NCBI GenBank assembly: GCA_040954595.2
Contig: CM082591.2
Span: 2,021,745 to 2,085,744, forward strand
Direction of reading: 5' to 3'
Length of the DNA: 64,000 nucleotides
Origin: Balanoglossus misakiensis
Lineage: Eukaryota; Animalia; Hemichordata
The position numbers were made by a program, and so were the translations under genes. Position 1 is the stretch's first letter, and every line of letters starts with the position of its first letter. The notes beneath the pieces are model-generated. The model did not search any database. It was not told the DNA's origin and saw only the letters and a list, made by a program, of their open reading frames with translations. This document shows positions 1-64,000 of this stretch, one piece after another.

Positions 1-226
1 TGGAAAAATAAAAATACACGCGCACAGCCAGTTTATTTTGTTTAAGTGATTTTGTTTATTATGGTTATTTTAGGGAATTTGCGGTAATGACGTCACGCAT
101 AAGTGAGCTCATTCCATTAACGAATACAACAACGTCAAGGATTTTGGTACAATAAACCCCACATACATAAAATCGCGCTTTTGCTTGACAATTTCTATTA
201 CAGTCTACACGACACTTAAATAATGT

Positions 227-1662
227 TTAAATAATGTTTCTGGCTTCCAGCATAGCCACGGTTGTTGCGTGTTCTTTAACTTTCAGTTCAAGGTGACGAC
301 TGGATTCTACTACGTCACCGCCAGCTGAGGTGCCGCTGCCAAAATAGCCACGTGTGTTTTCCATGTTTTCAGGCGATGCGCAGGTCCCTTCCAGATCCGG
401 AGAAACGACAGGGAAGGAATTCAGGCCACCGGGTGGCGCTAAATCAGGGGACCACTGTGGCATCAGTGTACCGCAAAATGGGTTTTGTATCTGAAAGAAC
501 AAAACCAAAGTTGGAATACTGGTATTAGGAAACCAAGGTCGAGAGAGAGGGGGAGATTGAGAGAAAAGGGGGATTGGGAGGGAGAGAGAGAATGAAAGAT
601 GGAAGAAAGGAGAGAGAACGCCGACAGAGAGAGAGAGAGACACAGACAGACAGACTGACAGACAGAGAGTGTAAGACTACAGAAGAAGAAATTTCCAATT
701 ACCGTGATGAGCGGATAATGTTGGGGTGCCCAGTATGGGTACGGGTTTCCAAGACAACCGAAGAAGTTATGGAGATGCTGTTCCTTCTTGCGCCACTTCG
801 CTCGGCGATTTTGAAACCAGACCTGAGAGAGAGCATAGAATAATACATTAGTATCGTAGCTCCGACTCCACAAAAAACTTCTGACGAGATCTGACATAAC
901 CCGTACCGCAAGACAAAGTAGGTAATTTACCTGTACACGTGACTCCGGTAGACCAATCCGGCGCGCCAGTCTTTCGCGAACAAACATGTCGGGGTAGTGA
1001 ATCTGGCGGAACACTCTTTCCAAATCCTGCAGTTGTCGGCTCGTGAAAGTAGTCCGGCTTCTTTTCGGCTTTTCGTCCTTGGACTTGTCTTCTTTGTCGT
1101 CTGGCGAAAGTTCTGCGAGTGCGGAAACAAATTACAGGAGTGACAAACGTGAATTGTACAGTGCAGCGTGTTATTGTGATTTGTAGTAGATTTGCTTAAT
1201 GTTAAAATTACCTGTACTGTGGAAAAATAGTTCCCATTTCACAGAACAAACCTACAGATTCGTTTGAAAACGCAGGCTACTGTGAATAGAAGCATTGTAA
1301 AATAACATCATTACTGAAATAATTTAGACTTTGTCTTATTGTTGTATCTTACCGCATTGAACATCAGAGCAGTTGAGAACGTTCGGGGCGTTTATATCGG
1401 CATCATCCTCACCACCGTCGCTTCCCACATCTAAGATCTTATCGATGGAGAATTTGTGGTAGAATCGTTGATTGATCGCAGATGGTGCGGCGTTCCGCGC
1501 GTGCATTTCCCGGGGTTTTGGCGCGGTGGTTTCGGCATCGGGGATTAGACCGTGAGCGGCCGTGCTGACGTGGTTGTCGTCATCGATGAAAGCTGCACGC
1601 GTTCCCCTCGCCGAGAAACTTTTTGAAGAAGCGAAGAGATTTTCTGAAAATTGCTCGCTCAT
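227..1662 (-). CDS. Paired-class (Q50) aristaless-group homeobox transcription factor (Arx/Alx/Rx-like) with N-terminal eh1 motif and C-terminal OAR motif
   Basis: Four exons with GT-AG boundaries: 1662-1353, 1112-931, 822-703, 490-227, in frame. Homeodomain [47 protein letters not shown]|[14 protein letters not shown] has the typical PRD-class intron at VQ|VW. eh1-like FSIDKIL in exon 1; degenerate OAR motif [13 protein letters not shown] near the C-terminus. Confidence 0.92.
541..670. repeat. Purine-rich (GA)n/(GACA)n microsatellite in homeobox intron 3
   Basis: Visible gagagagag...cagacagacagactgacagacag tract. Confidence 0.85.
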
Positions 1663-1794
1663 ATTAGCAGCAACGAGAAACTAATCTTTCTAACCAAACA
1701 GTCGACTCGTCACTCGTTTCAGGTAGTACAGAGAGAAGAGACTTCGGCAAGCGAAAACTTTTGTTTGATGAAAGCGATGATCAGAGCATTGTCT

Positions 1795-1945
1795 GTTTTA
1801 TATATATGCTCAGCGTTGAAACAATTAATTTTGTGTGATTCCATATTCTCCGAGGTGAACAAAAACTGACAAAAAGGCCAATCGCATTGATTACACCGAA
1901 ACAAGACAAGATACACAGTTGAACACACACCGTTTAATCCAATTG
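1795..1945 (-). promoter_or_regulatory. Probable core promoter of the homeobox gene
   Basis: TATATATAAAA on the - strand at ~1796-1807, ~140 nt upstream of the ATG; CCAAT at ~1878; TAATCCAATTG homeodomain-type site at ~1935. Motif inspection only. Confidence 0.4.
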
Positions 1946-2695
1946 CAGCGCAGATATGTTTGAGTGATCGTACTTGGACGGATTCCTATCCTCTGGCGTT
2001 GACTGTGATTGCGGAGCAATTGAAAGAAAGAAAACTCGAGCTTGTAGAGAACGTTATTGCTAACTTCGAAATGTGAGGTATCTTCAAAGATTACTTTAGA
2101 CATTTTAATATAGTTTATTTGGAGAGTTTGCAGTGTTAATATCAGACGGAACAACTGCCAATTTGAGAAAGCGAAACCTATCCAATGTCGATGCCAAGAC
2201 TATGTTTTCATTTTGTGCATGAAGGTCACGACAAGGACGATTATGAACGCCGCAAAACGAAATGGTCATACACGACAGTGATAACAAAAATCAAAGCCTC
2301 GTCTCACATTCTCATTTTAATCGCCTTCAGCTCTTTGCAATGAGATGAGAAATCTTATATAGTGATCTGTATGCTCCGTATTACTTGTAGTGATTACATG
2401 CAGATGGTGATATTATTGCCCAGAAAAATGAGCAAGAAACCTTTCAGTGTTCAAAGATTGTGATATTTTCTCAAACGCTTTTTTCTGGGCCTGATTGCCC
2501 AGATTGAGGGTCTTTGACATGCTTCATAGCCTCAATTATTGACAGATAATCGTGACACACAACACCTCTGAAACCAAATCAAAGCCGCACCGCCTGGGAA
2601 CAAAATGGCCGCCATGTTGCGCCCTCTAACGGTACACCGGTGCTTCTTCCTGCCTTCGCCTTGATTTCTTTATTTTTGCCTGTTTGTAAACGTTC

Positions 2696-4051
2696 TTATT
2701 TGGTAGCGATAACTATCATAGTAGGTCCAAGCCACTCCAATTTTCCCTCTGCATTTCTCGGAGCTATCTCCTTCAGGATCCCATAAGCGTCGTTGACGAA
2801 TTCGTCTTTCTTGTCTTCTGCTATGTATTGCAGGTGAGGCGTTTGCACCCGAATGTAAGCTGAGGAAACAAAGACACAACAAATGAACATTTTTTGATGT
2901 TTTAAGAAGTGATTAAAAAAGGTTGTGCTGCCAAAAACAAGTCGTTCCGTAGTTATAATTTGAGAGTGGAACCAGAATAGTGATGTGGTATGACGACTGA
3001 TATTTGTGCTCACGTGATCATACTCACACTTATGTCCAGCTTCGTCCAGATTAGCGTAGAAAGCCATACTTCGCTCTTGGACTTTTGCATCAGAAAATCC
3101 GCAATCGGTCATCAGCTGTTTTAGATTGTCCAAGCTTCCTTTGTAGTATAGTTCGTCGGAAAACTTGTAACCCTGATTGAGAGATCAGTGTATGTATTCT
3201 TCAAAAATGATTTAGAAACTCTTTACATATAGATGTACACTTACTATCCTCAAGCATACATACCTTCAGTTGATCTTTCCATTTCGGGTGTTCATTCAGT
3301 CGTTTGAAGAGCGCCACCATAGTTCCATCCACATTACCGTGCTGGAAACGCAACAGAAATTTCCCTCCAGGCTTCAGACAGTCGCTGACATTTTTCAGGA
3401 ATGCTTTCTTGTCCTTGATGAATCTCAACACCGCTATGCACATGGCCTTGTCGAAAGAATTCTTCCAGTCCGGTTGGAAGGTACCGCTGTCCTCGCCATC
3501 GGCGACGTAGTAGAACGTCTTCCCTTCAATGAAGTTCTCCTTTTTCGCTACCTCGATGAACTCGGAAGAGATATCGTAACCTTTTCAAACAAAGGATGGA
3601 ATTTTGATAAGGTGACTCCACTGGTCATGTTTTAGCTTACCCGTTTAAATTGTAAATCTTTCTTAATAAAAAGTACGGTCAATGAACCATGAAGCCATAC
3701 ATGGCAAGTCTGGACATTTTACTAGATACAGTATACGCTTCAAACACGAACAAAATTTGATGCACCATCTGGTCATGTAAAATCTGATATCTAAATAGCT
3801 TGACAGATTGTTAGCACTTTCGTGACAATTCCACGTGCGTGTGACACACCCCTTTTCTTACCTGTGATAAATTTGACTCCACCTCGTTCTGGTACCAACT
3901 TAGTGAACGACCCAGTTCCACAACCGACGTCGAGCACAACGTCATCCGGGGTCCAAGCCATAGTCTTCGCCAAGAACCCCCAGGCGCCTTCGATCTGCCC
4001 CTTGCGGACTACATTCTCATAGGTGTTGGCCGACGCTTTGGAGGCATCCAT
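2696..4051 (-). CDS. Class I SAM-dependent methyltransferase, juvenile hormone acid O-methyltransferase (JHAMT)-like, paralog A (~271 aa)
   Basis: Exons 4051-3862, 3580-3264, 3172-3028, 2859-2696 splice in frame (816 nt). Motif I VLDVGCGTG, motif II GYDISSEFIEVAK, then CLKPGGKFLL and HPKW. Confidence 0.88.
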
Positions 4052-4502
4052 GTTGTTGTAGAAATGAAGGACGTTCAGGCACTATGACTACAATGATTCG
4101 GATAGGAACGCATACACAGATAATACACGTACGTCTAGAGTCATCTGTATGTACATACACACGTCACCCAGGGCAGGGTTCGCCCGTCTGAGTTGACCAG
4201 TCACAACATTTATTTACGGGTTCGTGAACCCGGTGCGGGGTAGTGCCAACCACTACAGAGCTGACTTGACAAGGCCCTGATGAGGTCACGGCACGTCCAC
4301 TGTTAATATATAACTTTGGCTGTGGCGTCGAAAGCCTGCACGTCACCAGGACCAAGAATGTCCTGTCTACACGTCACGTGACGTTTCAAGACAATCCAGT
4401 ATTCACCTATATTCAAAGTTGTGTACTACTTGGCTGGTAGTTGCAACTGACCTCCTGAAGTACGCGACCTAGATCACACTCCAAGCCCCACAGTTTTCCA
4501 GA

Positions 4503-6364
4503 ATGAACTTCTCCACCGACACCGCCCTGAAGTACGTGGAACTGCGCAAGGCACAGCTGGACAAGTGCTGGCATTGGCTTTCCACGGCCCTGGAGTGGAC
4601 ACCGGGCGACCTGGTCCTCGATGTTGGCTGCGGCACCGGGTCCTTCACCAAGCTACTCGTGGACAGGGGGAACATCAAGTCGATCACAGGTGAGAATGTC
4701 GGTCAAATAGTGGACACAGGTGGCTAGCGTATGACCATGTGAAACGACTTCAGTCTGTAGTATAATATACACAAACCGTGGCCACTGAATAGCCATACAC
4801 ACGTTTATAAATCTGTAAGCTTACACCAGATATCCAAGTGACCATGTAATTTTACCATTATAGGCTATACACCAAATAAGCAAGCAGCCAATTTTATGCC
4901 CTCCTTGAACTGGCAATCTATATTCTTGACAGCCAACAACACGAACTGGGCGGCTTTGTTTACTTACCAGTAAATGTGCCCTGAAGTGTCATTTTATTCG
5001 TTTCACCAAAGCAAGCGATGTCGAATTTTGTTTCTAGAATGCAATTTTTTGTCACTGTTCTAGGATATGACAAATCGCCAGAGTACATTGAAGTCGCGAG
5101 GAAAGAAAACTTAGAGGCTGGGAAGACCTTCTACGAAGTAGCAGACGCCACCAACGGCGCGACGATGAAACCCGAGTGGAAGGGTTGCTTTAGCAAAGCC
5201 ATATCAATCGCCGTTTTCCAGTTCATCGACGACAAGACCGCCTTCTTTACAAACGTCTGTGATTGCCTCCAACCGGGAGGGTACTTCCTGATGAGGTTTC
5301 ACCATGGAAACGAGATAGCGACGCTGGAGGCCATTTACCGATACATGTCGGACCATCCTCGGTGGAAACCATTGACCAAGGTAATAAAGAGGTTGGTCAA
5401 TCTTTACCATAGTAACCCAAACCCATCTAATGGAAATAGACCATTTCCGAACTCCACGTGACCCTGCGAGATTTCGCGTGACTAGGCAACATACAATCAG
5501 AATGTTCTCTGACTGAAAATTATCGTTTTTCAGGATTTTTCATATGATGTATACTACGACATGCTGTATCGAGGAAGTGCCCAACAGCTTGAGCAATTGG
5601 TGATTGACTGTGGATTTTCAGAGGCTCGCGTCGTGGAAAGAAACTATTATAACTACGGCACCTGTACGGAAGAAGATTTTAAACGTAAGTTCAAAAAGTC
5701 GATAGGAGATTAGAAAAGTCATCCCAGATGTCCTCAAAAGTCACGATAAAAAATCGTTTTGTAGTGGCATCGCTGTTAGGTGTGCAAACGTGGCAGTAAC
5801 AAAATCGCTATTACTTGCTCCATCTGACGTCCCATGCCCTTTAATGTAAGGTATATAACTCGAGGCTTTTTGCACAAAATCAAAATTTTATCGAAGCCTG
5901 ATTACGCGCCCCACCTGTGCACGGACCGACTTTATAACGGGATTTTCCAACTTTGCAAGCTGGGGGCGTAGATTACTTCAAACGGTGAGATTAGCTGGTC
6001 ATGTAGAGTTGACGAAGATCATAAGTGTAAATGACACTTTGTCAGAACCTTCCACGGATTTCTGACCAAGAGTAGTTCTTGACGGTTTTCAAGGCAGACC
6101 TCGTTAAGAAATTAAGTCAGTTCAATTTGTAAAACCTTGGTAGTCAGAGTAACTGCAGAAGATAAAACCTTATGTCATGTGATCTTTTATGTTTCCGCAG
6201 ATTATTTTGAAGTCCAGTTGGAACAAGTGAAACACATCCCTGAACACATGAAGACAGAGTTCGTAAATGATGCGTATCGGAAGCTCGTGGACATCAACGA
6301 ACGAGACAGAGAAGGAAGGATGTGCTTCAAGTCGCCAACATGGATACTCACCGCCAAAAAATGA
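4503..6364 (+). CDS. Class I SAM-dependent methyltransferase, JHAMT-like, paralog B (~272 aa)
   Basis: Exons 4503-4689, 5064-5380, 5534-5684, 6201-6364 splice in frame (819 nt). VLDVGCGTGSFTKL, GYDKSPEYIEVARK, CLQPGGYFL, HPRW. Exons 2 and 4 have the same lengths (317, 164 nt) as in paralog A. Confidence 0.9.
5435..5490 (+). repeat. Short dispersed repeat (probable transposon terminus), copy 1
   Basis: aatagaccatttccgaactccacgtgaccctgcgagatttcgcgtgactaggcaac matches the reverse complement of 18381-18436 with a few substitutions. Confidence 0.75.
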
Positions 6365-9300
6365 AGTAGACGACAGGTCAAAAAGATGTCATAAATTTTG
6401 ACGTCTGCTGGCCAAGAACGCATGAACACACATAAATGTACAATCTTACAATAAATTACTATTATGTAATAATAGAGTATTCTCACATTCAGTTCAGTAG
6501 ACTAGAACAGAACAGAACAGAACATACACGGTGGCAATGGTTGAACCGTCGTTGCTACAAACTTACAAGCAACGTAATAGAAATCGTACGTGCACCACGA
6601 GGCGCTATTTCTCAGCCTGATTTAAGTTGTCACACAACGGAGAGAATTGTTGGTTTTTCAGGAAATTGGGGAAACTAGTAGCGAAATGATCCGCGTAATA
6701 ACCAATTCTCACTCTTTCCGGTCTTCCCATGCAACAGTTTGAACCTGTTGTGCGACTGAATCAATCGACCTGGCGCCGTGCTTGTCAGTTTGAGTCAAAG
6801 ATGGCGACCGGACGATGGAAAGAAAACGAACAAAGAAGATGGCCGTAGGCCCACTCAGGGAAAACCACACACAAACTACACCCTAAATTCAAGTAATTTT
6901 GGCTAACAGTATATTATATTATTCACTATCGTAGACAGATTTACTATCTCTAAGCGAAGTTGAAGGTTTCATTTAAATCTCCATTTTGAGCAGGCGTATC
7001 GTATGCGTAATTTCATGTTCATTATAGGGGCAATAAATCAAACATAATCTGAAAATGGAAAAGGGATTACAACTTAATGGCTGATGATATTGGACGACAC
7101 ACAGTTGTTGCATCCATTATTTTTAGCGCTTTCCCTATGGATTGATTTTGACCTCTAACCTAGACCAATATGGCGGATTTCTAGAGGATTGTGTAGTCAC
7201 GGATTACACCTTCTTCTTTTAGCACTGTTTCTAGGACAAAGTCAGTTTAGTAATACGCAATCTTGTGAAAAATTGCAGTCACAGAACGCACCTACGTGTT
7301 TTAGCAAAGTTACTAAGAGAAAATCAGTTCAAATACTTCTCAATGTCGTAAAAATGGAAATTGTCGGCCGGAATTGGGTTTACATGGCAGACACGCGCCG
7401 CCATCTTGAACAGCGCCACCATGACAAATTCATCGTCTTGCTGTTGCCACACAGGCGCCTTTTGTTTGTTTCTCGGGGTTGTTGACAGACAGTACCTCCC
7501 AATGACTGAAAACCTGCCACACCGATTCGCGTCCACAGGGATATTTCGCATGTTCAATTGAGTCGTTGCCTTTTAATATTGCGCCGACGACTATCTTTGC
7601 TTTACATTTGCTGTGCAAATTGGCAGTTTCTGTCAAAGAGCAAACACGTACCTACAGAAAAACAAATATAGGACCTGGGGGAAATGCTTGATATCCTATC
7701 AGAAATTTTGACGTTTGAACAACGACGTCTTATGTCGTCTACTACCGCAGAAAGTTTGTTGACTCGACCAAGCTGCTGTATGCCCACAAGCCTCAAGGAT
7801 TACCATCATTTTACCCAAGTTACCTCGCTTTCTCGCCAACATCTGTGAGCGTAATGTTGGAAACTCGAGTCACATCCACGTGAAATCACTGGGGGTTTTG
7901 CATGTTGTTACAAAGAATATGTTTTACACCTTTTTCTGACATAGATGTCACATTTTGCTTTCTGACCGGTCAATTATTTCGAAGTAGAGATTGCAAATAA
8001 ACGTTCAACCATAAACGTGTCACGGACGGGATTAATTTAGAGCGCCGGGACTAGATTTAAAATATCGGGGTACAGTGTACGCGTGAACCTTCACCCAGCG
8101 AACTGGCTGTGGGGTTAATCGGGCCAATTATCTCATCCCATCCGTTGCCGTGGTTACTTGTAAATGTACTTGTAACAATCATTTGTCAGTTTGATTGGCA
8201 TTTCCGCTGTTTTTGGGCAACGTCCTCCCTCGAGAGTTGACTTGGGAGGTTTCATCGAAAAAGTCTCAAAATGGGGTATTGTGCTCGAGTGTCGATTTGT
8301 GGAGGTATTTAGAAGGAAAGTCACATTGCGACTTTCTCTGATTAAATGTACACTTTGTCGCGTTCTGATGGTTGGATCATCCGCCATCTTTGAACCCAAT
8401 TGCGTCGGATCCTAAGGATAGGTTGTACCAATTGGAAATTATCAATTGCTCCTCAATTATTCTTAAACGCGAATCGAATTCTTAAACGTAAGCGCTGCCA
8501 GAACCCGCGATCCGGTTCGGGTTTTGACGCTGTTCTACGTAAAGCGTGGGCTTCATTCTACACAATAATTAACTTCCGTCACCCACGACATTAAAGTCTC
8601 GTCACCAGGAAATCAGTATTCATTAATTTGATTATTTTGAAACGCCGAGGACCGCAAAGTTTATTCTTGACTGCAATGCACAATCGGGCCAAGAAAGTGC
8701 CACTACACACATATCTTGTAGGGACCTAAAAGAGTAATATATTTCATTCAAACCGCGATCATTGTAGATAATTTAACTTTTCAGTCCTTATTTCCGACCA
8801 ACGGTACGACGACAAATCAGTGTTCTAGATTTGCTGTGCATTGTCTTTGTTATACGAGTGTAGCGATTCCTTATTTGGGCAGACACACAGACCAGACAGC
8901 CAGACGACACAAGAGGCGCGAAATGAAGTCACATGTGCGCGGAAAATGTCGGATATCAACCTAGCCGGCAGTTATTTGATGGGATATGAATATGTATTTG
9001 ATATTTCGTTATGAACAGTTGTGTTCATGTGGCTGGTAGGACGCTGTGTGCGACAAAACAGATCTATACTATATGAATAAAAAGAGTCAGCTGAGGTCAC
9101 CCTGAAACAGAATGCACTCTAGATTGGTCTGAGCCACCATTTCCAATCGTGTCCTATAATTATATGCAAATCAGTTTGCAGAAAGCAAAACCCATATATG
9201 CAGTTCGTAGGTCCATAAATAAAGATTGATCGACAAAGGCACGCGCTTCGTGAAATCCTTGCTGGGTAACAAAACGAGATCATAAAGATTTCTCCCACTT

Positions 9301-11561
9301 TTTATCGGTCACGATTCTTGAATGAACTGTTCAACTTACTGAAATCCGACTGGAATACGTATGCGACAACTTTCTGAGCGAAATGTTTGATGACGACGAT
9401 AACTAAGATCACCCCCGAGTTTTGGCGTCACGGAATTCCAATAAAACGAACGTCAACGCGTTTTCTGATCAATTTGTGAGCTACCACCTGTATTTCGACT
9501 GTGTTAAGCCACGGAGGTACGTTGTCACATCACAGCCATACTTAGCCATATTTAAGATTGTCCTACGGTACTCAAAGACAAACTGGCAAGCTATACCAAC
9601 GCCGCCGCGACCATAAAAATCAGACGGAATCGAAAAAGATGATTTTCTACCCAGAGACTTCAGTTATACAGAGCACAGCCGTGGTGACAGGATATTACTT
9701 AATGAAAAATGTAGAGTAATTGATTTTTTTTGGTAAATGAATCTCGTTCTTGAGTGTGAAATTACAGAGCAAATTTGAAGTCATGTCTTATAGCCACCAC
9801 GCTTGAGAGGCACATACTAATAACACGACCGTGCTTGGTAGAATTTCCTGGAATCGTAAACCTCGGAGCGAAAACTGAGAAGACTGACAATGAGATGCGT
9901 TTCACAATCCAGACGTTATTCCACACACCATGAAGATAAAGGATTTCCTGACGAGGTCCCATGTTATAACAATAGAAATTCTCAAACCTTTAGTCATACT
10001 GACATGACAACAAGAAGTGTGAATTACTAAATTAATTATGTCAGTCGATAGAGATTAAACCATCAGTTTATGTACACATCGGTGTGTTGAGACATGCAAA
10101 CATGGCGGCTCTCCAGAAGCACGTGTCACAGGCCAGTTGCATACCACACAGAAAATTCGATCAATATTGCATGAAATACGGAATGATGATCCAAATTCAA
10201 ACACTCAGTGTCAATTATTTAATTCATTATTGATTCTTTCCCGCTCTCCCACGTCGGATGTCGTTTCCCCGCGAAAACTGATATACAACTCTATTAGGAT
10301 CACGTGACACCTACATCCCCATGGCTTCCGAGTTACCCGATACATCCATTGTTAAACTAGGTGTGGCAAGGTGACGTCATCATTTTTTTCACGGCTTGTT
10401 TTCATGGCAGCCTAATTATGACAAGTTATTTTCACGATTCGACATGATGGAAACAACTGGTCCAGTAAGATAATTCAAAGATAATTCTCTTTCGATGATA
10501 GTGGTGACTTATTTATATCACTTTGAACATTGTTCCATGTCTATCTTAAGAAAACCATATTAGGGAGCCTTAATGAGTTAATATGGACTGCTTTGGAAGA
10601 GATATTACGTCCTAGTTTATGACGAACCTCAAAGAATCTACATACTTGGAGATCATCCAGAGGGCGATGATCTTTGTAAAGGAGAAAAATGAAGTTTCTC
10701 GGCGTTTGGTTTTGTCAGAGCAGTAAAAACTGATTAAACGGGTCAAGAGCGACGAAACGTTATTCTCATCAACAATTCATTTCCTGTCACTATCAGCCTT
10801 AAGAAGATTTTCACACTATCATCACTTGACGCAATTACTCGTTCACGTCATTAAAAAGACACTGGATATCTATGGAAACTTCTGCTTGAAAAGGAAAAAC
10901 ATGGATGATTGTCATTTGCACCTGTCAGATATACAGCGCCTTGTAGCTACTCCACCAATACACCTGTTTTTGGTGTTGTCCGTGAAAAGTTACAACTAAA
11001 AGGCCATAACTGTTTATTTTAAATGGACAAGCCTTGAGCTGTCCTCACAGTTCCGTATCCTGTCTATTTATTCAAAGTGTGACATCAAGACAACGATTCA
11101 ACAGAAAGAAACAACAGAAATCAAGGCTAGTTCTAAAAAGGTGTTGACATACCGCGTTTTTCAAAGCTGCATGTTTACCAGTGCAAGGACACCAGTTATA
11201 AAATATGTGTACTTTGTCATTGTCACACTCGGGGGGAAATCAATTTTCCTATTAATTCTGTGAAAGGTGAACGTGTATCTCACTTGTTTGGTTGATAACA
11301 ATTAATAAGATGTCCCTCTCAAAGGAATTTCAGTCCCTTATCAACCTAAGTATGCTAAACACTGAGAGATGAGCATTAAAAATGAATGCAAGTCATCAGT
11401 ATGCGATATTGTCTTTGGCCTAACCCATAAATATCAAAGTGTTGTATGGTATATGCGTCGAAAGACAGGAGCAATCGTTCTTTAAATTTGCAAACACCGG
11501 CACTTGTCTTGTGTAAATTAACTGCAAGCGTAAGTGGATTCATATTTCTGGCCGTTTTTAA

Positions 11562-11638
11562 CCCTTTCACCCCTGTTTAGAGGCCCAAACTTGCCATTGA
11601 AAACAATGAGTTTGGACTGAACCACGGTGATGAAAGGG
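11562..11638. mobile_element. 77-bp hairpin MITE with TTAA target-site duplication (piggyBac-type)
   Basis: TTAA|CCCTTTCA...TGAAAGGG|TTAA, with an internal inverted repeat ccaaactt..cattg/caatg..agtttgg. Confidence 0.75.
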
Positions 11639-14600
11639 TTAAGAGAACGTACAGTCAGATGGTGCAAACACGTCTCCAAGACTTAACAGCCTCCATATGT
11701 ATTATGCACAGTGTTTGTTGGCCATTCATGAAACTTTTCAGCATAAAATATGATTTTATGCTAATGATAAGCTAACCACACGTATACAATATCTGCCAGT
11801 CTGGTTGGGACGGGGTTTCTGGGCAGTTTACGAGTAGCCTATACGCACAGTGTACACGCGGCCATTAAGTCACGTGTGCGTGAGTCTAATGGTATCGCTC
11901 GCGCTATTTTTGCATGTCTATAGTCAGCTCCATGTAGATGGGTTTGCTAAAATACCAGCATGTGTGGGTGGGTGTTCTGAAACAGGTGTTTTCACCCACA
12001 TATGACATCCTCTCGCTAATACTGATGGTTTACATGATTTATCAGGATATGCAGAAATGGAAATTACTGGCATAAACCTCAGCAAAGCCAAAATGTATTT
12101 TTGCTTGTGGCTTTAAGAAACAATTACAAATGTAAAATGACTGTTAGTAGCATCAAAGCAATGTGTCTTCAGAATTATGTCGGATTTTAGTGGCTTTGTG
12201 TTTATGGGTCTGGAAATATTAAATTAATGAGAAATACAAATCGACGTTCATCTTGTACATATTGAATTTAAAATATGTACATTTTTGCTGAGGATTGTGA
12301 AATACAGTTGATGTGTACTGGTTATTTGTGGCAATGAAAACGATTAAAAACACTGAGAGTTCTTCTTATATTGTTTTCTGTTGTTTCTTGAGTCTGTGGG
12401 TTTTAATAAACCTATACTAGGTAAATCAAACCATTGATATTGAAACAAACGGAGATCTTTAAAAATATCCTTCAAAGGACTGTCTTATTATAATACATAG
12501 CCACGATGCTCGGACGTGGACAAGTGCACGGAATGGGATACTTATAAGATATTGATAATTTGCTTTCAAACACGATCCGTTATTTCCATTTTTCCCAAGT
12601 ATAATAAACTAATAGCCTCATTCTATAGTCTATGATCATCTCTTTGCTGGGCATACCATGTGATAGTAAAACATTAATTTCAATTTGAAAGAAGGTTGAT
12701 CTTGATTTTCTAATTTCCAAAAATATTACATTATACAATACCTAACGCCGAAATAGTGAAGAAACGGCAGGCTTAATAATCTAAATATTACATATTCAAA
12801 TTAGCCAAAAACCTTGAGCCATTCGTGGTCATTTACCCTGCAATTAACTGCATTACATGAAGCGTCGGGCACTTCAATGTTTAAAGGTGTTAATTGAAGG
12901 ATCACACGAGACACACTACACAAGTGTACAGTACTTGATTATCAGTAGAGCTAGGTGTTAATGGCCGAATAATATCACGACTGTATTTGTTAGACGCCGG
13001 GTCTTAAAAAGGACGTAATCAATTTTCTAAGGCTGTCGCGATTGAGAGAAACGTTTGAGCGACAATGAACGGCCGAGGATATCAGATTTTGTCGGGGAAA
13101 TCTCAGTACAGCGCGCACAGTTATCGACTTATGCCAGGACAGTATCGGTTTGTAAAAACAAGAAAGTGCATATTGTGTTTAGTTTGTTGTTCTGTAAACT
13201 CAGTGGCCGGCTGCTTAAAGGTGCAGGTGTAACTGGAGACATAAACTATTCTGTTGATTTTTTGTTCCTCCAATTCAGAAGAGGGTGTCCGCGGCGATAT
13301 AAAGTCGGGGAGAGAAAAACTCTTCGGTCAGTAAAACAAGAAAAGTATACGCATTATCTTGAGACTGCGATCCTAATTCTCATTCTGTGTTCAGCACTGT
13401 ATCAAAAACACTAACATTTCCGTCTTATAGTCTGTCGGCGTCTTTGCAGAGACTGTGTCGTGACGACATCGACATCGTTTCCAGAAGTTTATACCACAGA
13501 AATACAAGGTGCTAAAACCCTAATTTTCATCACGTCGAGAGACACGTCAGAGCCAGTTCCACAGCTTATGGATTTGGCCATGCAGAATAGTGGTCAATGA
13601 ACTTAGTGAACGGGTTTCCCAAGTATGTTCTATGCCGACATCAGAATTGATGAATTGTAAATACATGTACTAGTGATACCACAGACAGGGATCGATTGTG
13701 GGAAATGTGTGTCAGACATGTTCTCAGGCTTGTGTGCAACTCCCTCAACAAAGTTGTGACAAATTTCGGCCGGGTAGTGACAAGTGACGTCAATAGAAGC
13801 GCGTCCAACCATGGTATTTTGCAGCTGTCAAGAGCGCGGAAGTCATCAAGTGATATCTGCACGTTTTCCAGTCTAGTTAGGGGGTCCTCTACGCAACACA
13901 TAACTGCTGGTCATGGTTAGAAGAACGGCATAAAAGGAGACAATATTTTAAAGGCGGGAACGAAAAGTGAAAGCCTGAACGGCTACTTGTATATATCGCA
14001 TCTGTAGGCCAAGACGCTTCCATTTTCTCTGTTAACTGCGCGCGTAGAACAACCCAGCTCATCCGAACCATCTACAGTGAGAACTCACAAAGGCGAACAC
14101 ACTACAGCATTTTGGCGGCACCGGCGGCATTATCTAGACGGTTATAAGTTTCCACTTTTTTGAAGCAATCAATTTGTAACAGGTAAGTTACTCTTATATT
14201 GGAACTGTTGGTCACAAAATCAGCAAAATTGTTTCCAATTTTGCACTTAAAAGTTAAGTTAGTTGTACGACATTCATAGCCCATCTAAGTGATGTATTAG
14301 TTTTCAAAAGAATTTCAACGCTTGCTTCCTAGATTTTATCGCTTATTCTTACTATTTTGGGATACGTTGATATTTTAGAAATTTCATAAACTACAACATT
14401 AAAGTTGATAAATTCAGCTAAACTCTTTGGGGGAAATACAACAGGTGTCAAGCAAAATAAAGCGCTAATTCTGTCGACATAACTGACCGATACGTTCGAC
14501 CAACTTAATAATCTGCTGGTGCACAACTTCGACAAGAATGAACGACTTTTGGTATTTTCTGAGTCTACATCTAATCCGTGTTAGCACACGATCTATTGAC

Positions 14601-15389
14601 TCGATTGCAAGTTAGAGACAAGTGTTTGAATTCTTCATGAGTGGACGTGTTAGCATGGAGTTTGAATGCAGAACTGTAATTGCCGTGTGTAAGCCGATGA
14701 GCGTCACGTATCGAGCCAACGGAGTGAGCGCAGCAGTGTACCACCGTGTTATTGCCTTTTTACACATAATTGTACGCACGCGTTGCCCGGCATAGCAATT
14801 TCTGCGAACCTTGTGCAAACTGCAAGCCTCAGATATCTGAACTATTCAAGTAAGAAAACTGTGTCAACTGTTAGCGTGTCCGTGATTCCGATTGAACTAA
14901 CAGGACACGCAAGTCCATTCCAAATCAATCGACCTTTTATTGCCATTAAGCGGAATCCGTAACAAGCTTCATGTGGCTTAAAGCAAGGCAAATATAGCGA
15001 GATATGTTTAATTCAAATTCAGACGGGATCCATTGTCTCCAGACTGTATCCGAATTACAGCACGAAGCGGCGTGTATTAGTAGCTCTCGCGTAATTTCAC
15101 TTATTCCGAATCAGTGATTCCAGATCAAACGTTAGGTTAACAGCGACAATTCCACTTGTTTCATGAATTGAAAGACCCGAGAATATATGTAAACTGCATA
15201 TAACTGAGTATATAGTCAGATCTTTTGTCTTGTTAGAACACCTGCTAATTTGTTTTGGGTTTAGTCTATTTAAAAACTGTTAATATTTCTCCAAAAGACA
15301 GCTTACAAATCCTTCAATTTGAGCAGCAAACTACTCACATGTGTATGTTCAAGTTTGAGGTCTTGTACCCCTGTGTTCACTCGTGCGTG

Positions 15390-15482
15390 GGGGGGGGGGA
15401 GAGAGAGAGAGAGAAATGAACAGAGAACAGACAGGCAGACTGGAAGACTGACGGTCAGACAGACAGACAGACAGACAGACGG
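15390..15482. repeat. G-run plus (GA)n/(GACA)n microsatellite
   Basis: gggggggggggagagagagagagag...agacagacagacagacagac is directly visible. Confidence 0.85.
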
Positions 15483-18380
15483 GCGAGGACTGGACGAGGA
15501 AGGTAGCCGAATGAGGAAAATACCGCATTAGTCGATCCATTTGAATTATGGTGACTGTAATTTGACCTGACTTTTACATCTCCCCGAAATGATATCATCA
15601 AGTCGAACAACACGCCACCATATCAATTCGTGTTGAAGGGAACAATGAATTGGCTTTGCAATGTAATTAACATGACCGTTTTACGAAATAGTTCGTTCTA
15701 AGAACTGATTTCTTGTGACTAAAGGAAAATGTGAACTGAGGACAAACACGCCATTAGCAAACTATGTGAAAGGGTATCTGACAAGTAACATTTTCAAGTA
15801 ACTTTTATATCAATTGTATAATGGGCCCGGGTTTAGCCAGAACTTAAGATTTTATGGCATTTGCTGTTGCATTGTGTAACCAATCGCAATCCTTGTCCTT
15901 GAAATCACAAGGAAAAGTGTACACCGGCAGATAACCATTCTGATACAATTTGGCGGTAAAAACTACTGTACTGTCGTTCGCATGAATATTTGATACCGCC
16001 ATTTCGTCACAAAATACAACCGCGGGGGGATTTGACAGTCGAATTCGGTGGAAGCACGATGCGAGGTGGCATGGGCATTTAATCTTCCGCGTTAAGCTAA
16101 AAAAGGGCACACCGCTGAAGGAGAGACTTAGACTTTTTACACCTTTTAGCAGGCTCGCATCCTTTAAACACGTTTTAAAACTGCAGCAGTTTTGCCGCGA
16201 CCCGTTTCCTGGCTTCAAGTCTAAGTATTACCGCAATAAGTTTTAAAAGCCAGCCTTGATTTACTTTTGAAGTCAGGAACTTCTTTTTTTCAAACGGCGC
16301 TCCGTGGTAGGTCTCCCTAAGTAAGTTCAAAATGTCAATGTTCAAAACGCGTGGATACTAAAAAGTTAAGTGTCTCCCCCATAAGAACTTGAAACACAGC
16401 TGGCGTTTCGCTCCGACTTCATGATGAGCTGTGCGAATGTTCAAACCCTTGACAAACGCCGGGGAACAAATAGAAGCGAAGACGTGATGGATGGGGCCAT
16501 ATTTGATTTGCTGATAAGACGAGCAATGAACGTGAAAACAAACAAGGAAATTGACAAGAACGGGTACTTCAAAACGACCGTTGCTCAGCTGTGAGAGATG
16601 CGCCCAGCCGGATGAACAATTCACGTGTACACACGATGACAACATATGCGCAGTTGACAGTGTTAATCTCACGACAATGATGGCGTTATGTCGACACCAA
16701 CAGCCCTGACTCACGAGCCACCTTCCAATTTTGTCCATAGAGTTAACATGGAGGTTGGCGGCCATTTTGAATTTCAAAACTTGAGACGATTTGACACAGT
16801 TTTGCTCTGTCATTCATACTTTTGCACGGTGAACCCAAATTTTAGTCTCAATTTTAAGAGAGATTAATTTGAAGTTGCCTCGAGCAAAATTTGAGAGGAA
16901 CTTTGATACCTTAACTGATTCATAGTTATCGAAATCACTTGTAGAGTTAAGAGAAATGCAAACAGTGACAACCAGTGGCTCGAAACAAGTGTAATTGCTA
17001 CACTGAACAAACATTAGTTGTAAGTCGTACCTTACCTATTTTTGCAGAAGCGATGTAAATCTGGCGGGAAACTTCATGATGCAGTATCGTCCTGAGGCAA
17101 CAGTTCAAATATTTACTCTTCCACCATTAAACGTTGCTGCAGTAGATATCATTCTTTCCAAAGTGAAAGTATTGAGCAGACCTGGATTATATTGGAAACA
17201 CAAAAGAGAAATGACGTCATTCCCATGAATTTCTTACATTTCATTTATGGCTGTCTCAAACAGTTTTTCTCTCGACTTCAAAAGGTTGAATGTTTAACAT
17301 TACTCTCTAAAGGGGTTTGCCTTTATGTATACCGTATGTAGAATAAATTTTACAAATTAGAAGGTACATTTTCTAAAACAGTCTAAACTCCATAAAAACT
17401 CAAAATATTGTCGTTTGTCAACTGAGGAAGGGCATAAAAATGCAGTATTGTATCAATTAAACAATATGCTAGAAATGGCAGCTATTGGGGCTTTAACAAG
17501 TAGCGAGAGACGAATCCAAACGAATGCATTTTCTGTGAGAATGAAAGCAAAGGACATTGACGTGTCGTCTCTGGGGCTCACTAGCGGCTCCCGAATACTA
17601 ACATCCATGATTAAGTCGCCGAGACTTTTGATTGTGTGTAGATTTTCAGTTAGACCTGTTCCCCGGGGATATCGCTCATGCGGACTTTATCACCAGCGAT
17701 CACTTTCCCCGCTGCAGAGCATAGATCATTGTTCTCCGAAAGATAGAGAAAAACGACCGTAGCGGTAAACAACGATAGATAAAAATCATCGAAATGTAAA
17801 TCGTACCGGGCGTACTTCAGTTCGATCCTATACGCTTCAAACTATCGCGAACATTTTAAAAGGTTTAAGTGTGCTCATTTTAAACGGCCGTGCACGTGAG
17901 CCACGTTGATTTTCAAGACGCGTATCCTAATAACAGAATAGTATGGTTCTCTGCTTTGCACAATAAATTTTAGTACCTTCTGACTATCAAAACCTTATCT
18001 ACTTGGCTATTCATAGGAGTAATAGAAAACAATTGACACATTCGGGTCGCCCTTTGGAAAGTATCTTGTAAGTATTATTGACCGCGGTTCTGCCGAAACC
18101 CACGGGGAACATATAGCTCCGTACGGCGACCCGGTCTCTTTCCCGCTGTTTCGTGGCAACTATTATACGCGTCTCCGGTACTTATCATTCAGGGTAACGG
18201 ACGAGCATCTGGTGCTTGGTGGGGCAGTCGATGGCAAATTAATTGCTCGTAAACACAGCCATCTAGGGATGTGCTTCCGCGGTACCTAGAGACGATTAGA
18301 TAGACAGTGCAAGTCTCATTGCAAGAATCGTACCTCTTTTTTGTTTGTCATGCAACATACGAGCATGTCCTAGCATTTAA

Positions 18381-18436
18381 CTGCCTAGCCACGCGAGATC
18401 TCGCAAGGTCTCGTGGAGTTCGGAAAATGGTCTACT
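18381..18436 (-). repeat. Short dispersed repeat, copy 2 (inverted relative to 5435-5490)
   Basis: ctgcctagccacgcgagatctcgcaaggtctcgtggagttcggaaaatggtctact is the reverse complement of the 5435-5490 copy. Confidence 0.75.
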
Positions 18437-21400
18437 GATAATGATCTCGGTAGTCATAAACTTTGAAAGCAGGATTAGTCATAAAACACTAGAAAGCAAT
18501 TTGTGTGAGTAAAAGATCCTGTGAAATTGATATTGATGCGTGTCATTGTAGACTCATCGAAGATAAAATATGTTTAACTCAAAGTGAAAGTCTGCAGGGA
18601 GCGCTCGCAGTCTGTTTCTCCGAGTATGTCATATCCGTCATGCAATTGCTACTGGGCAGTGGCACATCATAACCACAGGCCAAGCAGGTGTATGGTAAAC
18701 GAAGGCTCCATTACTCAAAGTCAGATTCCAAAGCGGTAGGTCCTAGACGGGCTAATGGGCGAAGCGAAGGTTAATTGACGGATCCACGAAAAACATTTAT
18801 TGATTTAGACTTTAGCAGGGTTAATTTAAGGTTAGTTAGAGAATGACATTGTCAATACAGGTAATTCCCGGAACAGACATTTACGCGTCTATTTCCTTAT
18901 GTAAGAATATGATCGTGAGTTTAGCTAAATAATTGCTTGTTTCCTTGCATTGTTTTCGTTATCGACACCTGTTTAACAGAGTTCAGGGCCTTCGCTAATG
19001 TTCGTAAAACGCAGACTCATGGTCTTCATTGTGATGGCAAATGACGTTTGACCCGAACTAAAATATAAAAGTATAAAGTACAATACACATTGCATTCAAA
19101 CGGAATATAACAATTCAATGTAAACGTGCGCCAGAGATTAGTCATCAAAACCGTCTAATATAAAGGATTTGCGTTACAGAGTGTTGAGTTTGCGTCAGCT
19201 CATAGTTAATGGTGCTAGGTACCCGCTCATGTTACACTACATTGTAGCAAGCTGTGGCGTCTGCGATCTGACTAGCCATCCCACGTGGCTGGCACGAGAA
19301 ATTATGCTGTTCACGAGGCAGGCAATCATGGTTGACATTAATGACAGAGTGTCAGCCATGGCGTGAAAATGGAACCCGAGAACAAATCCCAGAGCGACTG
19401 TTTATTTGAACAGCGTTGATGTTATTTACAGTTGAGCATCGCAGCAATTAACCTAGTCGACAAGCTTTATGAATTCTATGAAAACGACACCACTTTATTT
19501 CAAGTCAGAAACAATAATTACGTTAAATTTCTCTGTTAACCTTTATGTAAGACGTTCAGAGAATACCTGATCACTGGATTACAATCGCCTGTAATTTTCA
19601 TAATGTCCATATTTTCAAATATTCGAAAAAATCTACAATACACCCTCCTCCATCTGGATCATCCATTACGATATTTGCTTTGGAAAGGCTGTGTGTTATT
19701 TATCAAGTGTGGAAGGAACTTCTGAGAAGCCTGTACACAAGAACCCAGTCCAAGGGTCGTAGATCAAACGTTTTCCCGGAGGTGAGGTTCGCCCCTCGCG
19801 GATTAGTAAGAGAAGGCAAGCTTCCCTTCGGACACTGTTTTATGTTGAGCCTTCAAGCAGTAACATCAGTTCGTGAAACTCAACCATTTCCTCAGAGGCA
19901 TCATAACCTGAAATTAATTGACATCATGGCTTCAAAAACTGCGGTTATGGATATCAACGTTCTTCTGGGATTCGTTTAATAGATTATGCATTAGTGTACC
20001 AGGGTGCGCCATCCGGTTATTCTGTTATTCTTTCAATTTATTTCATGTAGAAGTTCACCATCTGAATGTTTGAAATGCCATTAACGCGAAGTATGTTGCT
20101 GTTTGAGTTCCGATATTGAGTGCAACGTTCGGCCGGTTCGAGCCAATATCGTGCGCGTATACGCACGTATGTATACATTATACAACACACGACTTTCTTG
20201 AAGCGAAGAATTTTTTTAATGAAGTATGGTGGCGCTATATCTTTGTCTGTTCAATTTTGAACAGACCTCTACTTCAATGGAGAATGTAGGGCTCACGTTA
20301 AGTTACCTTCAGATTTTTTTGCGATTTCTTCAAGCATTGCAGTTCTATTGCAGAATTGTGTGCGATTCCTTAGGGAGCTTTCAGATATTATGGGAAGGGT
20401 GGGCCGGGGGGAATGTGTTATCCTGCTCATACCGCGTTACTAGGATGTGACCCCCAGGACAGACGAACTAAAAGGCACCCTCCCCAATTCAACCAGCTCA
20501 CCCTTCCGTGTGATATTACATTAGCGAAGGTTTAACATTGCCATTTTGGGACTCTTTCCACGATAAAAAATATCTAAGGTGAGTTTTAAAAGCTTAAGTT
20601 TTCCATCTAATATATTTCGGGCCGACTTACATCGCTTTAACAATCTTCAAAGTCTTCAAACGGCATCCGAAAATAGATGGATGCTTTCTTACAGTGTTTA
20701 CCATCTTCAAGAGCTTATACGTGTACAAGTATCTGCTTATCGAAATTATTACTGAGAACATCGGATTGACAATGGCTTGCAGGCATTGGTTAGTTATCTG
20801 TCTTTTCAGTGTGAGCACTAATGTTACCGACAGACAGACAAACGAGAACCTTGCTTTTCAAAGGCAGTTTCAGGAATAAGTTTTCATTCAAAGTATACGG
20901 ATCTATATATACTCCCTGAGGTCTCAGGCTGACCCAGGAGACTAAATAAAGAAACTCGATTAAAATAAACTAGTCGGGCACGACAGGTAAATTTACAGTA
21001 GCGATATCAGAGAGGCGACGAGTTCTAAATAGTCATTCTAAAACAGCTTCCCGAAATCAGCTGGAAGCTGTGTGAATGACGTCATCGATAGAACTGGTCC
21101 ATCCTCAGCAGACTGTATTTCATATGTGAATTGTCACAGGTGATACGATCTACGAATCACAGTTGACTTCATGCTATGATTTACCCACTCGAGATGTTTC
21201 TTACTCCGGGGTAACGGTTCAATTTGGAACAAAATGGCAAGGCAGACGAGACGGGATGTCTGTAGCTCGTGACTATCGCTTGACCTGTCAATAACGCCAA
21301 ATAATCGATGCCGAATGCAAATTTGGCGTAATTTGCATATTTGTCACGCCACGCGCACTTCGGCTCCAACGGGACGGGTTCGGCAAGACGCGGACTCGGG

Positions 21401-24400
21401 AAAACGTCTTAATGAACCTATTAGATGGTATGGCTGAAGGGTTAAGCTGCCAGATAACCATCGCTTTGTGTCCACACAACCTGTCAACTTATCGATTAAT
21501 CAACCCCGGCGGAGATAAAAGCTTTAGATTTAAGGAAGTGATACGAGAGCTCGTTTCACGTCCGAGCTTGTCACCCGAATGAAACAATCCGGTGTCGCAA
21601 TAAATGAGAGGATCATGTAGCGAAACTCCCGGCTGACAGAAGCGGCAAACTCATTCCGAAGACTGTCCACCAAACGCGTAAAACAAATAAATTCGGTTCG
21701 ACAGATTCAGGTTAGAACTATTGTTACTTTTACATTATTTACCTGGTCTTACTCGCTTAATTTTTTTTAAATTCTAGCATTAATTTCAGGAAATCTAAGC
21801 AGAATTAATGAAAAGGCACAAGCTTACTAAAATTATCACAATGAGCCATATGTCATGACTTTAATACACTCTGTTTTAGTTCACACACGGTGTCATGAAT
21901 ATGTTTGAATTTTCAATACGGCTCTAACGCGTATCTTCACAAGCGATATGAGACTCCTTGCACTAGAAGCTGGTTTATTTGTAACAAATCGCTATGAATA
22001 CTTTAAAGTAGCATTGAGAGTAAGGGTACTTCGAGCCCGTCAGGAGAGTTTTAACTTCCCCTATAAAGGGATCACCTGTACAGAACGTCAGGTTTGTAAT
22101 TTACACCACGGCTGATGATGCGTGATGACAGCCATTGCGGCAAAACCGCCATGTCACATCGATAGCTGGCGACTGGTGTAAAAAAGGCAACCTTCCGTTT
22201 CAGATCCGAGCAAACAGGGTGCCGTGAGGCGAGTGCGTGACCTTTGCCCTCTATCCAATCTCGTGACATCGCAAACTCCTGGAGGTATACATGCTTTGCT
22301 TTTCGAGAACGGAACCGCGCGCGGCGCAGAAGCGGCGCTTTAGCAACTCATCAGTACCGTCGCTCACGTAGCGCGAATAAGCGCTCTTCCCCGGAGACGC
22401 TAAACACTTGCGCCATATCCCTTGAGCATGCGCAATTACACTCTCCGGCAAGCCTAATCAATCTGATATCGAATTAAGTCGAGAAAATCCTGATTTCAGC
22501 GCTTGTTTAATGAACACACTTTTAACAGAAACAGACAGCGATCGATGTACTGACCTTTCATGTTTTGACAATGGATTTTAATCATTCTTGAGAGAGTTTT
22601 TATTTGTTTCGATTAGTGTAAACGTTAACTCATATTTTAATTTCCAACACTATCAATGCTGCAAAACGTACCTTACCCTACTACATGTAATATAACTACC
22701 GGCATAAAACCAGCCAAAGCGTATGGGGATCTTTATCAAAGACCCCTTATAACCTTAACATTTAAAAAATGATTCAATGTCTTAATTTAGCAATATTTTG
22801 CATAAAACGCCCTTGATGTGAGGATAAATCATTTTATCAATCGGTCAAATACCTTTTTTCGAATGTGTAGCATGGTGGAGGGGGAACTTTCTCAAGGCCC
22901 GATTGTGTTTTGTTACAGGCGGTACAAGGTTCGATTGTTGATTGAGACACCGTGTCGCGCCAAGAGATTGATCCACAGTTAGTGCTCAGGAGCTTTGTAC
23001 GTGAGTACACTTTATGTTACAAAAAAACTTGAATCGCATAACTTTCGGTCGGACGAAAAGTTTTCACACCACTTTTACAGCGCTAGCGTTACGTCAATGT
23101 AAATCCTGGAATGTTGGGTTACTGTGTTGGTCTAGATCAAGCCACATGATGCAACAAAATGCACTCAATAGTCGTTGGTTAAATAGTTCTGAAAAGGAAC
23201 CCCCTTTATAAGTCTCAGAATGCATGAAATTGAGAACACAAAGGCAAAAAGTGTGTCTATTAATCTCACTACATGTCTCTCATTTGCAATTCCGAGAGTC
23301 AAAGTGAACGCTCAGGGCTGTCAACCCATATCTACACTTTAGTAGAACTCTACAGTCAGTAAAATCTATGAATCGGGCGGTACTGTTTTACGTTTTCATC
23401 AAATCGAGGATTTTAACGGCAAAGTCGTGAGATCTAGTAGAATCACCTGACGCAACGTGTCCCTGTCCTGAAAATAACCCCTAAAATAATACCCCCCTCT
23501 TCACTGAAGGAACAAAGTCAGTGGACGGACATTCATTCTGTCTGACTATAAAAATTGCCGGAAGGAGTCATCGATATCTGTACCGTTGCGATTTAGCCGA
23601 GGTGTTTAATAAGCAAGAACAAATCTCTCAAGGCAATGATGAATGTCACCCTTTGTAATTTCAAAATCCCAGTTAAGTAAACTTTGGGCTAGTGTATAGC
23701 CTCTGGAACAGAAGTGAACAGTGGTAAACGTTCAGTTCACAATCGAATAAGGTCAATTGACTATGTGCTGTTCTCCGTGGTTACTTTGTAACCGGCAGTG
23801 ACATTTATCTATGGCTTTGGTCCAGATGTTGAACCTTAAATTGAATTTGCCACAGGTAATGTTAAGTACATTAAAGTTACCGTTGTTGGGAGGGTGTGGT
23901 AAGTTGCTATGGTTTCCTACGCGTGTAAGTCGACTCACAGCAAGGAAATGACAATGTTCGTGTATTTACAATCCTTAAAGGTTAGTATATATATTTCGTT
24001 TTATCGATTCAATTGCGTTTAAGTAATTTTTTTTCGCTTTGCTTTGAGGGTGTGTTCTTGATTAAAATGCACATCATGTAGGCCACGGGTACATGTCTTA
24101 GGCATGCGTGCGTAGGCCGTGGGCGACGAGGTGACATTTCTGATCGTTAAGATCAACTGTATTAAAAGTTCATTTGTTTTTCACATACACTGCAATCATT
24201 GGTATTCGTGGTAAATGCTAATTATAGATAGAAATGTCGCGAGGGGAGATATGGTCAAGTCTAAGTTTAGCCTCTGATCAATTCAGTTAAAATACTCCCT
24301 AAAATGTTAACGCAGGTTCAAGCAGAACCCATTTTTCTCTATAAAAAATACTGCCTTTGTGCGTTAATGGACATCTTTGCTTCGTGAATTGGAGATTCGG

Positions 24401-27400
24401 TAGGTATCCAGATCAAATCCTATGAAATATGATTGTATTTTAATTAAGACCGTAATCATTATCAGTGTGTCACGAAGTGACCGATCCTTCTCGGTTTATA
24501 CAACTATAAATGATTATGACATATTGTTACTTTAATCCTCGCAAGACTTTTCCGCCATTTTAGTCGTGGGAAACTTTGCTATGAGTTTGATACTGTCGAT
24601 CCTGCAGCTGGTTAACAATGAAGGATGTATGCAAATGAGGAAAGGATAAACAGTATCATATTACCTTTGTAAGGAAACCTCATTGCATGTTTTATGAGAC
24701 GCTCATGCAATAAATTTGAATATTCTATTCATGAAACGAAATTGGATCCCTCCGTAGTAATAAAATTGGACACCTGAAGGAACGCTGATGTTTTTTGTCC
24801 GCAATATTGCCGACACTGACGTAAAAGCCTGACTTATATTGCCAGTTCCGTTTGGCGTGATGGCCGTGTTTTATTGGTTATTTTTTCGGAAACCACAGAG
24901 ACCAACGTGAAACTAGATTGATTTCTTGTCAAAGTTGGCGTTTTCGGTGGTGTTCAGAATAGGAAGTATCCTTTGAATAGTTTATTGTCTGAGAGGTCGC
25001 GACCCGTCGCACGCGGATCTCCTTGTAGCTGTGCCTCGTTAAAAAGATACGTCTTGCAAACACAGCACGCGTTATCCTTTCAATCTTTCTGGGACATTCG
25101 ACGACTTCTGATCAATCTGATTTTACTGATTAATGACTCAGTGTTATTACATCCCACGAAGCTGGTAGTTTTTACCGAGGAAATGGTCAATTTTGTTAAA
25201 AGCGAGATATAGTCTAAAAGACCTCTGTCGCGAAATAATGTCGTCCCTTACTTTTTTTAATTTTAATATCATTTAAAATATGCGTTTTTCCTTTTTTCTG
25301 GATAGAGATTCTTTCAAGGTGATATGCTGTAGTAGATAAAATTTAATTATATTAATCGAATTCGCTTTTTATTAGAGGGATAAAATTGTTTTCTTCAGTT
25401 CAGAACTACACCTAGGAATTTCCTCCAGGCGTTTCCCGCCGACAAAGGCGCCATTTGTCGTGACACGACGCGGGTATGGATCGCCTGTAAAAGACGTAGG
25501 ATCAGAGATGTTAAACTCGACGTTTACGTCACATAATTTTATTTTTAATTTGAAGAGAACCCCCGACTTTTCCTAGTATCTTCCGAGATTTGTGAGATCG
25601 TAGCGTGCATTGATGTCGATCACCATAAAAGATAACATAAACGCGTTCTATTGCTGTGACTTGGTGCCCCCATAACAGTATGAATTTTGTTGACGAAAAG
25701 TGCCGAAGATGACACCGACGGTGCACGATGACCGCCGAGGGAATTTCAATTCAACCGCAGGCGTATTCCTGTTATGCCGTTACAACGTAGATCAAGGTGA
25801 CGAATTTAATGGCGTCATAAAACCGACTTTAAAAATCGTAGGGTGCAGGATTTGAAATTTTTTTGCTTGCTGTCATTAAATTCGGTCCTGTTCGTGACGA
25901 GAATTCTATATCGGGAGGCTGCCTCGTTCTGGCTTACTGTTCACGCGGTATAAACGGTGTTGTCAGAATGTTGCGATTTTTCTGTCACGCGCGTTGGTGG
26001 CTTTTGCGCATGACAATAGTCGACTTAATATCACTGCAGTTTTGTATTGGACTGCCAATCGGTAGCAGTCGTGTGGGAAAGACTGACGCATAGACACGAC
26101 CAAGCTCGTAGGTGGATTTAGAAATCACCCGTTGACGATCACTTCGAGTAGCTTCATGCTCACGTAGCGCACGAAGAGCTTATGTTCCCGGGAAAGTTCA
26201 GAACAATGGATCTCAGGTATCTGACTTAAGTTCATTTTTATTCGGGCATCATGGTATCTGCGAATCGGATCATCGAATATGAGAGATCGTTTATCGACTT
26301 CGCGATTTACCTAAAAGTGTTTTATATCTTTACTTTTGCCTACATTTTTGTAGTTGTATTTGGTTCGCCACAAAGTTCAGAACGATTGCTCTCGATACCA
26401 GACAGAAATTTCGATCATTATTTTTCATTTTGGTACATTATTTTGTGTACTTTGGGTCTGTGAAGAATTACTATGGGGACGCTGTGATCCAAGCAAGACT
26501 GATAGTATAAATATGGATCGGTGGCCTAAATGAGCTACACAATTTTGCGTTTCGATGCTAAATCTTGAACTCACTACTTTTGTATATGGTTCATGGATTG
26601 CTTACATGCGACCAAACTGCGAACCTGAACAGTATTTCTTACACTGTAAAGTGTTACAATTCGTGCTATCACGACCTAGAAGTGCAAAAAATGATTGGTT
26701 GGGAACGATATACATCGTTCATGCAAGAAATGTCACCTCGCCAACGACTTAATCAATATATCCACGTTCTTTCCAAATCCATACAAGTGAATTGAATCGA
26801 TATATCGAATGCATGAATTTGCACTTTATTTTGGTTTAGCCCGTATGCTATGCCTAGAGAACATTGGTTTAGTTGCAGTTTTCAGTTACCAATGTATGAA
26901 TTGTTTGTTTGGACGCCGGATAAAGGATGTCTTATCAATTGATGAGTTGATAGTATCCTTGAATGTAAGGTAGAAAGTAGGAAAAAGAAAGTGATACACT
27001 AAGATTAAGACTAAACCACGTAGGTAAGATCAGTGTTTAACTACTTCCTGTGTACAGTGAGTTCTTGGGCGCTATGTGCGTAGAAGGATTGGATACATCC
27101 GCCGGGTGTAATCTGAGTTTATAACGCTGAAGTGAACGAAATGATCCCGGTCTCTCTCTGGGGGTGCCGAAGATCTCTCTAGGGGGTGGGCGGAGATTTG
27201 GACCTCACTGCTGAAAAACACTGATGAAAAAGCCATTTCCGGACGTGGAAACAATTGGGCACTCTGACGTGTGGCTGTTGAAAATGGCGGTATGCAAATA
27301 TGGCGTATGTTCGCGCGCTACACTCTGGCGTCGTTTGGGTGCCCGGCACTTTTTTTCAGAATGCGTGTGGCGCATCCAATGTTGATTGAACTGCGTGAAT

Positions 27401-29501
27401 ATTACTTAGTCCTGACAAATGTGACTGCACGAAGAATGCCCAGGCAAGGGTTTTATCTAGTAGTTGTACCCCTGGAGTGGAACTGTTTTTAATCAGAGGA
27501 GTAATATATATGGTATTTATGACATTCCGGGAGACCAGGATTTTATAAAAAAACATTCGCGATACTGTATTAGAAGCTATTCATATTTTCAGCACACAGG
27601 TGGATTTTTGTTGGCGATTCGCGTTTTCAAATGTTCACAGAGACAGGTGAACTAAAAAAAAATTCCACCATTTTCTGAAAAAAGGCAATTTGTGCTGTTC
27701 AGCAGTCAAAAGGCAAACTATGTGGGCGTTCCCTATTGCTACTCGGTTGGGTCAACTGTCACTTGGTGAATCCCCCTTCCGGCTGCTCTTCCCAAGATGC
27801 TAAGCGACAGAAGCCATCATCGTTTGCGCTCCACATCCGCGTCGCTCACCTCCGGGTATGTACGTACTGCAGGTCCATCAATCAATTGTGAGATGTAGGG
27901 TGCATCTTACGCCGGCGGCTATTGGTCCACGGTGACCCCAGCCTGACCTTTCGTTAACCGCGTCCTCAAAATAGAGAGGAGAGGCAACCGAAGACATGGA
28001 TGTGTAATTAATCTTCTCGTCAGCGTTGGAATCGTGTCATTAGAAGGGATATGACCGACCTTGAGGTGGCAAGATAGCTATACGAATTTTCCGTGCCTTT
28101 GTCTTCTAAAGAACTCAAAGCCATGCTAAACATGGATGTGGGCTGAACATGCGCACAACTGGCGTCTTTTCAGCGTAGGAGTTTTAAAATTAAGATGCAA
28201 CAAGCTACGTAATAATTTGATTACTTTTATGAAAATTAGCTTGCGAATTAATTACAGAATTGCAATGTTTTATAAGTCTTCATGAAAATTAGCTTGCGAA
28301 TTATTGATTAAATTGTCACTTTTTAAAATGTACATTTAAGTGAATGTTGAAAATTCTCATATTTGTCCTTGTGCTACATATTCACGAACTAACTTTAGTC
28401 ATGAATCTAGTTTGCTATATTCTGTCACGCTGAATTAATATGCGAAACATGCTTATTAAAAAATAATTTCTTGAAAATACAAACTTATCAACCTCCGCGC
28501 GTTTTCTGAAAATATACATTAATATACAGTCGATGAGTAACTTAATAACTCAAAAAAACTTCAAAACAAACTCTAATGAAAAATAGATAAGACCCGTACG
28601 TACCAATCTCAGAAACGTATACATATCAATTTCAATTAAGTAATGGAAAACGGTAGGTGGTTTCTTGTGAAAAAGGAAGTACTATGATTATATTTAATAT
28701 TTTCTGGTTGTGTAACTCTCGCCCACGCATTATGGTCAGCGGAAAATAACCAGACGTCACAGTTCTAAACTAAGAAATATTCATGTTAGAACGATAAGTT
28801 TATTAATTAGATTTTTCAATCGTGACTGAACTAGCTCCATCTGTTGCAAACGCACATGTCGCCACTGACAGGTGGAAGACATCTGTTTCGGGCGATATAT
28901 AACTACCCGTCAATCGTGTCGAAATGAAATTAAACCAGTTTTGACTTGCTGTAAGCAAATTCCTGACATTTTAGTTCGTGAATTAATCGAATTAGACGGG
29001 AAGATAAGCAAACCCCGTCTTCAATGATAAGATAATATCTAATACCAATTAGTTCACTTTGTCTTATCAATTGAATTAAATCCTGATTGGCACTTCCTGA
29101 TAACAATCCGAAACGTTCCCTTCCAGACTGATTTTTCAAAGACACGATGAAGTTTAGACTGTGAGAGAGAATCGAATTTGTTATTGATGCACCTTAAAAT
29201 CCACTTAAATTGCAATCAATCCAAACTTGATGCGAGATTTATCACTCAATAATTCACAAGAAGGTGGATTCAAATGTGCCAACAAGTGGTACCTTATTTC
29301 AGAAGTGTCGTCAAAGGGTACACATTCTGTGTCAACAACTGGTACTCCCTTTATAGACACAACTCAGTCCTGAACTCAGATTGGAACTATTTCAGTTTGA
29401 ATGTACATTTATATGTTTAGTTTTATGCATCAAACGTTGGCCATTATGTCTCACAAGGCATTCTACCTTCTTTTTTACACCGCAGGTCTTGTAATTTAAA
29501 C

Positions 29502-32500
29502 ATGAATAAGTCACTCATCGTGGCAGTTGTAGTGATAGTCCTGGTTGCCGTCAAACAGAGCTATGGAACACCAATGTAAGTAGTATTCCTAATTCTCACA
29601 CTCGATAAATGTTTGATGTCGAGTATATTTGTTTGCAGGAATAAGAAACACTACTGGATTTCAGCGACATTTTCCGTTTAAAAGCAAAATCATCTATTAC
29701 ATGGTTTCAGGAACTCTTTACTCGTCATGTACTTCTAAACTGCCTTGCCATTGGTTTACAAAGAAAGCTTTTTTTGCAGGAAAAGATCAATCCAATCACT
29801 TAACACCGCACATCAGTCTGGGGCTGTTACTATGGTTACGTTTTGTCAGAGATGAGCATGATAATAAGAGAAAATGCATGATTTGTGGTTTCAGATAACG
29901 AATTATATTCTTCCGCCTAATGTACCGTTTTCTTACAATAGGAAGTACGGAGATATATTTGACATCTTTATCATTCATCAAGTTTTATAAATGACCATGA
30001 TTTATTTCACTTTTAGATAATCAGCACTTATCTATCTGCACCTTCTTGCTAACTCGCAAACTTCAATACACGTGGGCTTCTCTTTATATACACCCACTCC
30101 CATGTAATAAGCTAATTGAAATGCATAACGGCAATCATGTACATGTATTATAATTATGCCAGATGGATCATGTTACAAACTGTCACCATGACATTTGCAT
30201 GGTATTCTTTACGCTAGTATCTATTTCACTTGAAGTAGAATATCGCATGGTAAACATTGTAGACAAACTATAGATATGTGTAATTTAAAGAAAATCAGTT
30301 TGCCTTGTCTTTATTTTATATGATGTAGCAGTAACACACTGCACCACGAATTCTCTCTTCAGATGCACTGAAAACCACTCACAGAATGGTGACCACAGCA
30401 TGGCCCTAAAAGCACCACTATCATTTTTCTCCTTTGGTCGTGGGTGTGCTCATTGAGCATGCGCTAAAATGCACCATGTCCTAATATGGTCAATAGACAT
30501 CACACCGCGCATGCGTTTGAATACATAGTGCTGAGTATTTCCCTAATATGGTCATGCATAAACAGAGAGAAGCGAACTAACGTGGCTGACGCTTCTATGG
30601 CTGCAATGCTTCGTAGAGAACACGCAAGAATGAAACAAGAGGCGTGGCGTAAATGGCTTCAGCAGCTTGGGCAGCGTAGTGATGTTGTGTAAGTAGTCTT
30701 CGAGAGGTCTAAACCAAGGCAAGACAAGATTAAAGATGATATGTCTTCAAAATGACCACAACAGATCTATTAACACAGCTTAAAAACTACACCCGGGACA
30801 AAAATAAAATCCCAATTTTTGTCCATTTTGACCAACCATCTGAATCTGGCTTGTCTTGGCTTCTTCCCGCTTGCTGTCACGTGGCTCGCACGAAAAAATG
30901 CACGCGCATAGGTAGTTTTTGCAGACGACCAAAAGTGAGTGAAATTCATAGTGGCCATCGTTGTTGTGTGTTGACAGAAATAAGAAAAACGTTGCAGATG
31001 CATACTTGTCGTCTCTGATGAGACGAGAAAGCGTGAAAGCTAAAAGGGAGGCGCTCAGAAGATACATACAAAAGTTAATTCATCGTCAACAGATCGGGCA
31101 TGCGCAGAAGAGCGGTACCCAGTAAGTCACAAATCTCGAACCCTGCAAAGTTCACAAATGATCGTTTAACGATGTGTTTTTACGACGTATAAAACGCTAC
31201 TGAAAACATAATTTGGCAAGGAAGGTTGCATTTCGCGGTCACAAATTTAAGAAAGAGCAGCAGGCATCTTCTGTAGAATAGAACATTAATAACTACCGTC
31301 AGTTGAAATCCCTTCCAAGCCATAAGTACTCGTGAATTTTAATTACACTATCATGAATTTGGAACAAATTTTACGGTCGTAAAGTGCAGGGTTATGGGCA
31401 CTGTTACCACCACTATAAGCATTGCATACTGCATGTGGCGGACGTCAGCAGTTTTCGTGTACTCTTTGATGACGTAGACATTCCATGTCAAGCTCAACTG
31501 TCTGTTTCATTATTGTGGCCATCCCTTCGCTTTGACCAAGAAAGATAGGAACATTCAGACCATTTGTCCGTCGCTATTACACGCTCCCTGCGTTCCTGTA
31601 GCTGACCGTATACACCTAGGCGTGCCAATCTATATTATGTATTGATTGTTTTAACGTTTTGCCTCATCACCTTGACAGAGAAAACGCGGGAAAAAATTAT
31701 ATTCAAAACAGTTTCAATCTTAATACAATCTAGTCACATAATGTAATTTCATCTGAGATAAAAATGGTTAAATTTTCTCGACAGATACAACTTCCTAAAA
31801 ACAGACCCCTCCGATTTATTTTCACAGAAGCAAACGCAATGTAGCAGACGCGGCAATGTCTTCATTTTTACAAAACGAAAATAGCAAGCTTCAAACTGCA
31901 CATTTCAGAAGATGGTTACAACATTATATAGCGCAAAATGGCAAAGGGGTTGATAGGTCAACCCGGTCTGTGTAAGTAAAAAAAATAACAGCGATATTCG
32001 TACTCGGCAGTTCATCTTGCTCCGGGTCTTTCCTGTCCACTTACTTAAGATTAACTTCCTATATGTCTTGTCTGTCTACTAACCACTTTTCTGTCCTCTT
32101 GTAAGGATCAAACACATCTGACTGTCCCCTACCTTCGCACATGCGCATCACACCCTCACCCTACTCTTCTTGTGCGCCATATTGAGGCGAACGTGACGTC
32201 ACATAAATTAATTATCCAAGGAACCAATGACACACATGCAAACAAGCATGGCGTCAAACAATCCAAACATGGCGTCACAAACATTAATAATTCCACTTTC
32301 AGTTTCTCCAGGAGATGAAGCAAGAATCAACCATAGAAGCTATCGTCCGCACCAGCAGTTTTTGTGTTCCTCTTTTCAAAAAGCTTTTCCACGATATATT
32401 TCTGCTGTTACAGCAAGTCCAACATCACATTATAAAAATAGTTTCATTATTTAAAATTATATTAGACTTCCGCAATTGCTAAGATTCTAGGCTTCTTGAA

Positions 32501-35500
32501 TAATTCTCGAATTACTTCATTAATGTAAATCATCCCACAGAACCAAGCGAGTTCAATCGGAAGCCCTGATGTCGCAAAAAATGCACGATATGTTAACACA
32601 GATGCGGAGACAGGTCCTTCGAAAGTTTGTTAAAAAATTACAAACCCGGTACGGCGATATGAATCAATATCCCCCGTAAGTAAGTAGTGTGCATGCGCAG
32701 ACGGAATGCGTCGTTTTTTCTCATGCCCGTACTGAAAACATTGCCTGGATTACTTGAGCATGTTTGCATGCGTTAGTTACAAATGATTATCAACACTACA
32801 GGTCTAATTCTGAATAAGCAAGAAAGTTAAAAACCCTAATATCGACGACTGAGGTATCCTAACGCACACTTCCTGTGTATCTTCTATAAGTTTATCGCAC
32901 CGTTGCCCTTTAACTCTAAATGTCTTTGATTTATTGAAATAGCTACTGTTTTCGGTTTCCATTTTTAGTTTCTATTAAAAGCTGTAACTCATCAAGTCAG
33001 CACTTTCAAATGTATTCGATTATCATTATCACTCTAACATCAACTCCACGTAACGTTTTAAATCTCCAGAGGATTTATTGACTTTTTAAATTCTATCGGC
33101 CTTGATTTTCCAAGTAACCATAGAAACGAAGAAAGTGTGGATGAAAATAACTATGTAGAGTAAGTAGTCATGGCAATGTTATAATAGAAATTATTTCGAT
33201 ACCTGAAACTTCTGATAAATTTTCAATATTTTTGTCGGCAAAAGTCACACTCCCTACTTTAGTTTGTCTGTACGACATCACTTACATTTTAGGCACACTA
33301 AATTTACACAACTTTTGTATTCGAAATGTGGCTTGGCTTGATAATACCTATAGACAGTGCGTAAAAAATAGTATTCTATCTTTGTTCCTCTAGAAACTTA
33401 AATAGACTAAATATGTAATAGCGAATCAACTTTAGCGTTAAACATCACAAATTATGCTCGGGTTACTTTCTGTTTGTAAACATTTGTTTGACACACGCAT
33501 GCGCAAATAACATACTTTTCTATGTTACACCACAAATCACGTGTTCATGGACCCACTTCACGTACAGTTATTTACTTCTTTATAGGAATGCGACTGCCGT
33601 TGGTTGACACAAAACACAAATTGTTACCACGGACAGATGGTCGACTGATGATATGCAAATACCATGTATTGCCTTGGTTCAGAAGTTCACTATTAACACT
33701 TACTTCTCTTCTTTCATATGCACTGACGTCACGAATACCCATGATTCTTAGCGGGTTACATTGACAGGCCTAATACATGTTGATAGTTTACATGTATTTA
33801 TACACATTATACTTGAAACATGAAACTTTAAAATCTGCTTTGCCTTTAATGGCAATGAAAATGTTTATTGACTTTAAATATGACAATTAATAAATTATAA
33901 GTAAATTTAGTCACCTTCAGCAGTGGTTTCATATGAATATTATTTCGTCTAATTATATGTCAATATACATATCCCCAGAGAGAATCATGGGTATTGTGAC
34001 TTAATTATTAGAGCATATACTGAGTGCTATTTCACATATGCCACTTCCAGTATTTTCTTCGAGGTGGGTGTGGTTACTATGGTTACAGGTCAGTCGATAA
34101 GGGGGCTGTTTTAACTTCAGTTTCCTGGTTTAATCCATGAAGCCTGATGAAAGATATTTTAAAATTGTGAAACATAGTTTTATATTATTTGAATGTAGTT
34201 GATTAACACGATTGCCTCGGTGGCATGGAGAAAATAAATACCCCAAAACATCAAATTTCGAGTTTTCTGATTCAGTCTGACGCCTACCGTGACACCCACC
34301 TCTAACTCTTCACACTGCATTTGCAGTACAGTCGACAGAGATTTACATGTTCTTTCTGAGTAATTCTACCTGTCTCTATCTCCTTTTCTTCCTTGGTGTC
34401 TCACATGATGAGATTCTTCGCAGTAACTGTCTTTCCCGGGACAGTTGATGAGTGCATTCTTACATCATTAACACCTGTCTACACATAAAATGCAAATTCT
34501 CCTGATGTTCTACTCTTATTTGCATATCACCTCACAATCTCCGTCACTTCTCAGTGCTGTTACTAGTATACCCGTTGGTTTATCGCATCATCTTCAAGCT
34601 TACATTTCCTCGTGTATAATGACACTTACTTTGACCACACTTGTGGAGAAACACACACCTTTCTCTCATGCGATTCTTATATACATTGGCCATGGTAATA
34701 CTAGACAATGTTTTGCTGTCCACAACATTAGGGCAGTAGACCTATCAACACTTTAAAAAGAATTAAGGCATTAACTTAGAGGCACACATTTCTGTCTATA
34801 CTATCATACACTTCTTGCATTTATCATTAGTTTTTGTTCGTCACAGGGAGAAAAGAACAATGGCGGACGCCCTTAACTCACAAATCATGTCACAAGGAGC
34901 GTCCAATCTAAGGGGGCAGGCTTTCATGAAATTATTGCAGAACCTACGAAAACAATATGGCGACTTGACTGTCAGAGCCCCGCAGTAAGTGTCGATTCAA
35001 GTATTCTGTCGTGTGAGAAAGAGTGATGGCCAGGCGACAGCGTGGAATCAATCGTAGAAGCCCCTGACGTATCTCAATTTTGTCTCCAAGTGTTAATGTT
35101 TACAGATCACACGAATCTTCTTACTATGCTCTTTTGACATTTTACAATCACGATTATGCCGTAGGTTTGTCTGGCAGATGTTAAAATAGCTCCTGGTCCT
35201 GTCCACCATCAGAAAATAAACTAAGACACCGTGACGCTTGTGGACCAGCGGCTATTGTTTGAGAAATTCATCAAACCCATCTGGTCAGTTGATTTGAATG
35301 GCGCATTAAACAATTTACATTGAAGAAAGGCGAGCTCCTCGTTTAAAAAGGGAGAATGTAACTGATGGGGAATTCAGTTAAATTTGCCAATTGGTATTAT
35401 ATTTATAATAAACATCCTGAATGCGGTAACTGTTCTAGATAACCGCGAAGATTATGGGGTAACCTTGACTGAAAGATCAAGACTTCTTGATTAAGATAAG

Positions 35501-37253
35501 AGTCGATGGAGAAGTCTTAGATAAAGTGTATTTATTGTCTTTTGGGATTGACTGTTTCCGCTTGACATTAAATATTTTTTTTTCAGGAGCAAGCGCGTGA
35601 CCGCAGATGCATATATGAATTCTCAACTAAGAAAACAGTATTTTGAGAGCAAAGCCTCGGCACTTAGGGAAGCTCTCCAAGCTTTACAACGCGGTAAAAG
35701 AACCGAAGACGACGCCGATGAAATGTAAGTTCACTGGAGGTCACGTGTCATGTGATTATCGTCAATGCTTCTCTAACTACGTAGGAAATATATACCTGCA
35801 TACCGTGGGAATTAGACGGCATTACAGCAAGCCCCCACGCTCCAAGCTGTGTCGTGATTCGAACAAAGTGAGCGACCGGCAGAAAACTAGATTCACTATT
35901 TCCCTAGGGAAACGGCCTTCCCCCGTCGCTACAAATTGATGGAATTTATGCAAATTATCAACAGAATCGATTGAGGATCGGTGGACCAACTCATGACTGA
36001 ATTTCTCGAACGCACCACATTTGGAGTTACGAGATATGACGTCATAGCTTTAATCTTTGCCGTACCAGTCAATGGCATCGTGAACGGTTGACCTCCTACC
36101 AAGCAGAGGTCATAGGTTCTTCCAAAATCGATCCATTAATTCGACGAAAGTCGTGGTCGTGCGGCGAAATGATCACAGCATGTATAAAGCATGCTCCGTT
36201 TAGGCCAAAGTTTGTTCTCGCTCAGCGCAAGTCGTAATGTTTAACGTCAATGGGTTGAATTCAATCAAACGCTATTTAAAACAATTCGTATATTTTTCCT
36301 TTCGTAAACGACTCATTTGACACAAACGGATACGCAAACATGGAATGAATTTGATCAGTTTCCGGGTTTATCTGGTCCCTGTATTCACATAGCCAATCAC
36401 AAGCCACCTATGAAAATATGCAAATTGTTCAGATGGTAAATCTGTGTTCAGATACAATCACAATTGTTCCATACGGACAGGTGTCTCACCATAATTGTTA
36501 TATAATAGATTCCATTGACCTTTTATCACAAGCATTACATCAACTTGCTTTACTGTTTTTATTCATTAAAATCACTGCTTCACTTTCACATTCAGACCAC
36601 TAAATGCACGCCACCAGCTTTTGCTAATTTCATGATGTCACCTTTTTTGTTGTGTATAATAACTGGAATTTCGTTAGCCCCTGCCCTTTGTTTGTTTTTC
36701 TCTTGTGTTGTCTATGTCGTGCTGCACCGTCTCTGGCCAGCAGTCCTTAACCGTGGTATTGTGACATCATCGCCGGCAACCCGATACGTGAACGCGTCCA
36801 TCATGATCACAGTATAGGAAATGCGTATTAGATAACATTATTAAGGTGGATGTTAAAACCCTAAATTGGTCAATTTTATGTTAAATTATAATCGAGGATA
36901 ATAGTCGCCTGCCATTTAGAATTTTTCACTTTGCACGCTTTTCTGATGCTGCTGTTAAAATTTCCTAAATGCACCACCAGTAGAACCATTTCCTGTTTAC
37001 ATATTACGCTAGCACGTGTTCACAGTTCCCGCCTTGTTTGCTACTTCATGAAGGCTGAATCATGTCGCATTCATGTCTGCCGATTTTTGACACATTTGAT
37101 TATGCATATTTCACACGTAGTGAGAAGAGGAACGCCAGCGACGCTTTACTTTCGACCTTGCTGAGTAAATCGGTCAGATCAAAACTCAGAGATGCAGCTA
37201 GACAAGCTATACTGTCCAGATCAGTGTCGTTGAGGGCGGGCAGAACCTCATAG
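29502..37253 (+). CDS. Secreted multi-peptide prohormone (342 aa): signal peptide plus 7 exon-encoded PTH/secretin-glucagon-superfamily-like peptides
   Basis: Coding exons 29502-29575 (MNKSLIVAVVVIVLVAVKQSYGTP, signal peptide), 30566-30688, 30978-31121, 31828-31971, 32541-32675, 34847-34984, 35587-35724, 37121-37253 (stop). All 7 donors are GTAAGT, all introns are phase 2, the six internal exons are multiples of 3 (123/144/144/135/138/138 nt), and the total is 1029 nt with no stop. Each peptide exon starts x-K-R (one x-K-K) followed by a homologous x-x-[AS]-[DE]-A peptide. The gene structure is seen directly; the family assignment is inferred. Confidence 0.9.
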
Positions 37254-40200
37254 AAGAAGGTATGGGTCCCGTTCACACACAAAAACATGGCGAGACGTTT
37301 TCAGTGGTTCAATCACTCCACGTGACATTTTACGTCATCACCACGTGTTTCACGTCAACGTTCGCGTGACGCGTCTGTGAATAGTGCCAGAAAATGCCGC
37401 GAAATGTGATCATTGGTGTTCTCTTGTCTCAGTCGTTGTAAATCAAATCAGCATGTATCATATATCTTAACGATCATTATGTCTACATCTTTGTGATTTA
37501 TGTTACCGTACCATACCATCATGCATCGTGAACCACAAGTTGTATTTTTATGTTTCTACCTTGGCTTGAAATGTTTGATCTACAAGCACAATAATAAAAC
37601 TTGCTCGTGTAAGGTATATTCGTCTCAGATAATACATTTTCTCAATTAAGATTTTTTCCTATATTACTTTTATAGGAACTAGGAACGCCATAGAAAGTAT
37701 TATTGTGCTCCTGTAGGACATGAGGAAGACAATGGAATTACGAGCAGAATTATATTTTTGATGTCAAAATATGAGAAAAAATTCTTTCCTTTGTAATTGC
37801 TACATTGTAGTGCTGCCATGACAACAAAGTGTCACCTGTTGGTCAAACCTCCAAAAGTTATTCACAAATGCCTTCCAAAGACATGTAAATTATTTCCGGT
37901 TGCTAATCTCCAAATTTCGCCATTTTGTAGGCATAACCGCCTTTCAAACACTGTAATTTATTTCCGTAAATAAAACAAGGTTTTCCGTGTGTTTAAACGT
38001 CTCTGGGTAGCCTGTCTCACAGAGAAATATGACCTTTAATGCAAATTACTGACCTCTGTTGATCAAAGGGAAATAGCCGTTAGTTTTTGAAACACGTGAT
38101 TACGTCCCCTTTGGGACCTGGACGGAATTTAGACATTTCAAGTGGTAAATTTAAATACCATAGTTGCTTACTGTTTACGTGTGTCTCTAATATAGAATGA
38201 TCTGCACTCTAATTGATGATTTGTGGCTATTCATTTGCAGCCAATATCAACTTGAGATTTTGGATGTGCGTTTCCTGTAGATATGCATCTATATGCCTTG
38301 TCGCGCTTCACCGAATATAGGAATACCTAAATAATAGTTTACGCCTTCAGGCCAATTTTACAATTCCGGTCCATTTTAGTACAGTTTTGACCATTCATTT
38401 GATGAAAAGACTTGGCAAAATTTCAACTAGTGATACGTTCGTTGACAATTATAATTCAAACATACATGAAAGTGGCAACGGGCTTTGTCTAGAAAATAGG
38501 GTATATGCTCAGCAGTCGTTCAGTGATTAAATAATGTGATGTCCATCAATATTTTGAAGAAGTCAGTAAGGTTTCACGAATGTTTAAAATGGTAATGTTA
38601 TTAATGTATGCAAAATACGAGGCCGTTTAGAGTGTCGTGTGCAACGCTCGTGACCTCTAGAGTGCCGTGCGCAACGCACATGGCCGACTAAAGTTTCTTG
38701 CGCAAAATGACGAACTACGTTTACGTTCTCATCATTACTAATTCTACATGTAGTTATGTATTTACCAATATTTTCATCAGTGGCCAATTTACCAAATATT
38801 GGAACTCATACGACCGACGTCTTTCAAGGTCAAAAATGTAATTTTGCACTAATAGTCTAGACAAGCTAGAAGATACACGCCACCAAGTTTAACAGAAATA
38901 GATAAAGTGGCTTGAAAACATGCACGTGAAAATAGTAGCATTCGATAGCTCTGCCATTTTGGTAGCTGATTCATTGATTATGAAGACATTTATTCTCTCT
39001 TTGTAAAGGTATCTTTAACATGGAATTATCACTTCATACATATCACATCGTTGTCGAATGTATTTTGTGCAATAAAATATTTTCAGCCGAACCACCGTAG
39101 ACTCATAGTCTTTCTCGACCGAACAAGAAGGCTTAAAGGTTCTATTATCCGGGCTCTGTAAGGGACTGTTCATTTAAAATTCTTGGACGGATTTTTATTA
39201 TCCATACCACTCACTGTGTCCGGTTTACTCAGTGGTAAACCGGATTGTTACAGCAACAAAGACTAACATATAATTGACAAGGAGGGCAACAGGGGTGAAA
39301 AATTATTTTAAACAAGGAGAGAGAAACGAAATCCCTTCACGGAAAAAAGAAGCCGTAAATGGGTTTCCAAGGCAACACTATACGTTGTGGGCTTACCTGA
39401 CACTTCATTTCAAGAGTGTGTTTTCTGTGGCCTATCCATCCATCCATCGATGACGTTGTGGCACCCCAACGATGCAATTCAGCACTTTTTTCGGATTGCG
39501 TGATTTCTGGCAGCATTCAGCAGTTTCACGACCACTTGGAAACGAACACAAAACTCCTTCCGTATTTACGCGTATTGGCAGTCTTCCTTGAGAAAAGTCC
39601 ACCTCAGTTTCCACGTCAAAAATGGCAATGAGACCCTCGATCATACTGGTACACGTAGAGCGACTCCGCAATGGTGCATAGGGCTTCGCTTTCTCCAACA
39701 AAATGAAGGAAGCGTGCTCCGTGTGGAAATCTGAGAACACCTGTTCACATTTTCAACCAATCAGAAATAGCTTTATAAAATTCAAATTAACAAGGTGTTT
39801 GGACATGTCACCACTTAGAATAATTATACGTTATATAAAAAACATCTGCCGTAGAGGGTGCCCTTGCGCCCACATCCTGCGGAGGCTGGCGCATTTCCAC
39901 ACAGAGAAAATAACGAGAAACAGTGCAATGTAAAATCATGCCAAATTTAATGCTATAAAACCCTATCTTTCTAAACGTATATCTCGTTGCTAGGATACAG
40001 TTGTACAATATGTATAAACCCACCACCTCAATTGTTCTGGTGTATCAACATTTCGATCCGCTAAGCGTCATTCAACAGACAAAATCGGTCACTTGGATAG
40101 AAAATAAACTACATGTACATGCCAAAAGAACAAGTCAACATTCGAAAACTCTGTTAATGTTTGTGACACACAGAGCCTTGTCAATCATTGACAGAGTGAG

Positions 40201-40798
40201 TCTTCTATGCATCACTGAGTTATAACTTTTAAATAATACATAAAATACGATTAGCCATCAAATAATCACAAATACTGTTAAAACAAATACATCTAGTTAA
40301 TTATCAAACATGTTGGCTATTGTAAACTTTTAACTTGCATACTATGTGTTAATACTTTGCTACCTGCTATAAAGCTGCAGTATTTTAGTGATATTCTATT
40401 TTTCGGTTTCATATGAAGAGCAAAAATGATTTGACTCAACTAAGTTTTTAAACTTAGACAGCATCTCGAGTACAATATTCAGAATTTAAAAAAAATACAT
40501 GTACACCTTTCATAAAAAAATCCGCTTTGCGTATGTCGTATTCTGACGTCATTTCCACTTGCATCACGAGGTAAAAACCTGACGCAAAGACGAGTATGGG
40601 TTAAAAACAAAGGTAAATTGCATCATTTGTATGAGGGCGCATGTTGTATGCTGCGACCACAGACACTCGAAACTCTCGTTTCGAGAGCCCATGGATTCGA
40701 CAAGCATCACCGAACATAAGCAGAAGTATGGTTCCAACCGGTCCGGATCGACGAAAACTGTCCAAGTCAGTTAATCTGTATATCGTTGGCGGCGCTGT

Positions 40799-42711
40799 TT
40801 AATGATGATGATCACCTGGTTCAGCCGCATGCCCCGACATATCGTGGTGGCTCATCATTGAATCTGTCCCATTATGGCTGAGGCTTGATACATCTGGTTG
40901 TCCTGCAAAAAAGATGCGGAAAACGGTCAATGTGAATGTGACTTGAAAGGCCCTGTACACGGGTGCTGCACCCGTTTAAGGCTGCATTCACAAACACCTC
41001 TGGAGGGGGGGGCAGGAGAATTGAGGGGGGGGATTTGAAAAAATTGAGGGTATGTAAGGGGGGGGATTTGAAATAATTTAGGGACTGAAAGGGGGGGACT
41101 TGAAAACTTTAACAACTAAATATTTATTTTGAGTCCACAAAAATGCAGTTTCGCGCCCTTTATTTTACAAAATTTTCTAATGTGGGAGGGGGACACCCCC
41201 TCCCACACCCACCCCCTCCATTCATCAACACCTTTCAATCATTGACTGGTTTATCTAGCGTCCCAGATCAGGGGACTTGCCCCACCCCATGATAACTTTG
41301 AGCGGCGACGGTTAAATTTGTCCTCCCCAACATACCGGTAGTTGAGTTAATTTGCTTTTGCCGGGTTCATTAAAATGCAACTTTGAGCTCTGTATATTAG
41401 AAAATTTTCTTACGTGGGAGGGGGACACCCCCTCCCAAACCCACCCCCTTCAATTCTCGGTTTACAATGTCTCCCAACACAGAATACAAATATATGTACT
41501 AAAAAATAAAAACAATGTTCAGTTTTAATACCCACTGATGAGGGGAAACATCAGCTTCAAATTCTTTTCATGGGAGCGCTGTTTTTCTTTTTACAAGATA
41601 GATAGGTGATGTGTTTTGCTCTGTGAAAGAAAATGGGGGGGGGGATTTCAAAATTTTGGCAGTTCGGAAGGGGGGGATTATAAAATATTGGCAGTTCGGA
41701 AGGGGGGCGTGTGAAAATTAGCGGTAAAAAAAATTGAATTCTCCCGCCCCCCCCTCCAGAGGTGTTTGTGAATGCAGCCTAATCGGTTTCCATACAAAGA
41801 GTACGCAGCTATCGGACAAGACATCCGTTTTAATTTCATTGTTCTTTAAAACACTTTTCATTTCCCCCGTTCTGTTTTCCTTACTAGCGCCACGCATGTA
41901 AAGCAAATGAGATATGCCTGGTTTGTTTTTTGCACAGGCAGCCTAGCAACGCTACCTCGTTGTCAACGATGACGAATGGATATACCATGATATATGTTTG
42001 CTCGGTCAAAGGTTACCCCCCCCCCCCCACACACACACACACACACACGCCCAGTCGTACATATTTGTGTAGAACCAGGGTAGAAAGGATAACATGCGAA
42101 GGTGCACGTAGGATCCATATCTCTATAATATGCAAACAACCCATTTGAAATATGCCGTGCAATTCGATTCGATGTAAAAGCTCGCCCTTGACGTCATCCA
42201 CATTCTGGTTCTGCTTGGTGACAAGGTACGCCTAGCGACAAGGTGTGCGTGTCAGTCGGGAATGGTCGGATATGTTCGGGACGTCTTTGTGCTACTGTTG
42301 CTCGTGGCCGCTGCTGTATATTACTGACAGGCATAGAATATCCTTGCGGCTGTATATTATAGCCCCAGTTAAAATGAGAATGTATTGGGCCAAATTTCGA
42401 TATTCAAAACTATAATTTAGAATTCAATTAATAGTTATCTTTTAAAGCCTGAATCTGTTACAGCCGCCTGCTTTTTCATATCTGCTACGTGGAAATAAAT
42501 TACTGCTGGTTAAAACTGTACATGACGTATTCATTGCTATCTCAGTCCGTGGCGAATATTTGCCGCGGACGAAACCCACTAGGTTAAAACAGTAATATAT
42601 CCTGGGTGACATACCTGTATGAGCGAGCATAAGTCCTATGACGATGGAAACGCCAAGTACAATGGACAAAATGGACGTGATTAGTTGGCACAATACTCCA
42701 ATTCGAACCAT
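40799..42711 (-). CDS. Candidate 66-aa single-pass membrane microprotein with His/Met-rich C-terminus
   Basis: Exon 42711-42615 (Kozak ACCATGG; MVRIGVLCQLITSILSIVLGVSIVIGLMLAHT; donor CAG|GTATGT) joins in phase 1 to exon 40902-40799 (acceptor TTTTTTGCAG; GQPDVSSLSHNGTDSMMSHHDMSGHAAEPGDHHH*). Upstream UTR intron plausible (donor CAG|GTGAGT at 43105/43104, acceptor before 42874). No homology evidence. Confidence 0.6.
40980..41779. mobile_element. 800-bp non-autonomous PIF/Harbinger (Tourist-like) MITE
   Basis: TAA|GGCTGCATTCACAAACACCTCTGGAGGGGGGG...CCCCCCCTCCAGAGGTGTTTGTGAATGCAGCC|TAA: perfect TIR of >30 bp and 3-bp TAA target duplication. Internal duplicated gtgggagggggacaccccctccca hairpin motif; no transposase ORF. 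Confidence 0.9.
42016..42048. repeat. Poly-C plus (CA)n microsatellite
   Basis: cccccccccccccacacacacacacacacacac is directly visible. Confidence 0.85.
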
Positions 42712-44524
42712 GGTCACGTCAGCTTGTTCACCGGACCCGCCAACTTCGCAAACAGCCCTGTTAGATTTACAGAAGTTGCACTCAGTTCCAAGCGAAGCTA
42801 TCTCTCTCTCCTTCTCTCTCTGTATTTATATCTTCTGCCAAGACAAAGAGCTTCCCTGGATCCTTGATAGAGACCTAAAGAGACAGTCAAACCAGATTAT
42901 TTCAACAAAACGTCCCGAGTGCAGCCTTCAGAGATCCAACATGGAGACAAATACCGAACTATTCAGATCATGGTCGTGCACTTTGCACATCCCGTACGTC
43001 TTGTCAATCATCAACGCATAACTTCAGTTGAATTTTAAACCGCTTAGTCCAATCCCACCCCAACGAATGAGTCACTAGCGTGACAGGCAGTGTTAATTAC
43101 TCACCTGTGCAGTGTCAATTATAGTTTCTGTCGGGTGATAAGCTTAGTAATAATGGACAAAGACAACGAAATGACACGTACGTCCCTCTTTGCCCGCGAC
43201 AAGCGCCATCTTCACCGTACGACACAACCTGGTACCGTTATTTAATAAGTTTGCACAGCACCTGTCCAATTGCCAACCGAAGTTCCTGGTGATGTTTGCT
43301 GAACCGCGGCAGTCACGCGCATATGACGTACAATAGTACGTGATACCAGTCTCCACGAACGAAGTCGGGAGTCGGGGCAAGTGTTTCGACCGTCCGTACG
43401 TCTGTGAACGAGTGCGCGTGCTCTCCTCCCCCTATGCATCGGAGCCATAACTTAGAAATGTGCAGCAACCGATTTTATTCAGCTTGTCACATATTTTGGT
43501 AATTTAGGCCAGGCATGTTAGTAATGGTTCTGGAAATATCCCAATACCCTATGTCAGACAATGATGTCACACCACACATAGCAAGTCTTCACACGCTGAT
43601 CGCACGTATATCACATGGCCTACACGTTTCATTTACTTAAAAAAGTCAGAAAGGATTTATTCTAGTACTTAGCTGCTAAATACACAGGTGCAAAAGGATT
43701 TTAATGACTTATAAGTGCACTTATATATGTGATAGAAGTGCGAGCAAAATGTATTAAAGTCAACACAACTTGTATTCCGAGTAAATGAATATTAAAAATA
43801 CTGAGCTCTCTTTTTACAGGGTCTCGTGATTTTTTGTCCAAATCACAGTATACAGTCCAGCTGCTTAAAAATCAGGGTTAACAAAACATTAAAACTCATT
43901 AAAACCTTAGAATAAAGAATTTTGAAATCATAAAATGAAAGCTCTTTGCAGGCAGCTTAACAAGAATCTTAAAGGCCAAGATTTATTGTCGTGAGCATGA
44001 TACACGCCCCTTTAAGCAAGATGAAGAACTTTTGGCTGGATTTCTAAATCCACAATACAAGTAACACAGGAAACGATTGTTATAAAAAGTGAAATAAGCT
44101 AAAATTCACCTGTCTTGGGAGACAGTTTCTAATAAGACATGTGCGTCTGTTTGGAAATCCTTGGAAAAGAGAACATATTTCAGTATTTTATGTTTGAAAT
44201 CACAGTAACAAAGGCCCTAAGACTTGACCAGTTTTGTTATTTAAAATAGAAAATTTGATACACTCATTCATTTCAAATAACACATATGCAAAACTGAATG
44301 ATGTATGATGTCGTACCAGAAAAATACCAGGATGTAAAGGTCACGCAGGGGTCATGAAAATGGCCTATTGCCCCCATGCTGCAAAGAACCTGTACCACCA
44401 GTACAATACACATAAACTTAAAACAAAGAGTAATGAAAACTGGCAGCAACAACCTCACTACCTTCAATATATACACAATCTCAAAGTTATAGCTCTGAAT
44501 ACAAAATAGATATTACATGCTTTC

Positions 44525-47500
44525 TCAGTGATAATGTACAATTTCATTGGGTCGTTTCTTCCTCTTGTTCAGCCTCAAGGGTTGATCAAGTGATGAGTCG
44601 ACGTAATCTGACACGTATTTTTCCAACAGCCTTGTCAGATATTTGTCTAGCCTCTTGCCAGCTTTGCCCACTGCTGAATCCGGCTGAAAAATAAGAAATG
44701 AAAATTACTTCAAATGATGTCTGAGACTTTCATGAGTACGATTTGCTTCTTGGGTTTCCAAGAACTTTCTTACGGGGAGTGTTATACACTGAAGGCCTAC
44801 TGTGGTCTCTGTACTGACAAAAAGACATTGAAACAACACTTTTCTAGCGAGTTGTCCACAATGAAAATCTTGGATTTTTTTCATCTTGTTTTAAAGTGTT
44901 GTAGGAAAATTCTTAAATACTTACTGCATTGAAGAGGGCACAGTTTGAAAACACCAGTCGACAGTCTGATATGAAATCTTCTATATTCTCATAGCCATCG
45001 AGTTTACATTTGATTGTACTTAGATCCATTGGATTAGCTACTATCTTGTAGTAATTTGGGACCTGAAAACAGAGAAAAATCCAGTGCCATTACTCTCATA
45101 CCTGCTACAAATCCTACAAGCTTCCACAACTGCTGAAGGAATAACCAAGAATGTTTGGGTAAAAACGGTGTACTATGGTACTTTTCTTACCGATTTCGGA
45201 ACAGGCTCGTGGAACGGTGGGCTTGCCTTGTGACAGAACAGCTCCAGTAGAATCCTCCGACATACCTGAAAGAGTGCGCATACCATGCACATCAGTGTCA
45301 AGTTGGCATGGGGCGTATCATGCCTGCTACTCTAGTAGCAGTCTGAGTGTACATGTATAAAGCAGAGTGACTTTCTAGCACTAACGTTTCAAGAAACAGA
45401 AGTACAAAGTGTGGGTGCCTTACCTTCCTTTCAAATTCATCTAATTCAGAACAACGTTTCCTCTTTAGGGACTCGTCACCATCAGTATCGTGTTTCACGT
45501 CTGTCGGTATGACCTCGCATAAACCACAAACCCATGTGTCACTGGAAAATAAAGTAAAAGAAGTCATATTAGAACACACCACTTAATTTTTTTTAAAGGG
45601 CAACGATCGTCTTATGCGCATGTGCCAAACCAGAGACTCTGGGGTAACAAAAATTGTATACAGTCAATGAATAAGGCAGTGTGCTGTCCTATCAACAGAC
45701 AAGATGGCGGCCACCATAGGAAGAGAATTCAAAATTTATCTTACATGTACCTGGGTGTGGAAGTCAGAGATGGAATATGACACTGTAAGTGGAAGACTTT
45801 CGGACATCTCTCGCAGCAGAGAAGATCACCGCCGTTATGACAACAAGCGCAGTAGTCCTCGCTTTCATCGTCGTTCTCTCTTCTCTCTGTAGACGCGAGA
45901 GGCGGTTCTGGAGAGTCCGGTCTCTTGTCGTCGCCATCAACGTGCCCCTGACCTCTTCCACTCTTGTGTGATTGTTCAGCTGCCCCACTTGCCATGTTGA
46001 GGAGTTCCTGAAATATCCACAAACATCAAAGCATAAAATGCCAGGTTTCATGGAAGTTAGGCTCCAGTACTAGTACCTCATGTCTACAGCAAGTCACTGT
46101 TTATTATACTTCTACCACCATTTATACAAACAAAACAGCTTTCAATGTGTAATGCGGATGTACAACTTACAGGAAACAATGAGAAAGGATCATCTTCTCC
46201 CGGCATACTGTTGCTCCGTTTGAAGGTAAAATCCAGAGGAGCTGTATCCTTGTCTTCCGTGGGTGCTCCTCCACTGCACGCACTCCTCTCTCCCGAGACT
46301 CCTGGTTCCTGCTTGATCCGTACACCACTGGTGCTGGGTTCCGGAGTCACACTACCCCTGCTTTCACTGCAAGGAAAGGCAAGACACACTTAAGTAATTG
46401 CGATCAGAGTATAGATATCTTGCAACATTCATGCTATTCTTGGGTCGGCTGCACTGAACTCTGATTGACCTATACAGAACTTTGACTTACCAAGAACTTG
46501 TATTGCTGGATGGTCTTGAACTGCCTGTGTGGTGAACCCCAGTGGTGTCCACTTGACCTGACCCGCCCCCACTCCCTGACGGAGAAGCGTCTTTCCGAGC
46601 CCCCTTTTCGAAACTGCACGATGGTTTCTCCTGGGGGGACTCTGGTTCACTCTTAATTTCCGTTTTGGCAGAAGTGATGGTGTCCTGCCGTCCCTGGCCG
46701 AAGGGTACGGTCACTGGCATGGATGGGGGACTTTGAGGTGTTTGACGATCCCCTCCACTGGCACTGCTCACTTGGTTGTTGTTCCCCTGAATGGGCGGAA
46801 TGTTGGTGAACACCGACTCCTGCAGATCGCGCACCGAGGGACTCAGCTGGCGTAGGGTGCTCGGCGATAGACGCGTCAGGTTGCCGAAGGAAACCACGTT
46901 GGAGATGACTGGGTTTCCTTGCGGGGCGTTCTGTTGCGACGGCTTCGGCGCGATCAGCCTGGGATGTTTAGGTTGCATTGGCATGTGCGAGAGTCTGGGT
47001 GGCTCCTTCTTGATGCTGGCATGCTGCATCATCTGCTGGGCGAACTGATTGAACTGCATTCTTTGCTGCGGGGTAATCGGTGCTGACATGGAGTTGGGTT
47101 GTATCTGCATGGTACCCGATGCACCTGTTCGCTGCTGCTGCTGTCTTTGATTTGCCAGTTGCTGGAGGGTGATCTTCTGCTGTTGTTGTTGCTGATGCTG
47201 CAGTTGTTGTTGCTGCTGTGGGCTCATTTTGTGCTGCGGATAGGGACCCTGGCCATACTGCGGCGGAGTTGACTGCTGCTGCGGCTGCCTGCCCAGGAAA
47301 GCCTGCCTGGGCGCCTGCTGGATCGCCTGATTCAACTGCTGCACCACGCCGCTAGGGTTGTTCCCTTGCCCCGAGGCGTCGCTGATCAACAGCACGCCAA
47401 ACTTAGAGATCTGCTTGGTGGCATTGGTCATGTCGAACAGGAACTTCACGTCCATGCCGAAGATCGGCGTCTTTATACAAGGAATCCGTAGCACATTGAT

Positions 47501-50500
47501 GAGCTGTTGGAGAATGGTCTTCTTGCTGTACAACAGTGCTGCGTTACTGCCCCCGGCGGAGGCCTTCTTCGTAAAGTTCGTACAATGATCCAGCAACTTC
47601 CCGAGCTGCTGGACTTCTTGGGCCTGTACTTCCAGACGCTTCTTTTTAATAGCACACGTCTCTTTCAAGTCTGCTAGTAACCTCTTGGCCCGCCTGTTCA
47701 CTTCATTTATCAGTGTCAACATAAATAACCTGATATCCTGGCTAGTTTTGTTTTCCAAATCGGCAATTTGTTTTTGTTTCTCCTTAATCCTTTGAAGAGC
47801 AGTCCCTGTGTAATTTTTTTTCTCTTGCAGTTTCTGTAGAAAGGCTGACATTGTTCCCTTTTGCCTCGCTGCAGCCTCGTTGACAAATTGGTACCTGGAA
47901 ATGAACAACAAAGAGACAAATTCACCTTTTGGCCACTATATACTCCGAGCAATTCATCAGAATGGATATGTTGGCAAGACACCAGGAAATCGGCAATAGG
48001 GTTAAAGGTCAAAAGCTAGAGATTTTATACACAGTGAGTTTATATTTCCTGAAGTGCAAGACATGCCATATGTGTACTTAAAACACTGAGACTTCCCCTT
48101 AAAGCCCCTCCCAAATATATAAATGTATGTGATAATGAGGTGCTATATCGGCTAACACAGACCAGCTTGGGTTAGCCTGGTTGGAACTGATCTGTCTGTA
48201 CACAGTTTATGTTGATTGCCAATGAAGTACTTACTTGTGTTCTTTGTGCCCTTGAAGTTGGCAGTCTCGACACGTCAGTTTATCGCACGTTTCACAGTAC
48301 AGCTTCAATGGCTCATGCTTGTGCAAAGGACACATTAACTGTCTCTCCCGGAAACTCCCCGGGCTGATTGCGGTTCCTTTCTGCGCAGCCTCTGCCGAGT
48401 CTTTCGGCTGAATCACGTGGTCCTTCGTCACCCGGACTCGCTGGTGCGCCTGGACGCAGGCGTCGCAGAGCCATTCCGAGCAGTCGTCGCAGTACGACGT
48501 GGCAGTGGCATTGTCGTCGCAGCTGGTACACTTCGTCTCTGACTCTGTAGTACTTGTAGTGGTGTTCTCTCCGCTATGGGTGATCTCGTCCAACATGAAG
48601 TAATTATCGATCAAACAATCCGGATGCCTGACCTCTTGCTTGCAAGTGGGACATCGGACTACTGCAATAAAAAACACCAAAGAATGGTGAACATGTGCAC
48701 TTCTCAAAGACCTCAACACAAACTGGCCTTAGGTCAGCCTACAGCTGACCCAGTTGGAAGCTTAGTTCTGCACTCTACTGTACTGCGATGTACCCAGGAT
48801 AGTCATACAATGCTGAGAAAAAAAAAATACATATACATGTAGGGTACATGGTTACAGGTCATAGACAGTACGGAGTCATTTAATAGAGACGGTGTTACAA
48901 TTTTTCAGTACTTTTGTTCAGTGTAGCAAATATATGTATATTTCATTGTAGCAAATATGATTCAGTGTAGCAAATACATTTCAGTGTAGCAATACAACTT
49001 CCTGTTGTTCTCTTTACAGCACAGGAATATACCCAGGGTTTTTTTCTTGTCACCACAGCCAGTATGTGTAACTACCATTGTGACTTTTGACAAGTGAATT
49101 CAAGCCTTGACTGCAATTCAATTCTGACTGCATACAATGATTCATAATGTTTGATATGTGGCAGAAATGAACTGAAGTAGATACACAAAACTAAAATGCT
49201 GTTACAAGCTTGTGAAACCAGACAATTGTTATTCTCTTAAAACCGAAAACAGTCCATATGTTGTCTGACAATAATTCCAAACTGACCTGACGTCTCAGAT
49301 TAACTACATTTTTCAAAGTATCTGATCAGACCCCATAACAACATTATCATATTTCTGCCCATCAAACCAATGGCAGTTTGTCAAAGGATGGACATTTTTA
49401 TTAAGCATATTGGAATTATTTTGGAACAAATAATTAGGTCAGACTTCTGTTAAAGAGGTCCTCCCTGAAATTAAATTTGGTTGTGTACGCAATCATGGTG
49501 GGCGTACAGTGTGAACAAGCCATGATGTTGTATGTGAGCCGATGACTGGGCCCTGGTTGAATCCTCGAATGTATGTACAGTTTTACGAGTCTCCAAATGG
49601 TCACGAATTAAAATATGGGAGGAATATGAGGGCATGTTGGTACATGTCGGTACTTATTTTAGCTCGACATAATTGGACAGCAAGAGAAACCCAACCAGAT
49701 AAATTTAATTGTTTGTGTAGCTTATTAATTCTGTATGCTAATGATGTGTGCTACATTTGTCGACTTTAGTCAAGGGTTAGCCCTATCTCGCTGGATTCCA
49801 GACTGTTGCAATGCATGTACATGCATGCCACACTATGCCATGCACAACAATGCACATAATACATAATATGTGGCCATACACAGTAGTATTTATAATGCAA
49901 TGAATCTTGTCGCACTGCCACGGCAACCATGGTATTCTTCAGAACAAGTCAACCGTCTCCATGACAACTGATTGTTTCTCGCTTAAACATGGTCGCCATG
50001 ACAATCTTTCTACAGTTATATAACACTTAAACAGACACGCCCACAATGCTTTGAGTTGAAGCCCTAGAACTATTTTGTTTAATTTTGAAAAACATGGCGA
50101 AAACAGCATCTTCTGAATACATGTAACTATTTTACGTCCAATCTTCCTAACCTTGACTCACACCTGCAATATTTTTTTATATACCGGTAACTACTAGAAG
50201 GCTAATTGACAATGTTAACTACATTTTCATTTCTGACTGTGTGGGTTAAATTTATCCCCAACTGGGAATTGTCGCTTTCACTTCCAGGTATGTATGTGTG
50301 TGGGGCACCTGATCTTGTCCATTTCATTTGATGCTTTGTAACCCTGAGAGCCGAATGACCAAAACAGTGCGCATGCCTTGAAACAGTCAACAATAATCCA
50401 TGGACAAAGTTGTTCGAATCGTCCCAGAAACTTACTGAAATCCCACTATCTTGTGGGAAAGTCATTCGCACGTGGGGGTGATGAGAAAGGGGCGGGACAA

Positions 50501-51085
50501 CAACTTGCAATTGACAAATGTTGTCACGCTGACAGAAATAAACAAGAGTTCACGGTGTGAATTTAAATAACAAAAGTTCAATCACTGAGTCAGTGTCACA
50601 ACAACACACTGCTGAGGTTTGGTAGCTCGATGTTTTGCCTTGTTTTGTGTTTATATATAGACGACAAAATCTGATTTCGCCTTCTAACACCCAAACCAAG
50701 GCAAAACCTCGAGCTACAGCAACCAACATGACTGATCCATATTGCTTCGATCGCTGGTGTATCAAGAAAATACACCGCATCGCTCATATGAACTGGACTG
50801 CAGGGAATCCGTGTAACACCATGGTGGATCTTGACGAGTATAAGAAAATGCTGGTGCGGTTACAATGAAGTGCTACGCTACGTGACTCTACACTAGAGTA
50901 GGGACTTCAATCACTCGGTATTTACCTCCATCGTTCCCTGGTGTTATACACTCCTTACAGAACGTATGCAAACAGGGCAGAAGTTTCGGCCGCCTGACCC
51001 CGAAACCGTTCTTGCAGACAGCACACACAGTCTGGGGCTGTTCCACACTATCCCCGTTCACGGTGGTACTTGCTTCCGAACTCAT
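44525..51085 (-). CDS. TRIM33: TIF1-family E3 ligase / chromatin reader (TRIM24/28/33/66-like; RING, B-box1, B-box2, coiled coil, PHD, bromodomain)
   Basis: [22 protein letters not shown] (51085-50926) completed by VRCPTC; B-boxes [25 protein letters not shown] and [24 protein letters not shown] (48661-48235); coiled coil plus Q-rich linker (~47894-46490); [33 protein letters not shown] (~46010-45750); bromodomain exons ~45540-44525 ending [12 protein letters not shown]...PNEIVHYH*. The symbol denotes the closest family member; likely co-orthologous to all vertebrate TIF1 genes. Confidence 0.93.
48917..48995. repeat. Short intronic tandem repeat (ttcagtgtagcaaata-like x4)
   Basis: Four near-identical copies visible in TIF1 intron 1. 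Confidence 0.7.
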
Positions 51086-54000
51086 TTTCCGGAAAATATG
51101 CCTGTGAAACCAAAGGCAGCCGTCAGACACACACTCTCTCCGTGTAGATTGCTAACTCTGTCACTTTGACCCTATAGAGCCTCGTTTTGACGAACGCGCG
51201 GAGGCTTCCGATGACGACAGCGCCTACGCGCAGACCAGTTTCAACTGGTTTGAACCAGTCTGCGCTGCCTGGCCGGTTGCTATGGGTGCTTTACGTGACA
51301 CAATAACCTACTGTCTTTGTTTAATGGTACGTGCTAGACAGGAACCACCTTTTATTTGCGATTACCATAGCAACGGCAACTTCTAACAATCCAAATTCAA
51401 GTCAAATAATCATGACTAGGCCTAATTACTTTTTGAAAATTTTTGCCCTCTTCTAATTCTTCTAAGTGGTTGCCTTGACTGGTTGCAAACATAATTATTA
51501 TTTTGTAATACCTATATTAAACTAGGTACATTCATATGAATCACCATGGTTTTAATCACCATGTGGAAGCAGTTTCATTACAATGTAATTGGAGCCTAGG
51601 ACTAAGCCTAAACTATTGAAAAGTTCACTTTGGTATAAAAGGGTCAGTCTTACGACCGACAGCACACTTGAGGGTCAAATTGTGTTAGTTGCTTTGTACA
51701 TGTAGACCTAGAAATAAAATGTCACATTGGTTGGTTTCCGCCCTTCTTATCTGAGCGTTAGGCTATATAGGCTATCCCTCCAGCAGAGACGGAAGGAAGT
51801 TCACAATTTGTAGACCTAGGCCTAAAGGCCATAGGCAAACAAAACATATAATTCTTTCACATTTGCCTAATCAGCAGACAGATCTTGTAGCCTAGTTGCA
51901 CAGGCGCACCTTAATATTAAAACTGACAAACGTCGATGCAAAGCACAACACGATTTCTTAAAATTGTGGATTTTCCTATAGGCTACTGGTATATCTTTTT
52001 TGTCGTGACCGTGTGCTGCTGTTTCATTCTTTATCAGTAAAATCCGAACGTGAGTGAATGTGTGATATGCAAGTCTGAATGTGTAAGCTCCAGATCTATA
52101 CACGTAGGCCTATAGGCTATAGCAACTATATATGGGTACACATAAACTACAAAGAGTTTGTCCACACTTAAAATAAAACAATATTTTAATGTTGTATTAT
52201 TAGCCTATAGGTCTCCTAACGTATTTATGCCAAAATGCACACAGTTGTAGCAAATATTGGCTTGCAGATAAACGACATCCCTTAGTATGTACAGTGATAA
52301 GAGATATCGCGATTTGGTTCATTGCACAGTAAACTGATTATCTGGTGAGCTTTTTTACGATTATTACATTATTCGTAATTATTTGAACGTCTTATCACGG
52401 TTTTACAACCACCTTGAAATGTTTTGCTCATTCTGGAAAGATAATTTCAAATTTTACTACGGTTGGGCGCAGTTTTCCACGAATTCTTGCTTTGTATGGG
52501 GGGCGCTTACGAAATAATTAACCATGCATAGCCTGGTTGGAAACGCTGTGTTTCGAATCTACATCACCAAAAGCGATTGAACGACGAATAGTTGTAAAGC
52601 GAAAGTGAAAAAAAATTGTTCTTTAAGCTGTATGTCATAATGCGAATGAATTGAGCCGAAACATAGTCTCACTTTTTGAATAAAGATCGTTGCTTTTTAT
52701 ACTAGTATCTAAAATGTAAAACTAATAACCATCCGCGAATATTCCTGTTTTGTTCCTCACGTACGCCCACTTCATCCGCAGTAGAAATGGCGGCGTTATT
52801 TGTTGCCCCCTGGAAACAATCAAGTTTTTTCTTCCCTTGAGAGTGGGAGACACGACGTCACATCGATCAGTATGACGTATATTATGCCGTAACGGGGGCG
52901 TACATTTCGAAGAACATGACGTCATAGACACAACTGCGCGCCCGTTCATATCCTGATGAAAATATTACTGATGGAAGGCTGCAGTATTCACTGTCAGTAC
53001 GTCTGAGACAGTTCTTCTCGACGTTCAGTCGGTTTACTAGACAAAAAAGAACGTTATATATTTTGCAGTCTTGGACAAATGTGGTACACCATCTATACCA
53101 TTTGCTAGACACCGCGCATTTACCGATAATTTTGCTCGCCAATAAATAGCCCACACGCAATATTTTTTTTAGAGTCATGATGTTTCTTCTCAAAGAGATG
53201 GATAACTAATATAGTGACAGTTGGATACACGTATTACTAATACATTTTGTATCCGGCCTTATTGCAACCATGTATTTGGCTTCAAATCGACACTTGCATG
53301 TGAAACATATTGACTCAATAATGACATTGTTAACGGATATACATCACCATTATTTTAATGTTATAGGGTGATATGATTCTTTTTTCATAAATCATTTTGT
53401 CTTTTTCACTTCTAGTTTTCGTTACTATTGAAATAATCCTTATAGGACTCAGAACCAAATATAACCAGTTTCTTTCGTCTCCGCAAGTCGACCTTTCATT
53501 TGTGTTGCATTTATGTGCCACACAACTGAGTGGGCCGAACTAATCAAATCCGTGCTCTTGCTGAAACATACCCCTTTTTGAGGTCTGACGTCAGCAAACG
53601 CTTTCGCATTTGCCGATGACAACACCTGTCCTTGGGATGCACAATCATGACGTCACGCACTTGCTCGAAAGGATATTAAACCAGGCCTGCTTCAGATGGA
53701 AAAATCCATTCACGTGACGTCGTGTCATTTCAAAAATTGGTTATTGCCTCAATACATTAGACATCATATGTCAAATTGATCTGTCGTTCAAGGCTTTGAC
53801 ATTGCAGTGTGTATATTCCTCTATTCATTGTTCCGTTTGTACCTTGACTTCTTCCCACGCTTACTCCGTCGTTGAAGCAATTTTGCGGATGAATGTAAAT
53901 GTACACACCATTTCTTGTAGTCTCATCACATTTGTCTTTATCATGACACCTAAATTTATCCATTTTCAAACGACAAGGGATGTTTACACGTTTTTAAATA

Positions 54001-54685
54001 AATGAAGCAACCCACACAAAACAAGACAAGACGTTTACATTGATAAAAGACATTTATTTCCTGTCTAAAAACGATGTCAGGTGTTTCAAAAAGAGTGAGC
54101 ATACACTGCTCAACTTTTAATTATTATTAGAGTACTTAGAGTTGAGTTTATGGCAATATGCACCATTTTGTTCACTAAAAATTTCAAGACGACATCAAAG
54201 TTAACATCCACAGCTTCAGCTAGAAGTGGACCAAGATTGTATGCCAACACTCCGATCGTGGCATTTTTATAATATACTAGCATATTCTCAACACTATTTA
54301 TCAGATATTGCATCATAGTTTACCCGTAAAACAAAATTTCTTAACTCATTAAAATTCTACTCATAGTACTGTATTGAAACCTTGTGCTATATTCAGCCAT
54401 ATTTAAACATGTTTGAATAAAAAAATGCAAATTAAAAATAAGTAGCTATTTATAAAAATTCATTATAAAATTTTAAAGAATGGTGCATATTAATGAAAAA
54501 GTACAAATTTAGGATTATGGACATTATCAGTTGGTGCAAGAAGAAACATTCTTCTTGATGTTATGATCAAATCTGGTGTTGTGACTACTTCCTTTGATGT
54601 CATGCTGTCATTCGCAAGTCACTTAATTTGCATTCTTGATCATGTGACAGCCCACACAGTACTGATTAGTTTAATTCTCCTTAAA

Positions 54686-57600
54686 TTACTTGATGTCATA
54701 GATATGCACAGCTCCAGACAGTCTAGTTCCCTGGTTACTGTGGGTAGCGGACACAATTAAATTGTTGCCCTGTCGAAAAGCAAATAATAAACAGATTCAG
54801 AAATCATCTGTAGAGATAAATTCGTCTTCTCTATTGCTGGATCTTTGATTTTCTCAATCTACATACAAGGTCATAATCGAACGTATAACTTTAACCTCAG
54901 ATATTCTTACCTGCGAGTATCTGAGAATAGCTATGTTGCTACCAAACCTACTGCCAGACTGCAAGAAATAGAAACAAAATAATATTACCTTCAATTCTTT
55001 TAAATAATATAAACAGTCACATTTTAGTATGCATTCACACTTTCAGTGTAATCACTATATAAAATCTCTAAATGTTTCATCAAAGTGATCTCAAACCCAC
55101 ATCCAACCCCCAATTCTGACCTTCATGAAAATATAAAATCACACAATTACCTCATCTGTTCCATATTCTGCAGTAGCCTGAAAATTACCGCGAGAGAATA
55201 GTAATTATCACAATAATATGACATGTTTTATTTGCCAATATTTTGTTTTGATGTATAAGAAACAGAAATTATGTAATCAATTAACTATGCTGCACCATTT
55301 AAGGTATATAAAACACAATGTTTTACCTTGAGTGCTGGACATGGTATCACAGTTTCATGGGAGCCACATTTGTTAGTGACATCCCCACTAGGCAAAGAGC
55401 TGCCACCTTGAAACATATACACACGGCCTTCTTCGCCTATAAAGTAAATACATAAATAATAAATAAATAAATATGTGTGACTTCAGAACCAGTTGGTGTA
55501 TCGACATATTCATGCAAGTTATATTAATTCATACCTGACGAGTTACAGTATTATGTTTTTGAATTCTTAAGCCGACAGTTAGACTTGAACATTTCTGATC
55601 AAATGATTTTAGTGACTTACCACCATACAATTCCTCTGTCAGATCATCTATACGAAATGGGGCACCTATAAGGATGTCATCTGAAATGAAAATTACAGTA
55701 ACGAATTTTAAATCACAAAAATACCAGTTGGCAAATATGGACATACACTCAAATACATGACAATTTACACACAAACCTTTGACAGTTTACACACATATGT
55801 ATGACACATACACACATACCTATGTCATCACCAGTTACATCTTCCATCACCACCTTTCCTCCAAACCTTGCGTAGCTTCTGTCACCACTGAATGTGGCAA
55901 ATGGCTCCGGTGTTGAAGGTTTCAACAGAGAGGAAACATTGTACAGAAAGACTTTTCCGGCTTGGTTGAATTCGACTGGGATGTTGTCAATCAGTTTGCC
56001 TGGCACACCTGAGTTAACACAAAAAGTACTAGTTTATGTTGAAAATTTCGATTTTCAAAAATTGCATCAATATCCTGAATTTTTTATGGAATAGCAAAAA
56101 ATTACAGATAGTGACCTTAAAAATACTTACCTACAGTGTCAGCAGATACTGCTAACATGCTTTCGCGTCCAACATATGGACGTCCAGCTGTTGCAGAGGA
56201 ACCGAGTTTACTGAACGATTTGACACCAGGCATACTGTGAATCGCTTTGACAGGCATCTTGCCATTGGTGAAATCAAAAACGTCGATTTTGCCGACGCTC
56301 TGTGTGTCATTCTTACTGTAGCTGCAGTTTTTACTGAAATGGAAAAAGCGCGCGCTCAAGAATTTGTGTGTAAAAGAGCAAGATGTCTTGTCAAATGAGC
56401 TTGCCTTTGTGACCTCTTGTGTGTGAATTTTGCAGTTAATCATACCACGGAATGCAATCCTTTCTGTTTGATAAACGTGCATAGAATGACAATATGGTGA
56501 ATAAAAATATTTGAAATACTTCTTTTAATGTCACTTACAGAGCGCATATTCTGTATGTCGGCGACGAGACCAGCAACCACACAGACTGATGCTTGGCGTC
56601 TGTGTTGACAGTCTCAACACTGATGTCATAACCAAACCATTCATAATACTGCAATATAAACAGATCAAGGTTCAATTGTCATTTGCTGTTTTACCTGAAC
56701 ATCAGTTTTTTCCTATATTACTGGTCTCTGCTATTTTATTTCTCACTTACCTGGTTGCCATACAAAGTGTGATTAGAATCTTGGACTTGTAGTGTGTGTA
56801 CACCTGAAAATAGGATCAGAAATAAGTCATTTAAGCTTCTTTTTCTGAACCCAACCCCATTATTGATGATGATAATGATGTTGATGGTAGTAGTGGTAAT
56901 AACAAATATGTTAACTTGGCAAAACAATGATTACCAATGGATTGCACCAGAATTTAATACACAGAATCTGAATAAACATTAGAGAATGTCATCACTGACC
57001 TTGCAGACTACTGTTTGCAAAAAACACATTAACCATTCCCATCTGAGGTCCTTTCTTGAAATGTGCAAACGGTGATCCGATCACCAAATCATCAAATCCA
57101 TCGTGGTTGAGATCTCCGACTGACAGAGACACACCCAGGTTACAATATGTGATGTGCTAAAACAGCGGAAGAAAAAATGGGGAAATTAACAGACAAATAC
57201 ACAATTAGATGTCAACTCAATGTTCTTTGGGGTCAAGTAACATTGGGGTAGTCACACAAGTGTCAGACTAAGCAACATGTTATACCTATTCCTGGTATTT
57301 TTGATCTGTTAGTAAACTTACAAATTGGATGTATTAAAAGATATTTGCAAGTATTCTATTTTTAATTTCATACCTCACACTGTATTGTCAAGTCAGGTTT
57401 CGCTTTCAGATTTCCTGTGGATCCAAAGTAGACATAGACTTCTCCCTACGTTGATAATTGAGGTCAAAGGTTAATTCCATATAAGGTAATCTCCTAGACT
57501 GTCAAACAAATGGGGGGCAATAGCTGACAGTTATATGCATTGTGCATTCTAATATATATTGAATTTACATAAAAATGTCATATATTATATAATCACATAA

Positions 57601-60600
57601 TATTTGGCTTTAACACTTACTGTGTACGCGAGTTTGTCCGAATTGACCGAGGGAGCACTGACCACAAGGTCATTGAACCCATCTGCGTTCAGGTCAACCA
57701 CTGCAAGGGCACTACCGAATTTACCATTCAACTGTTGGTATCGCAAAAAGCAACAGTATTCATGTTTAAGTTAGTGATGAGTGCAATAGAATATCAAAAA
57801 CAAGCCTGTTCTGTTGTGTATTTCTGAATGAATGGAACAAAGCTTTATCAAAACTATCAAATTTACCTCCAATCCATCCAGAATCACGTTCGCATCATGG
57901 TTTAAGTTTTTCTTGACCATCGGCAGTCCCTTCGCATTACCATAAACTACATACACCCTTCCTTGCTGGTAGTTATTACTGCTGCTATAACCCGGTGCTC
58001 CGATTATCAAATCCAAAAAGTTATCATTATTGATATCGCCAGTGATGATACTCCTATGATCAAACAGAGACAATGACCTTCATATTTAGTCTTCCTAACA
58101 ACCTATGAACTATAACTTATGACACATGTCAAACTCTGCAGTTGGTAGTAGGGGTGAAAGGGATAAGTCTGCAAAGTATAATCACTCACCATCCCAGAAG
58201 TGCTGTTTGGGAATTGACGGTGTAGGTGACGTTTGGCTTGATCAGATGATCTGCTTGAAGTCTGCTACGTTGAAATCTCTCCTCTCTAAGTTTTGCCAAT
58301 TTATCCAGTTTACTCTGTAAAATGGCAACCAAATCATGGCAATTTTAATGCTTAGTATTAATATTTGTATTAAAAAAAATGTTTGTGCTATAAACCCGTC
58401 ATTTCCATCAATATATATTTGTCAGTGTGCCCTGCAAATTATCTTACGGATAACTGATATTATGACGTATTGTACCTGTAGGTCTTTGGATGGACTCAGA
58501 TGCACTCCCCTAGGTGTGTTTCTGACGATGACATCATCTTTGGTTAGATCCCCCAACTGCAGCTTCGGAGGTGCTGGGTTTCGGCCAGGGTATCGCTGCT
58601 TGGCTGTGAGATCGTGTGAGGTTTTATTGCATCTGATGTATAGTGGATTGTGGGGTATGTCGCAGTCCCTGAAATAAAGGGAAAATTAATGTCCCTTTTA
58701 GTTATTTACATACCAACAGTTAGCCTGTATTCATGACAGTTGAGACATAGATACATAAGAGCAAAAATAGTGTCAAGGGCACTGTGCTACCATTTGATCA
58801 CAACTGGTACATTCAGGTGTTAAATACTGCATCACATATATAACATCTGGTATGGTCAACAACAACAATCTGACAAACTCACTCCATGCCATCCTCTACC
58901 ATGTGGATGACATCATGCCAGATGTTCTGTGTCCACACCGCCATGTCGTCGACGCCACCCAGGAAGAAACTCTGGTACTGCTCCAACAGAAATGGTGACT
59001 TGGCTGAATATGTTGGATAAAGCTGGAAACAAACAGAGGTGCAAGCAGTTAATTCAGAGAACAGTCTCCATTGAATATTTGCATAGGTATAAGAATGTTC
59101 GAAATGCATGTCATGAGTAATAAATCTCTTACCTTCGCTAAGGCCACCTTTTCGCCAAGTCTGACAAAAAAATAATGTGAGATTGAGACAGTGTAAGAAA
59201 CAAGAGGAAGATCTTGAAGAAGAACATGTGGTTGTCTGTGGTTGATAAAGACTACGGTCGGTCGGCGTACAAGTACGGTGATTGTTGTTGAAACGCAAAA
59301 GCGGCCAGTCGCTACCTAACCAGAATGAACAGCGCCACCAGTGGCTGCTTCTGCGTTTCAACGCTAAAGTAAAACTCTCACCTCGCCAAGAAGAGAAGAA
59401 CCGAACATTCTATCAAAATACTAGAGGTAATCACTTTCTTCTGGTAATACTCTTCATAGATTTCTACAAGATCATCTACAGGGATGTACCTACAGAAAAA
59501 GTAATGCAATTGATTTGTAAGAATATAATGTCTTCCGAAGTAAGCGTATCAAACTGCAGTTTCCTGATCCCTGTATCCCCAGTGGAGTATTCTGGTCCAG
59601 GTTTGCATACTTACCATTCAGAAAATGAAGGTATGTAATCCATGTTGAATTCAAACAAAGCAACGATATCACCACCTAGAGAATAATACAGAATATTCAG
59701 TTTGAAACCAGAAACTGCCATGGTAAAAATGGAATTATGGGACCAGTAGAGGAAAGTTATTTCAGAAATTAAATTCGACTAAAAAGAAAATATTTCAGAG
59801 TGAAAGACAAGCCTCTGACCTGGGTCTCCCACGTCGTGTGCATCTCCATAGGATCCATAAAAATTAACCTGAATAAAAAAACACAATTCAAAATATTTAC
59901 ATTTGACCACACAATATAGATCTATCTCAACACTTTATATCGCCCTCAACAGGTGAAACCTGAAATTCGAACGCAGAAGTACAAACAAACCTACGAAAAT
60001 TGGAAAATAGAAATGGACTTTCAACAGAATGGAATGTTCTGTCCCTACCTTCCCCATGGTTACCAGAAATCCTTCATTAATACCCAAACTGTGCCAGGAG
60101 ATGTCCGCTACATCATGGCATACATACCCCAGCAAGAACACAACCAACTTTTCTGTGTCCTATTGATAAGAATATAGGATAAGAATATATAACTGTGCCA
60201 AAAACATTCACAATATTGATGGCTGATATTTTATAGCAGGTATGCACACACTCATGATCACACAGTCAAATTTTCAAGCCCTCACCTCAGACCACGGCTT
60301 AGGATATTTCTTCCGGATGTGATTGACTGTGGTGTTTATAAACTCTGACCAATGGGTGTCCTCAGAAACATCATGAAATTTTCCTGAAAAAGAAGAGAAG
60401 GAAATAGATTTTCTGTTTCAGTCAAACCTGTGTTAGTAGCTACTTCTAAAATGAAAACCTGTCCACATTGGACACTTACAGTCAATGTGAAATCAAAATA
60501 TGCATTATTGACCGGTTTAACTTGTGGCAGTGAATACTTACCCTGTTGACAGATTTCGTCAAAGAAAGTATCAGGAAAGGGGTTACCAGCTTTAAAAGCA

Positions 60601-61250
60601 TCTTGATGTTTGTCTATTAACTGAAAGAAAATCAATCCTTTAATTAAATATTGTTACATTCAAAAGTTAGCATGTTGACCAAGAGAGTGTATAATATAAT
60701 TCATACTTGATCGGATCATGAAAAAAATATGGATGTCAGACAATAACTTAATACAATGTCACATAGATCTGGGTATGTTAACTTCATGCAGACTTACTTG
60801 TCGGTAATCAACATCAGCAGATTTGTGTTGGAAGAACTCTGCCGCGCGATGGCCTAAAAACAAGCAAGACATATACACCTTTAAGATACGTAGCCTGTAC
60901 CCCTCCCCCCCCCCCCCAACAACCTACAGAAGGGGGCGTGGCACTGATAGGGCTATATACGGAATCGCAGCAAATATCATACATGCCTAGCTAAGTAGCT
61001 GTACTTTGTCCTGTGCGACAGAGCTGTGTTACGTTGTTACAGGATAGGCTAGACTGGCTATAAGGCTGCGACAGGCTTAGGCCAACCCGGTAACAACAAC
61101 AACAACACATCCCTGCCGCGACGCGACGCGACGCAATTGACTCGATTCTTATATTTACAAACCGATTTCTATGTGTGTGATTCCGCCACAGCAGTCAGTT
61201 TCAGCTGTAAATATCGACAGCACAAGCACTGCAAGGATTTCCGGCCTCAT
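54686..61250 (-). CDS. GPLD1: Phosphatidylinositol-glycan-specific phospholipase D (GPI-PLD)
   Basis: Signal peptide plus CGGITHIEI (exon from 61250), HRAAEF, AFKAGNPFPD, FLLGYVCHDVADISWH, WYIPVDDL, LYPTYSAKSPFLLEQYQSFFLGGVDDMAVWTQNIW; FG-GAP repeats (GDINNDNFLDLIIGAPG, DLNADGFNDLVVSAP, DLNHDGFDDLVIGSP); C-terminus TRLSGAVHIYDIK*. More than 20 small exons, including microexons at 59160-59133 and 55178-55152. Confidence 0.95.
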
Positions 61251-61341
61251 TTTCTAGCGATCAGCCAAGTTATATCCACAGCAATCGAGCGAGAGGGTGG
61301 ATCTATCGTGACCTTGGATGACACCCGTAGCCTAGGTACAT

Positions 61342-61371
61342 AGGTCAGTTTCAGGTCAAAAGGGATATCCC
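61342..61371. promoter_or_regulatory. DR5 nuclear-receptor element and palindromic NF-kB-like site in the GPLD1/TIR divergent promoter
   Basis: AGGTCA-gtttc-AGGTCA (61342-61358) and GGGATATCCC (61362-61371) in the 386-bp gap between the two start codons. Motif match only. Confidence 0.45.
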
Positions 61372-61636
61372 GTACCACCTAACTTAGCAAAGAAAAGTTA
61401 ACAAACAAGTTTCAACGTGAAATAATTACACCGTTGCGCTCGCGTTTTGCCAAATATGCGTCACTATATATTTAATTGACGCAACTTAATGTTTATTTGA
61501 GCGAAAATGTTTACTTTTTGTTTTGCAGAAGATTTTCTGATGCAAGAATGTTGATTACCAATCCTTATTTGTGAACTCTCCTGTCATACCTAGGGAGTCT
61601 ATAAGTTGTAACATATCAACAAAGTTTGACGCCAAA

Positions 61637-63750
61637 ATGGCTCAAGCAACGAATGAGGTTCTCCACGAAGGAGACGATGCTCCCGATTTTTTTATGACGG
61701 GAGAAGACAGAGAATGGATCGCGAACACCACAGAGTACATGGAAAGTAATTTTAATGTCAGCGGAGCATTTGCTGATCGTGATTTTATAGGTGGGCCTCC
61801 GATTCTGGACCAAATCAACGAGTTTGTTTACACTTGTAAGAAGACAGTGATTGAATTTCACGGGGGCAGCGAATGGCGAAACTACGCGGCGAGGATGGTC
61901 ATCCAGCGAATGTTTGTCGAAAGCCAAGAAGAATCGAAACACCGTCTCATCGTTGTCGTCCGGGACGAAGAAGCTGGGAGTAAAGTGCCACCATTTCTGG
62001 CGTGCCATTTCCGCCTGAAATCGTCAGAACCGGATTTTCATTGGAAGTTGCACAATAGTATCAGGGGGCTTTCCCTGTCGAACAGGAAGCGATTGGAAAA
62101 ACAGGCCGAGAACATGCAAACTGTTGAAGGTGAGAATTCTTACATCGTGTATGTGCACCATGGTCAAATATTGTACGACTACCAAGATATTCAACAGGTT
62201 GGACTAATAAAAAATCAACTTTTAAAGTTTATGCTCTGTTGCTATGGAGACCTTTCAAAATTACTGAAATTGCTCATTATTTTCCTGAACATTCAAATAG
62301 ACACTGTACTATTCATTTATTTTTCGAAATGAAAAGTAATACATATTTCTTAATAATGATGTATTTGTTTTATTCAACAACTACATTTGTATAATTGTAA
62401 CTGTTCATTTATACTTATATCCTCAGATCCATTCACAATTCCTGGGAATAATCTTCATGATGAGAAATTTCCATCCAGTGAGCCAGGAAGCAAATCAGTA
62501 ACTCAAGGTGAGTCATGATCGAGATCTCAAGGTGGATGCATTTTCTCTGGTAGAAATACCACACACATTACAGTTCAAATCCTAACTATAACACTATTTA
62601 TATTCCATGTACAGAAATAAGAAAGGATCATGATAGATTTATTCCGGAATCTCATTCCCATGACCCTCTGGAACAAGAACTAGGAAATATGGCTCAGCAG
62701 TTTTCCAACGGAAGTCCAGGAAGTACATCTGGAGACAGAGAAGGAGAGCAGCCAAGGGATAGATTTCTGTCAGAGGATATTGAGGGAATATTGTCACCAA
62801 TACAATCAGAAAACTTGGATGGAAGAGCAAGAAATTCAGGTAATGACCTTACATGTATTTTGCACCTTCATAAGCTGTCTCCACCTATAAGTGCATATAA
62901 GTGCATATATATTACTATTCCGTCTCAGTTCGCACAAACACACCAGAGGTCATCCGCTGAAAGTTGACATAGGACACTGCAAACTGAACACTAGAAGAAA
63001 TTTTTTCACAAATAGGATAGCTGCAATCTGGAACAACCTACCAGCCCAAGTTGTCACCGCAAACTCTGTGAACACCTTCAAGAATCGTCTTGACATTTTT
63101 CTGGCAACACAGCCAATGAAATACAACTACTCCGAACCCTACATCATGCAAACCAGATCGGACAAAACTACCTCCACAATGGAATGATATGGAGCTGAAT
63201 ATAGAGGCTCACAAGCCTGCGTTCAGTACCTGCCTAACCTAACCTAACCTAACCTAACCTATAAAACTTGTTTGTATGGATGTACTTTACAGAGACACTT
63301 CATGAAGGGTTAGCAGACAAAACAGAAGATGGGCAGATGGCAGCAGATGCTGACAAAGTCAGTAGAAGTGAACAGATAACAACTGAAACAAGGCAGGCAG
63401 ATTCAGAACAGAAGAAACTCAAAGATGATAAACAGAACGACAATGACAATCAACATGGGAAATGTGACACTAGTACAAAAGGTACATGTGCAGGAGCATG
63501 GCAATCTGTTCCTTTCATTTCATTACAAAATATGTGGTCATCCGGATGGTTTTTGGCCCTGGGTTTGTCCAAAGTGACCCAGTTGGAAATTCCGTTTGGA
63601 GCTGTACTGTAAATTGTATCAAAAAGACACGTGCTGTCCTCACCTTCATTGTTTTCTATACCTCTCCTCCAGATGTGTCCAGTACTGATACAGTGCCCAG
63701 CTCCAATGGACTTGCTTCAATTGATCTGTTATCTGAATGCAGTGACACAG
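61637..63750 (+). CDS. N-terminal TIR-domain protein followed by an acidic low-complexity region (3' incomplete)
   Basis: Exon 61637-62129 has a TIR pattern: DREWI..FADRDFIGG.ILDQI..CKKTVI..SEWRNY..RLIVV..VPPFL..FHWKLHNSI. Further phase-1 exons at ~62427-62508, ~62615-62839, ~63293-63481 and ~63674-63750; no stop reached. Confidence 0.75.
62920..63261 (+). mobile_element. 5'-truncated CR1/L2-clade LINE 3' end, in an intron of the TIR gene
   Basis: TRGHPLKV...RRNFFTNRIAAIWNNLPAQVVTANSVNTFKNRLD is the characteristic ORF2 C-terminus; short 3' UTR ending in a (CCTAA)n tail. Confidence 0.88.
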
Positions 63751-64000
63751 GTATTGATGACCACCTGACCTTTGTTGGCTGTAGCTTTTCATTTATTAGT
63801 TTCATTTGTGGAAGCAATAAAGTTAATTAACTGAGAATCAGTTGTAGATGATATGCTTTGAATTCTTTGAGGGTGAAATTAATAAGGTTATACAGTCATG
63901 GCCTAGCATCCATTTTGTCTTTACTGAACTCAGTCGGACAGATGGACAGATAGATGAGCATTGTGCATTTAACTGCCTGGTACCCCTGTTGAGAAGATGA

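Follow-up and report, generated by a model that had tools for sequence, protein, structure and literature searches.

Which ancient hormone receptor would be activated by the peptides encoded in a split gene of the acorn worm Balanoglossus misakiensis? The gene lies in a 64,000-nucleotide stretch of DNA (the window), and it bears also on the origin of the secretin-glucagon/PTH ligands. Ambulacrarians carry receptors of both the PDF and the PTH/PACAP/glucagon clades, and for the latter no ligand is known in the literature examined (PMC5627052). The seven peptides announced in a preliminary description were all found at 29502-37253, on the + strand and in the order given there.

The precursor gene and its seven peptides

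Joining the 8 coding exons (29502-37253, + strand) yields 342 codons, the sole stop being terminal. The seven introns are uniformly phase 2, start at a GTAAG donor and end at an AG acceptor, and the length of each of the six internal exons is a multiple of 3. An additional exon upstream of the first coding exon is implied. The features are as follows.

29486..29575, + strand: first coding exon (acceptor end 29485, ATG and start of the CDS at 29502, phase-2 donor), encoding a predicted signal peptide and two pro-residues
30566..30688, + strand: peptide exon P1; KR at 30570-30575, peptide from 30576
30978..31121, + strand: peptide exon P2; KK at 30982-30987, peptide from 30988
31828..31971, + strand: peptide exon P3; KR at 31832-31837, Gly-Lys as a possible amidation site
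32541..32675, + strand: peptide exon P4; KR at 32545-32550, C-terminus Tyr-Gly-Asp
34847..34984, + strand: peptide exon P5; KR at 34851-34856, Tyr-Gly-Asp followed by a conserved tail
35587..35724, + strand: peptide exon P6; KR at 35591-35596, Gly-Lys-Arg amidation site and acidic spacer
37121..37253, + strand: terminal peptide exon P7; KR at 37125-37130, C-terminus Ala-Gly-Arg, stop at 37251-37253
37593..37598, + strand: candidate polyadenylation signal, 3' of P7

A second candidate polyadenylation signal is found at 37969; this and the listed one were called from sequence only. A candidate alternative last exon lies at 37676.

The locus had been described as a prohormone of several peptides, each on an exon of its own, and the 342-aa ORF bears this out, featuring a hydrophobic leader and seven homologous peptides marked by dibasic sites. 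The signal peptide is predicted from hydropathy (9-residue peak of 4.0, residues 5-14). The first coding exon is 71-83% identical to its counterpart in all 16 orthologue isoforms, and the dibasic site preceding the conserved peptide, present in 7/7 units, is retained in orthologues. Pairwise scores of P1-P7, which count the common dibasic site in, were equalled by no more than 2 of 1000 shuffles in 16 of the 21 pairs, and by 11-64 of 1000 in the other 5. The motif K[RK]x(2,3)[AS][DE]A, derived from the finding itself and hence a post hoc test, has 7 matches when all six frames of the window are scanned, every one of them within the peptide exons; shuffles of the region contained none in 285 of 300 cases, and one in the remaining 15. 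An independent HMM, made from 13 peptides belonging to three other species, was used to score 2913 stop-to-stop segments of the window. Seven matched at E values of 1.4e-12 to 3.7e-6, and these are exactly the P1-P7 exons; no eighth copy was detected in the window, the next-best segment having an E of 0.18.

Residues 1-33 of the window peptides are free of Pro and, in 7/7, of Cys. P1 is modelled as an unbroken helix (mean pLDDT 84.5), and the hydrophobic moment, weak in P7 (0.14), measures 0.55-0.81 across P1-P6; both results agree with the earlier claim of class B1-like helical peptides. The Gly-Lys-Arg amidation site is complete in P6 only, and is replaced by Gly-Lys in P3, Gly-Arg in P7, and Gly-Asp in P4 and P5.

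Class B1 receptors bind their ligands according to a two-domain model. The leader would route the precursor into the secretory pathway, where prohormone convertases would cleave after the KR or KK found at the start of each peptide exon. P6 would be amidated, P3 and P7 probably too, and P4 and P5 may be released as longer, non-amidated forms extending as far as the following dibasic site. Of each peptide, the C-terminal amphipathic helix would bind the receptor extracellular domain, leaving the conserved [AS][DE]A segment at the N-terminus to set off Gs/cAMP signalling.

Orthologues in other acorn worms

RefSeq orthologues, annotated as 'uncharacterized', were identified in three acorn worms, Ptychodera flava (XP_070562802.1 plus 8 isoforms), Glandiceps (G. 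talaboti LOC144448420) and Saccoglossus (S. kowalevskii LOC100373259). The assignment to an invertebrate deuterostome is thus correct, the host being an acorn worm with acorn worm orthologues; calling the gene 'hidden' was an overstatement, as automated annotation models it in the three relatives and merely leaves it unnamed. Leader and peptide order are the same as in the window. RefSeq isoforms of the three relatives have equivalent junctions, and some skip single peptide exons. With all introns in phase 2, peptide exons can be gained by duplication, lost, or skipped without a change of frame, which accounts for the different number of peptides per precursor (7 here, 6 in P. flava, 4 in Glandiceps and 4 in Saccoglossus). 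The locus is an uncharacterized gene in three genomes, in which peptide number varies by in-frame exon gain, loss or skipping. Exon skipping would give cells a means of changing the set of peptides released. TRIM33 is the gene that follows here, and in P. flava the following block of accessions is again TRIM33; no link to the echinoderm or amphioxus neighbourhoods was established.

The single units are conserved to different extents. P1 and P2 are identical to their P. flava orthologues at 15/33 and 21/33 residues, and are missing from 4/9 and 1/9 P. flava isoforms, respectively. The P. flava orthologue of P3 is shorter by three residues. P4 is found in 0/9 P. flava isoforms, and has an orthologue in 2/3 Glandiceps isoforms (13/33 identity). 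P5 is identical to its counterparts at 31/33 residues in P. flava and 19/33 in Saccoglossus. P6 (18-23/33) and P7 (19-30/33) have orthologues in all three relatives, P7 being missing from 2/9 P. flava and 2/4 Saccoglossus isoforms. In Glandiceps, the first peptide is acidic and divergent. The hemichordate set includes 21 peptides; the family profile was built without this acidic peptide and without the shorter P3 of P. flava.

Profile searches retrieved hemichordates only. Four matches at E <=0.001 were found among 1.84 billion, 7 among 7999 scored candidates, and 5 among 7892 candidates, with no echinoderm protein in any of the three; the word filter missed even Saccoglossus in the last of these, and the blanks are accordingly weak.

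The units carry net charges of +1 to +6, form amphipathic helices and differ in copy number between species, features which would suit secreted cationic effectors (antimicrobial or mucus defence) rather than receptor ligands. Conservation, however, is strongest in the N-terminal acid-containing motif, P5-P7 orthologues hold 52-61% identity between families, amidation sites are present, and the Atlas neighbours are neuropeptide precursors (generic ones, at 0.84-0.91, of no settled family). An effector function is accordingly regarded as quite improbable.

Likeness to PDF-type precursors

The closest described family is the echinoderm 'PDF-type', overlooked in the preliminary description although PDF was listed there as a rival. 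The best single match is that between the brittle-star PDF-type peptide 1 (Am_cipu) and P5, identical at 11/34 residues, ungapped, terminal Tyr-Gly included (BLOSUM62 score 39 by hand, one residue off KR). With 7 peptides and 4 offsets to choose the best score from, the corresponding P is 3e-6 against a general background and 2.5e-4 against a background with the composition of these peptides, both before correction for the about a dozen peptides tried. O. victoriae PDF1 is identical to P5 at 10/34 residues (score 29), and sea-cucumber PDF2 to the Saccoglossus first peptide at 8/32, ungapped.

Gene layouts are also alike. The CDS of the sea-cucumber PDF-type gene is divided into exons spanning 1-77, 78-143, 144-272 and 273-402, with introns phase 2 in 3/3; as in the window, no two peptides lie on one exon, and a codon is split one residue before the first KR. 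Vertebrate class B ligand genes have phase-2 introns as well, and this layout therefore does not separate the families. In echinoderm PDF-type precursors, as in this one, the penultimate peptide ends at Gly-Lys-Arg, a short acidic spacer follows, and the last peptide ends in Ala-Gly-Arg. Peptides of about 35 residues and in-frame exon skipping are further common traits (ArPDFP, AjPDFP1a/b and ophiuroid PDF; PMC4772807, PMC6586643, PMC5627052). In contrast, the acidic residue is followed by Asn-Asp-Phe in echinoderms and by Ala-Leu/Tyr-Met in hemichordates, and P4 and P5, unlike the echinoderm peptides, retain the Gly and miss the next Lys-Arg. Echinoderm precursors hold two peptides rather than seven, and two peptides per precursor was one of three arguments for the PDF-type assignment (PMC4772807). 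The numbers found in hemichordates (7 here, 4-6 in relatives) do not agree with it and are read as an expansion, which makes the precursor a variant, not a plain member. The gene is likely orthologous to the ambulacrarian 'PDF-type' precursors, in an expanded hemichordate form, and class B1 GPCR ligands are its predicted products. A Saccoglossus PDF precursor has been cited before, as one peptide, and may correspond to LOC100373259; the EST in question is GI:187067819. Literature searches on the Saccoglossus gene (locus, accessions, two peptide motifs) returned a GI number in PMC4772807 only, and the hemichordate motifs were absent from the supplementary files of three papers (for PMC11521371, all but one file).

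Our main reading, held with about even confidence, is that of a prohormone orthologous to the echinoderm 'PDF-type', whose products would act most likely on the PDF-receptor clade; PDF-type receptors are the predicted target at an even chance, PTH/PACAP/glucagon-clade receptors at an appreciable, lesser one. Two PDF-clade entries of Saccoglossus, g36147 and g36154, are found in a receptor tree (PMC11521371). Sea-cucumber PDF receptors respond to calcitonin-type peptides (PMC12638048), and no report of echinoderm PDF-type peptides activating PDF receptors was found in the literature examined, where the name 'PDF-type' was given to the echinoderm peptides from sequence alone.

A possible likeness extends to protostomes. 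The N-termini of insect PDF and Aplysia cerebrin resemble the window peptides in [AS][DE]-x-L and a serine-leucine-leucine core. The Ala-Gly-basic end of P7, unique to it among the window peptides, is found in 4/6 protostome PDF/cerebrin rows, and PDF, PDH and cerebrin, like P7, sit at the precursor end. Silkworm PDF scores 8 in the N-block, above the amphioxus peptides (1, -9, -4). This N-block resemblance to protostome PDF depends on a gap or offset picked after the fact. However, all six protostome precursors compared release a single peptide of 17-18 residues with a Leu/Met-Pro turn and without a long second helix, and the window peptides, at about double that length, have a Pro nowhere in residues 1-33. 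The Pfam Pigment_DH model matched 0/7 window peptides and 0/6 orthologues at E up to 10.

Possible PACAP/glucagon, PTH and CRH relatives

Alternatively, the PTH/PACAP/glucagon-clade (cluster B) receptor of ambulacrarians could have its missing ligands in these peptides, and the gene could be a pro-orthologue of amphioxus PACAP/GCG, probably together with the echinoderm 'PDF-type' gene. This we consider possible, at clearly less than even probability. Such a relationship is a broader form of the idea advanced in the preliminary description, and is compatible with cross-activation of PDF receptors.

Amphioxus PACAP/GCG peptides a, b and c can be aligned with the window peptides in one register. 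Counting from the dibasic site, residue 4 is acidic and residue 9 is serine, Met or Leu occupies position 11 in 3/3, and the Arg-x-x-hydrophobic-Gln helix comes three residues sooner. Exon duplication gave rise to the amphioxus gene, which is alternatively spliced (PMC9049855) and encodes several peptides of 31-32 residues with a C-terminal helix (PMC9049855, PMC7251081). In length and absence of Pro, the window peptides fit better here than among protostome PDFs. Asp3 is present in echinoderm PDF1 peptides, as is Phe6, a named PACAP binding residue (PMC7251081). No ligand was found for the PTH-type receptor of ambulacrarians (PMC5627052), and a Saccoglossus PTH_GCG_PACAP entry, g9124, is present in the receptor tree. 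The amphioxus precursor differs in having three peptides, three residues shorter and two of them on one exon, and in that its receptor is known. The matches, moreover, require a gap and reside mostly in the helix block (23/24 points for peptide a). The Phe6-equivalent column is filled by Met, Leu or Asn in hemichordate peptides; at the Phe column of amphioxus peptide b, Phe is absent in hemichordates and has a positive score in 0/19 profile rows. A hemichordate PACAP-like gene was not found by other investigators using vertebrate-like baits (PMC7251081). The 7 ungapped identities between starfish PDF1 and amphioxus PACAP/GCGa were rejected, the helix register being one turn off the published echinoderm alignment.

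Scored against the family profile, PACAP/GCGa of amphioxus (24) ranks above every echinoderm peptide tried (16, 13, 12, 8, -4 and below -20, the last two being starfish PDF-type peptides); amphioxus b and c score 7 and 13. True members scored without their own group fall at 25-86, with the exception of the acidic Glandiceps peptide (-8), and only amphioxus peptide a comes near this range; under the null, a score of 25 has a P of 1.3e-4 or 4.7e-3. PTH (about 11) and GHRH (about 13) do no better than echinoderm peptides. All cross-phylum scores were obtained by hand on short amphipathic helices, for which a register shift of one turn can yield false matches.

No Pfam hormone model matched the 7 peptides and 6 orthologues, only unrelated weak matches being returned, and PDB profile searches gave unrelated helices and no hormone chain. 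Hormone_2 and PDB hormone structures, which secretin/PACAP/glucagon members would be expected to match, gave no match, nor did Parathyroid/TIP39. For secretin/PACAP/glucagon membership this test is weak, because amphioxus members are <17% identical to PACAP (PMC7251081). Vertebrate PTH/PTHrP/TIP39 and secretin-glucagon peptides are similar in length class, in the acidic residue near the N-terminus and in the amphipathic C-terminal helix, and their precursors also have an exon per peptide (PMC7251081), but they show no profile match to the window peptides. Of the earlier PTH/secretin-glucagon label, the fit of amphioxus PACAP/GCG peptides to the profile in one register is retained, and a Pfam or PDB hormone match is missing. 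The PTH case built on P4 is not supported, as P4 and PTH share 5/29 ungapped identities, at least 6 being reached by 30% of random peptides, and the PTH-like L15, M18 and R20 are not conserved, the Glandiceps orthologue having I, R and L instead.

CRH/DH44-type or calcitonin-type ligands are a very improbable identity for the peptides. Echinoderm PDF-type precursors were originally classed as CRH-type, multi-copy ELH/DH44 precursors occur in lophotrochozoans (PMC5627052), and DH31 is among the Atlas feature matches at 0.90, a lead only. Starfish CRH, however, scores about -40 on the profile by hand, the lack of Cys in residues 1-33 of all seven peptides leaves no N-terminal disulfide ring, Pfam CRF, ELH and calcitonin models gave no match, and Saccoglossus CRH-type and calcitonin genes have been reported already.

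Ambulacrarian 'PDF-type' genes and amphioxus PACAP/GCG may, as a rather tentative proposal, constitute one orthology group bridged by this precursor, whose peptides would be the ligands sought for the ambulacrarian PTH/PACAP/glucagon receptor, an orphan, with P7 possibly still serving PDF receptors. A single modular, exon-skipping gene would then feed two class B1 receptor clades, and the proglucagon-style peptide-per-exon precursor would date to the deuterostome ancestor. The seven peptides, with four orthologue groups conserved across three acorn worm families, resemble both sides.

The precursor gene and its acorn worm orthologues

Eight predicted coding exons at 29502–37253 (+), a signal-peptide exon followed by seven peptide exons, make up the precursor gene. 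Joined by their splice signals, they yield 342 codons closed by a single terminal stop. All introns (7/7) feature a GTAAG donor, an AG acceptor and phase 2, and all internal exons (6/6) measure a multiple of three. The seven peptides listed in the preliminary description (P1 to P7, one per exon) are present in the window as stated. The seven units are homologous to one another: in shuffle tests, 16 of the 21 peptide pairs were equalled by 2 or fewer of 1000 shuffles, the remaining five by 11 to 64. When the 2913 segments of the window were scanned with a profile made from 13 peptides of other species, all peptides of this window excluded, seven were picked, at E 1.4e-12 to 3.7e-6, and the segment ranked after them reached 0.18. 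Because the seven are just P1 to P7, the set is regarded as real and complete within the window. The leader is hydrophobic (hydropathy peak 4.0). The signal-peptide exon (29502–29575) is 71–83% identical across four species, above most peptide exons, and seven residues at the leader end are invariant in all four.

Profile-search matches were restricted to the acorn worms Ptychodera flava, Glandiceps talaboti and Saccoglossus kowalevskii. The gene is annotated, without a name, in three species, its RefSeq isoforms (9, 3 and 4, respectively) all being called 'uncharacterized'; we infer that these database models rest on transcripts. Precursors carry 7 peptides in the window, 6 in P. flava, 4 in Glandiceps and 4 in Saccoglossus, and orthologous peptides share 13 to 31 of 33 residues. 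Single units are dropped in P. flava isoforms (P1 in 4/9, P2 in 1/9, P7 in 2/9, P4 in 9/9), P4 is carried by 2 of the 3 Glandiceps isoforms, and P7 by 2 of the 4 Saccoglossus isoforms. The P7 exon may serve as one of two alternative last exons, as P7-less isoforms with short alternative ends are found in relatives (P. flava 2/9, Saccoglossus 2/4). Downstream of P7, the window features a pyrimidine-rich acceptor at 37676 (+), which, joined to the P6 donor, is predicted to end the protein two codons later, and AATAAA motifs at 37593 and 37969 (+).

No description of a hemichordate precursor with four to seven peptides was found in the literature searched, chiefly the text and some supplements of open-access papers. 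A Saccoglossus 'PDF-type precursor' (GI:187067819), cited in PMC4772807, may correspond to the Saccoglossus orthologue of the window gene.

Predicted processing of the peptides

Every peptide exon starts with KR or KK. C-terminal sites vary, Gly-Lys-Arg being found in P6 only, Gly-Lys in P3 and Gly-Arg in P7; Saccoglossus P7 ends in a bare terminal Gly. The ends of P4 (32650–32675) and P5 (34956–34984) feature Gly-Asp, and then a tail kept in relatives. This Gly occupies the position amidated in brittle-star PDF1, whereas in P4, P5 and their relatives Asp and the conserved tail come next, which suggests C-terminally extended mature forms. Judging from these Gly-basic or Gly-Asp ends, P6 is predicted to be amidated, P3 and P7 are probably amidated, and P4 and P5 would be released as longer free acids. 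Most peptides contain internal dibasic pairs, at which convertases could cut.

P1 was modelled by AlphaFold2 as a single helix (mean pLDDT 84.5, pTM 0.44; weak evidence for so short a peptide). Residues 21–31 are amphipathic in P1 to P6 (0.55–0.81), not in P7 (0.14). Class B1 ligands combine an N-terminal activation segment and a C-terminal docking helix; the conserved N-terminal segment and the C-terminal helix of the window peptides would play the same roles. With all introns in phase 2, each exon is a frame-neutral cassette, which explains both copy-number changes and isoforms.

Family and receptor

No Pfam hormone family was found for the peptides (0/7) or their orthologues (0/6), and PDB profile searches gave no hormone-family match. 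Atlas matches were generic neuropeptide precursors, among which DH31 (0.90) and PDH (0.89) served as leads. As libraries leave the family undecided, published peptides were compared by hand, with a matrix and null tables set in scripts beforehand. The family profile, made from hemichordate peptides, combines an N-block and a helix block. Scored with their own group left out, these peptides reached 25–86 in 20 of 21 cases; in the null, scores of at least 25 occur at 1.3e-4 or 4.7e-3, and of at least 10 at 5e-3 or 7e-2, depending on background. Amphioxus PACAP/GCG a, c and b scored 24, 13 and 7 (PMC9049855), brittle-star PDF1 16 in O. victoriae and 13 in the Am_cipu row (PMC5627052), sea-cucumber PDF1 and PDF2 12 and 8 (PMC6586643), and starfish PDF1, PDF2 and CRH −4, below −20 and about −40 (PMC4772807). 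GHRH and PTH scored about 13 and about 11, with letters taken from the preliminary description except in the last columns. The acidic first peptide of Glandiceps (P0012, residues 38–75) fits the profile poorly (score −8), and by eye is like starfish PDF2.

The strongest pairwise match, aligned by hand, was brittle-star PDF1 with P5 (ungapped, 11/34 identical, BLOSUM62 39; P 3e-6 or 2.5e-4, uncorrected for the roughly twelve peptides compared). The nearest relatives thus differ by measure, amphioxus PACAP/GCG a by profile and brittle-star PDF1 by pairwise score. In the same literature, chiefly the text and some supplements of open-access papers, no paper was found to connect the PDF-type peptides of echinoderms with the PACAP/GCG peptides of amphioxus. 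The likeness of P4 to PTH, from which a PTH/glucagon-type assignment had been partly argued, does not hold: the 5/29 identities are at chance level, and 3 of the 5 residues are changed in the Glandiceps orthologue.

Gene structure favours the two-peptide echinoderm PDF-type gene as orthologue. According to PMC6586643, the sea-cucumber gene has phase 2 in 3/3 introns, each of its peptides has a separate exon, and exons are skipped in frame. Its first coding exon measures 77 bases (74 in the window gene), and both genes split a codon one residue before the first KR; the third sea-cucumber intron lies farther from KR than in the window gene. Echinoderm and window precursors are also alike at the C-terminal end (penultimate peptide with Gly-Lys-Arg, last peptide Ala-Gly-Arg). 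Vertebrate proglucagon, VIP, PACAP, PTH and calcitonin genes have phase 2 introns too, so phase 2 marks the class, not the family.

The chances that P1 to P7 target PDF-clade receptors are about even. The PDF name carried by the echinoderm family (PMC4772807) was counted in favour, as were an N-terminus resembling those of insect PDF and cerebrin, and an end of the Ala-Gly-basic type (sequences from PMC5627052); PDF-clade receptors exist in Saccoglossus, according to receptor labels in the tree text of PMC11521371. A PTH/PACAP/glucagon-clade receptor is a plausible, less probable target, consistent with peptide length, the missing PDF proline turn, the register shared with amphioxus PACAP/GCG, Asp3/Phe6 in echinoderm PDF1 peptides, and a receptor of this clade without ligand (PMC5627052; tree text of PMC11521371). 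As to PDF receptors, those of the sea cucumber respond to calcitonin-type peptides (PMC12638048), and no receptor test of echinoderm PDF-type peptides was found in the portions of the literature examined.

Neighbouring genes

Other features of the window

227–1680 (−): homeobox gene (Pfam Homeodomain), probably paired-class
2696–5461 (one per strand): a divergently oriented pair of class I methyltransferase genes
44528–51085 (−): TRIM33/TIF1 orthologue (B-box, PHD), from tblastn pieces; nearest gene detected beyond the 3' end of the precursor gene, in tail-to-tail orientation
55700–60700 (−): exons of an FG-GAP repeat protein, presumably GPI-phospholipase D-like
62891–63187 (+): ORF, the end of which, to us, recalls a LINE reverse transcriptase C-terminus

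The window TRIM33/TIF1 shares 89% identity with that of P. flava over 143 residues; the values for Glandiceps and Saccoglossus are 73% and 71%. By these identities the window belongs to a ptychoderid-like acorn worm. TRIM33 accessions come right after those of the precursor in P. flava and are separated from them by 560 numbers in Glandiceps, the contigs of the two genes being equal in length in both species; in Saccoglossus the two genes reside on different contigs.
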